This document shows positions 1-64,000 of a stretch of 64,000 bases of DNA, one piece after another. A model generated the notes under the pieces. The model was not told the origin of the DNA. It saw nothing but the letters and a program-made list of their open reading frames with translations, and did no database searches. The translations under genes were made by a program, and so were the position numbers. Source of the DNA: Patescibacteria group bacterium (lineage in GTDB: Bacteria > Patescibacteriota > Kazan-3B-28 > UBA10110). The stretch covers positions 201,832 through 265,831 of the forward strand of contig JBAZXK010000002.1 in the NCBI GenBank assembly GCA_041659905.1, given 5' to 3'. Positions within the stretch are counted from its first letter, which is position 1, and each line of letters begins with the position of its first letter.

Positions 1-97
1 TCTTGACAAAATCAAATAAGTATAGTATAATAAAAAATAATAGATATAATCAAAGTAGCTTATTCTTGATAGAATTAAAACATAAAAACAAAACTTG

Positions 98-3000
98 ATG
101 TCTATTGGGGAACGCTTAACTAATCTGTGGCAGTATCGCCGAGTTACTCCGCGTCAGGTGACGCTGTTCTTGGTAAGCGTAGCCGTGCTGGTCACAGTGG
201 TTTTCTTTAATCAGGATATCGTTAATTTGTTTCGTTGGCTCCGCGGCAGCGCGGCTGGAGAACCGAATCCTTTTGGGAATCTCGCTTGGGCCGATGTGCC
301 GGCTAGCAATTTTGGCAGAAGCAATGCCAAACTGATAGATGTGACTGACCCTGCGGGAAATCGTTACTTGTATTTGATCGGTGGGATTGAAACCAAGACG
401 GTGGATGGGAATAAGCGCTTGAGTTTAATTAAATCAGTAGAACGGATTCCCTTAAATCAAACTACCGGCGCTATCGATGCCGGTTCGGTTTGGGAAAAGA
501 ACGATACCAATGGCACTTGGGGGCAAATGTATGCCGGGCATGCCGAATTTGGTGTGGTGCAAAGTACGGACAAAAGATATTTGTATGTTATCTCCGGCGA
601 TATTCATATTCCTAATCCGTTGGATTTTGTTAATTACTCTCCTTTGCTCTTCTCCACCATCGAACAGTTAGATTTGACTAATATTAATCTGGGTTGGCAG
701 CCCATCGCATTACTCACCGGAGTTAATTTCTATCCGGAAGTGATCCAATTCAATGGTCGTTTGCATATTATTGGGGGTGTTTATGGCAATCCTTTCAGTG
801 CGGGATACAGTTGGTCAACCGGAGGCCAAGATCCGTATGAAATTAAAGATCCCCTGCTCTTGACCGATAACGATACTAATCCGGTAGATTTATGGAAATG
901 GGATGATAAATACGAAGACCTCCCTGTTATCGGCGATTTGCCGGTAGCCTTGCCAGATTCAGGTATTGGAGCTGATATAGATACTGGGAGTGGCGGGCCA
1001 GAGGTTGATCCAGGTGGGTTGAGTATAGGCATCGGTGGTATGGGTGGCACGGGAATGGTGATGGCTGATGATGGAGTTCACATTCAACAAGTCGGCGGTC
1101 ATGCACAAAACTTATCCGATACCTTAACTAGGGGGCTCATTAGTGGAGAATTTGTCACTACCGTGAGCGAACACTATATTATCAATCCGGTGACTTTGGC
1201 AATTGATTTCAAGGGAGAGTTAGGAAAGAAATCTGGCGTGCCCATTACCACTTCCGGCAATGATTACACTGGTGAACTATCCGAAATCTGGGAATTAGGT
1301 AAAGTTATGCATATTGCCCATTTGAGAATGTGGTTGGATGATGTGTCGACATCGCCGTTAGGAGGCTTTAGTGTCTTCACCCTATACCCGGCTCCCCAAG
1401 GTCGCTATGGCCATAAGGTTTTCATAAACAACAACACATTATATGTCGTGGGTGGAGCCAGCTGGGCCGCACCCATTGAAAAAATTTATCGCCCACCCGT
1501 CGGCAATATGTTCTTTATCAATATTTATTCTTTCTGGGTGATCGATGATGATACGCATCCGTTTTCAAAAGGAGATAACTTCGACAGAACGATACTTGGT
1601 TTTCTGCGGGATGATTATTATAAATATCTGGGGAATATTACCTATCAATGGGACAATGTGGCGGAAGTTTGGAAAGGCACTAATACAGTTAGCAATACAT
1701 CACCACTCCCATCTGATTATGCTTTTCAATCCGGTTCACCGCTGCAGGGTTCAGGTAGAGCTTTCTTTGCTTGGGCGGAACTGCATCCTACTGAGACTAC
1801 TACTGAGTTCTTGGCTATCGGTGGGTTAGAAAACAATTTAACACCCGATAGCGACGCAGATAATAACTGGGGCTTGCCACTGGGCGTCCGGGCGACAGCT
1901 GCGAGTTGGCCGTCTGTTAATTATGGTCTGTCGGTTTGGGAAACTTACCGGGTGGAAAAATTTGCTGGTAGTAGTTGGGAGACGCGAGCCCCTTTGCCTA
2001 ACATTGGTAATGACATAATCGGTGTTTATGGGGCCACGGCGGTAGGCGGCGGAACGGGGGCTATTGTGTTCGGTGGTCAAACCGAGTTGATAGTTGATCC
2101 AGAACAACCTTTCTTTAATGACCATGTGCCGGCCTATGAACGGACTGTGAACACGTCCGGGTTTGGCTATCTTGACTCCGGCGGCGATGGCGATACTGGC
2201 ACAGGCACTTGGTGGCCGATGCAAAACATCCAATATGCTAGAGCTTATCCGGCGACATTGGATGTCAGAACAGCGACCATCGGTGGCGGCGAAACAATTT
2301 ATATTTATAAAGCTAACGGCTCCACTGTCGGCGATGGCGACGGTTTGCCAAATAATACTTCCCAGGTTGAAGCGTTGGGTCCGATTCAGTATGGCGGAGC
2401 TGGGGTAGTAGATTGGTCGAAATCATTTATTGAGGTGGAACCGGCTCCTGGCAATCCTGCTGGGTATTATAATTGGCCTGGTACCAGTGAAACCACTCTC
2501 GAAATTCTGGCTGATCGACATGATTATGCTTTAGTGACAGTTAATTTAATGGATTATTATGGGAATCCGGCCACTTCCGCTGGGCTGGATCAAGTGCCCG
2601 GAGGATTGGCGGTGAGCCTGTATACCGAATATGCCAGCGGTCTAAGTCGGAGTCCGAAACCAGCGATTAAAAAGAATATTAAGGGCGATCCGACTTCTAC
2701 CCCCGACTGGATCCGTATTAAAGGCCAACCGACTTCATCCACTGGCGGCCTGCTTTCTCCCGAATGGGATAACCAATTCGTGTTGGTGGATATGGGTGGC
2801 GCAAATGGTGGCGAAGATGGGAACCCAGACACGACAGCGGGGCAGGTTCAATTTTATATTTCTTCCAGTCACGATACTTTCGATACGGATGGCATCACCC
2901 CGAGTCCGATCGAGGCGTTGGCCTACATCCTAGATACTAATGAAACAGCTTTTAGCGTCTTGGCTGATGGAGCTTTAAATACTTTGCCTCACAAAAATGA

Positions 3001-5902
3001 GCTGATCTTTACCTATCATGGTGTGCCAAGTTTAAAGAGCACTGTTACAGCCACGAGTCCGGTTAAAGCCGATGGAGTCGCCGAATCCACTGTCACCGTT
3101 ACCCTGATTGATACTTATGACAATCCGGTCCCATCGTTGAACACAAAAGTTGAGTCTAACCGGAATTTAGACACTGATCAAGAGGGCCACCTTATTATTC
3201 ATGACAACATTGTTCCGCCCACCAAAAATGCCAACGATCAGGGAATAGCTATTTATAAGGTGAGCTCTCCCCTGATTGGCCGGGCGGATCTGCAGGGTTA
3301 TTATGCCCCGCCGGTTGCCGTGCCGGACGATCTTTCAGAATTACCGAATTGGATCGGTTATAAGACGGCGAATGTTTTATTTACCAATCAAGGTCAGATT
3401 ATCTCTTTGTTCCCGGAATCGGCTAAACAAGGGCAAATAATCAAAGATCCGACACCGATGGTAGCTGTGGGTGATCTTGTCCAGTGGGATGCATCAAAGA
3501 CGACAGTTATGTTCCTTCCTTCAGAAGGAATCAGTTTCCAGTATCAACAAGGTAACAGCGGCTGGGACGACATAGAAAAACTGATGCTATATGCAGACAA
3601 ATCGGTAACTAATTTTAGGGCGATGGTAGACCCCAGTTTAGCCAATGCTCAATTGTATCTTAAGATTACAGAGGGAGGTGGTTCTTTCTACACTGCTGGC
3701 TATCCTGACAATATTACTGTGAATGTGACGTCAAGCTATGCCGAATTTCCTTACATTACAAGTGAAACGCCCGGTATTCTAAAAATAGAAGTTAGACTAA
3801 ATAATGCTAGCGGCAATAAGTTAGGTGAACTCTGGCTGCCTATGGCAAAATCGGAGAACTCCCTTGTCAGTATTGCCATCGATGCCTCTAAGCATTCTGT
3901 GGCCGTCAATGAAGCTATCGAAGTCACAGCTCAACTAAAGAATATCCACGGTACTGCCTATCTTGGACAAACATTTACATTTACTAAAGACGATGGCACC
4001 AGCGGATATTTCACTCCCGCTAATGGCCAGGTTACTGATACAGATGATGACGGCAAGGTAGTGATCCAATATACGCGGACTGGCACTGGCGGTGGTACCG
4101 TGCACATTTTTGCCACTGCTACTTATGAGACAGAGCTAGCCTCTGATCGGGTTGCTATTAGAAAGTTGGTGGATGCCTCGGCTAATCAAACTATTACCTA
4201 CGACTCCACTGGTCTAGATGTGCAAACAGAGGATGCCTCAAGACTGTCACTTACTTTTGGGGGCACCACTGGTGTGACTGTGGGTTCAGCTGCTCCGGTA
4301 GGAATCTGGACTTTCTTGGTTTCAACTGATCTTGGTTTGACTACACCTGCAGAAGAAACTACCACGTTCTTGGTAGAACCGGCGGGTCCTACTGCTCCGA
4401 CAATTCTAACACTCGACCCCGCCGAGGGTCTGCGCGGTCATGGTTACGATATCGAGATTGATGCTGTTAATACAGGCTTTGAATGGAATATCCCCGGCTC
4501 TAATTCGGTCGTGACCTTTACGCCAGTGAACGGGGGCGATCCGGTGACTACGCCGATTGTAGCTAGTTCCACTAACAGTTTTACACATCTGACTGTCCGT
4601 TGGGATATTGCGGCTAATGCTAAAGTGGGCAATTGGAACGTGAAGGTGACCACAGGGAACCAAGTGGCTGAGATGCCCTTTAACCATGACTTTAAAGTGA
4701 CTACCGAAAGCGGTTATTTCTTAGATGTAGTAGCTGTTCCCTCTAGTATCGCTCGTGATGGATCGGCCACATCTACTATCACTGCCACCGCCGGGTTTGT
4801 TGAGTTAACCGGAGATATAACACCATTAGACGGCGATCCTATTACTTTTGACAAAGGCACAGCGGGTGGCTCTTTGACTCCGGACGGCACCACTACTAAA
4901 GCCGATGGATCGCAAACCTGCGTTTATCAAACCGATGGTCCCGAAGATGCTACTGCGGAGACTAATATCCAAGTATCAGTGGTAGATACTGCCCAAACTT
5001 TACTGGGGACTGTCAAAATTATCAGAACTGGCATGAATCCTAATGACATTGATGTAACTAAATCTTGGATCTCGGCCACATCCCCGGTGCCAGCCTCGGG
5101 CGATCCCTTGGATGCTTCACTGGTAACAGTCACGGTGCGCAATGGTTTGAGTCAGCCATTAAGCGGTATAGTGGTAACCTTGAGTACTAATCATTCGGAG
5201 GATACAATCCTTACCACTCATCTTAATCCCCAGCCGACCGACACTGATGGTCGGGCTATCTTCGAAGTAATGTCGATGATGCCGGTGCATACCAGCACTA
5301 TCACCGCTACTTTTGGCAATGGCCTCCAAAAGCAAGTGAATGTATTATTTGAAGATCCCACTCTCCTCTCTCGGCGCTTCTTCGCGTTGACTGTGCCTTT
5401 CCAGGCGAGAGATTATGATAATCAAGTTTGGACGGTGATAAAACACAATGGAGCCGAGAAGAACATGGATGATGAGTACAAGAAAAATACTCGCACTGCC
5501 ACCAATCCAGATTTATTAACCGACTTAGAGGGAATTAGATTCTATTTGTATAACGGAACTAATGATAGTTACACCGTTTGGGTAAAGGGCAAAAATCATC
5601 TGGCGGCAGCTAAGACCACCGTTAAGACAAGCGACGCTGTTAGCGGTGTAATCAGTATTAATTTCAGTACCATCATAACCCACGGTCTGAAAGTGGGCGA
5701 TATTGCCATCGCTTCCGGAGGCACGCAAATTAAGCCGGGCTATCATGATAATACTATTGGCTCTGTCGACAGCAAGGCCGTTTACGATCGTTTCTACGGT
5801 AGCTATCTAGACTTGCCTGACTTAGATTTTAACCAAAGTGTTAACTTATTGGATTTCACTTATACCTTAGCCAACTGGGGGGCAGGTGCCCCGTTGCCAT
5901 AA
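98..5902 (+). CDS. Giant (~1935 aa) secreted/surface protein: N-terminal signal-anchor helix, Kelch/galactose-oxidase-like beta-propeller repeats, then multiple bacterial Ig-like (Big) domains
   Basis: Long ORF from the track. N-terminal hydrophobic stretch LFLVSVAVLVTVVFF. Repeated YLYLIGG / YLYVISG / GRLHIIGG / NTLYVVGG blades. Repeated T/V-rich Ig-like segments such as TATSPVKADGVAESTVTVTLIDTYDNPV. ATG at 98 follows a TTG at 95. Confidence 0.6.
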   Translation: MSIGERLTNLWQYRRVTPRQVTLFLVSVAVLVTVVFFNQDIVNLFRWLRGSAAGEPNPFGNLAWADVPASNFGRSNAKLIDVTDPAGNRYLYLIGGIETKTVDGNKRLSLIKSVERIPLNQTTGAIDAGSVWEKNDTNGTWGQMYAGHAEFGVVQSTDKRYLYVISGDIHIPNPLDFVNYSPLLFSTIEQLDLTNINLGWQPIALLTGVNFYPEVIQFNGRLHIIGGVYGNPFSAGYSWSTGGQDPYEIKDPLLLTDNDTNPVDLWKWDDKYEDLPVIGDLPVALPDSGIGADIDTGSGGPEVDPGGLSIGIGGMGGTGMVMADDGVHIQQVGGHAQNLSDTLTRGLISGEFVTTVSEHYIINPVTLAIDFKGELGKKSGVPITTSGNDYTGELSEIWELGKVMHIAHLRMWLDDVSTSPLGGFSVFTLYPAPQGRYGHKVFINNNTLYVVGGASWAAPIEKIYRPPVGNMFFINIYSFWVIDDDTHPFSKGDNFDRTILGFLRDDYYKYLGNITYQWDNVAEVWKGTNTVSNTSPLPSDYAFQSGSPLQGSGRAFFAWAELHPTETTTEFLAIGGLENNLTPDSDADNNWGLPLGVRATAASWPSVNYGLSVWETYRVEKFAGSSWETRAPLPNIGNDIIGVYGATAVGGGTGAIVFGGQTELIVDPEQPFFNDHVPAYERTVNTSGFGYLDSGGDGDTGTGTWWPMQNIQYARAYPATLDVRTATIGGGETIYIYKANGSTVGDGDGLPNNTSQVEALGPIQYGGAGVVDWSKSFIEVEPAPGNPAGYYNWPGTSETTLEILADRHDYALVTVNLMDYYGNPATSAGLDQVPGGLAVSLYTEYASGLSRSPKPAIKKNIKGDPTSTPDWIRIKGQPTSSTGGLLSPEWDNQFVLVDMGGANGGEDGNPDTTAGQVQFYISSSHDTFDTDGITPSPIEALAYILDTNETAFSVLADGALNTLPHKNELIFTYHGVPSLKSTVTATSPVKADGVAESTVTVTLIDTYDNPVPSLNTKVESNRNLDTDQEGHLIIHDNIVPPTKNANDQGIAIYKVSSPLIGRADLQGYYAPPVAVPDDLSELPNWIGYKTANVLFTNQGQIISLFPESAKQGQIIKDPTPMVAVGDLVQWDASKTTVMFLPSEGISFQYQQGNSGWDDIEKLMLYADKSVTNFRAMVDPSLANAQLYLKITEGGGSFYTAGYPDNITVNVTSSYAEFPYITSETPGILKIEVRLNNASGNKLGELWLPMAKSENSLVSIAIDASKHSVAVNEAIEVTAQLKNIHGTAYLGQTFTFTKDDGTSGYFTPANGQVTDTDDDGKVVIQYTRTGTGGGTVHIFATATYETELASDRVAIRKLVDASANQTITYDSTGLDVQTEDASRLSLTFGGTTGVTVGSAAPVGIWTFLVSTDLGLTTPAEETTTFLVEPAGPTAPTILTLDPAEGLRGHGYDIEIDAVNTGFEWNIPGSNSVVTFTPVNGGDPVTTPIVASSTNSFTHLTVRWDIAANAKVGNWNVKVTTGNQVAEMPFNHDFKVTTESGYFLDVVAVPSSIARDGSATSTITATAGFVELTGDITPLDGDPITFDKGTAGGSLTPDGTTTKADGSQTCVYQTDGPEDATAETNIQVSVVDTAQTLLGTVKIIRTGMNPNDIDVTKSWISATSPVPASGDPLDASLVTVTVRNGLSQPLSGIVVTLSTNHSEDTILTTHLNPQPTDTDGRAIFEVMSMMPVHTSTITATFGNGLQKQVNVLFEDPTLLSRRFFALTVPFQARDYDNQVWTVIKHNGAEKNMDDEYKKNTRTATNPDLLTDLEGIRFYLYNGTNDSYTVWVKGKNHLAAAKTTVKTSDAVSGVISINFSTIITHGLKVGDIAIASGGTQIKPGYHDNTIGSVDSKAVYDRFYGSYLDLPDLDFNQSVNLLDFTYTLANWGAGAPLP

Positions 5903-5932
5903 AAAGTAGTTCCCATTTAAACAAAAACAAAA

Positions 5933-6244
5933 ATGAAAAATACATTGTCTCGCATAACTTATCTCTGGTTTAGTCCCGCAAGTTTTGTAATGGCGGGAAT
6001 GTTGCTGTTGCTAGGAATTATCTTATTCCATAGCCGTATTAATGGCACAGAGTCGTCACATTTTTCTAGCGCTTCCCCCATTTCTGCTGCCGTCGCCGGC
6101 GATTACGTTGCCCAGGATATTATTCAAGATTCCCGGAATATTTCACGCTACCCGGACTATATGAAAAACCCCGATGATTATCTGCTCAGGTTTACTTACG
6201 ATCTCGGCCACGACAATAAACCGATATTTATTACTCAGAACTAG
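5933..6244 (+). CDS. Small membrane protein (hypothetical)
   Basis: 103-aa ORF with an N-terminal hydrophobic helix. No recognisable motif. Confidence 0.3.
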   Translation: MKNTLSRITYLWFSPASFVMAGMLLLLGIILFHSRINGTESSHFSSASPISAAVAGDYVAQDIIQDSRNISRYPDYMKNPDDYLLRFTYDLGHDNKPIFITQN

Positions 6245-6660
6245 CGCGGCTTAGGGCGCGTAATATGAGGCTGACTTCCATATACCGGCAAAACCTGCCG
6301 GAATTTTTTTATTTTAGTGGTCAGTTTGAGTAACTGTTCAATCCGGTCTTGGGCGGTGCCAATCAAATGAGCCTTGCCAATCACCGGGATGCCTAAACCG
6401 TAACCGAAGGCGTTGGCAATACTCACTCCTACCCGCAGCCCCGTAAAAGAGCCGGGACCCAGATTCACCGCTACCCATTTGAGTTGCTCGGGTTTAATTT
6501 TATTGGTTTGTAGAAGCTTATCGATATTAGGCAGCAGTTCTTGCGATTGGTTGCGCTCCGATACCCATGTCTTGATTTTAGTCACTCTCTCCCCTGCCAA
6601 ACCAATGCCGGTAGCAGCTTCGGTAGTATCAATTGCTAAAATATAGGTTTTATTCAGCAT
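6241..6660 (-). CDS. tsaB: tRNA threonylcarbamoyladenosine (t6A) biosynthesis protein TsaB
   Basis: ILAIDTT... and LGPGSFTGLRVGVSIANAF motifs typical of TsaB/YeaZ. Overlaps tsaE in an operon arrangement. Confidence 0.7.
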   Translation of the reverse strand: MLNKTYILAIDTTEAATGIGLAGERVTKIKTWVSERNQSQELLPNIDKLLQTNKIKPEQLKWVAVNLGPGSFTGLRVGVSIANAFGYGLGIPVIGKAHLIGTAQDRIEQLLKLTTKIKKFRQVLPVYGSQPHITRPKPR

Positions 6661-7078
6661 TTTTGATTTGGAATTTACGCTGATTATCTTTGATGCCAGT
6701 GATTTTTATCCAAATAGTATCCTTCGGCAGATATGGCTTAATCTTTTCTGCCCACTCGATCGCTACGATATTGGTTTTAGCGTTTTCTAAAATTTCTGCT
6801 GTGAGCAGTGGATCGGCGCCTAGTCGGTAAACATCATAGTGATAGAGGAGAAACTTCTTTTTGGGAATATTATAAATTTTTTCCAGCACAAAAGTCGGAC
6901 TGACAATTTTCCCCTTAATCCCCAATCCTTTAGCTAATCCTTGGATAAAAGTAGTCTTGCCGCCTCCTAAAGTAGATTCGAAAGCAATAATGCCAGGATG
7001 AATTATTTTTTTACCTAAAGCTTCTCCCAGTTTCTGAGTTTCCGCGGCACTATTGGTGATGTAAATTTGGATAGCCAT
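6650..7078 (-). CDS. tsaE: t6A biosynthesis ATPase TsaE
   Basis: P-loop TLGGGKTTF plus SPTF and HYDVYRL motifs of TsaE/YjeE. Confidence 0.7.
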   Translation of the reverse strand: MAIQIYITNSAAETQKLGEALGKKIIHPGIIAFESTLGGGKTTFIQGLAKGLGIKGKIVSPTFVLEKIYNIPKKKFLLYHYDVYRLGADPLLTAEILENAKTNIVAIEWAEKIKPYLPKDTIWIKITGIKDNQRKFQIKNAE

Positions 7079-9344
7079 ATCTTTTTCTATAAGTCCACAT
7101 TATGGCAGAAAGCAACCCGCTCATCCAGAAAAATGTCCCCCAGCGCCATAATTCTCCAGTATCGACTAAATTAAAGTTGTCAGTTTCGTTCCCGGAAGCA
7201 AAGCTGATATCGTTGACTGCTCCGGGTGTAGTTTCATTCGACCAAAACCAGCGTTCATTCGGAGCCAATACATAGGCATAGCCCTGTTTGACCGAACCAT
7301 CGTAATCAAGTTCATCGATCAAATTATCTTGACTGTCCAGTAATTGCAATTCTTCTCCGCCCGAATTGTTCAGGCGGATATGAGTGGTGGAATAGGCTAA
7401 TAAAAGATATTGTTGAGGTTCTAACACAACAGCAGTCGGTTCATCAACTTCTTCTGTTGCAGCTATTTCGACCGAATCCAAAGCGTTAATAATATAAACT
7501 TTTCCGCTAGCGTCCAGTAGTTGCCAACCGGTAATATCAACTGTTTGGTCCCCGGGATTATAAAGCTCAATAAATTCGTTGTCTCCGGCATTGGGATTAG
7601 GTAAAATCTCGGTAATAATGATTTGTTTCAAAAGACCAGAAGTTCCACTATTGCTGGTTCTCCCCGGGCTAGCCACAGTCAGCTCGATCTGGTTAGATTT
7701 AACATCGTCAGCATTATAACTGCCTACGACAGTGAAAAAATATTTAGTTTTTGAGACTAAATTTTTCACGGGATAGGTAGTTGCAGATGATGTCGTTTGT
7801 CCTATTTGAAGTCCTAGTTGCCCTGATTTTTCTGATTGATAGATTTCGATGTCCCCGATGGCTCCCGGCAAATTGATTTCCCAGGTTAACATAGCAGAGG
7901 TGGCCGTAATGCTGTTGGCTTTTAATTTAATCACTACTTCGTTGGGTTGCAGGCTAGTGGGATCATTATTAGTGTTATCTAAAATAACATCTTCCTCGTC
8001 TTCGTCCGTGCTCTCGTACAGATTAGCTGCATTAGGAGTCACGCGCTGAGTCCATTGCCAATTGCCATTGATTTTAGAGTAGGAATTTCCTTCGGTAGCG
8101 GTGCCATAATTAGGCGTAACTTCTACTATTACGTCGTTGGGTTGTAATAATCTAGCCTGATCGCCAGTATCGTTTAAAGCGAGATGAGTTTGAGACTTAG
8201 GAAAAGTTAAATATTGATGCGGACTGATAATAAGGTCGCTAGAGATGGTGTAAACAGCCGATCCACCCGGCGACTGATCATCTAATTTCCAACCCTTTAG
8301 GTTAGCCGAATTGTCCCCGGAATTATATAGCTCAATAAACTCTTCGTTTCCAGACGGGGGGTGAGGATAGAGCTCGCTGAGAGTGATCTTATCGGAATAG
8401 ATTGGAATTTCTGGTTCCTCTTCCGGTTCAGTAATAGTGACAGCATTGGATAAAATGGCTGTTTGCCCATCCGGGTTGATAACAATCACGTCCCATTCCC
8501 CTGCTTCAGCGGAAGAGAGATTGAATTTTGCTGTATCAATTGTAGTAGAAGTAAGTACGTTTACATTAGTAGCCCAGATAGATAAATCATCCTTTTCTAA
8601 TTTAATTTGAGTAACCCCAGTGGTAATAAAATTTTCTCCAATAATTTCTTCAATTTCCCAAATAGTTTCAGTTTCGGCTTGATCAGGAATAATTTTGCTG
8701 ATTACCGGGGTGGCTGGTGCTGGTAGAGAGTTTTCAGCCAGAGGGGTGCCCAAGTCAGGTCGATCTGTATCTAGATTGATGGCCGCAGTTGCTTCATGCC
8801 AATTTGTTTTTTCACCACCAGGACCATACGCTATGTTGCGTTCCATAGTTACTCCCTTAATCCCGCAAAAATTAACACCACTGCTTTGCCCGTCTCCGGC
8901 AGTATCGATAATCTGATCGGACTGGTCATACAGAAAAAGCTTGAATGGATTATCCAATATCGAAACAGCCGTATCGATATAATCAGGATCGATATTCAAA
9001 ACTGAAGGACCGCCCCCAAATTGGTAATCCTTACCGTTATTGGCAATTAAAAAATATCCCGAAGCGGGAATAAGATGATTTTGACCGATGTTGATAGTAA
9101 CCATTGCAACTTTTTGTTGGCCATTAGCATCAAGTCGTCTGATTTCCCAATCAATCAAATCGATTTCTTCATCAGTGGTGTTTTTGAGTTCAATCCACTC
9201 ATCAGCAATGCTCACGGTACTGCCGGCCCACGCCACTTCGTTGATCACGATGGGCGGAATTTCTTCTTCGGCTATACTGACCATAGGCTGAAAAATAGCT
9301 AGCAATAAACAAATACTAACAACAATTCCCCCAATTTTTTTCAT
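7050..9344 (-). CDS. Secreted protein with two lamin-tail domains (LTD) and fibronectin-III-like beta domains
   Basis: Signal peptide MKKIGGIVVSICLLLAIFQPMVSIA. VINEVAWAGS...EWIELKN and ITEILPNPNAGDNEFIELYNPG match LTD motifs. Confidence 0.6.
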   Translation of the reverse strand: MKKIGGIVVSICLLLAIFQPMVSIAEEEIPPIVINEVAWAGSTVSIADEWIELKNTTDEEIDLIDWEIRRLDANGQQKVAMVTINIGQNHLIPASGYFLIANNGKDYQFGGGPSVLNIDPDYIDTAVSILDNPFKLFLYDQSDQIIDTAGDGQSSGVNFCGIKGVTMERNIAYGPGGEKTNWHEATAAINLDTDRPDLGTPLAENSLPAPATPVISKIIPDQAETETIWEIEEIIGENFITTGVTQIKLEKDDLSIWATNVNVLTSTTIDTAKFNLSSAEAGEWDVIVINPDGQTAILSNAVTITEPEEEPEIPIYSDKITLSELYPHPPSGNEEFIELYNSGDNSANLKGWKLDDQSPGGSAVYTISSDLIISPHQYLTFPKSQTHLALNDTGDQARLLQPNDVIVEVTPNYGTATEGNSYSKINGNWQWTQRVTPNAANLYESTDEDEEDVILDNTNNDPTSLQPNEVVIKLKANSITATSAMLTWEINLPGAIGDIEIYQSEKSGQLGLQIGQTTSSATTYPVKNLVSKTKYFFTVVGSYNADDVKSNQIELTVASPGRTSNSGTSGLLKQIIITEILPNPNAGDNEFIELYNPGDQTVDITGWQLLDASGKVYIINALDSVEIAATEEVDEPTAVVLEPQQYLLLAYSTTHIRLNNSGGEELQLLDSQDNLIDELDYDGSVKQGYAYVLAPNERWFWSNETTPGAVNDISFASGNETDNFNLVDTGELWRWGTFFWMSGLLSAIMWTYRKRYGYPNLHHQ

Positions 9345-9419
9345 CCTTCCCCCGCTTGTTTATATGTTTAGTTTTAGTATACAACCGGGTAGTTTGTTTA
9401 ACGATCTTTAAGTAATTTT

Positions 9420-9545
9420 TTGGTAGGGTTGATAAGGCAGATGTGAAGGGGTGTTAACATGGGTTATCAACCCCAAACTGCGCTCTGGGAGAGAATTTAA
9501 CTGGTAAGGCTGATATGGCATATCAACCCTAGTTTTGGATTGAAT
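9420..9545. repeat. Short dispersed motifs AGGGTTGATAAGGCA / TGCCATATCAACCCT and GTTAACATGGG, same family as the 13.9-14.4 kb array
   Basis: Direct reading: agggttgataaggca...gtgttaacatgggttatcaacccc...ggctgatatggcatatcaaccct. Confidence 0.5.
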
Positions 9546-9599
9546 CAAGGCAGTTTATGGGCAATATTTTGATATCGACAAAATTGTCCACTGCTTTCT

Positions 9600-9628
9600 T
9601 TGACAGGTGCCCGAAAGTCGGGTAAATT
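9600..9628 (+). promoter_or_regulatory. Near-consensus sigma70-type promoter (TTGACA-17 nt-TAAATT) upstream of rny
   Basis: ttgacaggtgcccgaaagtcgggtaaatt with a 17-nt spacer, ~230 nt upstream of the rny start. Confidence 0.35.
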
Positions 9629-9857
9629 GGGGGTGTTGCGAAAGAGATTTTGTCAGAGAAGTTCGCAGCTAATATATCAATACCTTTCAGGTTGGTTCAA
9701 GTTCCCTTCATTCAAAAATTTCTATGCAATTGAGTTTAATTATTCCTGTGAGTTACCAGATCAATCTTATCCAGACTAAACAGTTTTTAGAGGGATAGTT
9801 TGCCCAAATTTTTGAAGCCGGGAACCAACCTGAAAATAATTTCAGCGAGGTTATAAA

Positions 9858-11402
9858 ATGGAAAATTGGTTAACGATTTTACTCTGGGTAGTCGGGGGAG
9901 GTTTGCTTGGCTATTATATTCGGCTCGCTTTAGCGCAACGCAAAGTCAGCCATGCCGAAGCCGAAGCCGATAAAATTCTCAAAAAGGCTCAGGAAAAACT
10001 GGAAGACGCCGGCAAACGCGAGAAAGAAATTGTTATTACCGCCAAAGAAGAAGCTTCCAAAATTCGCGAACGCGTCGAAAAGGAAGAACAACAACGGCGA
10101 CTAGAGCTTTTAGAGTTAGAAAAACGCCTGCGCCAGAAGGATGAAACTTTAGACAAACGGGCGATGGAACTCGATAAGAAACAAGAGGCGGTTTTTGATC
10201 AGGATAAAGAGATTAAAGAGGTTAAAGAAGAAATCATCAAAATCCGCGAGCAGCAAGAAAGTAAGCTGTCGGCCATTGCTAAGCTAACCAAAGAGGAGGC
10301 TAAAGAATTATTACTAAAACGGACGGAAAAAGACGCCAAAGACGATATCGTCAAACTCATGCACGATATCGAAAGCCAAGCCCGAGAGGAAGCTGATTCT
10401 AAGGCCAGAGATATTATTGCCACTGCCATTCAGCGCTATGCCGGTGAAACGGCCGTCGAATCGACTACCTATGCAGTGCCGATCCCCTCTGACGAAATGA
10501 AAGGGCGGATTATCGGTAAAGAAGGCCGCAATATTCAGGCTTTCGAACGGGCTACTGGTGTCGATCTGATCGTTGACGATACACCGGACGTGGTAGTAAT
10601 TTCCTGCTTTGATCCGGTGCGTCGGGCGATTGCTAAAAATGCTTTAGAAAAGCTAGTTTCCGATGGCCGCATTCAACCGGCTCGGATTGAAGAAGTGGTC
10701 GAGAGAGCTCAAAAAGAGATCGCAGCTGAGATTAAGAAAGCCGGCGAAGAAGCGGTGATGGAATTGGGCTTAACTGGTCTGCCGATAGATCTAGTCAAGA
10801 TCATCGGTCGGCTGAAGTATCGCACCAGTTACGGACAGAATATTTTGCATCATTCAGTAGAATCAGGGCATCTGGCAGGACTCATGGCAGCTCAGATCGG
10901 AGCTGATGTCCGTTTGTCTAAACTGGCGGCTTTAATGCACGATGTTGGTAAAGCCTTGGATCATGAATTCGAAGGTGGCCATGCTGAACTTTCCCGAGAT
11001 ATCGCCATCAAATACGGTTTACCGAAAGAGGTTATTCAGGCAGTCGAGGTGTCTCACGAGGGATCCGGCGGGCCAAAAAGCGCTATCGATTTCATCTCTA
11101 TGGCAGCCGATGCCATTTCGTCCTCCCGTCCCGGAGCGCGTCGCGAAAGCTTGGAACAATTCATTAAACGCTTGAGTGATCTGGAAAATATTGCCAAAAG
11201 TTTCCCCGGGATTGATCGGGTTTATGCCATTCAGGCCGGACGCGAAGTCCGGGTGATGGTGATCCCGGAAGAAGTAGACGATCTGGGTATTATTAAGATG
11301 GCTAAGGAGATGGCGCAAAAGATTGAAAAAGAAATGACCTATCCAGGAACGGTGCGGGTTAATATTATCCGGGAGCTTCGGGCTGAAGAAACTGCTAAAT
11401 AA
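9858..11402 (+). CDS. rny: Ribonuclease Y
   Basis: N-terminal TM helix, coiled-coil, KH domain (GRIIGKEGRNIQAFE) and HD domain (LMHDVGKALDHE). Confidence 0.85.
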   Translation: MENWLTILLWVVGGGLLGYYIRLALAQRKVSHAEAEADKILKKAQEKLEDAGKREKEIVITAKEEASKIRERVEKEEQQRRLELLELEKRLRQKDETLDKRAMELDKKQEAVFDQDKEIKEVKEEIIKIREQQESKLSAIAKLTKEEAKELLLKRTEKDAKDDIVKLMHDIESQAREEADSKARDIIATAIQRYAGETAVESTTYAVPIPSDEMKGRIIGKEGRNIQAFERATGVDLIVDDTPDVVVISCFDPVRRAIAKNALEKLVSDGRIQPARIEEVVERAQKEIAAEIKKAGEEAVMELGLTGLPIDLVKIIGRLKYRTSYGQNILHHSVESGHLAGLMAAQIGADVRLSKLAALMHDVGKALDHEFEGGHAELSRDIAIKYGLPKEVIQAVEVSHEGSGGPKSAIDFISMAADAISSSRPGARRESLEQFIKRLSDLENIAKSFPGIDRVYAIQAGREVRVMVIPEEVDDLGIIKMAKEMAQKIEKEMTYPGTVRVNIIRELRAEETAK

Positions 11403-11442
11403 GATTACTCAACATCACTAATCATAAAATTCACCTAAAGAA

Positions 11443-12714
11443 ATGCTAGAAGTTAAAAAAGCTGTTCTCGAGAATCGCTTAAGAATCGATGTCGTGCCGA
11501 TGAAATCAACGGAAACGGTGGCTGTGTTTATTAAAGCTCGGGCCGGTTCTCGTTATGAGGGCGATAACAACAGAGGGATTGCTCACTTTTTAGAGCACAT
11601 GTTCTTTAAAGGGGGCGATCGCTATCCGACTCCCCGCTCGGTGGCGGAAGCCGTGGATGGCGTGGGCGGAGTTTTTAACGCCTTTACCGGCAATGATACG
11701 GTGGGTTATTACATCAAGGTCGCCAAGGAGAATATCGAGCTAGCTTTCGATGTCTTATCTGATATGCTGCTCAACTCTAAGTTCAAACAGGACGATATCG
11801 ACCGAGAAAAAGGGGTAATTATCGAAGAATACAATATGTACCAAGATAATCCCCGCTCGGTTTTGGCGGATGAGTTTCAAAAACTAATGTATGGGGACCA
11901 TCCCTTGGGCAAACAGATCTTAGGCGACCTAGATTTTATCAGAAAAGCTACGCCCAAGGATTTTATTGATTATCAGAAAAAATTATACTCTCCTGCCAAT
12001 ATTGTGGTGGGCGTAGCCGGAAATACTACCTTGGCAGAGGTGAAAAGTCTGGTCAATAAATATCTCAAACTAGATAAAGGTGGTAAAAAAAATCTTCCCT
12101 TGCCTTACACGACTCCTAAAACATATAAAAATCGGCTGAAAGTTATTTATAAAAAAACTGAGCAGGCGCATTTAGCGATAGGAATGCCCACCTTCGGCGG
12201 TTTAAACCCCGATAGATACGTTGCAGACGTGTTAGCGGTGATTCTGGGCGACGGAATGAGTTCGAGGCTGTTTACGAGCGTTAGAGAGCGTCACGGACTA
12301 GCTTACTATGTGTGGGCGAGTCACGATATGTATGCCGATGCCGGAAATTTTGTGATTGGTGCCGGTGTTACCATTAAAAAAGTTGATTTTGCGATCAAAT
12401 TAATTTTAGACGAGCTCACAGAAATCATGGCCTCCCCGGTTCCGGCTCAAGAACTCAAGAAAGCTAAGCAATCTATCATTGGGCACATGGCTTTACGCTT
12501 GGAAAGTTCAGATACGGTTGCCAATGAGATAGCTTATCAGGAGTTGTTGTACGATAAGGTCGAGTCATTAGCTGAAGTTAAACGGAAATATCGGGCGGTG
12601 ACGGCGGAAGAGGTGCAAAAACTAGCCAAAAGGATCTTCCAAAAAGATAAGATTCTGTTAGCCGTGATCGGGCCGTATGCCGATAAAGAGAAATTTGCTA
12701 AGCTGATAAAGTAA
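11443..12714 (+). CDS. M16-family (pitrilysin-like) zinc peptidase
   Basis: Inverted zinc motif HFLEHMFFKG and M16 architecture. Confidence 0.75.
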   Translation: MLEVKKAVLENRLRIDVVPMKSTETVAVFIKARAGSRYEGDNNRGIAHFLEHMFFKGGDRYPTPRSVAEAVDGVGGVFNAFTGNDTVGYYIKVAKENIELAFDVLSDMLLNSKFKQDDIDREKGVIIEEYNMYQDNPRSVLADEFQKLMYGDHPLGKQILGDLDFIRKATPKDFIDYQKKLYSPANIVVGVAGNTTLAEVKSLVNKYLKLDKGGKKNLPLPYTTPKTYKNRLKVIYKKTEQAHLAIGMPTFGGLNPDRYVADVLAVILGDGMSSRLFTSVRERHGLAYYVWASHDMYADAGNFVIGAGVTIKKVDFAIKLILDELTEIMASPVPAQELKKAKQSIIGHMALRLESSDTVANEIAYQELLYDKVESLAEVKRKYRAVTAEEVQKLAKRIFQKDKILLAVIGPYADKEKFAKLIK

Positions 12715-12735
12715 TAATCTTTAAACATAAGAACT

Positions 12736-13287
12736 ATGCAAGACATGATTGAACGAACTTTTGCCATGATTAAGCCCGATGGAGTGGCGCGCGGCTTGAC
12801 CGGTCAGATTATTACTGATTTTGAGCGCTCCGGACTAAAGTTAGTCGGTTTAAAGATGTTATTGCCAGAGCGTAGTCTGGTAGAAAAGCATTATTCTGGA
12901 GACAATGCCTGGATAGCTAATCTCGGTCAACGCACTATGGATGGTTGTATAGAATTAGGGATGGATTTAGCTAAGGAGTACGGCACTACCGACACCTTAG
13001 AGTTAGGTAAACAAATCAAGGAATGGTTGATCGACTATATCTGCAGTGGTCCGGTAGTGGCTATGGTCTGGGAAGGCATGGTCGCTGTTTCTAATGTCAG
13101 GAGGTTATGCGGAAATACCATTCCCAATAAAGCTGAACCAGGTTCCATTAGAGGTAAATATGGGTTAGACTCGGCTATCTCAGCTAATTCGCAAAAACGG
13201 CCCGTATTCAATATCATCCATGCCTCAGGCAACGCAGAAGAAGCTGCCACTGAAATTAAATTGTGGTTTCCTGAGTTGGTTAAGTAA
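12736..13287 (+). CDS. ndk: Nucleoside diphosphate kinase with ~35-aa internal insertion
   Basis: FAMIKPDGVARGL..., SGPVVAMVWEG, NIIHASGN (catalytic His). 183 aa versus ~140 aa canonical. Confidence 0.8.
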   Translation: MQDMIERTFAMIKPDGVARGLTGQIITDFERSGLKLVGLKMLLPERSLVEKHYSGDNAWIANLGQRTMDGCIELGMDLAKEYGTTDTLELGKQIKEWLIDYICSGPVVAMVWEGMVAVSNVRRLCGNTIPNKAEPGSIRGKYGLDSAISANSQKRPVFNIIHASGNAEEAATEIKLWFPELVK

Positions 13288-13322
13288 AAATTTATCCGCT
13301 ATCCCCTATTTTACCGTCCTAG

Positions 13323-13357
13323 ATTGTCGCCGAACAAGGGCGGCAATTTGATTTATT
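13323..13357 (+). terminator. Hairpin + T-run after ndk
   Basis: attgtcgccgaacaagggcggcaatttgatttatt: 9-bp stem with one mismatch, followed by a T-rich tract. Confidence 0.35.
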
Positions 13358-13722
13358 GACTTTAACAAGAGTGTATGTCAAAATCTAACTGCGGTATTTT
13401 TTTGGTTATCTAATAATCAAATTACCCAGGGCAAACGCCGAAAACTCGGGTTAACTGAGTTTTGACCCAACATTGCGTTTCCCGCTTATAGCTTTTGCTC
13501 CTTAACACATTAATCTTGTATACAACAGCTGCTAGGATTGATATCTTAGCACCAAGCTGTTTTATAAGGGAGAGACCTGGGAGCCAGTTTAGTTTGCCGC
13601 AGTATATGCGCCGAACTTGGAGTAGATTGTCGATTCTCATATGGTTAAGCTGTTCAGGTCAAAGACATGCCTCGGTCTCTCCTTTTTTCTTTTCATCTCT
13701 AGTCCTTACATTCAATCCGTAC

Positions 13723-13753
13723 CCCCCTGGCTTTAAAAGTCAGGGGGTTTTAT
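13723..13753 (+). terminator. Orphan rho-independent terminator (no CDS upstream)
   Basis: cccccctggctttaaaagtcagggggttttatt: 7-bp GC stem then TTTTATT. Confidence 0.4.
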
Positions 13754-13893
13754 TATGTCGAAGTCAGCCATATCGAAAATAAATTCTCGACCAAAGAATT
13801 ATTATATAAACAGTTATTGTTTACCAAAGCGGATCAAGGATAGTCAGTTTCTCAAAAACTGGTTTTTTAGGCTATTTCGACAGTGGATAACCA

Positions 13894-14420
13894 CCTCACA
13901 TGGGGTGCTAACCCCACATTAAAACACAGCTCTAGTGGCGGAGTTTTGGGTTGACATGCCATGCTAACCCCCATTTCAAAAATTTTTCTACACCTAAGAG
14001 GCTAAAGATATTTAGACAGTTGTCTAAATATAGGGTTGATAGGGCATGTGAGGTACCTAGCACCCCATGTTAACCCTAACGGCCTTTGGGTTGGTAGGCC
14101 ATGTTAACCCAAAGAGCTAAAATTGCTTAACTACTATTTATATATAATATATAGAGCTATAGCGCAAAATAGGCGATTGGTATGTCAGTAAATATTGACC
14201 GGGGTTAACAACCCATGTTAACCTCAAAGTGGTAGGGTTAACATGCCATGTGAGGTACCTAGCACCCCATGTTAACCCCAAAGGGCATTTTTTGGATCAT
14301 TCATAGGAGAAGAGTGTTGGGGTTGGTAACCCATGTTAACAAGTTAGCACCCCATGTTAACCTCAAGGCAAAAATGAGCCATAGTAAATAACTTTTAACC
14401 TAACATGCCATGCTAACCCT
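13894..14420. repeat. Array of >=8 copies of CCATGTTAACC / GGTTAACATGG (variant CATGCTAACCC), plus twice-repeated catgtgaggtacctagcaccccatgttaacc
   Basis: Read directly at ~13894, 13955, 14063, 14098, 14201, 14235, 14246, 14321, 14344 and 14401. Both orientations occur. Confidence 0.6.
14008..14031. promoter_or_regulatory. 24-bp perfect palindrome ATATTTAGACA-gt-TGTCTAAATAT (candidate operator)
   Basis: 11-bp arms are exact reverse complements with a 2-bp spacer. Confidence 0.5.
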
Positions 14421-15015
14421 CGAAAAAGCCCAAGAAATGGTTGATACAGCAACTGAACAACCAAATTCAGTAAAAGAAGCTGCTATTACGGTTGTTAATC
14501 ATGTGTCAGAAAATAATTCTGGCACGGTTGTGACAGATTTTCATACTGGATCCACCCCTAGTGTAGACGGAGACTTGCATTCATTGGCCGAGGTAACCCG
14601 GCTTTTAAAGATATCCGAAAATCGCCTTCGCCACTGGGAAAAGTCCTTCAATCAGGTGTTGTCTAACCACCGTAATCAGTACAACCATCGGATGTTTACG
14701 GAGGCGGATGTAAAAATACTCGAGCGCATTAAATTTTTGCAGGATTCCAAGCTTTATACCAAAGAGGGGATTGTAGCTCGGTTGAACTCTAAACTCCGAG
14801 ACAAAGGAGGTACGGGGACTGTCAATGCGGCAGAAAAGCAGTATCAACAAAAGCTGTTAGTGGCGCTCAACACCTTAGCCACAGAGATAAAAGGGTTGCG
14901 TCGGGAAGTACGTGAAGATCTAAGAGGGGATTTAAAGAAAGAGTTGGATCACCTTACGTTGTTGCTATTTCCTCCTCAAAAGGAGAGAAAGTGGTACCAA
15001 ATCTTTAAGAAGTAA
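14410..15015 (+). CDS. MerR-family-like HTH transcriptional regulator
   Basis: LAEVTRLLKISENRLRHWEK...MFTEADVKILERIKFLQ matches the MerR HTH-wing pattern. Start uncertain (alternative ATG at 14437). The reported start overlaps a repeat copy. Confidence 0.5.
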   Translation: MLTLEKAQEMVDTATEQPNSVKEAAITVVNHVSENNSGTVVTDFHTGSTPSVDGDLHSLAEVTRLLKISENRLRHWEKSFNQVLSNHRNQYNHRMFTEADVKILERIKFLQDSKLYTKEGIVARLNSKLRDKGGTGTVNAAEKQYQQKLLVALNTLATEIKGLRREVREDLRGDLKKELDHLTLLLFPPQKERKWYQIFKK

Positions 15016-15021
15016 ATAAGT

Positions 15022-15286
15022 TCCTCCCCTTACCGAGGGGAGGTTAGGGGAGGTGGGAGTATATTCCATCCCTTTGATTTTGTAAAATCAACAAACTCAT
15101 TCTTTCGCTACCACTTTGCTCGTCTTTGGTGGTAGCACCGAAAGGACGGCCAAGTCGTCGGGATGATGAAAGGGCTAAATTTCTAGGTATTTTTCTGGCC
15201 AAACTCGGCCGATAGCCTATCGGCCTCAAACATGGCCTCACCCTTAGAAATTTAACTCCTATCCTTATCATCCCTCCTCCAATGGC
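15022..15286. repeat. Repeated structured element, copy A (candidate ncRNA, ~265 nt)
   Basis: Shares the motifs GAGGGGAGGTTAGGGGAGGTGGGAGTATATTCC, CCTTTGATTTTGTAAAATCA, ATGAAAgGGC...AAACTCG and TCCTCCAATG with copy B at 54916-55180. Hairpins show compensatory substitutions between copies. Confidence 0.5.
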
Positions 15287-15389
15287 TTAAGGGAAAACAC
15301 TCCAGCTCCAATGCTCGGTCAGGAGAAAAAACGCTCAAGTTCCAAGGTCTGGTTATGGGGAAAGAAGGAGGGAATGAGTAACGTTTGAA

Positions 15390-15422
15390 TAAAAAACCAG
15401 GCGCCGGGTAGGCGCCTTTGTT
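15390..15422 (-). terminator. Rho-independent terminator for the minus-strand gene 15448-15930
   Basis: On the minus strand: ggcgcctacccggcgcctggttttttatt. Confidence 0.5.
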
Positions 15423-15447
15423 CGGTTAGGTACGATTTGTCCTGTTG

Positions 15448-15930
15448 TTACAGCTTACTGCTGTCTTTTTTCTCTAGAAAGGTAGCCAGGTCACCTATTC
15501 TTGCCTCCGATGGATACAGCAGCTTGGAGATCATCGTCCGGACGTCGTCGACACTGGTCAAGGTAAAATCTGAAAAATCTACAGTAACTCCAGGGTCGAT
15601 CCAGCCATGGTCGGCCAGGGCTTCAATCAGAGCTGACATGTGTACTTCGTTGGTGAGATCAAAGATGCCGATGAGGTAGAAAGCGGGTTTACCGCTGTTT
15701 ACAGCTTCTCCGATGATGTATGTTTCGGATACATCATCCATAACAGAAGCATAGTAGGTGTCGATCGTGAAGGTTTCTTCTTCCAGGTCAATGATGTCAA
15801 ACACTGATCCATCTGGCCTCAACGCCTGGTATTCAGGGGCATCCGACACAAAGATCAATACAGGTAGTGGCAGTTCCTCTTTTGTTTCTCGAGAGGCGAA
15901 CTCCGCTATAATCAGGTTGCCAAGGTGCAT
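15448..15930 (-). CDS. Hypothetical acidic protein (160 aa)
   Basis: Start trimmed to MHLGN. The upstream minus-strand sequence contains AGGGAGG 8 nt before this ATG. Confidence 0.45.
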   Translation of the reverse strand: MHLGNLIIAEFASRETKEELPLPVLIFVSDAPEYQALRPDGSVFDIIDLEEETFTIDTYYASVMDDVSETYIIGEAVNSGKPAFYLIGIFDLTNEVHMSALIEALADHGWIDPGVTVDFSDFTLTSVDDVRTMISKLLYPSEARIGDLATFLEKKDSSKL

Positions 15931-16075
15931 AATTGTGCACCTCCCTTTCTTTGATTTGAGATACATCCGAGGTCATTTCAGATGACCATCAGGAATAATC
16001 TAGTCTAGCACAGGAAAAATGCTTAAGCAACCCTGTTGTTAGCAGTATAATAGCAGGAGTGTTAATATCGGAGTT

Positions 16076-17515
16076 ATGGCGAAGCAGTTAAAATTATTCG
16101 GGAAACCAACTAAGAAGACGAAATCTAGCGTTAAAACTAAAGGTCGCCCCGATGTCCCGAACCCAAGGGTTTCGGGAAGCGGGGCCAATGTCGCAAAGCG
16201 ACATTGGCATTGGACGGATTATTTTGTGTCCAGTCCACTTAAAGTTACTCCTAAGAAACAGCGGAAAGTTTCCGTGGTTTTTGTGATGATGAGCGGGGGA
16301 GTCGATTCTTCGGCCACGGCCTATCTCCTAAAAGAGCAAGGATTTGAGGTGGTGGGAGTGTATATGAAAAATTGGTCTTTCCCGATCAAGCGGATTCAGG
16401 AGTGTCCGCTGTACCAGGATTATAAAGATATGGTCAAGGTGTGCAAATTCCTCAAGATTCCTTATCAGGTCTGGAGTTTTGAAAAGGATTACCGCAAACG
16501 GGTAATTGATCCGTTTTTTGTGGGTTATCAGGAGGGATTAACTCCTAATCCGGATGTGATGTGCAACACCGAGATTAAATTTGATGATTTCCTGAAAAAA
16601 GCGTTAAAGATGGGGGCGGATTATATCGCCACTGGCCACCATATCAGGAGTCGTTGTGCCGATCCCAAGTCTTTTAAACTCCTTTCTTCTGTCATCCCGA
16701 CAACTTCTTCTGTCATCCCGACAACTTCTTCTGTCATCCCGACCGGAGTGGAGGGATCTAAATCTGGCGTGAGAGATTCCTCGATTTCACTCGGAATGAC
16801 AAAAAGTAAAGCTCGGAATGACGGCAACAACAAAATCTGTAAGGATTACCAGCTTTTAAAGGGCAAAGACCCCATTAAAGATCAAACCTATTTTGTTTAC
16901 CGGCTTACCCAGGAACAGCTCAAGAAATGTATCTTCCCGGTAGGGGATTATGTCAAAACTGATCTTCGGGCCATGGCGAAAAAGGTAAATTTGCCGACTG
17001 CCGAGCGGCGCGATAGCCAAGGCATCTGTTTTATTGGGAATATTAATGTGAAATCCTTTCTGAAGACTAAACTACCCGAAAAAGAAGGGGATATCGTGAC
17101 TAAAGAGGGCAAAAAGATCGGTAAACATGAAGGGGCTTGGTTTTATACGATTGGACAAAGGAGGATTGAAGGCCTGTCTGGCATGGTGAAGCCAATGTAT
17201 GTCATCGGCAAAAACATGAAGAAAAACCAGGTGATTGTAGGTGATGACAAAGATACCTACAATAAAATCGCTCGGCTATCCAACTTCCATTTAATTAATA
17301 ATAAAACCGTTAAACCGATCGATTTGATGGGGATTATCTTAACTGCTAAATCCCGCTATACGCCGGAAACCAGTCGAGGCAAACTGGGTAAAGACAAAAA
17401 GGGTTACTTTTTTGAATTTGTGAAGCCGGAACGAGCCATCACCCCCGGCCAATCCCTGGTTCTCTATAAAGGCGAAATTTGCCTGGGCGGCGGTATTATT
17501 ACTAGTGCTAGATAG
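16076..17515 (+). CDS. mnmA: tRNA 2-thiouridylase MnmA, with a Lys-rich N-terminal extension and a ~55-aa internal insertion
   Basis: VVFVMMSGGVDSS (PP-loop), TPNPDVMCN, ADYIATGHH, KDQTYFVY, DSQGICFIG. Start uncertain: alternative GTG near 16268 gives a canonical N-terminus. Confidence 0.8.
   Translation: MAKQLKLFGKPTKKTKSSVKTKGRPDVPNPRVSGSGANVAKRHWHWTDYFVSSPLKVTPKKQRKVSVVFVMMSGGVDSSATAYLLKEQGFEVVGVYMKNWSFPIKRIQECPLYQDYKDMVKVCKFLKIPYQVWSFEKDYRKRVIDPFFVGYQEGLTPNPDVMCNTEIKFDDFLKKALKMGADYIATGHHIRSRCADPKSFKLLSSVIPTTSSVIPTTSSVIPTGVEGSKSGVRDSSISLGMTKSKARNDGNNKICKDYQLLKGKDPIKDQTYFVYRLTQEQLKKCIFPVGDYVKTDLRAMAKKVNLPTAERRDSQGICFIGNINVKSFLKTKLPEKEGDIVTKEGKKIGKHEGAWFYTIGQRRIEGLSGMVKPMYVIGKNMKKNQVIVGDDKDTYNKIARLSNFHLINNKTVKPIDLMGIILTAKSRYTPETSRGKLGKDKKGYFFEFVKPERAITPGQSLVLYKGEICLGGGIITSAR
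16686..16800. repeat. 21-bp tandem x3 (cttctgtcatcccgacaactt) followed by a 68-bp palindromic element, all in-frame within mnmA
   Basis: Encodes SSVIPTTSSVIPTTSSVIPTGVEGSKSGVRDSSISLGMT. Element: gtcatcccgaccggagtggagggatct...agattcctcgatttcactcggaatgac. Confidence 0.65.
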
Positions 17516-17548
17516 AAAAACCGCCTCCATGGAAGGAGGGGTTTTGTG
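17516..17548 (+). terminator. Terminator after mnmA
   Basis: ccgcctccatggaaggaggggttttgt. Confidence 0.5.
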
Positions 17549-17601
17549 GCGATAAACGCCAATAACTTATGCGTGCACTCTGATAGTGGTGTTACCCTGT
17601 A

Positions 17602-17877
17602 TCACGATTTCGTCAACGCATTTGTTGCCAGACCCACTAGGACAATCGCTACCAGTATCGGCCAGAAGAGTAAACAGTACGCCATGGCTTCCCGGGGTCT
17701 GAATTTATAATCCGATGAGGATAAAATGCATGCCATGTCTTCAGCCAAACATTCCCAGAAAAGTGAAGGGCTGACTGTGTCTGCGTACCTATAGTCACAT
17801 AGGGGAGGCAGTGTGAGTGCACAGGCAACGCCAGCGATAAGGTACAACATTCCTATTATTATTCCGCTTTCAATCAT
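17602..17877 (-). CDS. Small Cys-containing membrane protein (hypothetical)
   Basis: Two hydrophobic helices. No motif recognised. Confidence 0.3.
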   Translation of the reverse strand: MIESGIIIGMLYLIAGVACALTLPPLCDYRYADTVSPSLFWECLAEDMACILSSSDYKFRPREAMAYCLLFWPILVAIVLVGLATNALTKS

Positions 17878-18139
17878 TATTGGTCTCCTTTCATTCGCGG
17901 TATGACTTATTTAAATCATAGGAGCCGATGTGTGTCAACTTTGCAATATAAGAGGTGATATTGCTTTTTTGACATGTTTTGCGTATAATCAGGTGGACAA
18001 AATTTAAGATTTACGCATCCTTAATGGCACCCAAAATGTCAGATAAGTCATATTGGAATTATCCGCTCCCAGAGCTGATAATTTATGATGTCTGTAACAA
18101 ATTGGACGGTTCTATCGTTATATCTAACGTAAGAGTTTA

Positions 18140-18688
18140 ATGCCCATTTCAAACTTACATCCTGCATCTACAAAGACCCCCGAGCACTTAGTGCTTCGGG
18201 CAGCCAAGGGTGACAACAAGGCCTTTGGCGCCATTTATGAACTTTGGGCAGAACATATTTACCGCTTCGTTTATTTAAAAACTAGAGACGAAAGTAGCGC
18301 TGAAGACATTACAGCCGAAGTTTTCTTAAAGGTTTGGAAGGGGATTAAAACTTTCAAGCCGAAAGCAGACACTAAATTTTCCACTTGGCTGTTTGCCATC
18401 GCTCGAAATAGTGTGATCGATTACTATCGCACCACGCGCCAAACTATCCCTTTCGACAATTTACCAGAATTGGTTGATATCGAAGGGGAGGTGGATTTGT
18501 ACCCGGAACGAGGTCGGCTCCAGCAAGCGTTGGAAGAACTTAAGCCGGAATACAAACAAGTTTTGGTGCTGCGGTATGTCGAAGATCAGCCCATTGCCAA
18601 AGTTGCCCAAATTATGAAGAAAAAAGAGGGCAATGTTCGTGCTTTGACGCATCGAGCTCTTCAAGAGCTCAAAACACGTTTATCTTAG
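18140..18688 (+). CDS. RNA polymerase sigma-70 factor, ECF subfamily
   Basis: Region 2 (AEHIYRFVYLKT...DITAEVFLKVW) and region 4 HTH (QVLVLRYVEDQPIAKVAQIM). Confidence 0.8.
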   Translation: MPISNLHPASTKTPEHLVLRAAKGDNKAFGAIYELWAEHIYRFVYLKTRDESSAEDITAEVFLKVWKGIKTFKPKADTKFSTWLFAIARNSVIDYYRTTRQTIPFDNLPELVDIEGEVDLYPERGRLQQALEELKPEYKQVLVLRYVEDQPIAKVAQIMKKKEGNVRALTHRALQELKTRLS

Positions 18689-18764
18689 TCCAGACTCGCT
18701 CTGCTCTAAAGCAGAGGTAGCGATTGCGCCGAGAAGGGTTAGGAAACTGGGGGAATTCCCGTTT

Positions 18765-18822
18765 GTCATTCCGACCGCAGTGGAGGAATCTCATGAGATC
18801 CTTCGACTCCGCTCAGGATGAC
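18765..18822. repeat. Palindromic element, copy 2
   Basis: gtcattccgaccgcagtggaggaatctcatgagatccttcgactccgctcaggatgac. Confidence 0.65.
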
Positions 18823-18914
18823 GGCGCAAGGAATACGCCGTCAGTTAATAATTTATCAGATATTAAAGAGCTTATTAAGTTAATAAGCAGTTATTTTTAT
18901 TAATAATTCTTTCT

Positions 18915-18972
18915 GTCATTCCGACCGTAGTGGAGGAATCTCATGAGATCCTTCGACTCCGCTCAGGATGAC
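18915..18972. repeat. Palindromic element, copy 3 (near-identical to copy 2)
   Basis: gtcattccgaccgtagtggaggaatctcatgagatccttcgactccgctcaggatgac. Ends 15 nt before the next CDS. Confidence 0.65.
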
Positions 18973-18986
18973 AGATGTAAGGTAAT

Positions 18987-20087
18987 ATGTCTTCTGTTAA
19001 TTTTGAACAACTAGAAGCTGAGCTCCGTACCCTAGGTGAAAACAAGGGGATTTTAACTACTAATAAAAAACAAGCTATCCGCGACCGGGTTTTCCAATCT
19101 ATTGGGCAAGTTGAGTTAGCTGATGCCATCGCGACCGGAGAAGCCAAAGCCGGATTAGCAGTGTCTTTGAAGCATCTGCAACAAGCGCTGATCCCTCATC
19201 GTTTGTCTTTTTCCATGCCAGTCACTGCCGCTGTGGTTATGGTGGTTTTCTTGGGTTCATTAGTAACTGGGGTAGCTGCTCAAAGTTCTCGGCCGGGTGA
19301 TGTTTTATTCGCCATGAAAAAAGTTTTTCAAGCGATTGAAATAGCAGCGGTAGCAGATCCGATCAAGAAAGCGGAAGTTAGCTTAAATATCGCAGGTGAG
19401 CGGTTGCAATATCTCGAGGAATCCGTGGGACAAGAAGAAGCTTTACATATTGTATTAAAAGAAAGTCAATCAGCCTTAGTCAGCGCCAAAGAAACCCTGA
19501 AAAAAGCCCAGGAAAGCGGAGACACGGCTAATGCCACAGCTTTATTGGATAAATTTAATAGTTTATTAGCCGATCAAAAGGTAATTTTAGAAGATATTGA
19601 AAAAACTACCCCGAGTGATGATGTGAAACAAACAATTGTAGCCATCAGGGATGTCATTGCATCTGATAAAGAGATTGAATCTGGAAAATTAACAGAATTA
19701 TCTGACAAAAATGCGACTACAACGGGTTCTATAGTGCCGAAAGCAATTACTAAACCCAATAATCAACCACTGACATTGAATATTGCTTTAAGTGGCTTCC
19801 AGACACTAGCGGGACGTATTAGTACTGCCGGTGGACAACCCACTATCTTCTTTAATGGTAACCAATACGTCATCATTGTGTCATCCCCTGTGTCGATGGA
19901 CCAATATATCGGTTCTAGCAATGTGGCTTTGAGTGGAGTAGTCAAAGATGGGTATTTCACAGTTTATCGGGTAGTCATTAATGGTACAGTTTTAGCTGAT
20001 ATTATTCCTCAAACAACCAATCCAGTTAGCACAGATGGAAATCCAGAAAATTCTAACCAATCTGATCAGCCAGTCAACCAGGAATAA
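18987..20087 (+). CDS. Putative membrane-anchored anti-sigma factor (hypothetical)
   Basis: Immediately downstream of the ECF sigma gene. Single TM (VTAAVVMVVFLGSLVTGVAA) and a long extracytoplasmic domain. Confidence 0.4.
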   Translation: MSSVNFEQLEAELRTLGENKGILTTNKKQAIRDRVFQSIGQVELADAIATGEAKAGLAVSLKHLQQALIPHRLSFSMPVTAAVVMVVFLGSLVTGVAAQSSRPGDVLFAMKKVFQAIEIAAVADPIKKAEVSLNIAGERLQYLEESVGQEEALHIVLKESQSALVSAKETLKKAQESGDTANATALLDKFNSLLADQKVILEDIEKTTPSDDVKQTIVAIRDVIASDKEIESGKLTELSDKNATTTGSIVPKAITKPNNQPLTLNIALSGFQTLAGRISTAGGQPTIFFNGNQYVIIVSSPVSMDQYIGSSNVALSGVVKDGYFTVYRVVINGTVLADIIPQTTNPVSTDGNPENSNQSDQPVNQE

Positions 20088-20096
20088 CACTCGTTT

Positions 20097-20165
20097 GTCA
20101 TCCCGACCGTAGCGGAGGGATCTGAGGTTTTTACTGTTAGATTCCTCGACTTCGCTCGGAATGAC
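20097..20165. repeat. Palindromic element, copy 4
   Basis: gtcatcccgaccgtagcggagggatctgag...agattcctcgacttcgctcggaatgac. Confidence 0.65.
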
Positions 20166-20353
20166 ACTTCAACTTAACAATTTAACCGAATCTGCAGGTT
20201 TGGACCGAGAGCAATACACGCATAAAATTTCGCGTCAGCTCAGCTTACAGATGAACCTCTAGGCAGCTTGAAGGCATCAATTGAGCCTTTAAACGCCAGA
20301 GTCAAACTCCAAATAAAAGCACTTATTAATTAATTCGAAAGAACAAAATATAC

Positions 20354-23300
20354 ATGAATAATGCTTTCAAAAAGATGACGCGGGCAATTGCTTGGTTGGC
20401 AACAGCCAGCTTAACCGTGGGTTTCGCTATGATGCCCAGTGGTGCAGTTGCTCAAACGGTCTATAAGTATGAATGGGTCCGCCAGAGTGGCACCATTAGC
20501 GCAGATCAGTTAGCTCATGAATACCAAGGGGTAACCGCGGGCCAAACTATTCCTCTGTCGTTAACGATGATTAACCGGTCTGGCACAACCATCAAAGGCA
20601 AATCGGCTTTGCCGGTTGGCACCAAGCAAGTTCCGGTCGGTGTCTGGGGCATTGGTACTCAGAACCCACAGGACGGCACGCCTTCCTTCTTAGATTTGTC
20701 CAGCTTTGTGCTGAACAATAACCGGTTTGTTTACTATGACGGAGCCGATGTTCCTAACGGAGGTGAAATTACCTTCACTTGGAATATTAAAATGGCTGCG
20801 AGTCTCTCTAACGGGACTTACAAATTATATGTAAGACCAGTCAGTGAGTTCTTGGCCTGGACTCGTCAGGTCAAGAATGGTATCACTTTACCGGGTACCA
20901 ATTCTGATATCTTCTGGCAGTTTGTAGTGGGCAGTGGTGTTTCTACTGCTCCTACTGGCGGTTTGTCGATCGTTTTAGCGGGCGACACCCCAGCTGCTTC
21001 TAGCATTGCCGATGCCGGGCAAGCTAACTTCACTAAATTCACCATGACCCCTGCATCCGGAGCCACTGTTTTGGTTAATCAGCTCTTTGTGATGCGTGAC
21101 GGTCTTTCTACTGATACTCAATTAGAAAATGTTAAGCTGTTAAATGCTGACGGAGTACAAATTGGGAGTACAGCTGGTGGATTTAATGCTGATCATCGGG
21201 CTCAAATCTTTATCAATCCAGCGTTGAGTTTAACTGGTTCGCAGTCCTTCTATCTAAGGGCCGGAGTGGTTAACGCTACTGATGCTGGAGTTACCTTTAG
21301 ATTAGGTCTTGCCACTAACGATGCGGTGGTGTCTAATGCCACATCAGTTACTGGTGCACCAGTCTGGGGTAACTTTATGACGTGCGTACAGGTAGCCATT
21401 GGTACTATTACTGTCACGGAAGATGGTTCTATCTCTGACAGCACCCCAGATGTGGGTGATAAGGATGTCATTTTGAATACTTTCAAATTGACAGCCGGTT
21501 CTGTCGAAGGATTTGTAGTTGACAGAATTACTGTCCTCAAGGCTGGTACTGCCGAAACGGCCGATGCTACCAATATTGAGTTGTGGGATGTGACCAATAA
21601 TAAAAGCTTGGGAGAACAAGCCGCTTGGACATCAGATGGTAAAGCTTCTTGGGCGGTCAATCTTGCCTTAGGCAAGGGCGATACCATTCGCTTACGGGTA
21701 CAAGCAGACATCGTTGACGGTGTCGGCTTAACCATAAACTGCGACATCGCTGATGGCAGTGATTACTTGGTCTTCGCTAGGGGCACAACCTATGGATTCT
21801 ACGTTACTCCTAGTGCTTCCTGGACAGCCGATGCTGGCACAGGTGGAACTAACAATGCTGGTCAAGGTGACAAGAACCAAACCATTAACTCAGGTTCCGT
21901 CACCGTTTCCAAGAGTGCTCTCACTCCCGCCACTGGTAATATTGCCATAGCTGATAGTCAGCTCCTGGCGGTATTTGCCTTTGACGTTAAGGGTGAGCAG
22001 GTCAGAATTAGCGCGGTGCACGTTGATGCAGCCGTGACTGATGTCAGCGCTGGCACTCCAGCGGCTGATGCTACCGATCTCACTAATGTTCGTTTAGTTG
22101 ATATGGCGACCGGAAATATTCTGTCTGGACCAGTTGATGGTACAGCAGACAGTACTGATCCGGATGAGGAATTAGACTTTACTAATACCTTTACTTTGCC
22201 AGTCGGCGTTAGTAATGTTGGCGTAAAAGGTCGTTGGGTGCTGCTTCTGGAACTGATGGTTTTGAAGCTACTGACACCCTTTCCTTCTCGATTGATGCTG
22301 CTGGTCAGGTATCCGTTAAGGGTATTATTACCAACAACACAATTACTCCTACCATCTCTGCTGCTTCTAGCAACACCTTGACTGTCAAGGCAGGGTCAAT
22401 GACTATTGAAACCTTAGGCCAGCCGGCTACAGGAAGTATAGTGGTCAATACTCAAGATATGGTAGTAGGTACTTATGCATTCAACGCGGTAGCGTCAGGT
22501 GAAGACCTGATCGTATCTGCCTTCACCGTAACTGACGATATGGATGCAACTACTGGAGAAAGCGACGACTTTGTCAACTGGCAATTGTGGGCCGATTTAA
22601 CTTCTGGCACCACTTCTCCTCGCGGAGATGTCTATGAAACGCCAATCTCTGGTACGGAAAATCCGACCAGTGATGCTGCTGACAGTACTGATACCCAAGC
22701 ATTCACCTTCACTACTCCTATAACCGTGCTTAAGGGCACGAGTGTAAGAGTTGTGTTAGTGGCTGATGTGGCTTCTGGTGCAACCGCTAATGGTACTCAT
22801 ATCTTTGAGACTGCTAGCGCCACTTTTGCTACCGTAACCGGGAAAGATACCGGAACGGATGTCGCTGAAGGTAGTGCTGGTTTGTCAATCAACGCTACTT
22901 TGACGATTGCCGCCAATGGTAGTTTGACCAGCGCATTAGCTGCCAGCACTCCTGTTACTGGTCTCATGGTGGCGAGCGCAATCACTACTTTAGGGGCTTT
23001 TGATCTGATTGCTTCTAATGAAGCCTACACAGTGACCAAGCTTTCCTTGGATTTCACAGCTGGTTATGACTCATTGGATACAGTAAAAATCACTTATCCA
23101 ACCAAGACAGGAACAGATACTCGCGAAATCTCACTTTCCACTGCCGCCGCTACCTTCGACAACATCAACATGTATGTGCCGAAGAACGGTCGCGCTACCT
23201 TCACTGCTACTGGTGTTGGTAAAAAGGTGGGTACTAGTGGTACAGGCGGAACCTTCGACGACACAATTACTTGTATCTTCGACAACTCTGCTGCCGGCGA

Positions 23301-24126
23301 ATTTGCGGCAGTGGGAGAAGGCTCTGGTGCTGCCTTAACTGGTTCGGATATTTCCGATCAGACGGCTGCTAGTATGTTCCTCTATAACTCAGTTCCGACC
23401 ATAGTTTCGAGCAATCCTTCTTCAGTCGGAACCATTGTGCCGGGCGGTACTATTAACTTGTATAAGTTTAAAGTTACTGCCGACGCGGCTGGTGCTGTGG
23501 CATTGAAGTCGTTCCACTACTCAGTCTTCATTACAGATGCGAGCACGACGACGGCTTCCGCTGCGGATTTGACTAACTTTACCATTCTTCGGGATGGTAC
23601 GGATATCACTTCCAGCGCTCAAATCACTGAGGTGTCCAGCAACGGTTCTAGCTTTATTGCTACTCCGTTGACTTTGGAAGCGACCAACTACATTGAAAAC
23701 AACGTTTCGGCTTGGGTTCAAGTAGCGTTTGGTCAAGATCCTGACGGTACTGACACTGAGCAGGTTATATCTGCGAACCAAACTGTGGAATACACCTTAC
23801 GGGCACAATGCGGCACTGGCTTTACCACTACCGATGCGATCTCAACTAACTTGTTGCAAGATACAACCGATGCCACCGCTCTGGCTTACTACCTGAGCGA
23901 TGCTGATACTGGCACTGGTGTTGAACAAGTAGTTGCCTTGCAAAAGGCTGATGGTACCCAGTTCACTACTGCGACTGGTGTTCACTTGATTTGGTCAGAT
24001 CGTTCCACTGTCATTCATGTAGCGAGCTTTGATGACGATGGTACTACCGAAACCTCCAGTGCTGACTGGACCAACGGTTACCTAGTCAAGAGCTATCCGT
24101 TATCGGCTTATGGTTATACGCTTTAA
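20354..24126 (+). CDS. Large (~1260 aa) S/T/G-rich secreted surface protein, interrupted by an apparent frameshift near 22225-22245 (track splits it into 20354-22381 and 22234-24126)
   Basis: Signal peptide MNNAFKKMTRAIAWLATASLTVGFAMMPSGAVAQT. The frame-1 tail RWVLLLELMVLKLL... is out-of-frame read-through. Frame 2 continues the same sequence style. The C-terminal ~250 aa are paralogous to 44302-45747. Confidence 0.55.
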
Positions 24127-24184
24127 GGCGCTAAACTATTTGTTGATCTTCTGGTAGTTCAGATCATTGCCTGAAATGCAAACC

Positions 24185-24211
24185 GAAAGGGGCCTCGTAC
24201 GAGGCCCCTTT
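24185..24211. terminator. Strong GC hairpin after the surface-protein gene
   Basis: aaaggggcctcgtacgaggcccctttc. Confidence 0.45.
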
Positions 24212-24288
24212 CGCATAGAAAATATCTGGCAGAATAATTAAAAAATCAGGTATAATGGAAAGGAAATTTATTCTTAATTAGTACGGTT

Positions 24289-24870
24289 ATGTGGAGAGAA
24301 TTGGTAACAGATTTTTGGCGCCGGTTCTGGTGGGGACTAGTCGGCATTATCGTGATTATAGGCGGAATTATTTGGCTGACAACTTATGTTGGGACAGTAG
24401 AAGTTAGTGGTTATCGGGTATCGCAAGCCGATGCTGAAGCAACTAATTATTATGCTGCCGGAGAAATTGATCAAGCCCAAGCTGCTTACGAAACCATCAC
24501 CAAGAATCATCCGAATGATTGGTTTGCTTGGAATGGTTTAGGTAATATCTACCGGGATAAAGGTCAATACGGCTCAGCTGAAATAGCTTATCTAAAAGCA
24601 TTGAAAATTAATCCCCAGTTTGAGCAAGGTTATCGCAATATTTATAATCTTTATTATGCTTGGTCTTCTCAGGATGCAACACAGCTCAGCAAAGCAGAGC
24701 CAGTATTATTGGATGGTATTAAATATTTGCCAAAATCGGAAATTGTACTAGAAGAAATCCTAAACTATTATCAAAAAATTGGTAATCAAGAACAATTTAC
24801 CTTTTATCAAGACAAACTGAATAAATTACGCGGTGCTATTGATAAACCAACTGGAGTTAACTTTGAATAA
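24289..24870 (+). CDS. TPR-repeat protein with N-terminal TM anchor
   Basis: AWNGLGNIYRDKGQYGSAEIAYLKALKINP TPR motif. Confidence 0.6.
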   Translation: MWRELVTDFWRRFWWGLVGIIVIIGGIIWLTTYVGTVEVSGYRVSQADAEATNYYAAGEIDQAQAAYETITKNHPNDWFAWNGLGNIYRDKGQYGSAEIAYLKALKINPQFEQGYRNIYNLYYAWSSQDATQLSKAEPVLLDGIKYLPKSEIVLEEILNYYQKIGNQEQFTFYQDKLNKLRGAIDKPTGVNFE

Positions 24871-24876
24871 TTCTTA

Positions 24877-27126
24877 GTGATGACGAAACAGCAGTCTCAT
24901 TGGTGGCAGTTGACTAATCAATCTTGGCTGACGGATTTAGCCGTTTGGGTGATTTTATTGATGCCATTGATAGTTTATACAGGAATATATCAGCCTTTCA
25001 GTTTTGGGAGATATGCGTTTTTTATGCTGATTTTGGTTGGTTTGGCTCTAGGGGTGCTGGTAGTCCGGGTCTGGCAACTTAATTATGCTTGGTGGCGGCA
25101 ACCGATTTTTTGGTTAACCTTAGTCTGGCTCGCAGTTGCCATAATCGCAGCTTTCAGCGGAGTTAATTTAATTCGGAGTTGGTGGGGGACAGTGAGCCGC
25201 GGTATGGGCATGGTTTTCTTTGTCGGCTTATGGTTGATGGGGTGGTGGTTACTGTTAGCAGTAAATCAAAAGGAGCGTTGGCTGAAAATCTTTGCAGTCA
25301 TGAGCTGGGTCGGCGCTATCTCCGGTTTTTATGCCATACTTCAAACTCTAAAAATCCCCGGTCTGTATATTATTGCTTCTGGTGCGAGAGCGGCCGCCCT
25401 GATGGGAAATCCTATCTTTCTCGGGCAATTACTGCTTTTCACTATTTTTTTGACTTTATATTTTGTGATTAGCGCCACCCCGCGTCAACGCTGGGGTTAT
25501 ATAGTTAGTTTGTTGCTGCAGATTATTGGCATAGTTTTGACAGCTTCCCGAGGTCCTTTATTAACTCTGGCAATAGCTGGTCTTATTTGGGGGGTGGGAA
25601 TTTGGTGGTTGTACCGATCAAAACTGCGCTTGAGTTGGCGAGGATTGTGGGGAGGCTTAGCGGCGCTCGTAGCCGTGGCAGTAGCTGTTATTTATCTGTT
25701 ACCCGCATCCAGTCTGGCTAGAATTTTTGATATTTATAATACCTCTATGCAAGCCCGGTTAGTTACTTGGCGAACCGCTTGGTTGGCTATTCAGGACCGT
25801 CCCCTGCTCGGGTTCGGTAATGAAAACGCTTGGTACGCTTTCACGCATTTTTATCAACCCGGACTGGCTGATCTAAGTTTCGGAGAAACAATTGTTGACC
25901 GGGCACATAATTTTTTCTTAGATCAACTTTTAGCGAATGGCTGGATCGGTTTATTGGCAGCTGGTTTGGTATTCGGTTTTATTATTTGGGGGTTGTGGCG
26001 TTATTTCAGAAAGCAGGCTGATCAAGGTAATTTTACTTCAGCTTTATTGGGATGGTCGCTGTTAATTACTACTATGGCTTATTTGTTGGCAAATATGACA
26101 GGTTTTGATACGGTCGCCACAACCATTTATGGTGCCATATTGTTGACCGGCATTATTGCCCTGTTAGCGCCAGAATTAGTCCCAGTTGGTCAAATTCAGT
26201 CAATCTGGTGGTGGCGCACTATCATAGGAATTTTATTGATTAGTTTAATTTTTATTGACGGTAAATATTTGGTTCCGGCAATGCGCATTGGGCGGTATGT
26301 TAAAACCGCCAATTCGGCTTATGAAAAATCTGATTACAAGGCAGCTGCCAAAGCTTTTGCTAAAGCCCAAGAAACCATCAATCCTTATCGCTGGTCATTC
26401 TTAACTAATTATCCTAGTTTTGCTCGTAAGTATGCCATTTTATCGCTTGAAGATAATCCTGCATGGGCTGATAGTATAGCCACAGATGGGTTGCGGGTAG
26501 TTAATAATATTAAACGGCAAGAGCCTGACCGCGTAGCTGTATTTATGGAATATCCGATTCTCTATACTGCCCTATCTTTCCTTGATCCTAGATATGCTCC
26601 GAAAGCCGAAGAATCTTTCAACGAATTAGTAAAAGAATTTCCCAATCATGAATATATTTACCTGAATTGGGCAAGATCATTAATGGGGATGAGTAAATAT
26701 CCTGAAGCACGAAAGGTACTCAATCAATTAGAAGAACGATTTAAATTAGTGCCCCGATCATTTACTTTTTGGCGAGCATTAACTGATATCCGATTGACGA
26801 GCTCTAATCGTCAACACATTGTCAATGATCTGCAAACTACCCTTGATCGCAAAATGCCTTTTGCCGATGGCGATCAGGATATTTTGCGCTTAGCCACGTC
26901 TTATTTGGTTAGTGTCAAACAATGGCAACTAGCGGTACAATATCAGGAGAAAATTGTTAAATTATCGCCTCAGGATGTGGCAGAAAGACTTAATCTGGCC
27001 GTTATCTATAAGGAATTAAAAGATTATAGTAAAGCCAGGGAGCAGGCGCTAATAATTATTAAACTAGATCCTAGTAAATTAGAAGCGACTAAACAATTTT
27101 TGCAGAGTATGGGTCAGACATTGTAA
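24877..27126 (+). CDS. O-antigen ligase/polymerase-like (Wzy_C) polytopic membrane protein with C-terminal TPR domain
   Basis: ~12 TM helices, TASRGPLLTLAIAGLIW motif, C-terminal TPR repeats. Confidence 0.65.
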   Translation: MMTKQQSHWWQLTNQSWLTDLAVWVILLMPLIVYTGIYQPFSFGRYAFFMLILVGLALGVLVVRVWQLNYAWWRQPIFWLTLVWLAVAIIAAFSGVNLIRSWWGTVSRGMGMVFFVGLWLMGWWLLLAVNQKERWLKIFAVMSWVGAISGFYAILQTLKIPGLYIIASGARAAALMGNPIFLGQLLLFTIFLTLYFVISATPRQRWGYIVSLLLQIIGIVLTASRGPLLTLAIAGLIWGVGIWWLYRSKLRLSWRGLWGGLAALVAVAVAVIYLLPASSLARIFDIYNTSMQARLVTWRTAWLAIQDRPLLGFGNENAWYAFTHFYQPGLADLSFGETIVDRAHNFFLDQLLANGWIGLLAAGLVFGFIIWGLWRYFRKQADQGNFTSALLGWSLLITTMAYLLANMTGFDTVATTIYGAILLTGIIALLAPELVPVGQIQSIWWWRTIIGILLISLIFIDGKYLVPAMRIGRYVKTANSAYEKSDYKAAAKAFAKAQETINPYRWSFLTNYPSFARKYAILSLEDNPAWADSIATDGLRVVNNIKRQEPDRVAVFMEYPILYTALSFLDPRYAPKAEESFNELVKEFPNHEYIYLNWARSLMGMSKYPEARKVLNQLEERFKLVPRSFTFWRALTDIRLTSSNRQHIVNDLQTTLDRKMPFADGDQDILRLATSYLVSVKQWQLAVQYQEKIVKLSPQDVAERLNLAVIYKELKDYSKAREQALIIIKLDPSKLEATKQFLQSMGQTL

Positions 27127-27150
27127 CAAAAAAGTGATACGATAAAATCG

Positions 27151-27726
27151 ATGAAGAAAACTCCATCTTGGATAACGAAGTTCGGTATTCACCAAATAGT
27201 AGCAGTTGTTTTAATATTGGCGATAGCCGGATTTTTAGGCACCCAATGGGCAGGAGGAAAGCTCAAAGCAGCCACCACTTCTAACTATATTCTGACTGTG
27301 GCGCTTACCGACGATCAACCAGCTGCTTTGTCGCAAACGGACGAAAATCAAAAAGTAGCCCAGTTTCGGTTAACCACGGATAGCCCAGAACCCGTTGTTG
27401 TCTCTGCTTTCAAGTTTAATCTAACAGGGGGCATTAAAAACAAAGTCTATCGCCTAACTACTTTAGTGCCACTGTCTATTGTTTATGGATCAGACCCGAT
27501 CGGTTTAGGTGAATCTTGGATGTATGATTATGGTCTTCTTGAGCAAACAGTGATTTTGTCTAAGAATCTAGCAGTAGCCAAAGACCAGCCCGCAGTCATA
27601 GATGTATACGCCGATTTGACTCGCCAAAAAGACCAGGCTTTTGGTTTGGAATTAGCGGGGGTGGATAGCCCCTTGCTCACCGAAGGAATTCCTGTCCAGA
27701 GCACTCTCTACAAAATCAAAAGGTAA
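27151..27726 (+). CDS. Hypothetical exported protein
   Basis: N-terminal signal anchor. No motif. Confidence 0.4.
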   Translation: MKKTPSWITKFGIHQIVAVVLILAIAGFLGTQWAGGKLKAATTSNYILTVALTDDQPAALSQTDENQKVAQFRLTTDSPEPVVVSAFKFNLTGGIKNKVYRLTTLVPLSIVYGSDPIGLGESWMYDYGLLEQTVILSKNLAVAKDQPAVIDVYADLTRQKDQAFGLELAGVDSPLLTEGIPVQSTLYKIKR

Positions 27727-27794
27727 ACCTAAACTTATTTTTGGACAGTGCCTGGCTGGGTGCGGTATTTGGTGACTGCAATCTTTGCAAAATA

Positions 27795-27827
27795 AAAACC
27801 GGCGAATTTCGCCGGTTTGCGGGTTTA
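27795..27827. terminator. Bidirectional terminator
   Basis: aaccggcgaatttcgccggtttgcgggttt. Confidence 0.5.
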
Positions 27828-27856
27828 AAAAGAGGTTGCCTGGTAGCTGGTCTCAC

Positions 27857-28513
27857 TTAGGAATAAAACCACCGCAGGTATTCCTGGAACTCGGGCCAGG
27901 TCGCCACATCGCCCGTTTCCTGGTAGCGGATGATTCGATCAACTTCTCCCTGGAAGAGGTCTATGGGAGTTTGGTCATCCGCCGGGATGATCTTGAAAGG
28001 ACTGGCATCCGTTGTCATGGGGTAAACCCTGACAGTAGTATGCAGTCCTTTTTTGATCAAACTGGCCAACAAAGTCAAATACGCCCGCGCTATATGGTAG
28101 GGGGGAGCCAGCAGAAATAGGCTCCCTATTGCTCTTTCGGCAATTTCTTGGGCCAGCCATTCAGACTGCGTCTTACAGTTGGCAGTCGGCCCTTGAATAA
28201 CAACTGTGAGATCGTCCCGGTGGCGCAGATTATACGGTCTTGTGCATAGGTCGTCCAGTGCGAGAGAATAATCTTCTCCGTATTCTGCTCCGTACCCTTC
28301 GATAAGTAGGGTATCAATATTGAGGCTGACATCAAACATATTCGGGAAGCCATTCGCCATACGGCAGGCTGCCCGCAGGCGAGATTCCTCCCGCCGCCCC
28401 ATGACTACAGCTAATGTGCGAGGCAGAGGGGAATGTTCTCGCGGTTCCATGCTAAACAAAAAAGTTACTATTTTGGTAACGTTCAATAGACTCTCTAGGT
28501 CCATGATCGGCAC
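27857..28513 (-). CDS. DUF218 (YdcF/ElyC/SanA-like) domain protein
   Basis: VVIQGPTANCKTQSEW and FLLAPPYHIARA resemble DUF218 conserved blocks. Visibly GC-richer than neighbours. Confidence 0.4.
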   Translation of the reverse strand: MPIMDLESLLNVTKIVTFLFSMEPREHSPLPRTLAVVMGRREESRLRAACRMANGFPNMFDVSLNIDTLLIEGYGAEYGEDYSLALDDLCTRPYNLRHRDDLTVVIQGPTANCKTQSEWLAQEIAERAIGSLFLLAPPYHIARAYLTLLASLIKKGLHTTVRVYPMTTDASPFKIIPADDQTPIDLFQGEVDRIIRYQETGDVATWPEFQEYLRWFYS

Positions 28514-28672
28514 CTCCTTCAGGTGTTGGGTTTTTTGAGCTAAAAGTCAGAGAACAAAACGAAACGCTAATTTACCAGAAATCGACTGCCGAGTCAAGCT
28601 GAGATAACAGTAGCTTGACCAACCCCGTCAGGCTATATAGAATAAGATACTATTACTAAAGAGTTAAAAGTA

Positions 28673-29773
28673 ATGTCCAAACTGAAAGTCATCACCTTTA
28701 TCGGGACTCGGCCGGAAATTACTAAGCTGAGCCTGGTGATAAAAAAGCTAGATGCCCTGCCGGATGTCCAACAGATCCTGGTTCATACCGGGCAGAATTT
28801 TGCTCCCAATATGAAAGATGTATTTTTTAAGGAATTGGATTTACGCCAACCGGATTATTATTTGGATGTGAAGGCCGATACGCTGGGGCAACAAATCGCT
28901 AATGTGATTGCTCGCTCCGAAGAGGTGCTCCGGAAAGAACAGCCGGATGTATTTTTGATTCTGGGTGACACCAATAGCGCCCTGTCTTCTATTATGGCGG
29001 CGAGATTGGGTATTCCCATTCTTCATATGGAAGCGGGTAATCGGTCTTTCGATGCTCGGGTGCCAGAAGAAGTTAATCGGCGCATGATAGATCATATTAG
29101 CACCTGGAATTTCCCTTACCGCGATTATCCGAGAGAAAATCTTCTGCGCGAGGGTATTAACCCGGCTAAAATCTTTATTACAGGCGATCCTTACATCGAA
29201 GTATTAAATCATTATTTGCCGTTGGCTAATACGGATGTATTAGAAAGGCTTGGGATAGTTAAAGGACAATATTTCTTAGCCACTACTCATCGCGAAGAAA
29301 ATGTCGAGAACGAAACGGCACTCCGGAATATTGCCAATGGACTGGCACTGGTCGCGGGGGAATATAACCAACCGGTAGTTTGGAGTTTACATCCGCGGAC
29401 TTTAGTCAAAGTGCAAGAGCTAGGTATTAAACTGCCGGCTAATGTTAAAATTATGGAGGCGATGGGCTTTATGGATTTTCTGACCTTAGAAAAAAATGCC
29501 AAATGCCTAATTAGCGATAGCGGCACCGTGCCTCAAGAGGGAGCCGTCATGCGAGTTCCTTCGGTAGTGATCCGTCAAGCTATGGAGCGGCCGGAAGTAT
29601 TGGAATGCGGCGCTACGATTTTAAGCGGCGTAGAAAATCCGGAAGCAATTCTTCGGGCTGTCCACACGATGCTGACTATTCCGGCTAATTGGCAAATACC
29701 CTATGATAACGAAGGTAGTCCTTCGGATCGGATGGTAAAATTCATTATGTCTTATAAGCAAAAACTGTATTAA
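28673..29773 (+). CDS. UDP-N-acetylglucosamine 2-epimerase family (WecB/Cap5G/FnlC-like)
   Basis: KVITFIGTRPEITKLS, HTGQNF, PDVFLILGDTNSAL, MEAGNRSFDARVPEEVNRRMIDHIS. Confidence 0.8.
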   Translation: MSKLKVITFIGTRPEITKLSLVIKKLDALPDVQQILVHTGQNFAPNMKDVFFKELDLRQPDYYLDVKADTLGQQIANVIARSEEVLRKEQPDVFLILGDTNSALSSIMAARLGIPILHMEAGNRSFDARVPEEVNRRMIDHISTWNFPYRDYPRENLLREGINPAKIFITGDPYIEVLNHYLPLANTDVLERLGIVKGQYFLATTHREENVENETALRNIANGLALVAGEYNQPVVWSLHPRTLVKVQELGIKLPANVKIMEAMGFMDFLTLEKNAKCLISDSGTVPQEGAVMRVPSVVIRQAMERPEVLECGATILSGVENPEAILRAVHTMLTIPANWQIPYDNEGSPSDRMVKFIMSYKQKLY

Positions 29774-29859
29774 AATTTAAAAAGTTAACTTCTCGCTTCG
29801 TTCGAAGAATAAAATTATTATTGTTCGAGCAAAAGCGAGAACTATCAAGAAACTAACAA

Positions 29860-30813
29860 ATGAAAGTATTTATTACCGGTATTACAGGAACTTTAGGCAA
29901 AGAACTGCTGAGCCGGTTTTATGATCAGTGGGACATTACCGGCTATTCTCGCGACGAATTAAAACAAGCCCAATTGCAACGCCAGTATCCCAATGTGACT
30001 TATCGCATCGGAGATATCAGAGATTACGATGCGTTGCATCGGGCTATGAAAGGAGCGGATGTAGTGATTCATGCGGCGGCAATGAAGCGGATCGAAGTCT
30101 GTGAAGAAAATCCAATCGAAGCCATTAAGACTAATGTGTTAGGCACGGAAAATGTGGCCCGGGCGGCTTTTTATCATGGCATTACCAAGGCGGTGACGAT
30201 CGGCAGCGACAAAGGCGTTGATCCGGTGAATGCTTACGGAATGACGAAAGCCCTGCAGGAAAAAATCTTTATTTCCTACGGCTATAATTGCGTGCGCTAC
30301 GGTAATGTCTTCGGTAGCCGCGGCAGCGTCGTGCCGCTGTTTTATCAGCAGGCGCAAACAGGGGAACAACTCACCGTCACGGATCCAAATATGACAAGGT
30401 TTATCTTAACTATCGACGAAGCCATCAATTTAATTATGTTAGCGCTCAATAGCCCGATGCGGGGCGATGTGTTTATCAAAAGATCGCCGGCGGCTCGGCT
30501 GATTGATATTGCCCACGCTTTTTCCGATAACGTAAAAGTGATTGGCAAAATGCGAGGCGAAAAATTGCATGAAGCCTTGGTCTCGTCCGAGGAATTTACT
30601 CGGCTGACCGAAGCTGAAAACGGTTTTGTAGTTATTGGCAAGGAATTAGTCAGAACGGAATACGGCACTGCCTATACTTCCGACCGAGAACGATTATTGT
30701 CTGTGCCAGAAATTCAACAATTATCTGCCAAAGTTTTAGGCGTATCCCAATATACCGAAACTTTTACCATGGCAGCGCCTCAGCCTGTTTCGGCTGTGTC
30801 TAAGAAAGAATAA
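29860..30813 (+). CDS. CapD/PseB/FnlA-like UDP-GlcNAc 4,6-dehydratase (short-chain dehydrogenase fold)
   Basis: VFITGITGTLGKEL Rossmann motif and NAYGMTKALQEKIF active-site block. Confidence 0.65.
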   Translation: MKVFITGITGTLGKELLSRFYDQWDITGYSRDELKQAQLQRQYPNVTYRIGDIRDYDALHRAMKGADVVIHAAAMKRIEVCEENPIEAIKTNVLGTENVARAAFYHGITKAVTIGSDKGVDPVNAYGMTKALQEKIFISYGYNCVRYGNVFGSRGSVVPLFYQQAQTGEQLTVTDPNMTRFILTIDEAINLIMLALNSPMRGDVFIKRSPAARLIDIAHAFSDNVKVIGKMRGEKLHEALVSSEEFTRLTEAENGFVVIGKELVRTEYGTAYTSDRERLLSVPEIQQLSAKVLGVSQYTETFTMAAPQPVSAVSKKE

Positions 30814-31730
30814 TGGTTGTTAATAAACCTAAAGTGGCTATTTTGGGAGTTACCGGTATGGTCGGCAGCTCGATTTATCAAACCCTGCAAGATAAATACG
30901 ATTTGGTATTGGTATGCCGGAATAAAGAAAAATTAAATTTGTTGGATCAGCGCTATGGGGGAGTCGGTCAGCATTCGATTTACCAATTGGATGTAAATAA
31001 TATTTATCGGGAATATCTCAGAGATACGGCGAAGGGAGCGCTCTTAAGCCCTACTTTGACTAAATTAGTTAATGAATTATCGACTTGTGATTGGGTAATT
31101 AATGCCCTCGCTATTATTACGCCTTATTGTGAAATTGATCCCGGTTTAACTTTTTTTATCAACAGCGCTTTTCCGCACCTGTTAGCCGAAACACTGGGCC
31201 CTAAGCTTATTCACATGACTACCGACTGTGTGTTTAGTGGCTCCACAGGCGCACCTTATGATGAGGTGGCTCCCAAGCTCCCTCCCGACATTTATGGGCT
31301 ATCTAAGGCTCTTGGGGAGCCCCAGAAGGCCCTTGTCATGAGGACTTCGTTCATCGGGCTCGAGTTAACTGGCAATCGCAGCCTGCTGGCTTGGTTGATT
31401 AGCCAAAGAGGCAGAACCATTAATGGCTATACTAATCACTGGTGGAACGGTATTACTGCGCTAGAGTTCGGCCATATTTGCCAAAAAATTATCGATCGCG
31501 AAATTATGCCAGAGCCTGGCATCTACCATGTTTTTTCTGAAGATATTACCAAGCACGATTTATTAGTGAAGTTAAATCAGAAATTTAATTTAGGTTGTAC
31601 GATTAACCCGGTGGCGGCACCTTTGGCGATCGACCGCCGGTTGCGCACAATCAAAAATCTGAATCAACAACTCCAGATTCCATCATTGGATGCTATGATC
31701 GCCGAACTTGCGTCATCCCAAAACATATAA
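30813..31730 (+). CDS. RmlD-fold sugar-nucleotide reductase/epimerase (CapF/FnlB-like candidate)
   Basis: VAILGVTGMVGSSI Rossmann motif. Start overlaps the upstream stop. Confidence 0.5.
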   Translation: MVVNKPKVAILGVTGMVGSSIYQTLQDKYDLVLVCRNKEKLNLLDQRYGGVGQHSIYQLDVNNIYREYLRDTAKGALLSPTLTKLVNELSTCDWVINALAIITPYCEIDPGLTFFINSAFPHLLAETLGPKLIHMTTDCVFSGSTGAPYDEVAPKLPPDIYGLSKALGEPQKALVMRTSFIGLELTGNRSLLAWLISQRGRTINGYTNHWWNGITALEFGHICQKIIDREIMPEPGIYHVFSEDITKHDLLVKLNQKFNLGCTINPVAAPLAIDRRLRTIKNLNQQLQIPSLDAMIAELASSQNI

Positions 31731-31732
31731 CT

Positions 31733-31802
31733 GTCATCCTGAACTTCCCACTTCCGTCATCCTGAACTTCCCACTTCCGTCATCCTGAACTAGTTTCAGG
31801 AT
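31733..31802. repeat. 23-bp tandem (gtcatcctgaacttcccacttcc) x~2.6 ending in the palindrome atcctgaactagtttcaggat
   Basis: Read directly. Overlaps the 3' end of the GIY-YIG gene. Confidence 0.6.
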
Positions 31803-32080
31803 CTCCCGAAGAGGTCTTCCCACTTTGGGTTGTTACTCTCAATTAGATTAATCTTCCACTCCCGATGCCAACGCTTTAATTGCTTCTCTCTTTGAATAGC
31901 TTCAGCAATAGTTGGGTATTCTTCCGAGTAAACTAATTTATTGAGATTGTATTTTCTCGTGAAAGAATCTGCCTGGCTGATCAAGTGTTGTTCTGATCTT
32001 TTCATCAGTTGGCTAGTAACACCGATATACAAGATACCCTTTGGCTTATTGGTGAGGATATAAACATAACCTTTCTTCAT
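31796..32080 (-). CDS. Small GIY-YIG nuclease family protein (YhbQ-like)
   Basis: KGYVYILTNKPKGILYIGVTSQLMKRSEQH matches the GIY-YIG motif. Confidence 0.75.
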   Translation of the reverse strand: MKKGYVYILTNKPKGILYIGVTSQLMKRSEQHLISQADSFTRKYNLNKLVYSEEYPTIAEAIQREKQLKRWHREWKINLIESNNPKWEDLFGRS

Positions 32081-32095
32081 AACCCCATTATAGAG

Positions 32096-32236
32096 ATCCT
32101 GAAATAAATTCAGGATGACGAAAAGGAGATATCCTGAAATGTAGAGAAATAAATCCTGGACCCTCCTACACTGAAACTACGGACGGGCAGGCAAGTCAGG
32201 ATGACGAAGTTAGGGATACTTCGTCAGTTTAGGATG
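32096..32236. repeat. Palindromes of the same family upstream of the GIY-YIG gene
   Basis: atcctgaaataaattcaggatgac, and gtcaggatgacgaagttagggatacttcgtcagtttaggatg. Confidence 0.55.
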
Positions 32237-32328
32237 GCTGGTTAAGGGAAGATTGACTGATCAGGAGTTTTTTGGTAGATTAGCAAATTCAAGTTGTTTA
32301 TTGAAAAATCAAAATCTGCACTGATTCA

Positions 32329-33075
32329 GTGCGAAAGGACACCAATATGGTAGGTCAAGAATCCTTGTCGCGAGACAAACCAGTATTAGTGGGAGGCAAA
32401 CCACTTATCCCACATTCGGAGTTGCTTCCTGTGGGAAGCGGTTTGTCTGAGCACCTGGAAGTGACCGGTCAGCTAACCACGATCAGGACTCAGTTCTTCG
32501 TCATTAAGATCAGAAAAGGGGGTACGCTGGAAAAGCCCAATTCTCAGGTGGAGATTACTTCTCGACCGGCCTTTGAAGTCGCTCTCTTAAGTCGGGACAA
32601 TGACAATAATGTCTGTGTCCAGCTGATGACTAAGCAGCGCCTGGAAGGGTCTGCGGCTCCCTGGCGAGGATTGGATGTCGAGAAATTCACGGGCGGATAC
32701 TGCACTGATAACAAGGACCAGCTGACCTGGGGATTCGTCCAGGACCGGATCAAGGCATTAACCGGTTATGTCATCGATCTGGATTCATGCGGCGTGGTCG
32801 GCTGTGTAGTTGGTCATACTGAGGTGGAATTCCCGATCGCCTTGTTGTATGCCACTCGGTGGGAGGTTGTCGATGAGCCTCCGGCTGGTGTGAAAGTATT
32901 CACCGCCACTTTGGAACAGGCCAAACATCTGGCCTGGGCAGCTCTCCAGCGGGAAATGGACAATTCTCTTGCCGATAATGTTTCTCCTATCCCCCAGTGT
33001 CTGGAAAATGACACTGGCTTGGAGATAGTCTTCGGCCTGGAACGTGCGCTGCCAGCCGGTCATATCCCGATCTGA
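32329..33075 (+). CDS. Hypothetical protein, GC-richer than surroundings
   Basis: ORF only. No motif recognised. Start may be ATG at 32347. Confidence 0.35.
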   Translation: MRKDTNMVGQESLSRDKPVLVGGKPLIPHSELLPVGSGLSEHLEVTGQLTTIRTQFFVIKIRKGGTLEKPNSQVEITSRPAFEVALLSRDNDNNVCVQLMTKQRLEGSAAPWRGLDVEKFTGGYCTDNKDQLTWGFVQDRIKALTGYVIDLDSCGVVGCVVGHTEVEFPIALLYATRWEVVDEPPAGVKVFTATLEQAKHLAWAALQREMDNSLADNVSPIPQCLENDTGLEIVFGLERALPAGHIPI

Positions 33076-33213
33076 CCGAACATCCGCACATCTATTATTA
33101 GAATGTACCCAACCGCCCTTTCCGGGCGGTTATTTTTTAGTGTAAAATCAGATTTATTCTGATATGATAATAACCTGTTTACAGATAAGATAGAGATAGA
33201 ATAAACTCTTTAG

Positions 33214-33966
33214 ATGAACACAGATAATACTAATATCGAACAACAAATTATTCACCAGTTTGACGTGGTGGGTGATAAGTGGGTGGAAGAGAGCGTGCAT
33301 CCCTCTAATTTTGAATTAACTGAAATTCTAGAATTTGCCCGTCAATTCCCTGCTGGCGCTAAGATCCTGGATGCCGGGTCCGGCAAGGGCAAATTTTCGG
33401 TAGTCTTGGCTAAGCAGGGTTTGGTAGTTACGGGAGTAGAACCAGCCGCCCACCTGACTGCTTGTGCGCGTAGCCAATATCCCGAGATTGATTTTCAGGT
33501 TGCCTCGTTAACTACCTTACCGTTTCCGAATGAATTATTCGATGGCATCATTTGCGTGGAAGTGTTGGGCCATATTCCCGATTTAGAAAAAGCTATCCAA
33601 GAATTATTTCGTGTCCTTAAACCCGGCGGAAAATTATTAATTTTAGACAAAAATATCCGCTCCCTAAATCATTTATATTTTTTGCCGACAAAGTGGTGGC
33701 GGGGGTGGCGGCAACTGATTGGTCAGCGGATGTATCCCACTGATTTTCCTTTCCAAGATAAATATTTTGTTCCTACTGAGCTAGATCAGTTGCTTGGGCA
33801 ATATAGTTCTGAGCATAAATTCAGAGGAATTGCTTTTCATCCGGATGTTAAAGAGCGGCCTGTATTAAAACGATTGTTCTGGCGAATTCATCAAAGTATT
33901 ACGCGGTGGTTTCATCACATCGCTCCTAATCTAGATTTCTTCATGGCCTGGGAAGCTACTAAATAA
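33214..33966 (+). CDS. Class I SAM-dependent methyltransferase
   Basis: ILDAGSGKGKFS (motif I) and LKPGGKLLIL. Confidence 0.7.
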   Translation: MNTDNTNIEQQIIHQFDVVGDKWVEESVHPSNFELTEILEFARQFPAGAKILDAGSGKGKFSVVLAKQGLVVTGVEPAAHLTACARSQYPEIDFQVASLTTLPFPNELFDGIICVEVLGHIPDLEKAIQELFRVLKPGGKLLILDKNIRSLNHLYFLPTKWWRGWRQLIGQRMYPTDFPFQDKYFVPTELDQLLGQYSSEHKFRGIAFHPDVKERPVLKRLFWRIHQSITRWFHHIAPNLDFFMAWEATK

Positions 33967-33981
33967 TTTTATCCAGCCAGC

Positions 33982-36429
33982 ATGTCTAAAAGTCGTTTCA
34001 GTTTTGTGGGGAAGATAGGTCGGACGACTCGCAATTTGCTGAGTAAATTTGGCCTGCGGCAAAGTTGGCAATTATTGTTTGGTCAAACCGCTGCCCCGGA
34101 TTGGTCTGCCTTAGAAAGATTACAAGCGGCGGTCGATTGGCTAATTAATGCTTTTGGGGCAACCGGGGGTCAAGGATTTTCGGCTTACTATTCTTTACTA
34201 TCCGGCTGGGGTAAATCCTACGCCGAAACTACGGGGTACATTATCCCGACCCTTTTAAAGTTCAGTCGAGAGTTTGATTACCGACAGGCTGAGATTAAGA
34301 AAATTTGCACAACTTCCGGTGAGTGGCTGCTCACCGTTCAGCATGCCGACGGCTCTTTTTCTGGCTACGACAATGATGTGCCGGTAATTTTTAACACCGG
34401 CCAAGTCGTCGTCGGACTAATGGAACTTTATCGCTTAACTAATGATGTCCGGTACTTGCAGGCTGCCCAAAGAGCGGGGGATTGGTTAGTAATTAACCAA
34501 GAAGCCGATGGTTCGTGGATCAAATATGCTTATAACGGAATTAAACATGCCTATAATTCATTAGTTGATTGGCCGTTAGTAGAATTAAGTAAACTGACCG
34601 GTCAAGCCGACTATATGGCAGCAGCCGTAAAAAATTTAGATTGGGTGTTAGTGGAGCAGCAAGCCAATGGCTGGTTTAATTACTTTGGATTTACAGACGA
34701 GCCGAAATCGGTTTTGCATACCATCGGCTATACTTTGCAAGGCTTGATCGAGGCGGGGAATAGTTTGGGCCAAACTAAATATATTGCAGCCGCTAAACGC
34801 ACAGCCGATTATTTAACTGATTTGAATGATCGGCAGATTTTATTCAGTTTTTATAATACGAACTGGCAATCTGCGAGTTATTCCCGTTGTTTAACTGGAT
34901 TGGCGCAAATGGGGATAGTCTGGGAGCGTCTCGCAGAACTATATCCGGAAGAAAGTTCACGCTACCGAACGGCTGCTCAGAAAGTCTGGAATTATTTAGT
35001 AGAACACCAGATCACGACTTTGCCCCATGCAGAAATACGAGGTAGTTTGCCGGGGAGTGCGCCAATTTGGGGAGATTATTTACCCCTGGCTTTTCCGAAT
35101 TGGGGAGTGAAATTCTTTATTGATTTAGGTTTGTTATTATATGCCAAACAAATTCCTATTTATTCTCAAAATTATCCAGCTCCGGTTCAGTCCAAACATG
35201 TTTTAGTGGTGTCTTGTTTCTTCCCGCCTTTGCAGGTAGTGGTGAGTACGATGATTTCTAATCTAATAAAATATTTACCCCGATTTGGTTGGCAGCCCTT
35301 GGTAGTAGCCGCCCAATCGTCCAGAGAATTTAAGTTAGATCTAGAATCGTTACAGCAAGTTCCGCTAAATTTGCCAGTTTATCGAACGAAAGTTTGGGAA
35401 AATATTTTTACTCGAGCAATGAACCGACTTGGGTTAGTGTCAGACTCAATGTTCGGTTGGTGGGGATCGGCCGTCCGAGCGGCTAAGTATTTGCATCGCC
35501 GGCGCCATATCTCTGCCATCATCTCTCGCTCTAATCCCATCACCAGCCATTTGGTGGCGTGGTGGCTTACGCGCTATGTGATGCCGGGCACACCATGGCT
35601 AGCTATTTTCGGCGATCCCTGGGTAAATAATCCTTATAGACAGCAGCGCCATTATTGGCCGTTGATCCAAAAATGGCAGACCTATTTGGAAAGGGGTATA
35701 TTGCACTCTGCTACAAAAATTATTGTCACCACTGAATCAACCAAATCTTTCTTGGTTGATTGGCCGAAATGGCAATCTAAAACGGAAGTTTTACCGCATG
35801 TGTTTGATGATCAAAGTAAATTTAATTTACCTATGGCCAACCCTTCTGATAGAAAAATATTAAAAGCTACTTTTGCCGGGAATTTTTATGGCGTCAGATC
35901 GCCCGAACCGCTGTTTAAGGCTCTCAAACTCCTGAAAGAAAATGATCCCGAGGTATTCACTCATCTAGAGATAAATTTATGGGGTAAGTTGAGTCCGTTT
36001 GAGTACCTTCTGCAGACTTACGGAATAGAAAACAATGTGATCTATCATGGTGAAGCTCCGCGCTCCCGAATATTATCCGAACTGGCTACGAGTGACTTGC
36101 TAATTTTAATTGATGCACCCAGTGTGAGCGAGAGCATCTTTTTGCCAGCTAAACTAATGGATTATTTAGCCGTCCGACGGCCGATTTTAGGTATTACCCC
36201 GGTAGGCGAATCAGCTCGCCTCATTCAATCTACTAAAACAGGCACCGCGGTGTCTCCTGATGATGTTTCTGGTATCGCTGCTGCTCTGCGTTCTTATTAT
36301 CAGTCGTTTTGCCAACAGCAATTGATTTTTCAGTCCGATGAAATCGAACTAAGTAAATATCATGCTACCGCGGCAGCGCAGAAACTAGCTGAATGGCTAG
36401 ATCAGCTAATCCCAGACAGGCTGCACTAA
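33982..36429 (+). CDS. Fusion protein: N-terminal alpha/alpha-toroid (prenyltransferase/terpene-cyclase-like repeat) domain + C-terminal GT-B glycosyltransferase
   Basis: Repeated ADGSFSGY / ADGSWIKY / QQANGWFNYF motifs. C-terminal PAKLMDYLAVRRPILG GT-B block. Confidence 0.5.
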   Translation: MSKSRFSFVGKIGRTTRNLLSKFGLRQSWQLLFGQTAAPDWSALERLQAAVDWLINAFGATGGQGFSAYYSLLSGWGKSYAETTGYIIPTLLKFSREFDYRQAEIKKICTTSGEWLLTVQHADGSFSGYDNDVPVIFNTGQVVVGLMELYRLTNDVRYLQAAQRAGDWLVINQEADGSWIKYAYNGIKHAYNSLVDWPLVELSKLTGQADYMAAAVKNLDWVLVEQQANGWFNYFGFTDEPKSVLHTIGYTLQGLIEAGNSLGQTKYIAAAKRTADYLTDLNDRQILFSFYNTNWQSASYSRCLTGLAQMGIVWERLAELYPEESSRYRTAAQKVWNYLVEHQITTLPHAEIRGSLPGSAPIWGDYLPLAFPNWGVKFFIDLGLLLYAKQIPIYSQNYPAPVQSKHVLVVSCFFPPLQVVVSTMISNLIKYLPRFGWQPLVVAAQSSREFKLDLESLQQVPLNLPVYRTKVWENIFTRAMNRLGLVSDSMFGWWGSAVRAAKYLHRRRHISAIISRSNPITSHLVAWWLTRYVMPGTPWLAIFGDPWVNNPYRQQRHYWPLIQKWQTYLERGILHSATKIIVTTESTKSFLVDWPKWQSKTEVLPHVFDDQSKFNLPMANPSDRKILKATFAGNFYGVRSPEPLFKALKLLKENDPEVFTHLEINLWGKLSPFEYLLQTYGIENNVIYHGEAPRSRILSELATSDLLILIDAPSVSESIFLPAKLMDYLAVRRPILGITPVGESARLIQSTKTGTAVSPDDVSGIAAALRSYYQSFCQQQLIFQSDEIELSKYHATAAAQKLAEWLDQLIPDRLH

Positions 36430-37906
36430 TTAAATGTCTTTTCAGGTAGCGGATCAATCGTTGCCACCAACTAATCGGCCAAAGCATTTCTCCAACTAGA
36501 TGTAGTTGGAGTTTTTGGGTCGGAGTAAAGGGAATAGCCGATAACACTACGAACGGACGGAAATAATCAGGCGAATAGCCGATCAATACCACATAGGGCA
36601 AATTTAGGCGTTCAGAAATGTGTTTGAGCGTCTGTTGCCAGGTCCGACCTTGATAACATTCCGGTTGTTGAGCCAATTCGATAATTAGTCCGATCGGGTG
36701 GGAGCTGGCCAAGTCGGTTAAGCATTGATCGGGATGTTCAATATGGTGATAAACGGACAACATGCCGTAGACTATACGCGATTGATGAGTTATCGCCGGG
36801 GTAATATCATCGTTGCCGCAGGTCAAGTCGTAAAATTCTGTCCGGTCGTTACCATCAATAAAATTTAATAGCCGAGCAAGGCGATTATAGGCACTTACCC
36901 CTTCGATGCCTCGGCTGGATTGGACAAAAGGCAGCTGACTGACTGCCCGCGTGAGAGTGCCTAGATTACTGCCGATATCGATAAAAGTAATATTTTGTTT
37001 GCCCCAAACAATAGTTAGAAGGGATTTTACTAACCCTAATCTTAGGTCTCGGGCGGGACGTTGCCCGGGGAGCCACAAACCGGGGAGTTTAATAGTTTGA
37101 TAACTCTCACTTTTCAAACCGTGATCTAAACTCCGGCAAATGCCAGTAGCAGAATTATAGGCAGCTGTGCTAGCCAGTTGGCTGATCTTTGTTTTTAATC
37201 TATTTTGAAAAACATTTTTTAATTTATTTAAACAAGGGTGCCCCGCTATCATATTTGGCACCACCATAGGGGTTTGTCCTGTATTGCCTAAGTAGTTGTA
37301 GCCTTTAACATCTAAAGAGTTGGCGAAATCAGTAGTTTGTGGCAGGTGTCTCGCTTCTTCCCAATCGACAATCACCGGAATTTTCTCGCGAAACATTATA
37401 TTCTTTTCGTGCAAATCAGTATGGATATCTTGATTGGCAAAGATTTGTCGGACAAATTGTTTCAGCTGTTGGTAACAGGTGATGATTTCTTCAGGAGAAA
37501 GGGTCGCCATACTATCGTCAAATCTAGTCAAAGATTCTATAATCAAAAAACTAAATCCGGATAATTCGGTATAACCGATAACTTTCGGGACATGCGGGCT
37601 GGTTTGGTATTTTTGTAAAAAGTCGTATTCGTTTTTTAAGGAAGGTAGCAAGATGAAGGCTGACTCGGCCTCTAGTTTGCTTTCGACCGTTACTGAAATA
37701 TGCTTGGCTTTCATGAAGTAGGTGGTGCCACCAGAGGTGATTTTAAATAAGCTACTGCCGCCGCCAGGGCTCCAAATGCGAGAGAGAGATTGCCAAGTAC
37801 CAGGAATCCCGAGCTTGTTTAAGGCTGCCAAAATTAAATCTGGTTTAGCTAAAATCACATCCAGGTATTTTTCTTTATTCGCGAGAGCAACGGGGTTATG
37901 TTGCAT
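36365..37906 (-). CDS. Fusion protein: APH/choline-kinase-fold kinase + FkbM-family methyltransferase
   Basis: HTDLHEKNIMF (HxDxxxxN catalytic loop), IVDWEEA, and FIDIGSNLGTLT (FkbM motif). Confidence 0.5.
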   Translation of the reverse strand: MQHNPVALANKEKYLDVILAKPDLILAALNKLGIPGTWQSLSRIWSPGGGSSLFKITSGGTTYFMKAKHISVTVESKLEAESAFILLPSLKNEYDFLQKYQTSPHVPKVIGYTELSGFSFLIIESLTRFDDSMATLSPEEIITCYQQLKQFVRQIFANQDIHTDLHEKNIMFREKIPVIVDWEEARHLPQTTDFANSLDVKGYNYLGNTGQTPMVVPNMIAGHPCLNKLKNVFQNRLKTKISQLASTAAYNSATGICRSLDHGLKSESYQTIKLPGLWLPGQRPARDLRLGLVKSLLTIVWGKQNITFIDIGSNLGTLTRAVSQLPFVQSSRGIEGVSAYNRLARLLNFIDGNDRTEFYDLTCGNDDITPAITHQSRIVYGMLSVYHHIEHPDQCLTDLASSHPIGLIIELAQQPECYQGRTWQQTLKHISERLNLPYVVLIGYSPDYFRPFVVLSAIPFTPTQKLQLHLVGEMLWPISWWQRLIRYLKRHLISAACLGLADLAIQLVSALPR

Positions 37907-37920
37907 AGCTTTTTACTGTG

Positions 37921-39288
37921 TTAATTTCCTAAGACGTAGTGCTGGAAGAGTTGGCTATTTTTTTTGATATCATGGTTAGTAAAAAACACTCTTTGGGCGT
38001 TAGTGACTAATCTCTGAGCCAGAGCAGTATCACCAATAAGCTGGCGGATGGCATTTTGGAGAGCGGTAATATTTTCTTCGTCGACCACCGCGGCAAAATC
38101 ATTTTCTTTAGCATATTTAACGAGATGGCTTGTCTCCGGGGCATGAATTAAAATTGGCCGGCCGGCGATCAAAAAATCAGTCAGCTTCCCAGGGGTCGCC
38201 GTATTGATAATATCAGGACTTTGTGTCTGCCAGGACAAAGGAATAAATAGAATATCGGCTTGACTTTGGATTTTAGGCATCTCGCTGCCGGGCGCTACGT
38301 TGTATTCAATTTTAGGGCTCGCAATCCCCAGAGCTTTGAGATATTCGGGTGGACTGGGAGAATAGATTTTGAGCCGAACATCAATATCGGTGAGTTGATC
38401 TAAAGCAGTGATGAGATTCTTTAGGCTGCGGGTTTGAGCCCAGTAAACGTTGCCGGTAAACAAAATATAATAAGGCGGCTGGTGCGGGATAATCGGTGTT
38501 TGCAGCTTTAAATAAGGGTCCGGATTGGTTGAATTATGAATCACGACTATTTTGTCAGCCACTTTTTGGCCGTACCGGCGCCGATAAAATTCTTTGGTTT
38601 CCTGGTTAGTCACCATAATTTTTTGAGCGGCTTTGATTAGACGAGGCTCAAAAATTGTCGCCAAAATTTTGCCAGTTAGGGGTAAAAGATTGCCTTTATA
38701 AATATCAAACAAATAAATGTAAAATGGGATCCCGGTGGCACGGTGGATATAGTAAGTCCCGACCATGGCCGGACCGTAATCGGAAAAACCGATCATCAGG
38801 TCGCTCTGATCATCTTTAATGGCACGGCGGCCGTGCCGAATAATTAAGGGAATTTGTCCTAGAATAAGCGGAGCGGCAATCAGAGCTTTCACTAAACTGT
38901 TACGTTTTAAAAAGCGCTTTAACTTAGCTACCAAGTCCATTTTGACGGCAGCTGACAGGGGGGCTTTCACCCAAGCCGGGAATAAAAAAGTTTTACGTAA
39001 GAATTTCTTAAGCTTAACCATCGGGTTGATCGCTACTTCCGAGGGTGCCACTTCTTGGTGTTGCCGGGTAGTGGGAGTAGCGGTGAGATTGTCATAAAAA
39101 ATATATTTTCCAGGTAACCAAGTGCCGATTTTAGCAGAAATATTATCAATATTATAAAAACTGGTCAAAATCGTGTAAGATTCCGGCGGGAAGGTTTCTA
39201 GTAAATTAGCCATAAAGCGAGGGGCTCCGGCCAAGAGCGGCGGCGCGTACGAGGAAACCAAGAGAATTTTTTTATTTTGATTAGTCAT
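37921..39288 (-). CDS. GT-B glycosyltransferase
   Basis: C-terminal PGKLTDFLIAGRPILIHAPE block. Confidence 0.5.
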   Translation of the reverse strand: MTNQNKKILLVSSYAPPLLAGAPRFMANLLETFPPESYTILTSFYNIDNISAKIGTWLPGKYIFYDNLTATPTTRQHQEVAPSEVAINPMVKLKKFLRKTFLFPAWVKAPLSAAVKMDLVAKLKRFLKRNSLVKALIAAPLILGQIPLIIRHGRRAIKDDQSDLMIGFSDYGPAMVGTYYIHRATGIPFYIYLFDIYKGNLLPLTGKILATIFEPRLIKAAQKIMVTNQETKEFYRRRYGQKVADKIVVIHNSTNPDPYLKLQTPIIPHQPPYYILFTGNVYWAQTRSLKNLITALDQLTDIDVRLKIYSPSPPEYLKALGIASPKIEYNVAPGSEMPKIQSQADILFIPLSWQTQSPDIINTATPGKLTDFLIAGRPILIHAPETSHLVKYAKENDFAAVVDEENITALQNAIRQLIGDTALAQRLVTNAQRVFFTNHDIKKNSQLFQHYVLGN

Positions 39289-39292
39289 CGTG

Positions 39293-48081: not shown

Positions 48082-48548
48082 ATGAATCAATCAGAAGAAT
48101 ATCAAAAAGAAGTTTTAGTATTAGCTAAAAAAGCCTTCCGGAAAAAGAAATTCCGGTAGGTGCTATTGTGATAGATAAATCCGGACAAATTATCGGTAGG
48201 GGATATAATTTAGCCCACGCCAAAAAAGATGTTACCGAGCATGCCGAAATTAGAGCCCTCCGGCAGGCCTTCAAAAAGACGGGTGATTGGCGATTGGACG
48301 ATTGCCAGTTAATAGTTAATCTAGAACCATGCTTGATGTGTCTGGGCGCTATAGCTAATGCGCGTATCAAAGAAGTAAGTTATTTTTTAGCTGATCCCCA
48401 ATTCGGCTCGGTCGAAAGTCGCTTAACTAAAAAACAACTGACTAAACTATTTCCGAAACTGATCATAAAAAAGATAAACGACGCTGGAGAGACTAAGCAA
48501 TTATTACAAGATTTCTTTAAAGAATTACGTATTAAAATATATATTTAA
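48082..48548 (+). CDS. tadA: tRNA-specific adenosine deaminase TadA (N-terminus interrupted by a 1-nt frameshift near 48141-48152)
   Basis: HAEIRALRQA and NLEPCLMCLGAI (zinc-binding). Upstream ATG 48082 encodes MNQSEEYQKEVLVLAKKAFRKK, which continues as EIPVGAIVIDKSGQIIGRG only after a frame change. The track ORF starts at GTG 48168. Confidence 0.65.
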
Positions 48549-48713
48549 ATATATATTTTAATATTTAGTGATATGGGGAAAGCTAAAAAGCTGATGTGAT
48601 AGTTTTTACTGATTTGCGTAGAAAATAGCTCTGGCATTGACTTTTTCATTAGAAACCCGTACAATAAGCTGTTCTAATAGCACCTTATCTTATTGTGAGG
48701 GAGGTGATGGCCG

Positions 48714-49262
48714 ATGCAGGCCACTCCAATATTCTGGTATATTGTTGTGTATGCGTTTGGGTCAGGCCCGGTTGCTTCTAATGTTATTCTAGCCAATCTG
48801 GCAGCTGGTTGTTATAATTTTATAACAAACAAGGGCGACAGCGCACTTATCTTCACACAAAAGGAGATACCAGAGATCCCAGGGATCGATCCATCCCGAA
48901 TCCGCTATATTTCATTGAAGCCGAAGGCCCAACCGACATTAAAAATTGCGCACTGGATGATGAATGAAGTAATCCCATCAGCGCGCTTTCATGCCCATCC
49001 GGCTACCAAAATCATGGTGGTAGCAGCCACGCCGCATTTAGGGAGAGCAAAAGGAGACACTGAATATGCGGTGTGGGAATCTGGATTGGATATCGATGTG
49101 AGGGTTTGGGAAGACATTGCGCAGATACCACCTCAGAAGTGGTACTGTAATGAGTCGAAACAGCCGCATACGCGTTCAGCATGGGCCTGGTGGCTTAGGG
49201 AGATACCCATCCTCATTATCCGAGCCATATCAATGCGATGGTACGCCTACAAAACGGGATGA
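48714..49262 (+). CDS. Hypothetical protein
   Basis: ORF only. Start uncertain. Confidence 0.25.
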   Translation: MQATPIFWYIVVYAFGSGPVASNVILANLAAGCYNFITNKGDSALIFTQKEIPEIPGIDPSRIRYISLKPKAQPTLKIAHWMMNEVIPSARFHAHPATKIMVVAATPHLGRAKGDTEYAVWESGLDIDVRVWEDIAQIPPQKWYCNESKQPHTRSAWAWWLREIPILIIRAISMRWYAYKTG

Positions 49263-49349
49263 TTTCTGGCTGCTCATCAAATCTTTTCGAAAAGATCTGT
49301 TTCCAAACAGGTCTTTTTTCATATCAGATTGCCAGTATAATAAGTTTGT

Positions 49350-49440
49350 GGAAGCGTGGCCGAGCGGTTGAAGGCGGCGCTCTCGAAAAGCGTTATACCG
49401 GTTTCCGGTATCAGAGGTTCGAATCCTCTCGCTTCCGCCA
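49350..49440 (+). tRNA. tRNA-Ser (CGA)
   Basis: ggaagcgtggccgagcggttgaaggcggcgctctcgaaaagcgtt + long variable arm ataccggtttccggtat + agaggttcgaatcctctcgcttccgcca. Confidence 0.85.
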
Positions 49441-49493
49441 AAATGACGTTCTCGCAGTTATGTTTGACCGAGCGCAAAAACTAAAGTACACCT

Positions 49494-50945
49494 ATGCTGT
49501 TTAATTCCATTGATTTTGCCATATTCTTACCAATAGTTTTTGTTCTCTATTGGTTTGTTACTAATAAAAATCTCCGGCTTCAGAATATCTTAATCGTCAG
49601 CGCTAGTTTTCTGTTTTATGGCTGGTGGGATTGGCGTTTTCTGCTACTACTGATCGGCAGTATTATTGTTGATTATTTGGTTGGCTTAGGTTTAGCCAAT
49701 CAGGAAAATTCCGCCAAACGCAAATTATTTTTATGGATAAGTATCATCGCCCAAATTGGTCTTCTGGGATTTTTCAAATATTATAACTTTTTCCTGGCTA
49801 GCTTCATCGACGCCTTCACTTTCTTCGGCGCAGACATCTCGGCCAATTCCCTAAACATAATTCTTCCGGTCGGAATCAGTTTTTATACCTTTCAGACGCT
49901 GAGTTACACGATCGATGTTTATAGGAGAAAATTTGCACCTACCCGGGACTTTATTGCCTTTGCTGCATTTGTTAGTTTCTTCCCTCAGTTGGTGGCCGGG
50001 CCGATTGAGCGAGCTGCTAATTTATTACCCCAGTTTTATCGCAGCAGAACCTTCGATTATGCCAAGGCGACCGATGGTCTAAGGCAGATGTTATGGGGAT
50101 TGTTCAAAAAAATTGTCATCGCCGATAACTGTGCTGTCTATGCCGATATGATCTTCAATAATTCTGCCAATTATTCAGGTAGCACTTTGGTCTTGGGAGC
50201 GCTGTTTTTCACCTTCCAAATTTATGGTGATTTTTCCGGGTATTCCGATATAGCTATCGGTACAGCCAGACTATTCGGATTTGATTTGATGAGAAATTTT
50301 GCATTTCCTTATTTCTCGAGAGATATTGCCGAATTCTGGCGGCGTTGGCACATCTCACTCTCGACTTGGTTCAGAGATTATGTCTATATCCCACTGGGCG
50401 GGAGCAGAGGCAGTACCTGGACAAAAGTGCGTAATATCCTGATTGTTTTTTTGGTCAGCGGGTTGTGGCACGGGGCCAACTGGACCTTTGTGGTTTGGGG
50501 AGCGTTGCATGCCACCTATTTTTTACCCTTGTTATTGTTGGGTAAAAACAGAGACCATCTCGATACAGTCGCCCCAGGGAAACTGCTGCCTTCATTAAAG
50601 GAGGTTTGGGCCGTAAGCGCTACCTTTTGGTTAACTGTGTTTGCCTGGATATTTTTCCGTGCCCAAAATATGCACCATGCTCTGAGTTTTATCTCTCAGA
50701 TATTTTCCAAATCACTCCTGACTGTTCCAGATTTCCCTATGAGACTCAAGGCCCTCGTTGTCTTAGTGTTGGTGGTGGGGTTTCTGATAGTGGAATGGGT
50801 AGGGAGAGGGCAGCAGCATGCCCTGGCTAATTTAGGAGGGAGTTTATCGCGACCGCTCCGGTGGAGCGTCTATTTGTTTATTATTCTGATCATTATTATG
50901 TATATGGCAGCGCTGGGAAGCCCCTTTATTTATTTTCAATTTTAA
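49494..50945 (+). CDS. MBOAT-family membrane O-acyltransferase (AlgI/DltB-like)
   Basis: FYTFQTLSYTIDVYRRK and WRRWHISLSTWFRDYVYIPLGGSRG (catalytic His region). Confidence 0.8.
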   Translation: MLFNSIDFAIFLPIVFVLYWFVTNKNLRLQNILIVSASFLFYGWWDWRFLLLLIGSIIVDYLVGLGLANQENSAKRKLFLWISIIAQIGLLGFFKYYNFFLASFIDAFTFFGADISANSLNIILPVGISFYTFQTLSYTIDVYRRKFAPTRDFIAFAAFVSFFPQLVAGPIERAANLLPQFYRSRTFDYAKATDGLRQMLWGLFKKIVIADNCAVYADMIFNNSANYSGSTLVLGALFFTFQIYGDFSGYSDIAIGTARLFGFDLMRNFAFPYFSRDIAEFWRRWHISLSTWFRDYVYIPLGGSRGSTWTKVRNILIVFLVSGLWHGANWTFVVWGALHATYFLPLLLLGKNRDHLDTVAPGKLLPSLKEVWAVSATFWLTVFAWIFFRAQNMHHALSFISQIFSKSLLTVPDFPMRLKALVVLVLVVGFLIVEWVGRGQQHALANLGGSLSRPLRWSVYLFIILIIIMYMAALGSPFIYFQF

Positions 50946-50953
50946 ATAAAACC

Positions 50954-51925
50954 GTGAAAAAATTTCTCAAAGATTTAGCGTTATTTATCGGCCTCACTCT
51001 GCTGATTTATCCAGTTTTAGTGATAGTTTGGGGTGAGCTAATTCCGGGACGCTTAATTTTCAATTTAAATTATCCTCGCGGGGGCTATGGGCATACTTAT
51101 TCTCGGATTCACGAAATTGATCAGTATCCCAATGTTGACGTGCTGTTTGTCGGATCATCGCATGTTTATCGGGGGTTTGATACCCGCATATTTGCTGCCC
51201 ACCGGATCACTTCATTTAACCTGGGTTCCAGCTTGCAAACACCCATCCAAACTAAACTATTACTGGAAAGATATTTGGACATTTTTAACCCCAAACTGAT
51301 TATTTATGAGGTGTGTCATGACAGTTTTTCTTCCGATGGGGTGGAGTCGTCTTTAGATATAATTGCGAATGATCGGATAGGTTGGGACACTTGGCAGATG
51401 GTGGGGGACACGTTGAACATAAAAACCATTAATGCGCTTATTTTTGGATTGTATAAACAACAATTTAGCTCTAATGCGAATTTTATAGAACCAGCCACAA
51501 AGAACGGAGACACTTACATCTCTGGCGGTTATGTCGAGAAAACATCAGCCTACTATCAGCCACAAAAACATACCCTCAGCTCGTGGGTATTAAATAGTAA
51601 ACAAACTAAAACCTTCCGCCAAACTGTTAATATGATAAACGAGCGCGAGATAAAGTTGTTAGTAGTCCAAGCTCCCGTGACCAAGATTTTATTTGATTCG
51701 TATGCGAATAATAACGAGATTGATGCCTGGTTTAAGGAGTTGGCGCCATATGTCAATTTCAATAATTATTCTCAACTACAGCTATCTGATACCCAACACT
51801 TTTATGATGATCAGCATTTAAACCAGATTGGAGTAGAATTATTTAATAATCAACTGATAGATTATTTATTCAGCCATGCGTTGGTAAATCAAGAGCTTCG
51901 ATATAGTTTCGTGGATATGTTTTAA
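50954..51925 (+). CDS. Membrane-anchored SGNH-like hydrolase/acyltransferase partner of MBOAT (AlgX/AlgJ/DltD-like role, inferred)
   Basis: GTG start giving MKKFLKDLALFIGLTLLIY (TM). LFVGSSHVYRGFD (Ser block). FYDDQHLNQIG (Asp-His block). Confidence 0.45.
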   Translation: MKKFLKDLALFIGLTLLIYPVLVIVWGELIPGRLIFNLNYPRGGYGHTYSRIHEIDQYPNVDVLFVGSSHVYRGFDTRIFAAHRITSFNLGSSLQTPIQTKLLLERYLDIFNPKLIIYEVCHDSFSSDGVESSLDIIANDRIGWDTWQMVGDTLNIKTINALIFGLYKQQFSSNANFIEPATKNGDTYISGGYVEKTSAYYQPQKHTLSSWVLNSKQTKTFRQTVNMINEREIKLLVVQAPVTKILFDSYANNNEIDAWFKELAPYVNFNNYSQLQLSDTQHFYDDQHLNQIGVELFNNQLIDYLFSHALVNQELRYSFVDMF

Positions 51926-51932
51926 TAAAGGT

Positions 51933-52208
51933 ATGAACCATTCAACATCACAGGGACCAGTTTGTCAGAGTTGCGGCATGCCGCTTCGTAGATCGGCAGA
52001 TTTTGGCACTAACGAAGACGGCAGCAAAAATGAGGATTATTGCCGTTATTGTTGGCAAACAGGCGCTTTTACCGAACCGAAGATCACCATGGATCAGATG
52101 GTAGATAAAGTTGCCCAGATGATGATGGAAATGCAAGGAATTTCCGAAGATCATGCCATTGAAATGTGTGTGCATTTTATCCCAAAACTCTCCCGCTGGC
52201 GGAAATAA
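51933..52208 (+). CDS. Zinc-ribbon domain protein
   Basis: CQSCGMP...CRYCW four-Cys arrangement. Confidence 0.5.
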   Translation: MNHSTSQGPVCQSCGMPLRRSADFGTNEDGSKNEDYCRYCWQTGAFTEPKITMDQMVDKVAQMMMEMQGISEDHAIEMCVHFIPKLSRWRK

Positions 52209-52265
52209 AAAAATACCCCAGGCTAAATACTGGGGCATTTTGTTTGTAAGAGAGGAAAATCAGAA

Positions 52266-52529
52266 TCAGGCGGCTGCGGTATTCTTCCCCTGTTTCTTCG
52301 GCGGCGGGAAGAGTTTTTCGCGGTCAATTTTAAGCGCTCGCGCGAGCTTCTCTTTAGTCAGTTCCATCGGTTCAGATAGCTGATTCTCCGCGAACGAGAT
52401 GGTCACCTGGCTCACGCCGCTAACCTTCGCCAGTTCCTTCTGAGTCATCAATCTTTTGACTCTGTAATCTCTCAGATAGTTCAATGTGCTCTCTTCCTTT
52501 GGCTGTCCAGTGTCGGTGGCGGACAGCAT
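52266..52529 (-). CDS. XRE-family HTH transcriptional regulator
   Basis: LMTQKELAKVSGVSQVTISFAEN. Confidence 0.65.
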   Translation of the reverse strand: MLSATDTGQPKEESTLNYLRDYRVKRLMTQKELAKVSGVSQVTISFAENQLSEPMELTKEKLARALKIDREKLFPPPKKQGKNTAAA

Positions 52530-52610
52530 GGATTTAGTATACGAAAAATCAGCTCTCAGTCAAGTATTTTGCTATAATGAACCTAGTATATACTAGATAG
52601 AGATATTTTC

Positions 52611-53411
52611 ATGAAAATAGGGATTTTTGATTCCGGCTTAGGAGGCTTGTTGCTCACGCGCAGCCTGGTTGAAGCGTTACCGCAATACGATTACGTTTAT
52701 TTAGGCGATACTGCTCGAGTGCCTTATGGTAATCGTTCTCAGGCCGCTGTCTATGAATTTACCAAGCAAGCCGTTGAGTATTTATTTAACCAGGATTGCC
52801 AACTAATTATTTTAGCTTGCAATACTGCCTCAGCCGAGGCCTTGCGTAGAATCCAGCAAGAATATCTATCAAAACATTATCCAGAGCGGCGGGTATTGGG
52901 AGTGATTATCCCAACTGCCGAAGCGACTGTAGCCGAACATCCCCAAAAAATAGGCGTATTAGCGACTACCAGCACGGTTAATTCAGGTACATATCTTAGA
53001 GAACTGCATAAATTGGATTCGCATCTTCAGATTGTTCAACAAACCGCCCCCTTGCTGGTGCCTTTGATTGAAAATGATGGTTTACAATGGATCGAGCCTA
53101 TCTTAGAGAGCTACTTAAAGCCGCTGCGAGAAGCGCATATAAATACTCTGATTTTAGGCTGCACTCATTATCCTTTCATTAAGGATTTAATCAGACAAAA
53201 ACTGCCGACCGAGGTGAAAGTGTTATCGCAAGATGAAATTATTCCAGATAAACTGCGTGATTACCTGGAGCGTCATCCCGAAATTGATCAGTTGCTGGCC
53301 AAAGGCGGGGAGAGGAAATATCTAGTCACCGATTTAACCGAAAACATCCAAACTCTCGCCAAGGATTTATTTGGGTCAGAAATTATATTGGAACTAGTCA
53401 GTTTAGAATAA
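52611..53411 (+). CDS. murI: Glutamate racemase
   Basis: KIGIFDSGLGGLLL, YVYLGDTARVPYG, LACNTASAEAL, LGCTHYP. Confidence 0.85.
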   Translation: MKIGIFDSGLGGLLLTRSLVEALPQYDYVYLGDTARVPYGNRSQAAVYEFTKQAVEYLFNQDCQLIILACNTASAEALRRIQQEYLSKHYPERRVLGVIIPTAEATVAEHPQKIGVLATTSTVNSGTYLRELHKLDSHLQIVQQTAPLLVPLIENDGLQWIEPILESYLKPLREAHINTLILGCTHYPFIKDLIRQKLPTEVKVLSQDEIIPDKLRDYLERHPEIDQLLAKGGERKYLVTDLTENIQTLAKDLFGSEIILELVSLE

Positions 53412-53509
53412 ATCAGAATCGGTAGCCCATGCTATACCAAGGCTTCCGTCTTCGCATCAGCTGCGCCGGAATATGACGCAGGGCAGTCTTCGCTTTTATT
53501 TAATATATG

Positions 53510-53548
53510 GCGAAGCCAGGCGTAGCTTCCGTAAGGAAGCGAAGACTG
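53510..53548 (-). other. Conserved tRNA 3' trailer motif, copy 2 (downstream of tRNA-Gly on the minus strand)
   Basis: Minus strand reads cagtcttcgcttccttacggaagctacgcctggcttcgc. Hairpin gcttcc-ttac-ggaagc. Confidence 0.5.
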
Positions 53549-53620
53549 GAGCGGGATACCAGAATCGGACTGGCGCCTCAACCTTGGGAAGGTCGCATTC
53601 TACCACTAAACTAATCCCGC
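53547..53620 (-). tRNA. tRNA-Gly (CCC)
   Basis: Reverse complement gcgggattagtttagtggtagaatgcgaccttcccaaggttgaggcgccagtccgattctggtatcccgctcca. Loop TTCCCAA. Confidence 0.85.
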
Positions 53621-53739
53621 ACTATTTTCTGTCAGTTGCTCTAAATGCTAACTACTAAATGCTAGATGCTATCTCATTATACCAATTGCCCCAACTACTA
53701 GGTTGGAGAAATTAGTTTAATTGGTTATATTGGATAGAG

Positions 53740-53949
53740 TTACGTTGTAGCTCTTTTCCTTTTTGTCGCTGGTTTGGATAGTGTTTTCCGGCATTTGGCG
53801 CAGACCAGTGCAGATGTCCGACGGCCACCTGCGGTAGTCGTCATCTTAGCCAAATTAGGCTGCCAAGTATGCGGAGTATGCCGCTTGGAGTGGCTCACAT
53901 TGTGTCCGGTTTGCCGACCCTTGCCGCAGATAGTACAGATTCTACTCAT
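53740..53949 (-). CDS. rpmB: 50S ribosomal protein L28
   Basis: MSRICTICGKGRQTGHNVSHSKRHTPHTWQPNL matches the L28 N-terminal consensus. Confidence 0.8.
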   Translation of the reverse strand: MSRICTICGKGRQTGHNVSHSKRHTPHTWQPNLAKMTTTAGGRRTSALVCAKCRKTLSKPATKRKRATT

Positions 53950-54010
53950 AGTCTTTTCTTTAACTTTCCCCAGCTTATCAACTTATTCGATAATTCGCAA
54001 CTATAATTTT

Positions 54011-54670
54011 ATGCTGCTAGGCTCACTTTCTTTCACTACCATCGTGTTTGCTATCGTTGCCCTGATCATTGCTATCACGGTCCACGAATTTTCCCATGCC
54101 CTGATTGCTACTTGGATGGGTGATTCCACGGCTAAATTATCCGGCAGATTAACTCTTAATCCGTTAGCTCATCTCGATCCGGTTGGTTCAGTGGTGTTAT
54201 TGATCGCTGGATTTGGCTGGGGCAAGCCGGTGCCTTATAATCCGCATTTTGTCCGGCGGGGAGTCTGGGGCGAAGCTCTGATAGCTTTAGCCGGGCCGGT
54301 TAGTAATATTATAGTAGCCGCATTGTTTGCTTTGCCGGCCAGAATTTATTTTATGCAAACTGGGCAATTAGCCGATGGTAATATTTTTAAATTCTTGGCC
54401 ACGGTAGTGGTGCTCAATGTCGCTTTAGCCGCTTTTAATTTGTTTCCCATTCCGCCTTTGGATGGATCTAAAGTTTTGTATTTAATTTTAGATCGGCTGA
54501 CCTTCGGTAATGTAGATTGGTGGCCGAATTTTGAGCGCATGGGACCGATGATTTTATTGACTTTATTGTTCGCCGAGCGGCTATTCAGTATCAACATTAT
54601 TTTTAGGCTCCTAGACCCTATTATATTTTTGATCAACTGGATTACTGGCGCTAGTGGCCCAATTTTTTAG
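54011..54670 (+). CDS. Site-2 protease family (M50) membrane metalloprotease
   Basis: HEFSHAL (HExxH) and NLFPIPPLDG (LDG motif). The track ORF start 53774 was trimmed to ATG 54011 because the extension is antisense to rpmB. Confidence 0.7.
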   Translation: MLLGSLSFTTIVFAIVALIIAITVHEFSHALIATWMGDSTAKLSGRLTLNPLAHLDPVGSVVLLIAGFGWGKPVPYNPHFVRRGVWGEALIALAGPVSNIIVAALFALPARIYFMQTGQLADGNIFKFLATVVVLNVALAAFNLFPIPPLDGSKVLYLILDRLTFGNVDWWPNFERMGPMILLTLLFAERLFSINIIFRLLDPIIFLINWITGASGPIF

Positions 54671-54915
54671 ATGAGTTTTGCAGACGTAGTGTTGACGCTA
54701 TTTGTTTTGGCAATGGTAAAATAAAAGTACTCCATTGTATTCGCTAGCAATTTTGACCCAACAAAATTTCTGATACGGGATCCCTATATCGCCACGGTCC
54801 TATTAGCAAGTTGTGTCTCAAAAAATACGACTTCCTAATCGGGCTGTGGTTGCGGGAACCCACCTAGTTTACTAGGATCAGAATTTGTCTGGCGAATCTA
54901 TGGAGCTTTTAATAT

Positions 54916-55180
54916 TCCCCTCCTGCCGGAGGAGGGGTTAGGGGAGGTGGGAGTATATATTCCCCGAGCGGAGTCGAGGGGCTACCTTTGATTTTGTAAA
55001 ATCATTAAAACATTTTCTTGTTACCTTTCCAGAAAGGTAACACCAAAGCTTCAGGCAGTCGTCGAGGCTATGAAATGGCAAAAATCTCTGGGTGTTCTCG
55101 CTAAACTCGCCCTGCTGGGCTCACACATAGCTTCACCCACAGAGATTTTACTCATTTCATTACCGCCTCTCCTCCAATGC
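54916..55180. repeat. Repeated structured element, copy B (candidate ncRNA)
   Basis: See copy A. Hairpin cccctcctgccggaggagggg replaces cctccccttaccgaggggagg. Hairpin gttacctttccagaaaggtaac replaces gctaccactttgctcgtctttggtggtagc. Confidence 0.5.
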
Positions 55181-55259
55181 CCGTTTTAGAACTGCAAAAC
55201 CAGTGGCTCAATAATCCGTCGGATGGCGGATTGGGGCGCTGGAGCCGGAGGAGGGATTC

Positions 55260-55334
55260 GAACCCTCGACTTGCTGTTTACGAAACAGCTACTCTACCAC
55301 TGAGTTACTCCGGCATATTCATACACCTAAGATA
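55260..55334 (-). tRNA. tRNA-Thr (CGU)
   Basis: Reverse complement gccggagtaactcagtggtagagtagctgtttcgtaaacagcaagtcgagggttcgaatccctcctccggctcca. Loop TTCGTAA. Confidence 0.85.
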
Positions 55335-55402
55335 AATATACTATACCAATAAAAAAGAGCGCTACCTTACTCAAGGTAGCGCTATAATTGCAAACCTAAC
55401 AA

Positions 55403-56119
55403 TTACATTGCTCTTACAGTTTTTACAGGCAGATTGTTCCCCTTCGATGTGCGGATATTAGCCAATTTGGCTATTTCCTTGAGATCTGCGTCCCAGTCGA
55501 TGGGTCTGTTCAAGGTCGTACTGACTAAGTCAGCGGCCTGTTTAATGCACTGAAACAACTTGAACAGATCTACATTAGCGCCCTTCCAAATGTTTGCGAC
55601 GTCTTGGTTACCAATCGCCAATGTGGTTTTGGTGTTATTGCGTGAGCATGCCTCTGGCCAAAGCAATTCCACAAGACAATCACCATCTACTAAAGGAAAT
55701 TCTTCCTCCCGCCACTCTATGAATGGGTCTGTGGTGGGGGGATGAATGTGCACTTTTGCGTATCCACCCGTATTGACGCTGAATAACGCATCCCGGCTGA
55801 ATAACCTATCAATCACATTGTCCTTGGGTATCGATTGATAATTTAAGAAGTTATTCGTCGGAGGCAATATAGCAACGTTTATGAATTCGAGAACGGGACC
55901 ATACCAATCCCTAAAAATGTTTCCCCCGACGCGCGTATCACGGAAATGAATCGTTACTATTAATTCTCCCTCTCTCTCGGATACTTTTTCTTGCAGGCCG
56001 ATAAGAACTTGGCGATGTTTGTTGTACTCGTCCTGGTCAGGAATAGGATGAGCATATCGATCCAAAAACTTATCAATAGCTTTAACCCCATGATAAACCT
56101 TCGTTTTATTGCTAGGCAT
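55403..56119 (-). CDS. Hypothetical protein (238 aa) in a tRNA-flanked islet
   Basis: ORF only. No motif recognised. Confidence 0.4.
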   Translation of the reverse strand: MPSNKTKVYHGVKAIDKFLDRYAHPIPDQDEYNKHRQVLIGLQEKVSEREGELIVTIHFRDTRVGGNIFRDWYGPVLEFINVAILPPTNNFLNYQSIPKDNVIDRLFSRDALFSVNTGGYAKVHIHPPTTDPFIEWREEEFPLVDGDCLVELLWPEACSRNNTKTTLAIGNQDVANIWKGANVDLFKLFQCIKQAADLVSTTLNRPIDWDADLKEIAKLANIRTSKGNNLPVKTVRAM

Positions 56120-56334
56120 TTAAGCCTCCTTTACCTGTTCACAGGTAGGTACTTTCTAATGTTAATATGCGAGAACATCTTATAGTATCAAAAATAACCC
56201 CGCTGGCATAGACGAATACCCAAATTACAAACCGAAGCACGCAGTGCTGTTTGTAATTTGGAGAGGAGCAGTGACAAAGCGTTTATGACTTTTGCAAAAC
56301 TAGCAAAAGGATAAAGTGGAGTCCACTGCGACGA

Positions 56335-56411
56335 TGGTCGGGGTGCCGAGATTCGAACTCGGGACCTCACGCCCCCTAGACGTGCGCCATAAACCACTAG
56401 GCTACACCCCG
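56335..56411 (-). tRNA. tRNA-Pro, anticodon loop CUAGGGG (anticodon AGG if the stem is canonical; A34 is unusual)
   Basis: Reverse complement cggggtgtagcctagtggtttatggcgcacgtctagggggcgtgaggtcccgagttcgaatctcggcaccccgacca. Acceptor stem identical to tRNA-Pro(CGG). Confidence 0.75.
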
Positions 56412-56651
56412 TATTTTCAATATATCTCTCAGAAGTCTATGGCCAGAACCTTGTTTGAAGTATGTCTCTCTTTGCTTGGCCTGGGCTCGGGTATCATAAT
56501 CTTCTTGATAAATTATCTTCCATGGACCGCCTATTTTCTTAGTATAACTAGATATTCCCTTGTTGTGAGCGTCCAGGCGATTACTTAGATTAGCTGTCTG
56601 GCCAATATATATCTTACCCTGGCTATTGGCAATGACATAGACATAATACAT
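56397..56651 (-). CDS. Small GIY-YIG nuclease family protein (YhbQ-like); 3' end overlaps the tRNA-Pro 5' end
   Basis: MYYVYVIANSQGKIYIGQTANLSNRLDAHN. Confidence 0.7.
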   Translation of the reverse strand: MYYVYVIANSQGKIYIGQTANLSNRLDAHNKGISSYTKKIGGPWKIIYQEDYDTRAQAKQRETYFKQGSGHRLLRDILKIRGVA

Positions 56652-56742
56652 ATCTATTAGTTAGCCATAAATTCTGCTGTACAGCAGAACTACACCCCGT
56701 TTATCAATCCTATTTAATCATATCAGGTGTTATTATATAAAC

Positions 56743-57171
56743 ATGCAAAAATACATTCTTTATACAGATGGGGGGGCCAGAGGCAACCCGGGGCCGGCGG
56801 CGGCCGGGGTGGTGATTTATGATGCACACCTAAAAGAAGTTGATAAATTCGCCCATTATTTGGGAGTAGCCACGAATAATCAAGCGGAATATCAAGCGCT
56901 GATTTTAGGGCTGGGCCGGATTCAAAAACTGGTGGGCGATGCCCATAAAATTGCCGAAACTGCGGTGGAAGTATTTATGGACAGCGAATTGATCGTGAAA
57001 CAACTCTCCGGCGAATACCGCGTGAAAAACAAAGACCTAAAACCGTTAGTGGCCAAAGTCGAAGAATTGGTAGCTAAATTCGCGGCAGTCAAATTCCAAC
57101 ACATTTTCCGCGACAAAAACACTCTCGCCGATAAGTTATTGAATATCGAACTGGATAAACATACTGTCTAA
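56743..57171 (+). CDS. rnhA: Ribonuclease HI
   Basis: ILYTDGGARGNPGPAAAGVVIYD...ATNNQAEYQALILGL. Confidence 0.75.
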   Translation: MQKYILYTDGGARGNPGPAAAGVVIYDAHLKEVDKFAHYLGVATNNQAEYQALILGLGRIQKLVGDAHKIAETAVEVFMDSELIVKQLSGEYRVKNKDLKPLVAKVEELVAKFAAVKFQHIFRDKNTLADKLLNIELDKHTV

Positions 57172-57177
57172 ATAAAA

Positions 57178-57313
57178 AACGGGCAGGAGTCCCGTTTTGA
57201 GTGAGAGAGGGAAGGAGAAGAGGAGTGAAGACTAGGAGGTTTTCGGATTGGTTGAAGGAAGGTAGGAAGGAGTTCCCATCTCTCACCCGAAAAGGGAGAG
57301 TCCTGCCGTTTGA
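57178..57313. repeat. Long imperfect inverted repeat (~35-bp arms) around a purine-rich 60-bp core; the left arm doubles as the rnhA terminator
   Basis: Left arm aaacgggcaggagtcccgttttgagtgagagaggg. Right arm ccatctctcacccgaaaagggagagtcctgccgtttg, ~85% complementary. Confidence 0.5.
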
Positions 57314-57474
57314 AGGTTCATAAGCTTTCGCTCATCCCTATTATAGCAAATCAATTGTTTTACAATCCCCATTGCAAAAATAAGGCGGCCGCCCAGTTTG
57401 ATAGTAAGAAAAATGCAGACTCAGTAGGTTTAGTTGAGTATAAGAGGAATAATAAATTAACTAATCAGGATGAG

Positions 57475-57508
57475 GCTACGCAAAAACGCTATAGCGTTTT
57501 TGCGTAGC
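57475..57508. promoter_or_regulatory. 34-bp perfect palindrome gctacgcaaaaacgc-tata-gcgtttttgcgtagc
   Basis: 15-bp perfect arms. Lies in the convergent intergenic region. Confidence 0.45.
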
Positions 57509-57623
57509 CAAGGGGAGAGTGATGGAAAAATGGGGGACGAAAAAACCCCGATTTCATATCAGGGTTTAAAACCAATTGCAAAGTACGAGTTTGACGGTGA
57601 CAAAAGGAATGTCTCTCCTGTCC

Positions 57624-58409
57624 TTATGCGATATTGGTGCTATCCTGTCCGGTGACGCCCCCTCCTCCATCAACTATATATAGGATAATTCCACCAGCAA
57701 TATTGCTGTTATAGTTGAAGGAAGTGGTAAGTTGGATACTCCCATCAACCCAGGACTTAGGGTCAACAACACTATTAGGGATGATAATGAAATATGCGCC
57801 GCTTCCATCCGTCATAGTAGAATTGTCGTCGATAAAAATCTGGACACCGGGTACCCCTGCACCATCAATCTGGACATGGCCAGAAATGATTATGCCGGAA
57901 TCATGGAAATTAAGAACAGTATTATCATACCGATCTTTTGCTGTGACATCTAGATAGATCGATGATCCTTCGCTGATTTGGGATTCAGCGTCAACGTCGA
58001 AGAAATTTAACGTTCCGTAGGGGATTACTTGTATAGACGGGCTGATACTTCGGGATCGTGGTGCTGTGTACCGATCAGAGTACCCATCGACTCGTATAAT
58101 GAAAGCCGAGGTTTCCGTTCCTGAAGGTATTTGCCAGTTAATACTGGCAATCTTTCTGGTTTCGCCAATTGGCGACCAGGTTTCTCCGTCATTGGTCGAA
58201 TAGTCGATAGTATAACGATCGACTATTGTGACAAAATCCCAGGAAATAATAATAGGCTCTCTTGAGATGAGTTGCCCATCTCCGTCGTCGGTAATTACAA
58301 CCGTTGCTCCAGTATTGACAGGAGGAGTGACGGGTTCGTTACCACATGATACTAATCCAATGATTGCCAGGCAGAGCCCGGCGGTGATAAGAAGAAAGTA
58401 TCTATGCAT
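57624..58409 (-). CDS. Lipoprotein/surface protein paralogous to a domain of the downstream giant adhesin
   Basis: Lipobox LVSCG. DAESQISEGSSIYLDVTAKDRYDNTVLNFHDSGIII matches VDVEPQISEGLSVYLDATAKDQYDNTILNFSDSGMVT in the next gene. Confidence 0.55.
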   Translation of the reverse strand: MHRYFLLITAGLCLAIIGLVSCGNEPVTPPVNTGATVVITDDGDGQLISREPIIISWDFVTIVDRYTIDYSTNDGETWSPIGETRKIASINWQIPSGTETSAFIIRVDGYSDRYTAPRSRSISPSIQVIPYGTLNFFDVDAESQISEGSSIYLDVTAKDRYDNTVLNFHDSGIIISGHVQIDGAGVPGVQIFIDDNSTMTDGSGAYFIIIPNSVVDPKSWVDGSIQLTTSFNYNSNIAGGIILYIVDGGGGVTGQDSTNIA

Positions 58410-58503
58410 CGAATTGCCTCCGTGGGCATAGCCAGGCAGATGTCCTGGCTGCGTTTTTTTTGATAGCCGTGTTCTCCGGAGAATTCCTTGAGCGCGGCGG
58501 TCT

Positions 58504-58595
58504 GCTCGTTAGTTGTCATGCTGAATTTATTTCAGCATCTCCAGGGAGAGATCCTGAATCCGAACTTGGCCTTATGGACAGTCGGTCCAGGATGA
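58504..58595. repeat. Palindromes of the GTCATCC/GGATGAC family
   Basis: gtcatgctgaatttatttcagcat, and atcctgaatccgaacttggccttatggacagtcggtccaggatgac. Confidence 0.45.
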
Positions 58596-58726
58596 CGAAT
58601 AGGGAACAGAATGCCGGGCTCAAAGGATGTATGTCAAAGGACTGAATTTCTGACTAAATATTATATCAAAAATGGGCAGAAGTCAAGAGTTTTTGGCTCT
58701 GGGAGAGGATAATTTATATACAATAA

Positions 58727-58775
58727 CCCCTCCTTTCCTCCCCTTATATTAAGGGGAGGTTGGGTGGGATGGTTT
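58727..58775. repeat. Partial third copy (5' hairpin + G-rich block) of the structured element
   Basis: cccctcctttcctccccttatattaaggggaggttgggtgggatgg. Confidence 0.4.
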
Positions 58776-58945
58776 TATGTTGACAAGGAGAGTGATTTGT
58801 AGTATAATAATATAATTACTTTATAGAGTTCCTTGCGGAAACAAACATCAAAATGGCTCCAAAAAGCAAAAAGAATAACCTCTTGTCGGTAACCCCTCGA
58901 CTACACTCGGGGAATAAAAAATTATACGATCCTGGACAAGCCAGG

Positions 58946-61900
58946 ATGACGGGCAGAGTAAGTAGGGTGCTGTCGTGGGTGGTGATGGCAGTGTTGATTA
59001 TTCAGGTGGTGTTTCCGGGAGGATTGTTTGATTTTGCTGTCCAAAGAACTTATGCTGCTACAACCTTAGGCATATCGGCGCCCATTGCTTCTACAGAGTG
59101 GGTTATTGGGGAAAATAATACCATATTATGGACAACTGTCGGGGATGTTCCAAGTTATTTCAAATTGTATTATTCAACCGACAGTGGAGGCAATTGGGCT
59201 TCAATAGATGATTATGAGGCCTATACAGGTAGTCCTCAGTTCTATCTTTGGACAACGCCGGTAGTGGCTAACGCAGGATCACAAACACATCAGGTTAAGG
59301 TTGAGGCGTACGATGCCGGGGATGTTTTATTGGCGACTAAAAGTACTGTCTCTTACATAATTGATTATGGGCCACTAGATAGTTTTGTTGTAGATGTTGA
59401 ACCTCAAATAAGCGAGGGATTGTCGGTTTATTTAGATGCTACAGCCAAAGACCAATATGATAATACTATTTTGAATTTCTCTGATTCAGGTATGGTTACT
59501 CAGGGCTACGTGAGGATTGATGGTATGGGAGTGCCTAATGTCATGGTTACTGTAAACGGTGATTCAAACTTAACAAACGGAGATGGCCTTTTTAGTATTG
59601 TTCAGCCTCAACCTTCTGGATGGTCTTGGGCTAATGGACATGCTCAAATTGTTACTTATTTCACTTATGATGAAGGTAATATTGGAGATGGAGGTGGAAC
59701 AATTAGTTATGATTTAAACGCCAAAGGGAATGATACCACTAATGTAGTAGCTAATCTAGTTCTTATGGATGCGCCGACATCGGCTTCCAGTTTTGTAATC
59801 GGCTCGCCTGGGAACAGCATCACTTTTCGGGCAGGAGGAGAAACAAGTATTGACCATTTGGATTTGGCGTATTCGCCAAACAATGGAGGTAATTATTACA
59901 CGATTGAAAATGGAGTGGCGGATGGAGCGATGCCACAGACTTACAGTTGGATTGTTAACAACGATACTCCGGGCGCGCAATGGAAAGTCCGCGTGCAATC
60001 CTACGATGCTACGGATACCCTGATTGCGACCGGGACCTCGGATGCCTTTACGGTGGCCTACGGTGCTGTGGCCAGTTTTACTGTAGCTGCTCCAGAAACA
60101 GCTAACATCAACCAATATTTTAGTTTGACGGTAACTGCTAAAGATACATATGGAAATACCATTACTACATTTAGTGAAGCCACAGCGATCGGGTCTTTGC
60201 CCAGCAATATCACGCCAACCACTATCGGCAACGGTACCACTACTGGCACTTGGTCGAATGGAGTAGTCACATATAACGGTTATCAAATCAGCGGGACAGG
60301 AGTACAAACCATTACCGCGACTTATGGCAGTGCGACCGGATCTGATACTATGAACATCATCGGTGGGGGATCTACTACCGTGATTGGTTGTACGGAATCA
60401 ATGGATAAAAAAGCCCCGGCTTCGGCGGTAGTAGGGATTTTAGATGCCAATAACATTATCCAACCCATGCCGGCCACTACTTACAAAACTCCCATGACAG
60501 TAGTGGCGGAAGCAATCGATCCCGACCAAGGTTTGGTGGCTGATGGTTGTCCTTTAGGTACGGGTGTAGCTGCAATTGATTTGCAACTTAAAAAAGGCGC
60601 CGGTGAGTATATTGCCCAAAGCGGGGGAATGTATATGGTCCCACCTGCCAATGCCAAACCCGGTTATGATTATTACAAATGGATTATAGATATTCCGGCA
60701 AAGGAATTTACGACTTATTATTTCTATTCGTTAGCCACTGATTATGATGGCAACGCCGAAACCGCCCCGAGCATGCCAGGTTATGATACGTTGACGCTAG
60801 TGGATATGCGCCGGCCATATGTGATTAGTACCAATCCGCTTAATAGCCAAACCGGCGTGGCGAATAATATGCCCATCCAAGTGGTATTTAATATGCCCAT
60901 GAATACTGCTTCGGTCTGGAGTGCCTTTAGTATTACTAAGCAAGGCGCTGTAGTGCCGGTGGATTTGCGTTGGTCAGCTGTGTGGTCTAATAACAACCAA
61001 GTAGCAAGTTTCCGTCATGCCACCGTATTCGATTACAGTGGAGTTTACACAGTAAAAATCGATCCGGATATTGCTACCAATGCGAGCGGAGCGCCTTTGG
61101 ATATTACCAACCCTGATGCAGCTCCCATGCCATTCTCGTTTACGGTAGCGGCGGGTCCACAAACCAACCGACCTTATTTAGCCACTTCAACTAAAGTAGT
61201 TAATTTAGCGATTGCACCGGTCGGAAGTTTACTTACTTACACTATCGTTTTGCGTAATACCGGCACGGCCACGGCCAATGTAGTGTTTACTGATCCTATT
61301 CCTGTCAATACAACTTACGATAATATGGTGACCAATGCAGTTTATGACGCGGTGGCTAAGACTATCCGTTGGAGCGGTACTATCGCCCGGGGTCGAACTT
61401 GGACCATTACCTTCCGGGTCAAGATTAATACGGGAGTGGCTAATGGTACTGTTATCGAGAATAAAGCTACCTTCAGTGATGGAGCTGGCAATACCTTTGA
61501 CCGGTATGCCAACACCACCGTTAACACCGTGCCAACTTCCAAGGTCATTGGCAATTTAGTGGACGGAACTCTAATCACCCCGATGCAGGGCTATACTTAC
61601 GCCTCGCCGTTAACGGTGGTGGCGCAAGCTCCCAATGCCTCTTCCTTGCTCACGGTAAATTTGTATTACCGAACCAGCGCCACGGGCGATACTGTGTATA
61701 AGAATTTCGGGCCAGGTACAAAATATCAAGATTTGCCGGATGGCTCCGCTTATTACAAATGGGATTTCCCATTTGCTGAGGGAATCAGTTTGACCTATTA
61801 TTTTTACACCCGAGCTACCGATAGTTATGGCAATATCGAAAATGCTCCCAGCAGCTATGATGCCTATACTCGGGTGAATACGATTCGTCCGTATATTACT

Positions 61901-64000
61901 TTGACCACACCTGTGCATAATGCGGTTAATGTGCCAATCAGCGGTACTTCTTCTTATGTCCGGTTGACTTTTAGTGCAGCCATGGATCGGGCTTCGGTGA
62001 TTAGTGCTTTCAATTTCAGTCGGGTGGATGGCAAGCCGGTGCCTGATTTCCAGTGGGTAGCCACTTGGAATACTAGCAGTACCCAGATAATTTTGCGTCA
62101 TGCGAGCGTCCCATTCGAATATAAAACTCAATACCAAGTATCGGTTGATCCGGCTATTGCCAAAGATGCTAAGGGAAAGTACTTAAATAACGCTGACAGC
62201 CGGTCCAAGCCCAATCCCTTTACTTTCACTACGGCTATTAAACAAGCTCCGGATCTGACTGCCTCGGTTAAATTAGTAGACAGTCCGACAGTTCAACCCG
62301 GAGCCTTGCTCTTGTTCACTATTAAAGTGGATAACAGTCTAGGCACCGTATCAGCTCGGGTTACTTTGACGGACCCGCTGCCGGCCAACACTACTTATGC
62401 CAATTATCGGTTTGGAGGACTCAATTACAATGCCACGACTAAAATATTTTCTTGGAGCGGGACTGTTCTGGCCGGGGCTTCGCAAACTATGGGATTCCAG
62501 GTGAGAGTGAATACCCCCTTGGATAATAATTTGAATATCACCAATACTGTCACCCTTAAAGACCAGACTAATCCGGCCATTGCCAAACAAGCTATTAGTA
62601 TTGTCGGATCGACGCCCAATTGGGCTACCTCGTATCTCAAGGTTGATTTACCACCCGAGCGGACTGACGGCAAAGTCAAACCAGGTGACACCATAACCTA
62701 CACTACTTATATTGCCAATACGGGTGATATGAATGTTAGTAATCTAGCTGTTGTCACTGATGTGCCAAATCATACTAAATATGTTGATGGTTCTGCCACC
62801 GGCGGTTTGGTTTATGATTCGGCCACAGATACTTTGCAGTGGACAGGAGTTCTTAATGTTAATCAAAATAAAACTTTTACTTATCAAATCAAACTGAACA
62901 ATAATCCCGATGAATTTAAAGCACCCAACAATAAAGTCTTTACCCAGATTGATTTAGCAGATGGAGTGGACGGGTATGTTATGGAGAATACCACCATGGT
63001 GGATGTCCCAGAAGACACGACCATTAAACCACCTCGGCCTAACCCGGCGCCGTATATTACCGATCAAATCCAGCCGGCGATGAATGCTACTAGTGTTAAA
63101 TTGCTGAGTTCGGTTGTGGTGCCTTTCTCTGAAACCATGAATACTGATTTTCTGCAATACGAAGTGATGTTGGGGGATTTACAAGTCGATGTCAGTAAAT
63201 GGGAAGCCACATGGTCGGAAACAGGGGAACAAGTAACCCTAACGCCGCCAGCTCCCCTAGATTCTGGCGAAATCTATACCATTCATATCTTAGAAGCGCT
63301 TGACCTGCAAGGATCTGGGCTGATCACCGATGGACCCGTGCCAGATAACACCTGGAAATTTACCACTGTCCGGCCGATGTTGACCTTCTCTCAACCCGAG
63401 GGGCCGGTATCGTTCTTAGCCGGTCAGGTGAGTCAAGAAATTATTCTAAAAGTGGTAGATTGGATTAACTTTAATGCTCTGGGTGAATCTCCGGCGTATC
63501 TGCCCTACACTGTCGAAGGTATGCAAGACCTGGTGTTAAATCTAGAAACCACTAGCACAACTGGACGGATGGGTGCTACACCCACAGGCCCGTTCTATAC
63601 CAAGACCTGGGGACCTTGGTCGGGCAAACCGGCTGATCCGAATGCTTATCTAAAAATTCCTGTGGGCGGAGATGCAGCTTCTTTCTACTACACCGACGTT
63701 GAGATCGGCTTTAATTCTTTAATGGCGGCCGACAGTAACACCCAAGGCTATGTCGTGATCGATCCCGAACGCAAACCGGTGATTACTTCTACCACTAGCA
63801 GCGATATTGATCAGATCTATTTTGGCAGCGATCCGCAGCGGATTCCGGTCAGTTCGTTTAGTAATCCGATTATCTTTGGCATCACTAATCGAGATAAACA
63901 AGTGGAATTAGAGGAGGGCAGAAGCTTCCTGTTGCACAGTACTTCCACTACCGGCCGGTTCTATACCAGCGATAAAAATCTGATCACCGAGGAATATGTA
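58946..64000 (+). CDS. Giant adhesin-like surface protein (>1680 aa, runs off window end) with DUF11 repeats and SbsA-type Ig-like domains
   Basis: Open frame from ATG 58946 (MTGRVSRVLSWVVMAVLIIQVVF signal anchor) to the window end. DUF11-like LATSTKVVNLAIAPVGSLLTYTIVLRNTGTATANVVFTDPIPVNTTY repeated. SbsA_Ig-like PYVISTNPLNSQTGVANNMPIQVVFNMPM repeated. Minus-strand ORFs inside are shadows. Confidence 0.6.
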   Translation, partial: MTGRVSRVLSWVVMAVLIIQVVFPGGLFDFAVQRTYAATTLGISAPIASTEWVIGENNTILWTTVGDVPSYFKLYYSTDSGGNWASIDDYEAYTGSPQFYLWTTPVVANAGSQTHQVKVEAYDAGDVLLATKSTVSYIIDYGPLDSFVVDVEPQISEGLSVYLDATAKDQYDNTILNFSDSGMVTQGYVRIDGMGVPNVMVTVNGDSNLTNGDGLFSIVQPQPSGWSWANGHAQIVTYFTYDEGNIGDGGGTISYDLNAKGNDTTNVVANLVLMDAPTSASSFVIGSPGNSITFRAGGETSIDHLDLAYSPNNGGNYYTIENGVADGAMPQTYSWIVNNDTPGAQWKVRVQSYDATDTLIATGTSDAFTVAYGAVASFTVAAPETANINQYFSLTVTAKDTYGNTITTFSEATAIGSLPSNITPTTIGNGTTTGTWSNGVVTYNGYQISGTGVQTITATYGSATGSDTMNIIGGGSTTVIGCTESMDKKAPASAVVGILDANNIIQPMPATTYKTPMTVVAEAIDPDQGLVADGCPLGTGVAAIDLQLKKGAGEYIAQSGGMYMVPPANAKPGYDYYKWIIDIPAKEFTTYYFYSLATDYDGNAETAPSMPGYDTLTLVDMRRPYVISTNPLNSQTGVANNMPIQVVFNMPMNTASVWSAFSITKQGAVVPVDLRWSAVWSNNNQVASFRHATVFDYSGVYTVKIDPDIATNASGAPLDITNPDAAPMPFSFTVAAGPQTNRPYLATSTKVVNLAIAPVGSLLTYTIVLRNTGTATANVVFTDPIPVNTTYDNMVTNAVYDAVAKTIRWSGTIARGRTWTITFRVKINTGVANGTVIENKATFSDGAGNTFDRYANTTVNTVPTSKVIGNLVDGTLITPMQGYTYASPLTVVAQAPNASSLLTVNLYYRTSATGDTVYKNFGPGTKYQDLPDGSAYYKWDFPFAEGISLTYYFYTRATDSYGNIENAPSSYDAYTRVNTIRPYITLTTPVHNAVNVPISGTSSYVRLTFSAAMDRASVISAFNFSRVDGKPVPDFQWVATWNTSSTQIILRHASVPFEYKTQYQVSVDPAIAKDAKGKYLNNADSRSKPNPFTFTTAIKQAPDLTASVKLVDSPTVQPGALLLFTIKVDNSLGTVSARVTLTDPLPANTTYANYRFGGLNYNATTKIFSWSGTVLAGASQTMGFQVRVNTPLDNNLNITNTVTLKDQTNPAIAKQAISIVGSTPNWATSYLKVDLPPERTDGKVKPGDTITYTTYIANTGDMNVSNLAVVTDVPNHTKYVDGSATGGLVYDSATDTLQWTGVLNVNQNKTFTYQIKLNNNPDEFKAPNNKVFTQIDLADGVDGYVMENTTMVDVPEDTTIKPPRPNPAPYITDQIQPAMNATSVKLLSSVVVPFSETMNTDFLQYEVMLGDLQVDVSKWEATWSETGEQVTLTPPAPLDSGEIYTIHILEALDLQGSGLITDGPVPDNTWKFTTVRPMLTFSQPEGPVSFLAGQVSQEIILKVVDWINFNALGESPAYLPYTVEGMQDLVLNLETTSTTGRMGATPTGPFYTKTWGPWSGKPADPNAYLKIPVGGDAASFYYTDVEIGFNSLMAADSNTQGYVVIDPERKPVITSTTSSDIDQIYFGSDPQRIPVSSFSNPIIFGITNRDKQVELEEGRSFLLHSTSTTGRFYTSDKNLITEEYV

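Follow-up and report, generated by a model that had tools for sequence, protein, structure and literature searches.

On balance we favor reading the two long repeats in the window analyzed here (a 64,000-nt stretch of Patescibacteria DNA), copy A at 15022–15286 and copy B at 54916–55180, as paralogous genes for structured small RNAs, approximately 230–330 nt in length, of an undescribed family that belongs to one Patescibacteria lineage. This reading takes in the family itself, transcription probably from the minus strand, and a protein-binding role that we propose from the logic of the motifs. The family exists in several copies, is non-coding, folds into a structure maintained by compensatory changes, and holds one locus that is deeply conserved; as an orphan RNA family it is well supported, and its apparent locus turnover is unusual. 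In Patescibacteria (candidate phyla radiation), genomes are very small and known regulatory RNAs are few, and this lineage retains at least two copies of a 230–330 nt structured RNA despite its small genome.

The conserved core comprises a rod of 125–150 nt, whose closing helix is P1, a U-rich linker and a hairpin, Pb, usually with a second hairpin, Pa. Accessory modules and degenerate copies of the rod's 5′ strand (half-units) flank this core. The parts in the window are as follows, with strands given relative to the window.

15143–15291, minus: copy A rod domain (covariance-model match, 126.5 bits, E = 8e-31; covariation)
Copy A rod, two basal tandem G.A/A.G loops: 5′-GCCAUUGGAGGAGGGAUGAU ... 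AUCAUCCCGACGACUUGGC-3′ on the RNA strand (basal alignment)
Copy A rod, loop near the apex, minus: GUUUGAG/CGAGUUUGG
15292–15355, minus: two 5′ half-units of copy A, upstream of the rod on the RNA strand, GAGCAUUGGAGCUGGAGUG and ACCUUGGAACUUGAGCG
15100–15142, minus: copy A linker and Pb region, with linker ACUUUCGG on the RNA strand
15107–15136, minus: copy A hairpin Pb, GCTACCAC..GTGGTAGC
15074–15091, minus: copy A hairpin Pa, TTGATTT TGTA AAATCAA
15022–15064, minus: copy A accessory module 1, C-rich AUAUACUCCCACCUCCCCUAA, hairpin CCUCCCCUCGGUAAGGGGAGG, then AACUUAUUUA
15043–15023, minus: terminator-like site in copy A module 1, flagged by a scan
55187–55239, minus: spacer between tRNA-Thr and the copy B rod, with a small hairpin and one degenerate half-unit, UAUUGAGCCACUGG...UCUAAAAC
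55047–55186, minus: copy B rod domain (covariance-model match, 131.4 bits, E = 4e-32)
54989–55046, minus: copy B linker, Pb and Pa region
55020–55041, minus: copy B Pb, GTTACCTTTC..GAAAGGTAAC
54989–55004, minus: copy B Pa
54959–54984, no strand assigned: mini-repeat hairpin inserted in copy B, TTCCCCGAGCGGAGTCGAGGGG, a gap in copy A
54916–54958, minus: copy B accessory module 1, hairpin CCCCTCC TGCCGGA GGAGGGG plus a G-rich/C-rich block
58727–58775, plus: copy C mini-repeat, CCTCCCC..GGGGAGG hairpin and then a G-rich run, related to module 1 only

The repeated element and its covarying core

Copies A and B are 77% identical by column over ∼340 aligned nt (67–77% across alignments). Among the blocks that the initial annotation had listed as conserved, the 23-mer GGTTAGGGGAGGTGGGAGTATAT and the 20-mer CCTTTGATTTTGTAAAATCA are found at exactly two positions of the window apiece, those reported for the two copies, where window shuffles lead one to expect 0.00 and 0.02 occurrences, respectively; together with the column identity, these exact matches establish that the repeat is real and not a product of chance. 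A third block, CTCCTCCAATG, is present but too short to be significant on its own (two or more matches in 33 of 100 window shuffles). Both quoted hairpins are in the sequence as described, with differences that keep the pairing: cctcccc/ggggagg in A vs. cccctcc/ggagggg in B for the first, and gctaccac..gtggtagc in A vs. gttaccttt..aaaggtaac in B for the second. On either strand A and B fold far better than shuffled sequences (z-scores of −5.6 to −6.8).

The 265-nt unit itself did not survive as defined. The conserved unit of copy A runs beyond 15286 to approximately 15355, and the first ∼45 nt of the element are a separable module, so that the proposed unit is a composite. The module 1 hairpin, CCYCYCC..GGRGRGG, and the associated G-rich block GGGGAGGTGGGAGTATAT were found among MerR-locus copies (described below) only in A and L021. 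They are absent from the orthologous copies in L022, L024, L027, L028, and L030, occur without the core in L005 and L002, and in L007 lie downstream, not upstream, of the core. Because they are missing from most orthologs and present elsewhere without the rest, we treat them as an accessory module. Read on the minus strand, copy A's module 1 consists of a C-rich stretch, a hairpin and a U-rich tail.

Copy C does contain the hairpin and G-rich run attributed to it, but it is not a partial copy of the RNA: the covariance model gave no match at this site, and a copy C-like mini-repeat stands directly before ruvC in a metagenomic contig (L019:3898–3944). Copy C is a member of this module 1-related mini-repeat family only and not a copy of the RNA core. 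Other hairpin mini-repeats of 25–60 nt sit in the loops or flanks of individual copies, among them GTCATCCTGAA..TTCAGGATC and CCTGCCTGCCGGYAGGCAGG. The one inserted in B, TTCCCCGAGC..TCGAGGGG, is absent in A and has an inverted copy at 58888–58916 that is 90% complementary.

A covariance model of the rod alone (150 positions, built from eleven seed rods) recovered every seed sequence and, in the search of relatives, brought the collection to 19 non-redundant homologous rods, scoring 35–134 bits, in ∼293 kb of Patescibacteria DNA. Matches outside the seed (35–115 bits) were located at L004:4252, L024:2556, and L027:5351 and in L007/8, L033, L034, L039, and L040; within the window the model matched only A and B. 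Scans for exact blocks placed the element in Patescibacteria and “Saccharibacteria” metagenome-assembled genomes (L001, L004, L007/8) and in metagenomic contigs L011 and L019. Scans of viral contigs with three element patterns gave no matches except one in L009 that we judged to be chance.

Rod and Pb are both present in each of the 19 homologues gathered from Patescibacteria genomes and metagenomes, and they travel together in constant order. In a model-guided alignment, 34 of 41 rod pairs were altered on both sides (130 cells), which bears out the earlier suggestion of selection on pairing at the RNA level. The covariation score of 0.377 fell to at most 0.148 when the 3′ partners were slid by one to three columns, and none of 500 shuffles attained the observed score. 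Single-sequence folds of eleven, and later nineteen, homologues each yielded the rod architecture independently. RNAalifold found almost no consensus in a raw MAFFT alignment of all subtypes because the sequences were misaligned across subtypes, and subfamily and model-guided alignments were therefore used.

Helix P1 alternates among GGCCA/UGGCC, GGGCA/UGCCC, and GACCA/UGGUC, and the Pb stem among GCUACCAC, GUUACCUUUC, GCCACUUUUC, GACACUCUUU, GUUACUUUCC, and others, with a matching complement each time. Pa also differs in sequence among relatives (TGATTTTGTAAAATCA, GGTCGTTTTGTAAAACGACC, AGCTTTGAAAAGCT) and is retained as a hairpin in most; in L024 and L028 another mini-repeat hairpin takes its place. 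The base of the rod is invariant and the tip accommodates inserts of up to ∼90 nt (L022, L004, L034). On the minus strand the base reads 5′-CA UU G GA G.. GA G-3′ facing 5′-C GA ..C GA C UG-3′, the second tandem G.A loop lying deeper in the rod by one or four base pairs. These tandem G.A motifs (CAUUGGAG facing CGACUG) are retained in 16 of the 19 copies, and in the three most divergent a GAG/GGA purine loop replaces them.

Protein coding, already considered unlikely in the initial annotation, can be set aside almost entirely. The candidate is a 75-aa minus-strand ORF in copy A (15044–15271) preceded by an apparently strong ribosome-binding site, the Shine-Dalgarno-like GGAGGAGGG. In B the corresponding start reads Met-Lys-stop, and the longest minus-strand ORF there (47 aa) lies in another frame, the two ORFs having in common just a C-terminal IYSHLP, to which different upstream frames lead. 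A search with the translation of the A ORF, made both for coding homologues and for further copies of the element among spurious ORF calls, returned no candidate among 5.8 billion predicted proteins. Moreover, substitutions track pairing and not codons, and what looks like a Shine-Dalgarno sequence is the GGAGGAG strand conserved in the tandem G.A loops. A small protein is accordingly a very remote explanation of the repeat.

Loci, half-units, and possible turnover of copies

The genomic contexts reported initially were correct, with a MerR-like gene upstream of A, tRNA-Thr beside B, and a giant ORF following C. At MerR homologues of 55–77% protein identity, the copy downstream of the MerR gene was present in all ten distinct relatives, down to 55–56% identity. 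These loci are all syntenic, in the order NDK, a gap of 1.1–1.6 kb, MerR, a gap of 400–600 nt, (a small minus-strand ORF), and MnmA. The small ORF neighboring the MerR-downstream copy was not conserved among the relatives' loci, and among small ORFs upstream on the RNA strand no conserved partner protein was found in the loci compared. Because the RNA is better conserved than the neighboring ORF and one locus persists across deep divergence, we argue that its function is important.

Copy B, in RNA orientation, begins 54 nt past tRNA-Thr (55240–55314, minus strand) on the same strand, and the L033 copy likewise comes after a tRNA. The ortholog of B, located after a site-2 protease gene, is retained in L034/L035 (79% protein identity). 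No copy was found after this gene in L033 (80%), L036 (a Kazan-group genome, 68%), or L037. Conversely, L024 and L027 carry extra copies in gaps that stand empty in the window. The giant ORF begins at 58946, ∼170 nt past copy C, and extends to the end of the window.

Most rods are preceded on the RNA strand by one to three half-units, each ∼34 nt in length and conforming to SSCAUUGGAG-YYY-GAG-YG-U-rich-CCCUUAA. They match the 5′ strand of the rod without its 3′ partner and often belong to another subtype than the full copy that follows. In copy A they are marked by CCAATG at 15308 and CCAAGG at 15342, and its third half-unit, CCUUGGAACUUGAGCG, resembles the 5′ strand of an L021-type rod; half-units also lie upstream of rods in L021, L022, L027, L033, L034, L011, L024, and L007. 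They had no consistent fold of their own, and Tandem Repeats Finder detected no array, the units being too degenerate. The half-units of copy A may be either remnants or part of the transcript.

In the matrix of pairwise identities, rod subtypes do not track loci. Compared with MerR-locus copies, the B rod is 88% identical to that of L022, and the A rod 82% to that of L024 but only 35% to that of L027, which is in turn 80% identical to the L024 copy upstream of MerR. Together with the 5′-strand remnants before rods, this suggests turnover or replacement of copies and would fit a history in which old paralogues were now and then replaced or converted at a few conserved slots. The same observations give the mobile-element alternative discussed below its main support. 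Subtype swapping of this kind could illustrate how RNA genes turn over in reduced genomes. A bolder reading, which we regard as doubtful, is that the rods are exchangeable RNA-gene cassettes, old subtypes that compete for the conserved slots and leave the ∼34-nt 5′-strand remnants behind, and that the RNA is the core of a Patescibacteria-specific RNP with a tandem G.A platform. If true, minimal-genome bacteria would have a novel mode of turnover of their RNA genes, or a novel RNP.

Strand of the RNA and competing explanations

The initial annotation described the element on the plus strand. Folding energies, mismatch classes and consensus energies make the minus strand the likelier RNA strand, and we consider that assignment probable. 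Rod folding energy was lower on the minus strand in 18 of 18 sequences, by ∼10 kcal/mol (−61.6 vs. −54.2 kcal/mol for copy A), and z-scores against dinucleotide shuffles were better on that strand in 14 of 15 (means of −4.9 vs. −3.85). Consensus folding energies for three subfamily alignments, minus vs. plus, were −45.3/−32.8, −34.3/−27.8, and −32.5/−26.4, with a higher structure conservation index on the minus strand in two of the three. A strand-symmetric test, in which sequences were folded with no G-U pairs allowed so that both strands were treated equally, gave 7 A.C vs. 0 G.U isolated in-helix mismatches and 46 A.C vs. 16 G.U helix-flanking mismatches in plus-strand terms; a plus-strand A.C is a minus-strand G.U. 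The near-invariant plus-strand motifs CTCCAATG and AGTCG become CAUUGGAG and CGACU on the minus strand, where they face each other across tandem G.A/A.G pairs, with a G-C pair and a UU bulge alongside. Sheared G.A pairs in tandem are well established as an RNA motif. The minus strand is also favored by the terminator-like score of copy A's module 1 on that strand and by the rod being G-rich there, contrary to local GC skew.

Some observations on the minus-strand orientation are less accommodating. Where both neighboring genes are co-oriented, a minus-strand RNA would oppose them in six of seven loci, and in 17 of 19 copies the local G-rich strand, presumed to be the leading one, would be the other strand. 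Nothing upstream of the rod on the minus strand was convincing as a conserved promoter. The only sigma-70 match (TTTACA-17-TATACT, minus strand), within the Pa/module 1 region of copy A, was taken as chance because an insertion disrupts it in B. The 3′ end is heterogeneous, with a good terminator in only some copies.

These points leave some room, though not much, for the same RNA family being read from the plus strand, as a 3′-UTR or read-through element of the upstream gene (MerR-like for A; the 6S-like RNA described below or the site-2 protease gene for B) that ends at a bidirectional terminator at 15399–15417. The element begins 7 nt past the MerR stop codon and overlaps the stop in L022 and L030, which leaves no room for a plus-strand promoter and thus fits co-transcription, and a plus-strand orientation would agree with the neighboring genes in those six of seven tandem-gene contexts and with local GC skew. 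Whole-element z-scores for A and B are also slightly better on the plus strand (−6.7 and −6.8 vs. −5.7 and −5.6), and the plus-derived structure contains 48 G-U cells vs. 21 A.C. That structure is biased toward the plus strand, however, and the minus-derived one gives 22 G-U vs. 33 A.C; since the answer depends on which strand supplies the structure, pair counting was not used as decisive. Against a plus-strand element stand the rod energies, z-scores and consensus energies given above, the strand-symmetric mismatch test, and the invariant loops, which would become tandem U.C/C.U mismatches, not known as a stable RNA motif. Copy B, in addition, has no plus-strand terminator ahead of the antisense tRNA. 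We regard a plus-strand element as an unlikely alternative that nonetheless deserves consideration.

Slightly less probable still, in our view, is a mobile or recombining DNA element of the non-autonomous kind, comparable to MITE, PATE or REP sequences, its hairpin being selected for mobilization at the level of single-stranded DNA (or an RNA intermediate). Such an element would account for the multiple copies, for their differing locations among close relatives (the extra copies in L024 and L027, and the lack of a site-2 protease copy in L033, L036, and L037), for subtypes that do not track loci, and for 5′ half-units, which resemble remnants of replaced copies of another subtype. The consistent orientation relative to local GC skew recalls IS200/IS605-type elements, and the genome is rich in hairpin mini-repeats that nest inside the element. 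The copies within the genome are old and diverged, however, and carry compensatory changes, which argues against a recent burst; the near-identical copies typical of MITEs were not seen, A and B differing to the extent given above. The P1 strands do form inverted repeats of 7–8 nt, but these enclose only the rod, with Pb and Pa always outside, and in the occupied sites compared we saw neither a direct duplication at the rod flanks nor a pattern of terminal inverted repeats and target-site duplications at the rod ends. No transposase, integrase, or reverse transcriptase was present among the flanking genes checked (Pfam or precomputed Pfam, across ∼64 kb of the genome and the relatives' loci), and the viral contig scans yielded no credible match. 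All relatives, even at 55% protein identity, have the MerR slot filled, conservation of the element exceeds that of the neighboring ORF, and rod and Pb always occur together in a set order, all of which sits better with the RNA genes that we favor.

Comparison with known RNA systems and a proposed mechanism

The seven tRNAs were the only Rfam 15 matches in the window at the gathering threshold. At E-values up to 10, the A and B regions gave only noise over the element (at most 20 bits vs. thresholds of 42–70), T-box and snoRNA models were silent, and Rfam found nothing over the element in relatives L021, L033, and L034. No known family thus accounts for the element, in agreement with the initial failure to match it to RNase P, SRP, tmRNA, or 6S RNA. 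RNase P (suggested by an AAAGUCC-like run), SRP and tmRNA were rejected because the element is multi-copy and Rfam is silent, and 6S RNA because RF00013 gives no match over the element. A sub-threshold RF00013 match (54726–54910, plus strand, 34.9 bits vs. the gathering threshold of 46.4) adjoins B without overlapping it, and this 6S-like neighbor is conserved in L034.

In overall form the element is nonetheless similar to 6S RNA (RF00013), being 150–200 nt and mostly one long irregular hairpin, and as in other rod-like protein-binding RNAs its structure is conserved above its sequence, it stands in housekeeping contexts and it may bind a protein. It differs from 6S RNA in having no large central bubble, in being conserved at the base and not in the middle, and in its multiple copies with 5′ half-units and 3′ hairpins. 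The presence of several diverged paralogues per genome is shared with CsrB/RsmZ, Qrr, and csRNAs, and, as in sponge sRNAs, a GGA motif (AUUGGAG) appears two to four times per locus and some 3′ ends are terminator-like. The CsrA consensus is CA-N-GGA; the spacing here is CA-UU-GGA, the motifs are not in hairpin loops, and a long covarying rod dominates the element, unlike RNAs of the CsrB/RsmZ type. Of the systems compared, 6S-like rods and motif-repeat sponge RNAs come closest to how the element would work, though it belongs to neither class.

At the foot of its long helix the element has conserved tandem G.A pairs beside a bulge, with G-C pairs on the flanks, an arrangement that also resembles kink-turn and sheared G.A platforms (box C/D, the T-box stem I base, L7Ae sites). 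The bulge is predicted to have 2 nt (UU), with one G-C pair between it and the G.A pairs, a predicted geometry that is not that of a canonical kink-turn. Unlike box C/D and T-box RNAs, the element has no box C/D sequences, no Nop/L7Ae gene nearby and no aminoacyl-tRNA synthetase downstream.

Occurrence in parasitic bacteria, tandem short units and G.A-type box motifs are shared with TIGR arrays and IS110 bridge RNA (PMC12045711). TIGR arrays consist of 8–12-nt repeats and 9-nt spacers in 5–15 units beside a Nop-domain protein (PMC12045711); here there are one to three degenerate ∼34-nt units with no Nop-domain gene and no recombinase, and TIGR arrays were rejected. The accessory modules, which are short dispersed hairpin repeats, mosaic and mutually inserting, are comparable to BOX, RUP, Correia, and REP/BIME elements, unlike the core of rod and Pb, which is longer, older, positionally conserved and covarying. 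An integron attC site was discounted since CTCCAAT, though similar to R″, faces CAGTCG over an internal loop and not a complementary GTTRRRY, and a type III (ToxI-like) antitoxin since there is no Tandem Repeats Finder array and no gene next on the RNA strand. A retron ncRNA was also discarded, P1 enclosing only the rod and no reverse transcriptase lying beside any copy; the RVT_3/RNase_H match at 56743–57171 is an RNase H-type protein.

As we picture it, the RNA would begin with one to three unpaired half-units repeating CAUUGGAG-NNN-GAG, followed by the 125–150 nt rod with a 7-bp P1, a basal UU bulge and two tandem G.A/A.G internal loops. Its tip would be free to vary and tolerant of inserted mini-repeats. 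The U-rich linker, Pb and usually Pa would come next and, in a subset of copies to which A and B belong, a C-rich stretch and then a terminator-like hairpin. Invariant purine-rich loops and repeated motifs usually serve as protein-binding platforms, and for this reason we propose that the basal purine-rich loops and the repeated UUGGAG motifs form a putative platform of this kind. By the same motif logic, the RNAs may be trans-acting, protein-binding sibling sRNAs that serve as a scaffold or sponge. The clean covarying structure and its purine-rich loops make the family well suited to structure probing and pull-down. Where a copy carries module 1, an unpaired CUCCCACCUCCCC precedes the terminator-like hairpin; this stretch, complementary to Shine-Dalgarno sequences, might also act in antisense as a possible extra anti-Shine-Dalgarno seed.

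The 6S-like match beside copy B

A 6S RNA match lies at window positions 54726-54910 (+) with 34.9 bits and another at L034:10718-10901 (+), in a related contig, with 37.2 bits, both below the gathering score of 46.4. The sub-threshold match spans the full length of the model and follows the site-2 protease gene, the same place in both genomes; it is probably the genuine 6S gene of this lineage, in divergent form. Copy B of the structured RNA is oriented convergently with this match, and the hairpin of module 1, the accessory element of copies A and B, lies between the two.

Mini-repeats within and around the RNA locus

Several families of hairpin mini-repeats, 25-60 nt each and including GTCATCCCGACCGnAGTGGAGGGATCT, GTCATCCTGAAnnTTCAGGATC and TTCCCCGAGCGGAGTCGAGGGG, are dispersed through the window, some in tandem or palindromic pairing. 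Members of these families are also present in distant Patescibacteria contigs, and the loops of the structured RNA are places where they insert.

Window 16684-16806, 18759-18975, 20091-20166, 31775-32123, 58515-58541 and 58888-58916: hairpin mini-repeats
L021:11100-11170, L022:11090-11150 and L030:8880-8930: copy C-type element, CCCATCCTCCCCTTAGTAAGGGGAGGTGTAGGAGGGGAT, with a hairpin and a G-rich part

In these three related loci the CCCATCCTCCCCTTAGTAAGGGGAGGTGTAGGAGGGGAT element is placed between the half-units (~34-nt repeats of the 5' strand of the rod, the hairpin core of the RNA) and the convergent ORF's terminator. With the element in this position, the RNA locus of these relatives is flanked on both sides by inverted copies of one mini-repeat. 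The window counterpart is only a degenerate trace at ~15350-15385.

The gap between NDK and the MerR-like gene

The NDK/MerR-like intergenic gap is gene-poor and 1.1-1.6 kb long in all relatives; in L024 it also contains a rod copy. In the window it had no Rfam match, and a ~24-nt motif, GGTTAACATGGGGTGCTAAC, recurs there with its partner in at least eight copies.

Window 13288-14409: motif-bearing NDK/MerR-like gap, with the motif also at 9452-9476

Some motif copies form long inverted pairs. The motif copies may serve the MerR-like regulator as operator sites or belong to a further repeat family.

Neighbouring tRNA genes and the giant ORF

Seven tRNA genes are dispersed as singletons on both strands over ~10 kb (window 46195-56411), one of them tRNA-Pro(AGG), whose anticodon is rare in bacteria.

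Window 58946-64000 (+): giant ORF, open to the window end

This ORF encodes at least 1685 aa, with a start resembling a signal peptide, and the same neighbourhood of the relatives L034, L036 and L037 holds Big_5/CLIPPER giant proteins.

Follow-up and report, generated by a model that had tools for sequence, protein, structure and literature searches.

The palindromic repeats found in a 64-kb stretch of an uncultured Patescibacteria genome (the window in the following) are probably Ssn-related motifs (SRMs), NTS-like hairpin repeats recognised as single-stranded DNA by the small, single-strand-specific GIY-YIG nuclease Ssn, and are arranged in convergent pairs. NTS/SRM repeats and the ssDNA nuclease Ssn (SsnA) have been described by Chenal et al. 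(Nat Commun 2025, PMC11893778). Their NTS reads CGTCATTCCCGCGMAVGCGGGAATCYRG; binding depends critically on the C that follows the palindrome, and cutting on the 3 nt that precede the palindrome. As an ssn gene lies between two hairpins of the window, we regard the family as a new example of this known system from an uncultured member of the Patescibacteria. An earlier note had proposed a mobile or recombinogenic repeat family and, as alternatives, a protein-binding site or an RNA stem-loop; among these alternatives the protein-binding site came nearest, whereas the idea of a methyltransferase/restriction half-site found no support. The coordinates are collected in Table 1.

Table 1: Repeat arms, half-site arrays and associated genes in the window.
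Feature	Position	Strand	Basis
mnmA (tRNA 2-thiouridine synthase), host gene of copy 1	16076..17515	+	Pfam, PDB and homolog alignments
Tandem half-site array, 21-bp unit TTCTTCTGTCATCCCGACAAC	16684..16732	+	TRF; L121 one unit fewer
Copy 1 left arm, SRM hairpin, GA/GA subtype, C11-G18 form	16733..16759	+	7/7 Watson-Crick pairs; SRM finder
Copy 1 right arm, SRM hairpin, G11-C18 form	16774..16800	-	7/7 intra-arm pairs
Extra right-end half-site GTCATTCCGAGCTTT, stutter of the minus-strand 5' end	16808..16822	-	pattern match 16813-16822(-)
Copy 2 left arm, SRM, GA/GA subtype	18765..18791	+	SRM finder, pairing
Copy 2 right arm, GTCATCCTGAGCGGAGTCGAAGGATC(T)	18796..18822	-	7/7 pairs
Copy 3 left arm	18915..18941	+	SRM finder, pairing
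Copy 3 right arm	18946..18972	-	SRM finder, pairing
Copy 4 left arm	20097..20123	+	SRM finder, pairing
Copy 4 right arm, GTCATTCCGAGCGAAGTCGAGGAATCT	20139..20165	-	SRM finder, pairing
Tandem half-site array, 23-bp unit GTCATCCTGAACTTCCCACTTCC	31733..31778	+	TRF 2.6 copies
SRM hairpin, GA/TC subtype, GTCATCCTGAACTAGTTTCAGGATCTC	31779..31805	+	DNA fold -6.1 kcal/mol, z -4.0; SRM finder
ssn, 94-aa single-domain GIY-YIG nuclease gene	31796..32080	-	Pfam GIY-YIG 2.4e-17
SRM hairpin, GA/TC subtype, GTCATCCTGAATTTATTTCAGGATCTC	32093..32119	-	DNA fold -6.2 kcal/mol, z -4.8; SRM finder
Second degenerate SRM, GTCATCCTGA...TTTCAGGAT	32125..32205	-	pattern match 32196-32205(-); read by eye
SRM hairpin, GA/TC subtype, GTCATGCTGAATTTATTTCAGCATC, left arm of convergent pair	58515..58541	+	DNA fold -6.8 kcal/mol, z -5.1
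Right arm of the 58515 pair, expanded loop	58550..58596	-	SRM finder
Solo SRM hairpin, GG/CC subtype, GTCATCCTGGCTTGTCCAGGATC	58928..58950	-	DNA fold -6.3 kcal/mol, z -4.0

Four full copies of 58-69 bp, as claimed before, are present at 16733-16800, 18765-18822, 18915-18972 and 20097-20165, and copies 2 and 3 are indeed near-identical (98%, with one of 59 nt differing). Shorter relatives were confirmed at 31733-31806, 32095-32205, 58515-58596 and 58928-58950, and the tandem arrays reported for two loci were recovered by TRF with 100% matches in both (2.9 copies of a 21-bp unit at 16684-16743, 2.6 copies of a 23-bp unit at 31733-31791). The motif GTCATYCYGA has 17 matches on both strands compared to 0.48 expected (100 dinucleotide shuffles, maximum 4), and a generic finder ('GTC + 5-nt stem ... 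stem + C') gave 17 matches for the window, where 100 Markov simulations averaged 1.3. One GTCATYCYGA match, at 53272, looks like a chance hit as it lies inside a murI-like ORF and lacks a hairpin partner. Gene-less convergent pairs are the dominant form here and at least three stem subtypes and hybrids occur together. The same elements are carried by L121, a second assembly of the same strain showing 0 mismatches over 8.5 kb, and thus are not an artefact of a single assembly; the 21-bp unit is present there in two copies versus three in the window. Nor is the family confined to the window, as its conserved ends recur at no fewer than 120 loci from at least 15 phyla.

Each 'palindrome' is composed of two independent, convergent hairpins of about 27 nt. 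A single palindrome with terminal inverted repeats, as initially assumed, could not be upheld: the two arms match at just 20-21 of 27 positions and each of them pairs with itself. The oriented arm of ~27 nt has the layout GTCAT-YCY-GA-loop-GA-RGR-AT-CT, and every arm of the window shows GTCAT, a hairpin and then ATC. In detail, an arm consists of (T)GTCAT, a stem AT-YCY/RGR-AT broken by a tandem G.A/A.G step, a further S-S pair, a small loop and C(T) directly after the stem, and a pair offers one properly oriented site per strand with the GTCAT ends pointing outward. Within the arms of the window, 56 of 56 pairs are Watson-Crick, and differences between arms are compensated within each arm at pairs 6-23, 8-21 and 11-18; in the right arm of copy 1 the T12-A16 pair is also compensated relative to the C-G of the other arms. 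Using a search pattern that left the tested pair positions free, we listed 138 instances from at least 15 phyla, of which all 138 have a Watson-Crick pair 11-18 (118 GC, 20 CG), 137 a Watson-Crick pair 8-21 and 136 a Watson-Crick pair 6-23, the remaining two being GT. Among the variants of these listed instances, GTCATTCCGAGCGAAGTCGAGGAATCT ranks second in commonness across phyla.

The absence of a transposase from the window, as stated in the earlier note, holds for the 30 ORFs scanned, but the GIY-YIG nuclease gene at 31796-32080(-) had been overlooked. Its product belongs to the subfamily W71-H72-R73-E-W75-K76, is identical to a protein annotated in an NCBI Patescibacteria MAG (P0121) and shares 63% identity with a Rickettsiaceae protein (P0145). 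Y7, Y18, R28, H32, E65 and N84 are invariant in the homolog alignment, and the spacing of Y7/Y18/E65 is that of Y6/Y17/E64 of Nm SsnA, which have been mutated in this enzyme (PMC11893778). The AF2 model of the window Ssn has a pLDDT of 86, and a PDB search gave a weak match alone (UPF0213 BH0048, E 3.6e-4). The GTCATCCTGAACTAGTTTCAGGATCTC hairpin is convergent with ssn and contains its stop codon, while GTCATCCTGAATTTATTTCAGGATCTC is located directly upstream on the strand of the gene. SRM, ssn and inverted SRM (31779-32119) represent the gene-carrying form and the 58-69-bp elements gene-less pairs of the same architecture. The GTCATCCTGAACTTCCCACTTCC array borders the SRM downstream of ssn on its outer side and, read by eye, the degenerate SRM further upstream has a long insert in its loop. 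The GTCATGCTGAATTTATTTCAGCATC motif flanks ssn homologs in three other loci (L137, L171, L206) and lies inside MnmA in L130, and a very long ORF starting at 58853 contains the solo hairpin GTCATCCTGGCTTGTCCAGGATC in its 5' end.

Hairpin and gene are also associated in other loci. In 70 of 80 metagenomic loci (88%) a hairpin is present within 200 nt of the ssn homolog, upstream on the same strand in 47, downstream and inverted in 53 and on both sides in 35 (44%), compared to 14 and 27 for the control orientations; the published values are 71% and, for both sides, 42% (PMC11893778). Furthermore, 38 of the 120 closest homologs end with D-P/A/S-E-T-S-S-G, showing that the ORF runs into the inverted SRM. 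The inner stem dinucleotide varies with the residue that follows the invariant Trp, a correlation confounded by the shared ancestry of the subfamilies: H goes along with GA/TC (45/55) and N with CG/CG as in the Neisseria-type NTS (14/19), while TG/CA comes with K and GA/GA with R/V. Of the 94 positions, 72 carries the most mutual information (z 12.6); 70, 75 and 78 come next. The window Ssn (W-H-R-x-W-K) matches the short hairpins of GA/TC subtype (31779, 32119, 58515), and a second Ssn subfamily, W-[R/V]-R-x-K-K, is predicted as cognate for the four GA/GA elements. Arms of the GA/GA type sit immediately next to ssn homologs in L005, L101, L098, L133, L213 and L214, and the SRM beside the WRRDKK-type ssn of L214 agrees with the right arm of copies 2 and 3 in all 26 of 26 positions. 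Additionally, 11 close homologs of the L133-type Ssn carry an ...RSFD... C-terminus, and one of them, P0246, ends exactly with SRSFDSAQDD, the translation of this right arm.

The anatomy, the covariation, the association with the gene, the match of stem subtypes to Ssn subfamilies and the turnover at sites are observed here; how the arms might be bound and cut, by analogy with SsnA from N. meningitidis, which role they might have and how they may spread is inferred. Once the DNA is single-stranded, during replication, repair or in incoming transforming DNA, each arm would fold alone, and Ssn would bind the folded arm and nick about 4 nt 5' of GTCAT, which would modulate recombination of the flanked segment. 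Pairs turn over at fixed sites and tolerate translation, as copy 1 is in frame in MnmA. In relatives, the corresponding intergenic sites and the corresponding MnmA loop hold other hairpin pairs or lack them; this turnover agrees with the previous description of the family as mobile or recombinogenic.

A possible though rather unlikely alternative is that the four GA/GA pairs are inert fossils of an ssn cassette since lost from the lineage, which nothing in the cell would bind or cut any more and which would have lasted solely because they do no harm. A W-[R/V]-R-x-K-K-type ssn is not encoded within the 64-kb window, so the four copies may be orphans, and two close relatives (L132/L215 and L133) keep such a gene between mnmA and the sigma gene, where an unrelated segment of 473 nt, with a 91-aa ORF on the minus strand, is found in the window. 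The MnmA insert is also old, as it is common to L132 (80% protein identity). However, the intact 56 stem pairs together with the single difference between copies 2 and 3 suggest a recent duplication or an ongoing constraint, the 64 kb examined leave room for the gene elsewhere in the genome, and some cross-specificity among Ssn homologs has been observed experimentally (PMC11893778).

That the elements act at the RNA level as terminators or attenuators, as mRNA-stabilising 3' hairpins or as processing sites is improbable, even if their positions would suit such a role: the left arm of copy 2 begins 77 nt past the stop codon of the ECF sigma gene, that of copy 4 lies 10 nt 3' of the stop codon of the anti-sigma (DUF5667) gene, and the right arm of copy 3 ends 15 nt before the anti-sigma ATG (18987). 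The whole element is also predicted to fold stably as RNA (-26 to -34 kcal/mol as one long hairpin, z -2.2 to -6.2). This is a better score than that of isolated GA/GA arms, for which nearest-neighbour DNA folding predicts only marginal stability (-1.6 to -5.5 kcal/mol, z-scores not significant), a point against the SRM reading. Against an RNA-level role, no Rfam family was matched, T tracts are missing and no element was called terminator-like, one copy is located within a translated gene, and the actual bidirectional terminator after mnmA is found elsewhere (17524-17539). Moreover, the covariation backs two short arm hairpins on opposite strands, pointing to a DNA-strand signal and not to a transcript signal, and RNA is not bound by N. 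meningitidis SsnA (PMC11893778). The RNA stem-loop role proposed in the earlier note thus found no support, although a secondary RNA effect may exist.

Classical MITEs, non-autonomous derivatives of DDE-type insertion sequences mobilised in trans via terminal inverted repeats, are very unlikely. Like Correia elements, which are bacterial MITEs, the repeats are small, multi-copy and without coding capacity and have inverted ends, and the same sites hold different elements in relatives. However, target-site duplications were not detected at the elements, a scan of 30 ORFs of the window gave neither a cognate DDE transposase nor any other transposase domain, solo arms occur (58928-58950), the supposed terminal repeats fold on themselves with compensatory changes per arm and mismatch each other, and the only gene consistently flanked by the ends encodes a 94-aa GIY-YIG nuclease. 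Least probable of all are REP/BIME-like elements serviced by a RAYT (IS200/IS605-type Y1 transposase), which share ssDNA hairpin recognition, a conserved 5' tetra-/pentanucleotide, pairs in convergent orientation and repeats that flank their own gene, a parallel drawn by the Ssn authors themselves (PMC11893778), but the flanked gene is GIY-YIG and not Y1 HuH in the window and 87 further loci, the 5' motif is GTCAT and not GTAG, and no strand-transfer activity is known for Ssn.

Compared to the published NTS/SRM-Ssn system, the SRMs described here share the oriented hairpin with 5' GTCAT and C directly after the stem, the clustering of multiple copies around genes and a 94-aa single-domain GIY-YIG gene with a repeat on both sides. 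They differ in stems that are AT-richer or contain the tandem G.A step, in the coexistence of at least three stem subtypes and their hybrids in one window, mostly as gene-less convergent pairs, and in the Patescibacteria host, which is unmentioned in PMC11893778. The published degenerate SRM search sequence gave 0 matches among the window hairpins and one each in L131 and L132; it overlooks these variants, which is a point against the assignment. Both of these syntenic relatives contain the exact NTS core GTCATTCCCGCGAAGGCGGGAATC, paired with other subtypes. In Neisseria, NIMEs are intergenic mosaic elements bounded by dRS3 repeats. There, too, inverted hairpin repeats bracket short segments and form intergenic clusters adjoining particular genes, but the RS blocks are 50-150 bp long in contrast to spacers of 4-15 nt here, and sequence subtype and phylum differ. 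About half of the dRS3 copies are NTS (PMC11893778).

Copy 1 is, as already claimed, located within a conserved coding gene, being translated in frame within a surface loop of MnmA. The insert, at about residues 193-258, forms the loop that joins ...ATGHHIRS to QLLKGKDPIKDQTYF and splits the Pfam tRNA_Me_trans HUP domain into two stretches; the loop comprises 66 residues versus 8 in solved structures (PDB alignment). By description this resembles the Rickettsia palindromic elements (RPEs), which Ogata et al. reportedly found in 2000 in frame in conserved protein-coding genes, kept as an extra surface peptide, but RPEs are about 100-150 bp long. Genomes in which over 300 SRMs were counted include Rickettsia, and while a pair is translated here in an essential-type enzyme, 2% of NTS lie inside genes (PMC11893778). 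The TTCTTCTGTCATCCCGACAAC unit next to copy 1 corresponds to the 5' half of an SRM stem followed by a spacer of 10 nt and is translated as SSVIPTT repeats. On the other side of copy 1, a stutter of the same kind as GTCATTCCGAGCTTT also ends the ssn cassette of L005.

The repeat family of the window and its 94-aa GIY-YIG gene appear, judged from their sequences, to be an Ssn/SRM system, which is known from a single paper without mention of Patescibacteria (Chenal et al. 2025, PMC11893778). In that work the 28-nt repeat NTS of N. meningitidis, CGTCATTCCCGCGMAVGCGGGAATCYRG, is bound and cut by SsnA, a single-domain GIY-YIG protein of 94 aa, and this solely in its single-stranded DNA form. The key base for binding is the C after the palindrome, cutting is governed by the three bases before it and the cut position, worked out from the oligonucleotide lengths of the authors, is 3 nt upstream of the NTS (PMC11893778). 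Homologues of ssn across phyla are flanked by NTS-like hairpins, the Ssn-related motifs (SRM), which were described near 71% of the homologues and on both sides of 42% (PMC11893778). The arms of the window repeats, i.e. the single hairpins of which each copy carries two, share the order of NTS and SRM with GTCAT being followed by a hairpin and then by C, and we regard them as putative recognition and cleavage sites of their cognate Ssn.

Coordinates of hairpin elements and associated genes in the window
Feature	Position	Strand	Basis
Copy 1, full element	16733-16800		direct reading, independent repeat recovery
Copy 2, full element	18765-18822		direct reading, independent repeat recovery
Copy 3, full element	18915-18972		direct reading, independent repeat recovery
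Copy 4, full element	20097-20165		direct reading, independent repeat recovery
mnmA, with copy 1 read in frame	16076-17515
Tandem array of the left end, 21 bp x 2.9	16684-16743		TRF
Tandem array of the left end, 23 bp x 2.6	31733-31791		TRF
Inverted SRM overlapping the ssn stop codon	31779-31805	+	generic finder
ssn, 94-aa GIY-YIG	31796-32080	-	Pfam GIY-YIG over residues 3-78
SRM directly upstream of ssn, on the strand of the gene	32093-32119	-	generic finder
Second small GIY-YIG, 84 aa, other subfamily	56397-56651	-	Pfam 2.7e-16
Other perfect palindrome, CCTCCCCTTA-TAT-TAAGGGGAGG	58741-58763

Much of what the earlier note had described was recovered, namely the four full copies, the near-identity of copies 2 and 3 (one mismatch in 59 positions), the two tandem arrays of the left end and the location of one copy within a coding gene. 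All four copies share one orientation. For the end motif GTCATYCYGA we counted 17 occurrences in the window compared to 0.48 expected from shuffles, and a generic finder for GTC plus a 5-nt stem and its complement followed by C gave 17 matches compared to 1.3 in simulations, with all paired matches being convergent, plus strand then minus. We judged the GTCATYCYGA match at 53272 (within murI) and the generic-finder match at 42323 to be due to chance. The proposed architecture of one palindrome with terminal inverted repeats had to be given up, as an alignment of both strands of copies 1-4, each arm written on its own strand, revealed the single arm with the layout GTCAT-YCY-GA-S-YGNAR-Y-S-GA-RGR-AT-CT. 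Seven pairs within the arm (4-25, 5-24, 6-23, 7-22, 8-21, 11-18 and 12-16) are Watson-Crick in 56 of 56 cases over the eight arms, while the left and right arm of an element agree at just 20-21 of 27 positions. Their differences hit both sides of the same pairs, for example C11-G18 in the left and G11-C18 in the right arm or ATTCC/GGAAT and ATCCT/AGGAT, and since differences between arms are compensated within arms, the arm is the structural unit. GTCAT forms the 5' end of all eight arms and of every short relative, and a C follows directly 3' of the stem in every arm (...AT-C(T)).

A search of 185,579 species genomes, using a pattern in which the tested positions were left free, returned at least 120 loci with 138 instances, so that the family occurs far beyond the window; the loci listed include Firmicutes, Bacteroidota, Acidobacteriota, Verrucomicrobiota, Planctomycetota, Chloroflexota, Proteobacteria, Patescibacteria and others. 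Among the matches listed, pair 11-18 is complementary in 138/138 instances (118 G-C, 20 C-G), pair 8-21 in 137/138 and pair 6-23 in 136 of 138 with the other two being G-T, and a T precedes GTCAT in 73% of the 138. This covariation strongly supports a 27-nt hairpin with a tandem G.A/A.G step. In a nearest-neighbour DNA model the arms of the four copies (subtype GA/GA) reach only -1.6 to -5.5 kcal/mol and the whole element is favoured as one long hairpin, and because these arms are weak in the energy model, arm-wise folding rests on covariation and not on energy. Hairpins of the GA/TC type fold as DNA at z -4 to -5.

Hairpins of this latter type, with a fully paired inner stem (GTCATCCTGAAC...TTTCAGGATC), flank the window ssn on both sides. 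They had been taken for shorter relatives of the four copies and are indeed real hairpins, but the GIY-YIG gene between those at 31779 and 32119 had been overlooked. Its product has the single-domain make-up and the size, about 90-100 aa, of the Ssn family (cd10448). It carries the invariant residues Y7, Y18 and E65 with the spacing of Y6, Y17 and E64 that were mutated in N. meningitidis SsnA (PMC11893778), the AF2 model (pLDDT 86) shows three strands and helices, and the protein shares 52-59% identity with proteins whose genes are bordered by the exact Neisseria-type NTS core (loci L150, L204 and others). PDB and NCBIfam searches with the window Ssn gave a weak UPF0213 match and sub-threshold matches only, and a search of viral_contigs found no relatives. 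The second small GIY-YIG gene of the window has no SRM hairpins nearby and overlaps with its 3' end the tRNA gene 56338-56411. Window-type Ssn proteins from Flavobacteriaceae and Rickettsiaceae show 60-64% identity, and Ssn P0244, encoded in an Omnitrophota MAG, shares 85% identity with the product of 5463-5759 in the Patescibacteria locus L133. Comparison of the sequences suggests that the ssn gene has spread horizontally.

Four or five of the at least 120 motif loci encode an ssn homologue, in most cases with the motif within about 150 nt (L005, L101, L098), and L005 shows the layout SRM-ssn-inverted SRM. Starting from the nuclease, 70 out of 80 metagenomic loci encoding Ssn homologues have a hairpin within 200 nt, 47 of them upstream on the same strand, 53 downstream and inverted and 35 both, compared to 14 and 27 for the control orientations, in agreement with the published 71% and 42% (PMC11893778). 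DPETSSG-like C-terminal tails are present in 38 of the best 120 Ssn homologues, where the reading frame runs into the inverted SRM and terminates within its GGATGAC.

The published degenerate SRM pattern HGTCWYN(0-2)YYVSBRHN(0-5)WNVSBRGN(0-2)RNCYNB has no match in the window, since the hairpins there contain the GA step and an inner stem rich in A/T, and they therefore represent subtypes outside the described consensus. The same pattern finds one canonical NTS each in L131 and L132 from close relatives of the organism, a Patescibacteria bacterium, and the exact Neisseria-type core GTCATTCCCGCGAAGGCGGGAATC is located at L131 6160-6187 and L132 1801-1828, paired with other SRM subtypes. As whole subtypes are missed by the published pattern, the system probably occurs more widely than has been described.

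We compared the stem subtypes of 87 loci with the residues of their nucleases, bearing in mind that such correlations are inflated by common descent. Mutual information with the stem type peaked at position 72 (z 12.6), directly after the invariant Trp71, followed by positions 70, 75 and 78, all located where the last two helices meet in the AF2 model. Histidine at position 72 goes along with GA/TC stems in 45/55 loci, asparagine with the Neisseria-type CG/CG in 14/19, lysine with TG/CA in 6/16 and arginine or valine with GA/GA in 8/15. Residue 72 is thus a candidate specificity determinant, a code which we keep as a hypothesis because of the shared ancestry. GA/GA-type SRM flank ssn in L005, L101, L098, L133, L213 and L214, and in L214 the SRM beside an ssn of the W-R-R-D-K-K type matches the right arm of copies 2 and 3 at 26/26 positions. 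Eleven close homologues of this subfamily end with ...RSFD..., and one of the proteins (P0246) ends exactly with SRSFDSAQDD, the translation of that arm. An ssn of this type lies between mnmA and the sigma gene in L133 and L132/L215, the window having an unrelated segment there. A tblastn search for it in the window gave the unrelated GIY-YIG gene 56397-56651 as sole match, and homologues of the L133 protein, used to look for an R72/K75-type ssn, included none attributable to the source strain. The four GA/GA elements would therefore probably be sites for a nuclease whose gene is not visible in the window; this gene may lie in another part of the genome or have been lost, and it is possible that the GA/GA pairs of copies 1-4 are fossils.

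Other explanations fared less well. The earlier note had described a MITE-like, non-autonomous repeat family. No transposase domain was found in the scanned ORFs, the ends match those flanking the GIY-YIG gene and not a transposase, and no direct repeat that could be a target-site duplication is shared by the sequences on either side of copies 1-4. The MITE reading thus fails on the duplications, the nature of the ends and the partner gene. A REP/BIME-RAYT system was rejected since the flanked gene encodes a GIY-YIG and not a Y1 protein in the window and 87 loci. Intrinsic terminators fail on the T tract that should follow a GC-rich stem, none of the elements being called by the terminator and promoter scan, and a search of the whole window against Rfam at the gathering threshold found seven tRNAs only, giving no support to the suggested RNA stem-loop. 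No gene or pattern backs a methyltransferase or restriction half-site; the methyltransferase ORFs of the window are small-molecule or protein-type SAM methyltransferases in a glycosyltransferase cluster.

An assembly artefact had also been considered. The same elements are present in L121, a second assembly of the strain (ENA ERZ27249449, 0 mismatches over 8.5 kb), and are therefore no artefact of a single assembly. L121 carries one 21-bp unit fewer in the array of mnmA (2545-2586), resulting in an MnmA of 472 aa compared to 479 aa in the window, which is either a true length polymorphism in a coding gene or due to assembly collapse or difficulty. The two assemblies also differ by a single-base indel at window 22232/22233, where ORF 20354-22381 stops at 675 aa in the window and runs on to at least 1257 aa in L121, encoding a large surface protein; this may be a frameshift, a sequencing error or phase variation.

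Copy 1 splits the HUP domain of MnmA in the Pfam match, and the loop at this position has 66 residues compared to 8 in solved MnmA structures. The ORF is intact and the motifs of the catalytic region are conserved despite the insert. Under a slightly wider delimitation, the modal loop length is 11 residues in 104 Patescibacteria homologues; after ATGHH it has 7-12 residues in about half of them and 28-91 residues in 36/104, with inserts that are mutually unrelated and mostly palindrome-encoded. We consider the loop, from these alignments, a hotspot for in-frame hairpin insertion. The insert of copy 1 resembles the Rickettsia palindromic elements in the placement of a palindromic repeat in frame within a conserved gene, here mnmA. 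In the DNA of L130, L131, L132 and L133 convergent SRM pairs of differing subtypes are found inside the loop, and other relatives have nothing or a different palindrome family encoding PPLxRGGVGG peptides there (P0008, P0012, P0015, P0017, P0022). A palindrome of the latter family also sits in the sigma/anti-sigma slot of L215, and as the CCTCCCCTTA-TAT-TAAGGGGAGG family thus occurs at the same sites, a second hairpin family competes for them.

The sigma/anti-sigma spacer consists of conserved blocks alternating with two variable slots, in which each relative carries a different hairpin element. L131 and L133 share their flanks up to GTCAT and ATGAC with different pairs in between. These comparisons show that the pairs at fixed sites come and go or are replaced by others, and are silent on the mechanism. 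Among the matches listed across phyla, 18% of the motif instances fall within a long open frame compared to 72% of random positions, therefore the elements are mostly intergenic without genes being barred. The AT-rich 92 nt between copies 2 and 3 (18823-18914) contain a block, CGTCAGTTAATAATTTATCAGATATT...AATAAGCAGTTATTTTTATTAA, kept in 4/4 aligned relatives, which may be a promoter or regulatory region of the anti-sigma gene.

It is conceivable, if rather unlikely, that the convergent SRM pair with or without ssn is a mobile unit copied or exchanged at existing hairpin sites through ssDNA nicking by Ssn. Compatible with this are the different pairs between conserved flanks at two intergenic sites and in the MnmA loop, the near-identity of copies 2 and 3, the 85% ssn identity between Patescibacteria and Omnitrophota and the half-site stutters that end the elements in several phyla. 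The widely sampled Ssn proteins P0209 and P0199, sought in several genomic contexts, were found in one context each, providing no direct evidence for mobility. If the mobile-unit reading were true, Ssn would be the engine of a GIY-YIG-driven, hairpin-targeted element family that seeded MITE-like pairs across at least 15 phyla, even into reading frames, with a target specificity largely set by positions 70, 72, 75 and 78 near the invariant Trp.

With the Ssn/SRM assignment a puzzling repeat family of a candidate-phyla-radiation genome is placed in a system described in 2025. The kind of system is the same, and the paper is extended by convergent pairs that enclose no gene, by the arrays of half-sites, by the hairpin pair inserted in frame into MnmA and by the correspondence between residue 72 and the stem subtype. 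This correspondence is a start for predicting or re-engineering ssDNA cleavage specificity, the replacement of hairpin pairs at fixed sites in close relatives bears on the question of mobility, and the MnmA surface loop repeatedly takes up palindromic inserts in frame, analogous to the Rickettsia elements. For annotation, the assignment accounts for recurrent unusual tails of predicted proteins, with DPETSSG, RSFDSAQDD and VIPTGVEGS as examples.

Half-site stutters, consisting of the SRM 5' half plus about 10 nt, were also seen in unrelated phyla, where they lie next to full hairpins on the outer side (L098 1980-2950 from Dehalococcoidia, L005 5060-5110, L132 4571-4680, L150, L154, L186 and L205), resembling the two tandem arrays of the window. 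Finally, a solo SRM (58928-58950) lies within the first 33 codons (…YDPGQARMTG…) of an ORF on the plus strand that starts at 58853 and runs off the window beyond 63999 with more than 1715 codons. Translation could instead begin at the ATG in GGATGAC of this SRM, immediately ahead of a predicted membrane anchor (MTGRVSRVLSWVVMAVLII).

Follow-up and report, generated by a model that had tools for sequence, protein, structure and literature searches.

The mnmA gene of a Patescibacteria group bacterium carries, at positions 16684-16822 of the 64,000-nucleotide stretch of DNA analysed here (the window), what is probably a cluster of SRM/NTS-like repeats, the hairpin repeats found together with small GIY-YIG single-strand DNA nucleases of the Ssn type, read in frame and tolerated at the tip of a β-hairpin. 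The cluster would be translated as a Ser/Lys/Thr/Gly-rich loop of ~58 amino acids, which the protein presumably accommodates because nothing constrains the tip of the hairpin. An odd-looking essential gene can then be explained by read-through of nuclease-associated repeats, with no mystery domain, and the recently described Ssn/SRM system would extend to Patescibacteria and into coding sequence. In-frame insertion of selfish repeats is a known sort of event, but the repeated targeting of one loop across CPR is the unusual part.

Identity and Fold of MnmA

The ORF at 16076..17515 on the forward strand encodes a 479-residue MnmA, the tRNA 2-thiouridine(34) synthase. The product scores 395.5 bits against the NCBIfam equivalog PRK00143 (cutoff 284) and 351 bits against TIGR00420 (cutoff 237), and the three Pfam MnmA domains (PF03054, PF20259 and PF20258) are all found. 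The catalytic region aligns with TPNPDVMCN and DSTGICFIG of 9hlv and 2hma. All MnmA catalytic blocks are present, as the initial annotation stated: the PP-loop S73GGVDS78, the D160/C163 pair and C318 are invariant in an alignment of 117 sequences. In E. coli MnmA the catalytic Asp and Cys and the second Cys are D99, C102 and C199. The AF2 model, built from the 117-sequence alignment, has a pLDDT of 86. Foldseek superposes the model on 2hma, 2det, 2deu and 2der with a target-normalised TM of 0.90 and an rmsd of 2.3–2.5 Å. Between the window and the related locus L002, the MnmA core is 87–94% identical in protein and 52–60% identical at third codon positions, and is evidently under strong purifying selection. 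The gene is thus, from all that can be read in its sequence, intact and predicted to encode an s2U34-forming enzyme. A terminator-like hairpin with a T-run (17524..17549, forward strand) lies directly 3' of its stop codon.

Anatomy of the Insert

The expanded loop comprises residues 193–258 (16652..16849, forward strand), as delimited by HMMER alignment to 9hlv and 2hma, the AF2 model and a census of loop lengths. It forms the tip of a β-hairpin in the PP-loop domain (strands 190–194 and 258–262), is bracketed by C193 and C256, and faces ~8 residues in the B. subtilis and S. pneumoniae enzymes. The distance from GH[HY] to DQ[ST]YF is 79 residues here and has a mode of 20–21 residues in homologues, so that GHHIRSR and YQLLKGKD are separated by ~58 residues more than usual, close to the ~55 in-frame residues within a surface loop that had been proposed from the sequence. 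The model shows the insert as disordered, with a pLDDT below 50 for residues 208–247.

The left part of the cluster is a 21-bp tandem array (16684..16746, forward strand), made of two truncated units and a third that runs into a full motif. Each unit consists of TCT, the first 11 nucleotides of the motif (GTCATCCCGAC) and a 7-nt spacer, and is therefore a truncated 5' half of the full motif. TRF reports the array at 16684-16743 with a period of 21, 2.9 copies, 100% matches and a score of 120. A perfect triplication encoding (SSVIPTT)x3 had been described; the matches are indeed perfect, but the copies number 2.9 and the third unit ends in CGG instead of AAC, so that the encoded peptide is (SSVIPTT)x2 followed by SSVIPTG.

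The array continues into a palindrome whose arms (16729-16759 and 16774-16804, 31 nt each) are 14 nt apart, the left one sharing sequence with the third unit of the array. The 68-bp palindromic element of the initial annotation is in frame, as claimed, and is a dispersed element, but it is imperfect, the arms being 74% complementary. It resolves into two SRM/NTS-like motifs in inverted orientation. The left one (GTCATCCCGACCGGAGTGGAGGGATC; 16733..16758, forward strand) aligns with the intergenic copies, and the right one (GTCATTCCGAGTGAAATCGAGGAATC; 16775..16800, reverse strand) is identified by motif regex and alignment. The palindrome is flanked by shortened copies that keep only the first 11 nt of the motif: the left side has two, spaced at 21 bp, and the right side has one, at a distance of 22 bp. 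This right-hand copy (GTCATTCCGAG; 16812..16822, reverse strand) is on the outer side of the right arm, is read as ARND and is probably old, since it is common to the relative L076. Further upstream, 16669..16679 (forward strand; GTCTTTTAAAC, read as KSFK) is probably a decayed half-motif, an assignment we make tentatively; the orthologous site reads GTCATTTAAAC in L078 and ATCATTTAAAC in L002 and L003, and the homologue P0004 still has SFRH where the window protein has KSFK.

As RNA, the palindrome folds with −32.9 kcal/mol (z = −4.6), and none of 200 shuffles is as stable; as ssDNA it folds with −10.2 kcal/mol (z = −1.05), which is not significant. A structured RNA or self-splicing element was considered and rejected: Rfam at gathering thresholds finds only seven tRNAs in the window, and in none of the relatives does the insert disrupt the reading frame. 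An antisense ORF at 16621-16833 (70 aa) was likewise rejected as a gene; it owes its existence to the palindrome, neither strand of which contains a stop. Promoter-like sites inside mnmA number 2, against 2.5 expected.

The Repeat Family and Its Probable Nuclease

A full-motif regex, GTCATYCY-N8-18-RGRATC, was used as a looser replacement for the published SRM pattern. It has 11 matches in the window against 0.11 expected. Close CPR loci totalling 77 kb contain 30 matches, whereas 405 kb of non-CPR mnmA loci contain none. The 11-nt sequence GTCATCCCGAC, with up to two mismatches, occurs 32 times in the window (expected 10.3 ± 3.0), a number reached by 0 of 100 shuffles. Four window copies can be aligned, with 45 invariant columns; besides the mnmA element they include intergenic inverted pairs at 18765..18822 and 18915..18972, both assigned by alignment and motif regex, and at 20097..20165, the last being the nearest relative of the mnmA copy.

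All 11 window motifs read GTCATYCY...RGRATC, that is, a GTC pre-stem, an ATYCC/GGRAT stem and a post-stem C. These three features are shared with the Neisseria NTS (CGTCATTCCCGCGMAVGCGGGAATCYRG), in which mutagenesis has identified them as the determinants of cutting and binding (PMC11893778). The published degenerate SRM search sequence, HGTCWYN(0-2)YYVSBRHN(0-5)WNVSBRGN(0-2)RNCYNB, has no match in the window, where the inner stems are unlike those on which the pattern was built. It does match in relatives (L002, 1801-1828; L006, 5648-5675; L080, 801-828), and a canonical NTS fitting the same pattern lies within the MnmA loop of L131 (1067-1094). The ssDNA folds of the two mnmA arms (−4.2 and −1.6 kcal/mol) are no better than shuffles, and because they are weak the SRM class of these arms rests on the sequence pattern and the association with an ssn-like gene.

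This gene (31796..32080, reverse strand) encodes a 94-aa single-domain GIY-YIG protein (PF01541, 63 bits, residues 3–78). It is 51% identical (E = 4e-30) to a 94-aa GIY-YIG ORF of N. gonorrhoeae that sits among 16 canonical NTS repeats and that, to judge from its length and NTS context, is the SsnA orthologue; this reference was taken from a gonococcal chromosome filed as a plasmid in PLSDB. Members of the Ssn family (cd10448) are single-domain GIY-YIG proteins of ~90–100 aa, and the published threshold for homology is E < 1e-10 to Neisseria SsnA (PMC11893778). Equivalents of SsnA Y6, Y17 and E64 are present as Y7, Y18 and E65. The product is probably an Ssn-family ssDNA nuclease and likely the protein partner of the repeats. 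Full motifs stand on both of its flanks, at 31779-31803 (forward strand, motif regex) and 32095..32119 (reverse strand), and form ssDNA hairpins of −6.1 kcal/mol (z = −4.0) and, for the latter, −6.2 kcal/mol (z = −4.8). In L003 an ssn-like gene lies between arms of the mnmA-copy subfamily, with four stuttered half-motifs ahead of it. Characterised Ssn enzymes cleave ssDNA site-specifically upstream of the motif and cut neither dsDNA nor RNA (PMC11893778).

Stutter Arrays and Copy Number

Arrays of truncated half-motifs recur outside mnmA. The one beside the ssn-like gene (31712..31803, forward strand) has three half-motifs and a full motif at spacings of 21, 23 and 23 bp, and the ORF at 30813-31730 takes its C-terminus and stop codon from the first unit, which is decayed. 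Eight stutter arrays were found, five of which end in an intact full motif; in a sixth (L003, 4463-4514) the terminal motif is interrupted by a nested palindrome, and the remaining two (L007 and L076) are more complex. The period is 21 bp in mnmA and 20–23 bp outside genes, and the 21 bp in mnmA would be explained if only in-frame, stop-free versions survive. The stutter always lies upstream of the full motif, where cleavage of ssDNA by characterised Ssn enzymes takes place, and the arrays may for this reason be scars of cleavage and repair.

Over 21.4 kb, the window and the assembly L001 differ by no mismatches and two indels. One of these is exactly one 21-bp unit, so that the tandem units at mnmA number two in L001 and three in the window; the other, of 1 bp, interrupts a long ORF of the window. 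The repeat-mediated polymorphism suggested by the initial annotation is borne out between assemblies by a variant of 472 aa that lacks precisely one unit. The 479-aa form is found in two NCBI MAG records and at JGI, the 472-aa form at ENA. Most simply, the difference is a slipped-strand expansion of an existing direct repeat. It is unlikely to be an assembly artefact with no polymorphism in the population behind it. Both sequences are metagenome assemblies and the difference is known from assemblies, not reads; the two are otherwise identical over the 21.4 kb, so that the samples may be related, and the ORF-breaking 1-bp indel resembles an error in one assembly. However, a collapse is unexpected for a 63-bp array, which is shorter than both the k of 141 used for L001 and typical reads, the three-unit form recurs in the two NCBI records and the JGI copy, and L002 has two units and L003 three, with diverged spacers, which indicates that unit number changes in evolution. 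A repeat-end stutter that differs in copy number between near-identical genomes is a clue to the origin and spread of the repeats, and its position on the cut side of the motif makes it a testable one.

The Loop across Relatives

Loop lengths in 118 CPR homologues of MnmA are ≤21 aa in 54, 22–39 aa in 24 and ≥40 aa in 40. The loop is thus expanded in 64/118, and 40 of these have gained ≥19 residues, so that the expectation that essential enzymes rarely tolerate such insertions is not supported at this site. Of 117 aligned homologues, 43 carry ≥8 inserted aa at the loop, against 3–10 at five other sites. The expanded loops hold at least eight different repeat families. Repeat pairs verified at the DNA level, of varied subfamilies and in varied frames, occur in L002, L003, L006, L076, L077, L131, L132 and L133; other palindrome families occupy the loop in L004 and L078, and the site is empty in L134. 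In L007 a run of Ns falls exactly at the loop. One MnmA β-hairpin is, on these alignments, a recurrent landing site across CPR, and in more distant lineages the comparison shows that other repeat families colonised it independently.

Six close-relative loci could be read by tblastn, independently of gene calls, and all six inserts are in frame and stop-free; for the frame by itself, the chance is ~0.0014. L002, whose protein is 80% identical, and L003 both have the orthologous element in the identical frame, half-site stutter included. A recent insertion had been one of the two readings proposed; the presence of the element in both relatives and the clade-wide occupation of the loop speak against this. 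The counter-possibility raised with it, an ancestral loop without a palindromic signature, does not describe the relatives either, as they do have the signature. Between L002 and the window, third codon positions are identical at 20/24 sites of the element and at 12/13 stutter sites, compared with 55% for the core (p ~0.003–0.005 each). Such high identity need not mean constraint; gene conversion or a recent exchange could also have produced it.

Origin of the Insert and Alternative Explanations

From these comparisons, the loop would have been colonised in the clade ancestor and then altered by later repeat insertion, decay and stutter, with selection leaving only in-frame, stop-free versions. 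A broader proposal, which we advance tentatively and which may well prove wrong, is that SRM/Ssn in Patescibacteria is an actively propagating system whose new copies land preferentially in or near existing ones, that the half-motif arrays are scars of cleavage and repair, and that the MnmA tip and similar loops are phylum-wide landing pads. If true, such loops would keep generating length and sequence variation in conserved enzymes, and the 'coding palindromes' of Rickettsia would be tied to the same nuclease-repeat system; Rickettsia is named among the SRM-rich genera in the Ssn paper (PMC11893778), which is a lead only. Several of the usual traces of mobility were looked for. No target-site duplication or flanking direct repeat was found at the copies or orthologous intergenic regions searched, and no clean filled/empty pair was found among them, the sites having diverged too far. 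Orthologous intergenic sites remain occupied while their repeat content changes. Of the hallmarks of MITEs (terminal inverted repeats, a target-site duplication and a related autonomous transposon), inverted arms are present, and the sole gene found enclosed by such arms encodes a nuclease and no transposase.

Retention of the repeats for a host function at the DNA level, for example as Ssn cleavage sites shaping ssDNA recombination near mnmA, is in our judgement improbable. NTS clusters have been proposed to limit or shape the recombination of incoming ssDNA in Neisseria, and in N. meningitidis transformation is reduced ~5-fold by SsnA, which cleaves ssDNA carrying NTS (PMC11893778). The element DNA is moreover conserved beyond the synonymous sites of mnmA, and the continued occupation of orthologous intergenic sites despite changing content would fit such a role. 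Yet nothing marks mnmA out as needing protection, the Neisseria repeats seldom fall within genes (2% in N. meningitidis) and are concentrated near those for surface proteins (PMC11893778), and the unrelated palindrome families in the loop fit permissiveness better than a motif-specific function.

Still less probable is an adaptive protein feature, such as a docking or tRNA-contact arm kept for its peptide. The frame is maintained in many lineages, cysteines (C193 and C256) bracket the loop in this clade and likewise in the short-loop homologues P0034-P0036, and a structured extension at the N-terminus is a further gain of the clade. The inserted peptide, its length (22–100 aa) and its frame, however, vary freely between relatives, the insert is modelled as disordered, and 54/118 homologues have no insert, the close P0019-P0026 among them. 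Third positions of the element and stutter are 83% and 92% identical, against 92% and 85% for the protein, whereas in the core they are 52–60% against 87–94%; third positions as conserved as the protein point to a signal at the level of DNA, not of the peptide. That mnmA is a decaying pseudogene still open by chance is hardly credible, for although early decay can resemble a repeat cluster within an enzyme gene, the 479-codon ORF is unbroken with complete catalytic residues, scores far above the equivalog cutoff, shows strong purifying selection on its core and has inserts that are in frame among every relative examined.

Relation to Known Repeat Systems

The closest parallel to an in-frame repeat cluster with a nuclease partner is the Ssn enzyme with its SRM/NTS repeats (dRS3-type; Chenal et al. 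2025, Nat Commun, PMC11893778). Common to both are a 94-aa GIY-YIG partner, a gene for it flanked on both sides by oriented GTCAT-stem-loop-stem-ATC repeats, multi-copy repeats that often form inverted pairs, and canonical NTS 28-mers, found in L002, L006, L080 and the L131 MnmA loop. The window copies differ in missing the published pattern, with a shorter 5-bp stem and a loop of 11–13 nt, and the mnmA copy lies in frame in a conserved enzyme gene, a rare location for NTS. Tandem arrays of truncated 5' halves have no mention in PMC11893778, nor do Patescibacteria.

The Rickettsia palindromic elements (RPEs; Ogata et al. 2000, 2002, in the summary given by PMC10969869) are dispersed palindromes of ~100–150 bp in defined families, each with a conserved peptide. 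They are likewise translated in frame in unrelated housekeeping genes, the encoded segments are considered to leave the fold and function of the proteins unharmed, and their hosts share a reduced genome and a host-dependent lifestyle with the present one. Against the RPEs as set out there, the present elements are 58–69-bp pairs of ~25-nt motifs with lineage-dependent frames and half-motif stutter. The resemblance to the mnmA element is one of behaviour only.

REP/BIME-RAYT systems (IS200/IS605-like) also have short hairpin repeats in inverted pairs and clusters, a small hairpin-recognising ssDNA enzyme whose gene is itself repeat-flanked, and sites that persist while their content changes. 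The enzyme there is an HUH transposase, in contrast to the GIY-YIG nuclease here, and REPs are extragenic by definition whereas the mnmA copy is intragenic. We know of no transposition chemistry for Ssn. Bacterial MITEs (Correia, ERIC, BOX) are similarly small, have terminal inverted repeats and are non-coding by themselves, and occasional in-frame fusions with host ORFs are described (PMC10969869). Unlike MITEs, the present repeats have no target-site duplication or transposase partner that we could find, and each inverted arm is a copy of an oriented nuclease-recognition motif. A literature search on GIY-YIG/MITE in Patescibacteria and on palindromic insertions in CPR coding sequences returned nothing on point. 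In practice, such inserts inflate protein lengths in CPR genomes, break alignments and leave scaffold gaps like that in L007.

The N-Terminal Extension

Residue 66–67 of the window MnmA aligns with residue 9–11 of the solved chains, which gives an extension of ~60 aa in two parts. Residues 1–36 (16076..16183, forward strand) form a variable basic tail, rich in K, R, S and P, with a pLDDT below 50 and modelled as disordered. Its MAKQLKL start is kept in P0002, P0003, P0007 and P0009; its middle varies, with additional repeat-derived inserts in P0003 and P0007. Residues 37–66 (16184..16273, forward strand; KRHWHWTDYFVSSPLKVTPKK...) form a conserved lineage-specific segment, seen in the alignment of relatives and in the AF2 model. 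It is missing in homologues below ~55% identity, where the SGGxDS offset is ~10–15 aa. The K/R-rich extension of ~60 residues noted at the outset is accordingly confirmed, and it combines the conserved MAKQLKL start with a WHWTDYFxSSPLK stretch conserved among relatives, in which WHWTDYF is conserved and S52, S53, L55 and K56 are nearly invariant, within a region (residues 41–66) modelled with a pLDDT of 86–97.

Integrity of the MnmA enzyme

The mnmA ORF at 16076–17515 (+) encodes 479 aa and is MnmA by every sequence test: it scores 395.5 bits against the NCBIfam equivalog PRK00143, whose cutoff is 284, and contains each of the three Pfam MnmA domains. HMMER aligns it to solved MnmA chains (9hlv, 2hma and 2der) in two blocks, query residues 66–192 and 259–478, which lie opposite residues 9–134 and 143–365 of those chains, so that about 66 residues stand in place of about 8. 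An AlphaFold model built from a 117-sequence alignment (pLDDT 86, pTM 0.82) has low confidence only in residues 1–36 and 208–247 and places the insert on a hairpin formed by strands 190–194 (IRSRC) and 258–262 (YQLLK). The core of the model matches 2hma, 2det, 2deu and 2der with a target-normalised TM of 0.90 and an rmsd of 2.3–2.5 Å, and the alignment shows no variation in the PP-loop or at D160, C163 and C318. Between the window and L002, a related locus of 80% protein identity, the core retains 87–94% protein identity but just 52–60% identity at third codon positions, indicating strong purifying selection. The enzyme is predicted to be intact, with the insert placed in frame at the tip of the hairpin, and the surface-loop insertion proposed in the initial annotation holds in this form. 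A cysteine pair, C193 (16652–16654) and C256 (16841–16843), flanks the loop in the window's clade and may be a clasp at the hairpin base; bracketing cysteines are present too in the short-loop homologues P0034–P0036 (C-DKNG-C) and P0043.

At the N-terminus, query residues 66–67 lie opposite residue 9–11 of the solved chains in the HMMER alignment, and the resulting extension is a lineage feature. Since MAKQLKL and WHWTDYFxSSPLK are kept in relatives down to about 55–60% identity and residues 41–66 are modelled with pLDDT 86–97, the ATG at 16076 is likely the true start codon. The basic stretch between these two segments is variable and disordered, and in the homologues P0003 and P0007 it contains repeat-derived inserts itself.

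Anatomy and dispersal of the repeat

The insert, palindrome, tandem repeat and N-terminal extension reported in the initial annotation were confirmed. Tandem Repeats Finder gives, for 16684–16743, a period of 21, 2.9 copies, 100% matches and a score of 120; the last three bases of the third unit diverge. The palindrome is imperfect: its two 31-nt arms (16729–16759 and 16774–16804) are 74% complementary and spaced by 14 nt, and the left one shares bases with the last tandem unit. Its folding energy is −32.9 kcal/mol (z = −4.6) for RNA but just −10.2 kcal/mol (z = −1.05) for ssDNA. Each 21-bp unit consists of TCT, the opening 11 nt of the motif (GTCATCCCGAC) and a 7-nt spacer, and the third unit runs on into the full motif; the tandem repeat is built from the 5′ end of the element itself. 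An extra half-motif lies at 16812–16822 on the minus strand, 22 nt beyond the right arm.

The mnmA palindrome is a dispersed repeat. Copies at 18765–18822, 18915–18972 and 20097–20165 align with it over 45 invariant columns, and the arms of each copy have the form GTCATYCY-N8-18-RGRATC. This motif has 11 matches in the window, where 0.11 are expected, and 30 in 77 kb of close relatives' loci; the 405 kb of mnmA loci from outside the CPR contain none. A conserved AT-rich block that includes a hairpin and T-run (CGTCAGTTAATAATTTATCAGATATT...GCTTATT..AATAAGCAGTTATTTTTATT; window 18823–18914, L003 7790–7880, L002 7150–7220) separates two of the intergenic repeat pairs and is retained in these relatives despite entirely different flanking repeats. 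A solitary motif at 58928–58950 on the minus strand, ending ...CAGGATGAC, contains an ATG whose frame is open from 58946 to the window end (at least 1685 aa, with a signal- or TM-like start); translation of a giant protein may begin at this repeat-borne codon. The segments 58515–58596 and 58718–58778 hold an additional intergenic inverted motif pair (GTCATGCTGAA... type) and a palindrome from another family (CCCCTCC...GGAGGGG), which also occupies the MnmA loop in L078, L004, P0012, P0015, P0017 and P0022 (peptides like PPLxxGRxGG). Another palindrome, GGGTTAACATG...CATGTTAACCC, has two copies (14031–14078 and 14235–14278) upstream of a MerR-like gene.

Probable relationship to the Ssn nucleases

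Chenal et al. 2025 (PMC11893778) described the Ssn family (CDD cd10448) as single-domain GIY-YIG proteins, about 94 aa long, that act as nucleases on single-strand DNA at specific sites. In their account, oriented hairpin repeats, termed NTS in Neisseria (CGTCATTCCCGCGMAVGCGGGAATCYRG) and SRM generally, flank the genes of this family; the hairpin is bound and the DNA cut a few nucleotides upstream, the cutting depending on GTC before the stem and the binding on C after it. In the window, inverted motifs at 31779–31803 (+) and 32095–32119 (−) surround an ORF at 31796–32080 (−) that encodes a 94-aa single-domain GIY-YIG protein (PF01541, 63 bits), and the window motifs retain the GTC and the ATYCC/GGRAT stem together with the C behind it. 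Searched by tblastn, PLSDB yielded two N. gonorrhoeae chromosomes filed as plasmids (NZ_CP119140.1 and NZ_CP119142.1, 2.17 Mb, mislabelled there); in one of them the match is a 94-aa ORF with 16 canonical NTS around it in a 1.6-kb stretch. With this gonococcal ORF the window protein shares 51% identity (E = 4e-30), and it conserves Y6, Y17 and E64, the residues mutated in PMC11893778. Because of the flanking motifs, the motif features and the gonococcal identity, the window ORF is probably an Ssn-family nuclease and the repeats can be classed as SRM-like. In L003, another relative, a 98-aa homologue with 49% identity to the gonococcal ORF is encoded directly downstream of mnmA, between arms of the mnmA-insert subfamily.

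No window copy matched the published degenerate SRM pattern; in relatives, this pattern matches canonical NTS 28-mers, one of them inside the MnmA loop of L131. Taken singly as ssDNA, the arms of the mnmA copy form hairpins that are weak and fold no better than shuffled sequences; the ssn-flanking copies fold well. The canonical 28-mers, near-identical to the Neisseria NTS consensus (e.g. CGTCATTCCCGCGAAGGCGGGAATCCAG), lie in Patescibacteria contigs at L002 1801–1828, L006 5648–5675, L080 801–828 and L131 1067–1094.

Stutter arrays, in which half-motifs with spacers precede a full motif, adjoin the ssn genes of the window (31712–31788; spacings 21, 23 and 23) and L003 (5362–5432; spacings 21, 20 and 20) and, at a spacing of 21, are also present in the loop of mnmA in L002 and L003. 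Eight arrays were found, five ending in an intact full motif and a sixth in a motif split by a nested palindrome; those of L007 and L076 are more complex. The stutter is invariably upstream of the motif, the side where characterised Ssn enzymes cut. Its period is 20, 22 or 23 bp outside reading frames versus 21 bp inside mnmA, which is what selection against frameshifts would predict. The ORF at 30813–31730 (305 aa) takes its last residues, ELASSQNI, and its stop codon from a decayed half-motif (31712–31732), the first unit of the array beside the ssn-like gene.

Age of the insertion and turnover at the loop

The initial annotation took the insertion to be recent, a view contradicted by the relatives. 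L002 has the element in the identical frame, with two termini on each side; L003 has three on the left and a small extra palindrome nested in the motif. This 16-nt GC-rich mini-palindrome (CCTCGCCCAGGGCGGG, L003 4514–4545) has a 5-bp direct repeat, CGGAG, on either side that looks like the target-site duplication of another tiny element. The outer right half-motif AAAGCTCGGAATGACGG (read KARNDG) is common to the window and L076, whose loop is otherwise occupied by other motif subfamilies.

Nor is such an insert unusual for the lineage, as had been supposed. Among 118 MnmA homologues, mostly CPR, the loop is 22 aa or longer in 64 (22–39 aa in 24 and 40 aa or more in 40) and 21 aa or less in 54. 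Inserts of at least 8 aa occur at the loop in 43 of the 117 aligned sequences, versus 3–10 at five other sites, and the alignment marks the loop as the main insertion site of the protein. Loop DNA in L006, L077, L076, L131, L132 and L133 contains inverted motif pairs of differing subfamilies and frames, the loops of L004 and L078 hold unrelated palindromes (CCCCTCC...GGAGGGG type and others), and L134 has an empty site. With tblastn, which is independent of gene calls, six readable loci were recovered from close relatives, and every one of them keeps the frame and lacks a stop. Orthologous intergenic sites downstream of a sigma-factor gene are still occupied in the window, L003 and L002 with differing repeat content, so that in-place turnover is general rather than specific to mnmA. 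In L007, a UBA10110 MAG, Ns fall exactly at the loop (~3580–3620), which suggests that these clusters break short-read scaffolds.

At third codon positions the window and L002 agree at 20/24 sites of the element and 12/13 of the stutter, versus 190/347 of the core (p about 0.003–0.005 each). This excess points to conservation of the element as DNA, either by nucleotide-level constraint or because other copies have recently converted it, and not to peptide selection.

Probable copy-number polymorphism

The near-identical assembly L001 (ENA ERZ27249449) differs from window positions 6076–27514 by no mismatches and two indels. The first is one 21-bp unit, with two copies in L001 and three in the window, which bears out the repeat polymorphism suggested in the initial annotation at the level of assemblies; the 479-aa form is found in two NCBI MAG records and JGI, and the 472-aa form in ENA. 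Collapse of the array in the L001 assembly is unlikely, since the 63-bp array is shorter than the assembly k-mer. The second is 1 bp at about 22233; by this deletion in the window (22215–22250) a 1257-aa ORF of L001 becomes the overlapping ORFs 20354–22381 and 22234–24126, either through a real frameshift or through an assembly error in one record.

Proposed mechanism and comparison with known systems

Ssn cleavage and subsequent repair may seed the stutter and spread the repeats, slipped-strand mispairing would change the array between two and three units, and the MnmA loop would be translated and passively tolerated. In behaviour the insert is like the Rickettsia palindromic elements, which lie in frame within housekeeping genes (PMC10969869); by identity, the repeats belong to the Ssn/SRM system (PMC11893778). 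However, NTS are reported to be rarely intragenic, whereas the mnmA repeats lie within coding sequence, and PMC11893778 mentions neither Patescibacteria nor tandem half-motif arrays. Full-text searches of the literature gave no publication that describes palindromes inserted into coding sequences of CPR bacteria. What the mnmA repeats add to the known systems is their position in coding sequence, their stutter arrays and a hotspot that spans the phylum.

tRNA features of the window

ARAGORN predicts a tRNA-Pro with anticodon AGG at 56335–56411; in bacteria, A34 is uncommon in tRNAs other than Arg-ACG. A 42-nt inverted repeat lies at 47842–47928, with the 3′ end of tRNA-Pro(CGG) as one arm and an inverted partial copy just downstream as the other.

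Follow-up and report, generated by a model that had tools for sequence, protein, structure and literature searches.

A strain-specific GIY-YIG nuclease gene in tRNA-Pro and a separate orphan cassette at a variable tRNA locus of a Patescibacteria group bacterium

The 64-kb window (the whole stretch of DNA analysed, 64,000 nt) contains a minus-strand pair of tRNA genes next to a divergent RNase HI gene. tRNA-Thr(CGT), a 75-nt allele of the class we term T1, lies at 55240–55314 (minus strand; ARAGORN, Rfam 72.6 bits), and an intact tRNA-Pro(AGG) with encoded CCA lies at 56335–56411 (minus strand; ARAGORN, Rfam 59 bits). RNase HI (Pfam RVT_3 and RNase_H) forms a conserved flank at 56743–57171 on the plus strand. 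Two further genes are interspersed, both on the minus strand—a 238-aa orphan ORF (55403–56119; WC805_03190 at NCBI, hypothetical protein) and an 84-aa stand-alone GIY-YIG nuclease ORF (56397–56651). An earlier note on this DNA gave the coordinates of the interval and of the 238-aa ORF, and the overlap of the GIY-YIG ORF with tRNA-Pro, and the ORFs and tRNAs are recovered at those positions; it also placed both genes between tRNA-Thr and tRNA-Pro, which holds for the 238-aa ORF, the GIY-YIG gene lying 5' of tRNA-Pro instead.

Across 13 related locus types, mostly gathered via RNase HI orthologues (81–91% identity), the conserved core is tRNA-Pro(AGG), tRNA-Thr(CGT) and RNase HI; pattern scans for tRNA-Pro gave two hits in GTDB genomes and two in JGI metagenomes. 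The window tRNA-Pro is identical to the copies in L003–L006 and L027–L030, and tRNA-Thr has the sequence found in L001. The tRNA block has been inverted repeatedly among relatives, and the region is prone to rearrangement. Because two other assemblies match the region at 100% identity (ENA ERZ27249449, an 89-kb contig, and Logan SRR6484324), the locus is not an assembly artefact. A structured spacer 3' of tRNA-Pro (56212–56334, minus strand; fold z-score −4.5), which includes a hairpin with a 13-bp stem (56220–56261), has no homologue in any relative locus and was found only in this genome.

The GIY-YIG ORF is carried by a 277-nt insert (56413–56689, minus strand; size about 265–277 nt) lying inside tRNA-Pro, its left junction after tRNA nucleotide 10. 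The insert is bounded by an 11-nt direct repeat, ACGGGGTGTAG, whose right copy (56402–56412, minus strand) forms tRNA nucleotides −1 to 10 and whose left copy, with a preceding A, lies at 56690–56700 (minus strand). These are the two exact copies in the whole 64-kb window (~0.03 expected); the repeat reaches ~22 nt when an imperfect leader part is counted, and it restores an intact tRNA-Pro downstream. On the other side of the insert, 56690–56742 (minus strand, 53 nt) retains a ghost of the tRNA-Pro 5' end (nucleotides 1–10) together with the native leader and the promoter region, as far as the start of the divergent RNase HI gene. This segment is 92–96% identical to the sequence that leads straight into tRNA-Pro in L024, L027 and L023, overlapping the tRNA by 10 nt in all three, and the native tRNA-Pro promoter and leader are now upstream of the GIY-YIG gene. 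L024, L027 and L023 supply empty sites with near-identical flanks; the gene is absent from 13/13 relative locus types, the site being filled in the window alone, and blastn with 56425–56689 found no homologue in any of them. At the left junction sits a perfect 18-nt palindrome, TTCTGCTGTACAGCAGAA (56672–56689), with no other copy in the window and none in the relative loci. GC content of the insert is 38%, against 44% for the window. The junctions and empty sites show that the gene is a strain-specific insertion with target duplication, in line with the mobility that the earlier note had proposed for the GIY-YIG genes of the window, at least for this one.

The 84-aa protein consists of a catalytic domain alone. 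Residues 1–69 match Pfam PF01541 (E 2.7e-16), PDB profiles return 1YWL (UPF0213 protein EF2693, E 1.5e-5) and 1ZG2 (E 3.9e-3), and Pfam/NCBIfam-type domain searches gave no DNA-binding domain. Y3/Y5, Y15, G17, R25, H29 and E62 do not vary among the four sequences compared, and the catalytic set of Tyr, Tyr, Arg and Glu is conserved. By its catalytic domain, the protein can be assigned to the GIY-YIG nuclease superfamily, and its architecture is that of the stand-alone prokaryotic Slx1-like/UPF0213 family (PMC1564403): a single minimal domain of less than ~110 aa, free of auxiliary domains and similar to UPF0213 proteins. No close homologue was found; a word-indexed protein search, insensitive for 84 aa, returned the query alone, a viral scan had no match, phage tblastn gave distant matches alone (~30% identity) and no second copy of the gene was found.

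The ORF borrows its stop codon. The tRNA leader and tRNA nucleotides 1–15 make up its final codons, with the stop TAG (56399–56397) supplied by nucleotides 13–15, so that ORF and tRNA-Pro 5' end overlap by 15 nt (four sense codons and the stop), much as first noted (~5 codons). A promoter-like site within the ORF (56632→56604) could drive tRNA-Pro independently. The gene is apparently absent from the NCBI annotation, probably because of its overlap with the tRNA, and genes overlapping tRNAs in this manner may be systematically undercounted.

As to insertion sequences and transposons, the insert has no transposase domain (Pfam) and no terminal inverted repeats; a direct target repeat alone is present. 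An Rfam scan of 54600–57300 for group I/II intron ribozymes returned the tRNAs and weak unrelated matches alone. A free-standing homing endonuclease gene would be expected to fill a site in some close relatives and be missing from it in others, as is the case here; the sequence-specific DNA-binding module that such an enzyme joins to its nuclease domain was not found in the 84-aa protein. Characterised GIY-YIG homing endonucleases do carry a DNA-binding domain, and double-strand-break homing does not yield a target duplication of 10–22 nt.

The 238-aa gene belongs to a cassette of its own (55315–56211, minus strand), homologous only to sequence in L001 and L002 (79% over window positions 55240–56211). 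In order, the cassette comprises a promoter-like site (56191→56164), a structured 5' UTR that includes a Shine-Dalgarno sequence, the ORF, an intrinsic terminator (55383→55358) and a TGGTATAGT −10-like element before tRNA-Thr. Searching libraries of 5.8 billion and 1.84 billion proteins gave one homologue, P0002, at 68% identity, and a HMMER profile run against the 1.84 billion proteins returned P0002 alone. dN/dS between the two is 0.27, indicating a real, if orphan, gene under purifying selection. The protein has been called unannotatable, and so it proves: there is no match in Pfam, NCBIfam, PHROGs, PADLOC or the PDB profiles, nor in phage and plasmid tblastn or viral contigs. These family searches gave neither the toxin or defence gene suggested for it nor a housekeeping assignment. 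AlphaFold2 models stay at pLDDT ~36 in two runs, one from a two-sequence alignment and one from the single sequence. The homologous 235-aa cassette of L001 has a different left-hand context, abutting an L003-type spacer. Boundaries mark the 238-aa cassette as separate and self-contained and not as the GIY-YIG cargo that had been proposed; tRNA-Pro stands between the two, and the insert at 56413–56689 excludes the 238-aa gene. Tentatively, the gene may be one more exchangeable gene of accessory or selfish kind, neither housekeeping nor GIY-YIG cargo.

The position that it occupies is hypervariable. Over the 13 locus types the Pro–Thr spacer is empty (1–150 nt) or holds one of three orphans (188, 229 or 238/235 aa) or an HNH endonuclease, so the comparison of this interval across relatives that the earlier note called for finds it not conserved. 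The 238-, 188- and 229-aa orphans are always followed by the T1 allele of tRNA-Thr. We considered the 238-aa protein as a diverged homologue of the 188-aa and 229-aa slot proteins, prompted by common 'ILPP/IIPPD' and 'IGNQ/IGNE..W' motifs and a local hhalign P of 0.007, and dropped this for lack of support in HMM shuffle tests (p 0.04–0.32). Further GIY-YIG genes occur near the same tRNA pair in L005 and L006.

The HNH case, in L004, parallels the tRNA-Pro insertion. An HNH gene (PHROG E 5e-18) is inserted into tRNA-Thr in the same manner: upstream of it lies a perfect 28-nt 5' ghost derived from a different tRNA-Thr allele (score 56; the null reached at most 24), and the HNH stop codon TAA falls within the intact tRNA-Thr. 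In the window and loci L001–L030, these two nuclease genes are the only ORFs to stop inside nucleotides 1–15 of a tRNA. The ghost beside the HNH cassette is of allele T2, possibly seen also beside the 229-aa cassette, where the 13-nt tRNA match is borderline; no tRNA ghosts were found beside the 238-aa and 188-aa cassettes.

We favour, with a probability of roughly 60%, two independent accessory insertions at a recombination-prone tRNA operon, one a selfish GIY-YIG element in tRNA-Pro and the other the separate 238-aa cassette. A compact segment, comprising the palindrome and the stop-less 84-aa ORF, entered the tRNA-Pro gene; the target direct repeat restored the tRNA, and the original promoter, leader and nucleotides 1–10 remain as the upstream ghost. 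Transcription of the nuclease ORF would then start at the tRNA-Pro promoter and give the tRNA precursor an extended 5' leader, from which RNase P cleavage would free a normal tRNA-Pro. Such cleavage would make the insertion nearly neutral and, by severing the ORF from its stop codon, would keep nuclease expression low. The GIY-YIG gene itself may be a selfish free-standing nuclease element, homing-like or Ssn-like. The 238-aa cassette sits directly upstream of tRNA-Thr, in the slot that varies among relatives.

A credible if unlikely rival is a one-off illegitimate rearrangement, in which duplication or microhomology put a host UPF0213 or Ssn-like gene into the tRNA-Pro leader, with no element-encoded mobility and the direct repeat as a by-product. 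Such an origin would suit a single-copy gene lacking terminal inverted repeats in a region where the tRNA block has been inverted repeatedly, and stand-alone GIY-YIG proteins are common as host proteins (PMC1564403). It sits less well with the lower GC of the insert and its absence from all relatives, and it does not anticipate that an unrelated HNH gene in L004 would adopt the same ghost and stop-in-tRNA layout at the neighbouring tRNA, or that other GIY-YIG genes would recur near the tRNA pair (L005, L006).

A bolder extension, which we regard as doubtful, makes the Pro–Thr operon a landing pad for undescribed minimal selfish nuclease cassettes, of which the window GIY-YIG and L004 HNH genes would be instances. 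The cassettes would enter a tRNA gene within its 5' portion and rebuild the tRNA from a duplicated or imported 5' segment; having no promoter or stop of their own, they would be expressed as a tRNA-precursor leader until RNase P separated host from parasite. The 238-, 188- and 229-aa orphans would be unrecognised nucleases driving replacement of the resident tRNA-Thr allele.

It is improbable that the GIY-YIG ORF has no function, being a decaying or inactive remnant that reaches into the tRNA only by chance, where the first in-frame stop happens to lie. The ORF does lack a stop of its own and the C-terminal segment of Ssn-type homologues, and there is no Shine-Dalgarno sequence upstream of it, an absence that is not diagnostic because the neighbouring RNase HI gene also has none; against decay, its 84 codons read without interruption and every catalytic residue is conserved. 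Very hard to sustain is a single mobile islet between two tRNAs, a GIY-YIG homing unit whose toxin or defence cargo would be the 238-aa gene. The two are neighbours and both are missing from most relatives, but they do not form one islet: the conserved core tRNA-Pro lies between them, the GIY-YIG insert has its own bounds, the L001 cassette abutting an L003-type spacer points to other left boundaries, the slot is filled by orphans or HNH in genomes with no GIY-YIG gene at tRNA-Pro, and the 238-aa protein matches nothing in PADLOC, Pfam or PHROGs.

Several known systems share features with the reading of two independent insertions. Phage tRNA clusters harbour free-standing GIY-YIG/HNH homing endonuclease genes, phage T4 SegB among them (PMC2330249; PMC2988022). 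As there, a nuclease gene among tRNA genes is present or absent between close relatives and would be a selfish passenger in a region of essential RNA genes. SegB, however, is ~220 aa with a DNA-binding region and lies between tRNA genes in a phage, whereas the window gene encodes an 84-aa bare catalytic domain on a bacterial chromosome, its insert breaking into a tRNA-Pro that is rebuilt by the direct repeat. Mobile endonuclease ORFs of fungal mitochondria, such as that at Allomyces atp6, enter the end of a host gene and bring a replacement copy of that end. The likeness is one of an essential gene hit, harm avoided by a duplicated terminus and a ghost left behind; the fungal insertions affect protein-coding genes at their 3' ends and involve in-frame fusions, whereas here a tRNA 5' end is affected and the ORF reads into the tRNA. 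Closer in host are the non-intron insertion sequences with GIY-YIG ORFs in CPR rRNA genes (PMC11270868), which likewise place a GIY-YIG ORF in a structural RNA gene with no group I/II ribozyme. Those interrupt the rRNA and need removal or tolerance, whereas tRNA-Pro is regenerated by duplication and needs no splicing. Integrase-mediated islands also target tRNA genes and restore them with a duplicated segment; here there is no integrase, duplication affects the 5' end instead of the 3' end, and the inserted segment measures just 277 nt.

If general, this arrangement would mean that a bare 84-aa nuclease domain can ride an essential tRNA gene harmlessly in a streamlined genome, using the tRNA promoter and depending on RNase P for tRNA release. 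The defined pair of filled and empty alleles bears on the mobility of stand-alone GIY-YIG (Ssn-like) genes, and a small, tRNA-bounded slot with fast turnover of orphans in CPR bacteria is a place to seek selfish or accessory families.

Ssn proteins (Chenal et al. 2025, PMC11893778) are nucleases that cut only ssDNA, at specific sites, and NTS/SRM hairpins flank their genes. Members of the family (cd10448) are recognised by multi-copy SRM/NTS hairpins (CGTCAT, a palindrome and C) on both sides of the gene, a length of ~94 aa and a conserved C-terminal region. The tRNA-Pro GIY-YIG gene resembles these in encoding a single domain of ~90 aa and in having a hairpin where the gene borders on its flank. 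It differs in having one unique palindrome on the 5' side alone with no CGTCAT flank, so that two-sided multi-copy hairpins are not found, and in missing the C-terminal segment (W.R.WK..LIE..NP.W.DL) of Ssn-type homologues; insertions into tRNA genes are not described in the Ssn paper (PMC11893778).

The hairpin–gene–hairpin layout is instead seen at the second GIY-YIG gene of the window and its homologues in L005 and L006. This 94-aa Ssn-type ORF (31796–32080, minus strand; PF01541, E 2.4e-17) lies in a unit at 31775–32123 (minus strand), with a 31-nt hairpin repeat on either side (31775–31805 and 32093–32123); the two are inverted relative to each other and open with CGTCATCCTGAA. The L005 homologue (phmmer E 2e-27) has canonical NTS on its flanks, its hairpins matching the Ssn NTS consensus exactly. 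The published degenerate SRM pattern has 0 matches in the 64-kb window, so the hairpins of the second unit would have to be variant. The palindromic and tandem repeats reported around this gene are present, and the published Ssn/SRM architecture (PMC11893778) probably describes it better than the homing-like character once proposed. A 23-nt tandem repeat adjoins the unit, and copies of the CGTCATCCTGAA motif number 15, where 4.7 would be expected.

The locus is read on the minus strand and comprises tRNA-Thr(CGT) (55240–55314), tRNA-Pro(AGG) (56335–56411; both called by ARAGORN and Rfam), a 238-aa ORF between the two (55403–56119) and an 84-aa GIY-YIG ORF (56397–56651) that directly precedes tRNA-Pro in the same orientation. 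The earlier note had placed both ORFs between the tRNAs as one mobile islet; this holds for the 238-aa ORF, but the GIY-YIG gene lies outside the tRNA–tRNA interval. Its 3' end does overlap tRNA-Pro as first noticed, by 15 nt, with tRNA nucleotides 13–15 forming the TAG stop. Two other assemblies have the region at 100% identity, so the arrangement is no one-off chimera. The only records of the GIY-YIG protein are gene calls by ENA and Logan; NCBI entries also exist for its neighbours. The gene seems to be missing from the NCBI annotation, plausibly because of the tRNA overlap. The ORF encodes a GIY-YIG domain (PF01541, E 2.7e-16) with conserved catalytic residues, a bare catalytic domain of the UPF0213/prokaryotic Slx1-like kind (PMC1564403) that matches PDB 1YWL (E 1.5e-5). 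The searches run found no close homolog of the protein, and the window holds no other copy of the gene.

The evidence is strong that this gene was inserted within tRNA-Pro. The 11-mer ACGGGGTGTAG, composed of the base before the tRNA and tRNA-Pro nucleotides 1–10, flanks the ORF on both sides (56402–56412 and 56690–56700, 288 nt apart), and has no third exact copy in the window. The minus-strand sequence upstream of the second copy is CATGTTTATATAATAACACCTGATATGATTAAATAGGATTGATAAA, which in three related loci (L024, L027 and L023; 92–96% identity) leads straight from the start codon of a divergent neighbour (RNase HI in L024, a His_Phos_1 gene in L027 and, judged by layout, L023) into an intact tRNA-Pro; in the window this native promoter and leader is displaced. 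By blastn, 56690–56742 corresponds to L027 304–357 and tRNA-Pro to L027 237–313, and the 10-nt overlap of the two alignments is the duplication. The segment 56425–56689 has no blastn match in any relative locus. The 12 nt directly 5' of the real tRNA-Pro (ATATTGAAAATA), which code for the final GIY-YIG codons, are similar to the native tRNA-Pro leader AGATTGAAAAGAA of relatives L003 and L006; from this likeness, the repeat is probably imperfect with a length of ~22 nt, leaving ~265 nt of foreign DNA.

At the start of the insert, the 18-nt sequence TTCTGCTGTACAGCAGAA is a perfect palindrome and has no further copy in the window or in any relative locus. An 8-mer equal to tRNA nucleotides 19–26 follows it, a match with a chance of ~3% by rough hand estimate and suggestive only. 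The insert carries neither a Shine–Dalgarno sequence nor its own stop codon and has 38% GC (44% for the window). Eight relatives have a tRNA-Pro identical to the regenerated one.

A parallel case is found in L004, a related locus whose Pro–Thr spacer holds an HNH endonuclease gene (4420–5204, minus strand; PHROG E 5e-18). A 28-nt perfect copy of nucleotides 1–28 of the tRNA-Thr allele found in L005 lies 62 nt upstream of the HNH ATG (local alignment score 56, shuffled maximum 24). The ORF stops at a TAA within the intact downstream tRNA-Thr, overlapping it by 10 nt; this intact tRNA belongs to a different allele class from the upstream fragment. Among all tRNAs of the window and L001–L030, only the GIY-YIG and HNH ORFs end in the first 15 nt of a tRNA. 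Two unrelated nuclease families thus use one architecture, in which a leftover piece of a tRNA 5' end is followed by a nuclease ORF lacking its own stop and then by an intact tRNA.

In the most likely reading, the tRNA promoter would drive the GIY-YIG ORF within the transcript of the tRNA precursor. In freeing the tRNA, RNase P would cut away the ORF stop codon and so limit nuclease expression. The cassette would be selfish, either homing-like or similar to the Ssn proteins, single-domain GIY-YIG nucleases that cut ssDNA beside their own flanking hairpins (Chenal et al. 2025, PMC11893778). The case for mobility is built on one event and one analogue, the L004 HNH gene; the chief alternative is that a host nuclease gene underwent a single illegitimate rearrangement. 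The earlier note suggested homing-like units; strict-sense homing is opposed by a protein without a DNA-binding domain, by the single copy and by the target duplication, which double-strand-break repair does not leave.

Endonuclease ORFs that duplicate the end of their host gene are known in mitochondria. Free-standing GIY-YIG and HNH genes are known from phage tRNA clusters (SegB, PMC2330249), and GIY-YIG ORFs from non-intron insertions of candidate-phyla-radiation (CPR) rRNA genes (PMC11270868). The literature searched yielded no account of a stand-alone minimal GIY-YIG gene in a chromosomal tRNA 5' end with a duplication-rebuilt tRNA.

The second GIY-YIG gene of the window (31796–32080, 94 aa) is repeat-flanked, as had been observed: it lies between 31-nt inverted hairpin arms starting CGTCATCCTGAA, a motif enriched in the window (15 copies, 4.7 expected), and adjoins a 23-nt tandem repeat. 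Its homologs in L005 and L006 have an identical layout, which fits the hairpin–gene–hairpin architecture of the Ssn family (PMC11893778). The L005 hairpins match the Neisseria NTS consensus CGTCATTCCCGCGMAVGCGGGAATCYRG exactly; the published degenerate SRM pattern does not fit those of the window, which would therefore be a sequence variant. Unlike the Ssn type, the tRNA-Pro GIY-YIG protein lacks the conserved C-terminal segment and its gene lacks a multi-copy hairpin. Solo CGTCATCCTGA-type, SRM-like hairpins are scattered away from any GIY-YIG gene (18812–18973, 53271, 58514–58597 and 58940). The Ssn-type genes of L006 (1551–1901) and L005 (17–390), with inverted hairpin flanks, adjoin the same tRNA pair, at 67 nt upstream of tRNA-Pro in one case and 85 nt past tRNA-Thr in the other. 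L021, a further relative, has another GIY-YIG gene ~1.1 kb from tRNA-Gly.

Relatives were gathered by a tRNA-Pro(AGG) pattern search and from RNase HI orthologs (81–91% identity) with their contigs, giving ~13 distinct locus types. Their conserved core is tRNA-Pro(AGG), tRNA-Thr(CGT) and RNase HI, with genes for M50 peptidase, L28 and tRNA-Gly on its opposite side. In this comparison, as proposed by the earlier note, the interval between the tRNAs is not conserved and its contents vary widely: 1 nt (L021, L026, L027 and L033), 44 nt (L005), 88 nt (L035), 109 nt (L003), 150 nt (L028), a 188-aa orphan ORF (L007-type loci, L024 and L025), a 229-aa orphan ORF (L006), the L004 HNH gene, or the 238-aa ORF of the window and its 235-aa counterpart in L001/L002. 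The tRNA-Thr(CGT) genes of the window and L001–L035 fall into two allele classes, T1 (75 nt) and T2 (76 nt), ~76–78% identical. T1 is present in every cassette-bearing locus, and the T2 loci all have empty spacers; leftover T2 fragments lie beside the HNH cassette and possibly beside the 229-aa cassette.

With the M50 and RNase HI flanks as reference, the Pro–Thr block (window 55187–56742) has been inverted repeatedly: it is inverted in the window, L005, L023, L024, L027, L028 and L033, and direct in L003, L006, L021 and L035. In L007-type loci, the inverted part is the opposite-lying M50–L28–tRNA-Gly block. In L024, two inversely oriented RNase HI genes surround the tRNA block; this arrangement could be a substrate for block flips or else an assembly chimera.

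The 238-aa ORF belongs to a self-contained cassette (~55315–56211) common only to the window and L001/L002 (79% nucleotide and 68% amino-acid identity). On the minus strand, a promoter-like site (56191→56164) is followed by a hairpin and Shine–Dalgarno sequence, the ORF, an intrinsic terminator (55383→55358) and a TGGTATAGT element before tRNA-Thr. Compared with its L001 homolog, the ORF has a dN/dS of 0.27 (dS 0.77), identifying it as a real gene. To the left of the cassette, L001 has an L003-type Pro–Thr spacer and the window a different, structured 123-nt segment (56212–56334; fold z −4.5, computed on the wider 56120–56340 stretch), so the cassette occupies two different contexts. The earlier idea that this gene is GIY-YIG cargo fails, because the core tRNA-Pro separates the two and the insert boundaries exclude it.

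In the L001 alignment, conservation of the cassette flanks far exceeds that of the ORF synonymous sites. Nearly all columns of the UTR, terminator and promoter flanks are invariant in that alignment, and a ~40-nt stretch near the ORF 3' end is 100% identical; ORF and cassette matches are at ~76–79% nucleotide identity. This suggests recombination or nucleotide-level constraint.

The protein (NCBI: hypothetical protein, 'Patescibacteria group bacterium' MAG) proved as unannotatable as first described, with every function search empty (Pfam, NCBIfam, PHROGs, PADLOC, PDB profile, protein-library profile, phage/plasmid and viral contigs). Structure prediction, also proposed in the earlier note, gave a pLDDT of ~36 with AlphaFold2. 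The 188-aa and 229-aa proteins of the same slot are mutually related (BLASTP E 2e-7); homology of the 238-aa protein to them is unsupported.

The AGG anticodon (A34) of tRNA-Pro is kept clade-wide, in the window and all relative loci L003–L035. Bacterial A34/I34 tRNAs are described in PMC8266599 as normally only tRNA-Arg, plus tRNA-Leu in some bacteria, which makes a conserved tRNA-Pro(AGG) unusual. Beyond the M50 peptidase gene lies a stretch free of ORFs, where 54726–54910 (plus strand) gives a full-length, sub-threshold 6S RNA match (34.9 bits, gathering score 46.4; E 9e-5). Most of this stretch is 81–93% identical in many relatives (73% for the L004 match), and 54726–54910 is probably a divergent CPR 6S RNA gene. 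Finally, a conserved 3' trailer, CCA-GTCTTCGCTCC..GGAGC.TCGCCTGGCT.CGCC, follows several tRNAs, namely the tRNA-Arg and tRNA-Gly of the window and, in L003, L005 and L006, tRNA-Pro/tRNA-Thr. Trailer-type motifs lie at 47677–47690 (plus strand), 53536–53549 and 57222–57235 (both minus strand) of the window, and a similar motif follows RNase HI with no tRNA adjoining.

Follow-up and report, generated by a model that had tools for sequence, protein, structure and literature searches.

The window, as we term the whole 64-kb stretch of DNA that was analyzed, is a segment of a bacterial chromosome with a GC content of ~44%, whose genes are of ordinary kinds, with RNase Y, MnmA and glycosyltransferases among their products. 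It contains 7 tRNA genes, together with tadA, the gene for tRNA adenosine(34) deaminase (48082..48548, plus strand). Five of the tRNAs are supported by ARAGORN and by synteny: tRNA-Asp(GUC) (46195..46271, minus strand), tRNA-Arg(CCU) (47605..47679, plus strand), tRNA-Ser(CGA) (49350..49440, plus strand), tRNA-Gly(CCC) (53547..53620, minus strand) and tRNA-Thr(CGU) (55240..55314, minus strand). The remaining two belong to the proline box. The first, tRNA-Pro(CGG) (47792..47866, plus strand), was recovered by both ARAGORN and Rfam; it has the anticodon loop UUCGGGU and lies directly upstream of tadA, and an Rfam search of a structured insert that follows it returned no credible family. The second, tRNA-Pro(AGG) (56335..56411, minus strand), shares this box with the C34 isoacceptor and is distinguished by an adenine at the wobble position of its anticodon.

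The gene for tRNA-Pro(AGG) specifies a 77-nt RNA with an encoded CCA end, which ARAGORN calls as tRNA-Pro(agg). The Rfam model RF00005 matches it over its full length with a score of 59 bits (gathering score 29; E=6.7e-11). As read from the sequence, the 5' part of the RNA runs CGGGGUG-UA-GCCU-AGUGGUUUA-UGGC-G-CACGU-CUAGGGG-GCGUG-AGGUC, and the 3' part continues as CCGAG-UUCGAAU-CUCGG-CACCCCG-A-CCA. It folds into a cloverleaf with a 7-bp acceptor stem, a D arm, a 5-bp anticodon stem capped by a 7-nt loop, and a T arm. The loop comprises C32 U33 A34 G35 G36 G37 G38 (56373-56379 in plus-strand coordinates), with the anticodon at 56375-56377, and A34, which directly follows U33, is a genomic adenine that appears as t at 56377 of the plus strand. 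An anticodon AGG followed by G37, in a 7-nt loop CUAGGGG closed by the stem cacgt/gcgtg, is exactly what the earlier note had read here, and ARAGORN, Rfam and our direct reading agree with it. All of the tertiary positions that were inspected are present (U8, A14, G18G19, A21, U33, G53, U54U55C56, A58 and C61), as is the G15-C48 pair, and the structure is irregular only in the D stem, where U13 and U22 are mismatched; the relatives described below have U-A at this pair.

The tRNA also carries G35, G36, C1-G72, A73 and the encoded CCA, and these features are the same in all copies from the clade. The first four are the identity elements of bacterial (E. coli) ProRS, and with this set complete, the proline identity of the tRNA is established on sequence grounds. 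Likewise, G36 and G37 are invariant among the clade copies and form a predicted site for m1G37, G36-G37 being the dinucleotide recognized by TrmD.

A six-frame motif search of the window located an HAE...PCLMC motif at ~48239, within an ORF (48168-48548) that encodes the catalytic body of TadA; its best four PDB matches (2nx8, 2b3j, 1wwr and 1z3a) are TadA structures. This ORF is without the N-terminal helix, which is encoded upstream, in another frame, from the ATG at 48082. The frame is broken at a run of 5 A residues (48142-48146), and an independent assembly of the same species, L133 (ENA ERZ27249449), has 6 A in this run and encodes an intact TadA of 155 aa. The two assemblies are 99.98% identical over 5,549 bp, and the extra A is the single difference between them. 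We found L133 through a neighboring ORF of 182 aa; look-ups with the truncated TadA ORF and with P0001 returned nothing. Judging from this comparison, a miscalled homopolymer or a rare variant accounts for the interrupted frame in the window, and tadA is not a pseudogene in this species. A programmed -1 frameshift at G-AAA-AAG, which would restore the protein exactly, was also considered and ruled out, because the relatives are without a frameshift and L133 simply has one more A.

The TadA protein displays the zinc site HAEIRAL...LEPCLMC and a C-terminal helix, LLQDFFKELR, with the FF..LR motif, as a member of the CDA fold would. Its best match among the NCBIfam models is the TadA model NF008113, against which the intact protein scores 96.7 bits, below the cut-off of 150 bits. 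By comparison, P0067, the TadA encoded beside tRNA-Arg(ACG) in an outgroup, scores 92.1 bits and a Halomonas TadA 175.9 bits. As the outgroup protein also scores low, the reduced score reflects the divergence of the CPR and is not specific to the clade. Within the window, tadA directly follows tRNA-Pro(CGG) and lies 7.8 kb from tRNA-Pro(AGG); it sits beside the tRNA cluster at all clade loci, so that a tadA accompanies the A34 tRNA in the same genomes.

Copies of tRNA-Pro(AGG), either identical or compensatorily diverged, were found in at least 9 related Patescibacteria assemblies, and the loop CUAGGGG is invariant throughout. Exact copies of the 77-nt tRNA occur in L112, L122, L123 and L124, all with diverged flanks; the coding flanks in L112, a GTDB species representative labeled Candidatus Saccharibacteria, are only ~80% identical to the window at the DNA level, with the tRNA unchanged. 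More distant relatives were sampled by taking 10 kb on each side of tadA homologues, and the organisms recovered through TadA are labeled Patescibacteria group, with one labeled candidate division Kazan. Their TadA proteins are 83% (L124), 74% (L125), 71% (L126/L127), 68% (L132) and 66% (L129/L130) identical to that of the window, and every one of these loci has a tRNA-Pro(agg), which in L125, L126/L127, L129/L130 and L132 is a diverged copy with the same CUAGGGG loop. A search of a metagenome collection with a backbone pattern, in which positions 32, 34 and 38 and those in the stems of the window tRNA were set to N, retrieved 2 contigs, both with A34 and with diverged flanks, a number too small to determine the ancestral state.

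Relative to the window tRNA, the copies display fully compensatory changes in the T stem, an alternation of C-G and U-G at 27-43, and an alternation of U-G and U-A at 31-39. Across the 5 distinct clade sequences, 99% of the cells in the stems are paired and 4 pairs have undergone double changes, and the changes at 31-39 and 27-43 are one-sided; in a control in which the 3' partners were slid, pairing among the same sequences fell to 31-57%. The retention of the 31-39 pair through the U-G/U-A alternation defines an anticodon loop of seven bases. Taken together, the invariance of A34 and of the loop in at least 9 assemblies and the compensatory changes in the stems point to purifying selection on a working tRNA. 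Hence, we are highly confident that this is a genuine and functional tRNA-Pro with a genomic A34, and the sequence comparisons indicate that selection has retained it in a clade of the Patescibacteria (CPR).

The genomic context of the tRNA is also conserved. In all seven clade lineages, tadA lies amid the tRNAs for Asp (GUC), Arg (CCU), Pro (CGG), Pro (AGG), Ser (CGA), Gly (CCC) and Thr (CGU), a cluster whose internal arrangement has changed time and again. Its most stable part is the core formed by tadA and tRNA-Ser(CGA), the latter being downstream of tadA at every clade and near-outgroup locus. tRNA-Thr(CGU) immediately adjoins tRNA-Pro(AGG) in the relatives closest to the window (L112, L122, L123, L124 and L132), and is not adjacent to it in L125 and L129.

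The three outgroup lineages sampled, with TadA identities of 58% (L135), 54% (L131) and 47% (L136/L137) to the window protein, present a different arrangement: in all three, tRNA-Arg(ACG), which is the canonical substrate for TadA, lies 160-600 bp from tadA, with no Pro tRNA nearby. In the clade, tRNA-Arg(ACG) is absent within 10 kb of tadA in 7 of 7 lineages, and the tRNA directly upstream of tadA or nearest to it is tRNA-Pro(CGG) or tRNA-Pro(AGG); in L126/L127 it is tRNA-Pro(AGG) itself, 320 bp upstream. Furthermore, the tRNA-Arg(ACG) of the two nearest outgroups has the loop CUACGGA, with which the CUAGGGG of the clade tRNA-Pro(AGG) is equal at positions 32, 33, 34, 36 and 37 (5 of 7). Base 32 is C in the clade tRNA-Pro(AGG) and U in the clade's own tRNA-Pro(CGG).

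An alignment of 120 TadA sequences (59 from the clade and 18 from the nearest outgroups, with E. coli numbering) showed no variation in the catalytic H, E, C and C, either in the clade or beyond it. The residue directly before the LEPC zinc motif is N in 59 of 59 clade proteins as against T in 18 of 18 nearest-outgroup proteins, and more distant TadAs also differ from the clade at this position. Two residues before this N, the clade has I as opposed to the Y of both the nearest outgroups and more distant TadAs. In the loop that corresponds to E. coli G105/A106, a replacement of GA by FL was likewise considered and was dropped as clade-specific evidence, because it is common to outgroups that have tRNA-Arg(ACG).

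Non-Arg A34 tRNAs in bacteria have been described mainly as the Leu(AAG) and Thr(AGU) tRNAs of Lactobacillales, and a 2026 GtRNAdb survey counted 695 non-ACG ANN genes in 4047 bacteria without singling out Pro(AGG). To assess the wider distribution, a lineage-independent Pro(AGG) pattern was searched against one genome per GTDB species, and it retrieved at least 120 stretches, of which at least 119 are called as tRNA-Pro(agg) by ARAGORN; these counts are lower bounds, the pattern having failed to detect even certain relatives of the window. A34 in bacteria, which the earlier note held to be normally restricted to tRNA-Arg(ACG), is not confined to it, given the known Leu(AAG) and Thr(AGU) tRNAs and at least 119 species with Pro(AGG). 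By a hand count of record titles among the matches listed, ~54 are of the Cytophagales type (Cyclobacteriaceae, Chryseolinea, Roseivirgaceae, Flammeovirgaceae and others), 23 belong to other Bacteroidota/Chlorobiota, 23 to Bacillota (Lachnospiraceae, Erysipelotrichaceae and others), 9 to Pseudomonadota (mostly Succinivibrionaceae) and 11 to other groups. Among these same matches, the loop is UUAGGG[A/U] in 117 of the 119 genes, and CUAGGGG is found only in L112. Hence, bacterial Pro(AGG) as such is not rare, which lowers the surprise of the window gene, and it is its loop that makes the window lineage particular. Only one of the matches listed, L050, has a tadA near its Pro(AGG), a frequency (~1/119) at the level of chance; the enzyme in this sole case is canonical, and the idea that TadA had changed convergently in further lineages with Pro(AGG) was therefore dropped.

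With respect to the decoding of the proline box, the earlier note had envisaged an I34 + C34 two-tRNA set resembling that of eukaryotes, but, judged from the 64-kb window, such a set is unlikely. Eukaryotes themselves usually keep a UGG tRNA, and CCA codons are not avoided in the window, where they make up 18% of the Pro codons in 40 ORFs. In the same ORFs the fractions are 0.25 for CCU, 0.23 for CCC, 0.18 for CCA and 0.34 for CCG, a distribution like that of other boxes. Most tRNAs of the cluster are supplementary ones with C34, which suggests instead that these genomes have full three-tRNA sets per box. tRNA-Pro(AGG) probably occupies the slot held in most bacteria by tRNA-Pro(GGG), which would then be missing from these genomes. 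That it is the reader of CCU and CCC in these organisms, and possibly of more, can be regarded as secure.

Several published results bear on whether A34 would be converted to inosine by TadA. The loop consensus of TadA substrates is YUACGAA for the E. coli enzyme and YUAMGRA for that of S. pyogenes. For Leu(AAG), both I34 and a broadened specificity of TadA have been demonstrated in Oenococcus and Streptococcus, and in O. oeni 2 of 4 A34 tRNAs are modified. E. coli TadA is strict for UACG-type loops and leaves Pro-tRNA(AGG) unmodified: a chromosomal G34A change in proL yields a mature, unmodified and functional Pro-tRNA(AGG) that replaces proL, and an orthogonal tRNA with the anticodon AGG escapes deamination in E. 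coli and decodes all four CCN codons.

The explanation that we propose can be set out as follows: 1) The tRNA-Pro(AGG) gene, with its genomic A at the wobble position, would be transcribed in these organisms. 2) After transcription, the clade's own TadA would deaminate A34 to inosine, giving the anticodon IGG. 3) This anticodon would read CCU and CCC, and CCA weakly. 4) tRNA-Pro(CGG) would read CCG, and a UGG tRNA encoded elsewhere in the genome would probably read CCA. Stated in full, as a functional tRNA-Pro(AGG) whose A34 is deaminated to I34 by the TadA of the clade, this explanation appears to us to be as apt to be right as wrong. An intact tadA conserved within the cluster, the exchange of Arg(ACG) for Pro tRNAs beside it, C32 and the N at the zinc site would all fit editing, and an expansion of the substrate range of TadA would, by analogy, fit the precedent of Leu(AAG) in Streptococcus and Oenococcus. 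Against I34, E. coli TadA leaves the AGG anticodon unmodified, only 2 of the 4 A34 tRNAs of O. oeni are modified, and G35 and G38 of CUAGGGG lie outside both the E. coli and the S. pyogenes consensus, the loop departing at these two positions from every known TadA substrate. Moreover, the substitution in TadA and the appearance of Pro(AGG) are a single phylogenetic coincidence and not replicated evidence, and a tRNA-Arg(ACG) located elsewhere in these genomes would fully explain the retention of tadA. The near-equal frequencies of CCC and CCU had been counted in favor of I34, yet they are not informative, as they do not discriminate it from unmodified A34. More generally, since an AGG anticodon in its unmodified state serves the entire CCN box in E. 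coli, inosine need not be invoked to account for either codon usage or conservation. The expanded TadA range that the earlier note took to be implied by A34 accordingly stands in part: the presence of tadA in the cluster, the replacement of Arg(ACG) and the match of the loops at 5 positions keep it a live hypothesis, but A34 by itself does not imply inosine, as the unmodified and functional Pro-tRNA(AGG) of E. coli illustrates.

The principal alternative is that a functional and conserved tRNA-Pro(AGG) operates with unmodified A34, while TadA serves only a tRNA-Arg(ACG) encoded outside the regions seen; we consider this account to be nearly as apt to be correct as not. Forming G-C pairs at both of the first two codon positions, such a tRNA would read CCU and CCC, and in part CCA and CCG, by the two-out-of-three mode. 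The engineered tRNAs of E. coli, both the mature and functional proL G34A product and the orthogonal AGG tRNA that decodes every CCN codon undeaminated, argue for it, as do the 2 of the 4 O. oeni A34 tRNAs that stay unmodified and so provide natural cases. The same applies to the Pro(AGG) genes of unrelated bacteria, at least 119 in number, whose loop, UUAGGGA in most cases, resembles that of no TadA substrate, to the canonical TadA next to the Pro(AGG) of L050, and to a proline codon usage without a shift. However, it leaves three observations unexplained, namely C32, which is shared with TadA substrates and replaced by U32 in other Pro(AGG) tRNAs and in the clade's Pro(CGG); the departure of Arg(ACG) from tadA exactly where Pro(AGG) appears; and the clade-fixed change beside the zinc site of TadA. 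In a more specific form of the editing explanation, TadA would have been re-targeted: tRNA-Arg(ACG), as its ancestral neighbor and substrate, would have been displaced from the tadA locus, and possibly lost from the genome, the enzyme altered from Y-x-T to I-x-N next to the active site would deaminate tRNA-Pro(AGG), and the latter would have evolved C32 to resemble the old substrate. We advance this scenario tentatively, as one somewhat more apt to be wrong than right.

Readings in which the gene is non-functional or an artefact are, even when taken together, very improbable. One of these holds that it is a degenerate or redundant copy, produced when a tRNA-Pro that the cell could spare recently underwent G34A or some other mutation, or when base 34 was misread in sequencing. 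An error or variant of one base is indeed present at least once in the window, in the tadA homopolymer, and the U-U mismatch in the D stem could be viewed in the same light, but neither A34 nor any other base of the loop varies among at least 9 independent assemblies from different samples, with compensatory changes in the stems, and the tertiary and identity positions are all canonical, making this reading scarcely credible. The other, a GGG anticodon in an 8-nt loop as in frameshift-suppressor-type tRNA-Pro (sufA6/sufB2-like, with an extra G), was raised in the earlier note and is refuted, even if the AGGGGG run lets the eye shift register and the minimum-energy fold of the naked RNA is non-canonical. 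ARAGORN (which gave no GGG call when run as the tRNA-finder check that the note had proposed) and Rfam both set a loop of 7 nt in which A34 comes immediately after U33. Pairing at 31-39 survives a change of base 39 from G to A, which fixes the loop boundaries, and the alternative pairings available in the naked RNA (C32-G38 and U33-G37) would leave a smaller loop, not a larger one.

The window gene is a further member of the small group of non-Arg A34 tRNAs already known to be fixed in a clade, and its genomic link to tadA is unusually suggestive. To the natural examples that have been studied in bacteria, the Leu(AAG) and Thr(AGU) tRNAs of Lactobacillales, it adds a third box, that of proline. 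As such, it bears on the near-absence of A-starting anticodons in bacteria, and on the path from the bacterial TadA with its one substrate to the eukaryotic ADAT with eight. If A34 is edited, the clade would provide a natural TadA that tolerates G35. If it is unedited, the clade would provide a natural and long-lived unmodified A34 tRNA in a four-codon box, which would lend weight to the conclusion, claimed from recent experiments, that tRNAs of this kind do no harm. Should the re-targeting scenario prove true, this would be the first bacterial IGG anticodon, and the enzyme would provide a natural case of a homodimeric TadA able to accommodate a purine as base 35, representing an independent bacterial step toward the multi-substrate state of eukaryotes. 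The candidate enzyme, the tRNA and the outgroup contrast are all found on short stretches of DNA.

Among known systems, the tRNA-Leu(AAG) of Lactobacillales (Streptococcus, Oenococcus, Lactobacillus and Lactococcus) is likewise a clade-fixed, non-Arg A34 tRNA of a four-codon box, which has apparently taken the place of the G34 isoacceptor, and the genomes in question retain a TadA of the homodimer type. The window tRNA differs from it in belonging to the Pro box, with G and not A at base 35, and to the Patescibacteria rather than the Bacillota; unlike the genomes with Leu(AAG), the window, at ~44% GC, is not AT-rich, and a shift in codon usage is not visible. Editing of Leu(AAG) is also an experimental result, whereas that of the Pro(AGG) described here is a prediction. 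The eukaryotic cytosolic tRNA-Pro(AGG), converted to IGG by ADAT2/ADAT3, has the same anticodon, box and G37, and a CGG isoacceptor alongside. In contrast to the window tRNA, which has a bacterial-type acceptor (C1-G72, A73) and the loop CUAGGGG, its loop is UUAGGGU, and ADAT2/ADAT3 is a heterodimer that needs the whole tRNA, whereas the only candidate enzyme in the window is the 155-aa TadA. The engineered proL G34A and orthogonal tRNA(AGG) of E. coli indicate that AGG likewise works on a bacterial ribosome and can replace GGG, but they are artificial, unmodified at 34 and have E. coli-type loops, in contrast to a natural gene with C32 and G38 that is ancient in its clade. Finally, the natural Pro(AGG) tRNAs of Cytophagales, Lachnospiraceae, Erysipelotrichaceae, Succinivibrionaceae and other groups have the same anticodon and often adjoin a Pro(CGG), but their backbones are unrelated to that of the window tRNA, agreeing with it at no more than 54 of 74 positions among the matches listed.

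Five of the window's seven tRNA genes encode C34 isoacceptors (Arg CCU, Pro CGG, Ser CGA, Gly CCC and Thr CGU), and a sixth encodes the A34 tRNA. These six genes, all within positions 46195-56411, surround tadA, the gene for the tRNA adenosine(34) deaminase (48082-48548, forward strand), at distances of at most 10 kb, and the set is kept in related Patescibacteria. Gene order near tadA has been inverted repeatedly in these relatives, and genes for small GIY-YIG endonucleases and 23S rRNA intervening-sequence proteins are interspersed there with the tRNA genes (L124 9550-9822; L125 8187-8480, 10670-11017 and 13765-14055; L126 15512-15763; L128 2-241; L129 14092-14391; L132 10528-10773). Small mobile elements have a hot spot in the tRNA cluster near tadA.

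The immediate surroundings of the tRNA-Pro(AGG) gene (56335-56411, reverse strand) display apparent insertions of their own. The gap between Thr(CGU) and Pro(AGG) measures 45-110 bp in two loci of the clade, L122 and L112. In the window the two genes are separated by a 238-aa ORF and, after it, a long hairpin (56221-56262), the whole spanning 55403-56262; this ORF found no match in Pfam, NCBIfam or PHROG. In L123, a further locus of the clade, the same two tRNA genes are held apart by a 229-aa ORF (region 2460-3149) unrelated to that of the window. The two ORFs look like independent insertions into one shared spot.

Linkage of tadA to a tRNA gene is also seen in three outgroup lineages, belonging to the CPR and other groups, in which tRNA-Arg(ACG), the canonical substrate, is located 160-600 bp from tadA (L131 9669-10456; L135 1715-2856; L136 2954-3656 and L137 2460-3162). 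In these lineages the deaminase gene is linked to the gene for its substrate. A single Chlorobiota metagenome-assembled genome (L050 4474-5303) carries tadA (4869-5303, reverse strand) about 230 bp from an adjoining Pro(AGG)-Pro(CGG) pair, and the TadA it encodes has the canonical residues at the sites that set the CPR clade apart. As one case in about 119 loci, this proximity is compatible with chance.

The tadA reading frame is interrupted by a frameshift in the window, where five A residues stand at 48142-48146 as against six in L133, a 99.98%-identical independent assembly of the same species; the frame is uninterrupted in the relatives. An NCBI protein of 132 aa (P0001), 99% identical to the window version, is truncated at the same point, and the site itself (48139-48159) reads G-AAA-AAG, resembling a slippery sequence. 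The simplest reading of the break is a homopolymer miscall or a rare variant.

A tRNA-Pro(AGG) gene was found in at least 119 species representatives (L002-L121, from a pattern scan of one genome per GTDB species), and it is common beyond the groups discussed in the literature consulted. Among the matches listed are about 54 Cytophagales-type Bacteroidota, together with many from the Lachnospiraceae, Erysipelotrichaceae and Succinivibrionaceae. The anticodon loop is UUAGGGA in nearly all of the listed genes, and many of them adjoin Pro(CGG). In the Cytophagales, Pro(GGG) appears to have been replaced by Pro(AGG) at the clade level, seemingly without prior report.

The anticodon loop of the window gene, CUAGGGG (56373-56379), permits a Watson-Crick pair between C32 and G38 and a wobble pair between U33 and G37, and in the minimum-energy fold of the naked RNA it shrinks to 3 nt. 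The predicted m1G37 modification would presumably counteract such loop closure. Both C32 and G38 are invariant across the clade, and tuning on the ribosome or recognition by TadA are candidate roles for their combination.

A highly structured element of about 155-215 nt, conserved in the window, L124 and L132, lies directly 3' of tRNA genes: Pro(CGG) in the window (47867-48075, forward strand) and Asp(GUC) in both L124 (about 6958-7143, reverse strand) and L132 (about 8110-8262, reverse strand). The window copy folds at -75.7 kcal/mol (z=-5.9), and RNAalifold recovered 42 pairs, 7 of them compensatory. Searches against Rfam returned nothing at E<=1, and ARAGORN gave no call. The element could be a decayed arm of an integrative element, or else an undescribed tRNA-linked RNA. 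Every copy terminates in a sequence resembling a tRNA 3' half, CCA included. In the window this terminus resembles that of Pro(CGG), an exact 18-nt repeat being present at 47849-47866 and again at 48058-48075. The terminus of the L124 copy is likewise Pro(CGG)-like, despite the position of that copy behind tRNA-Asp; in L132 it is Asp-like. The L124 copy additionally contains two hairpin insertions.
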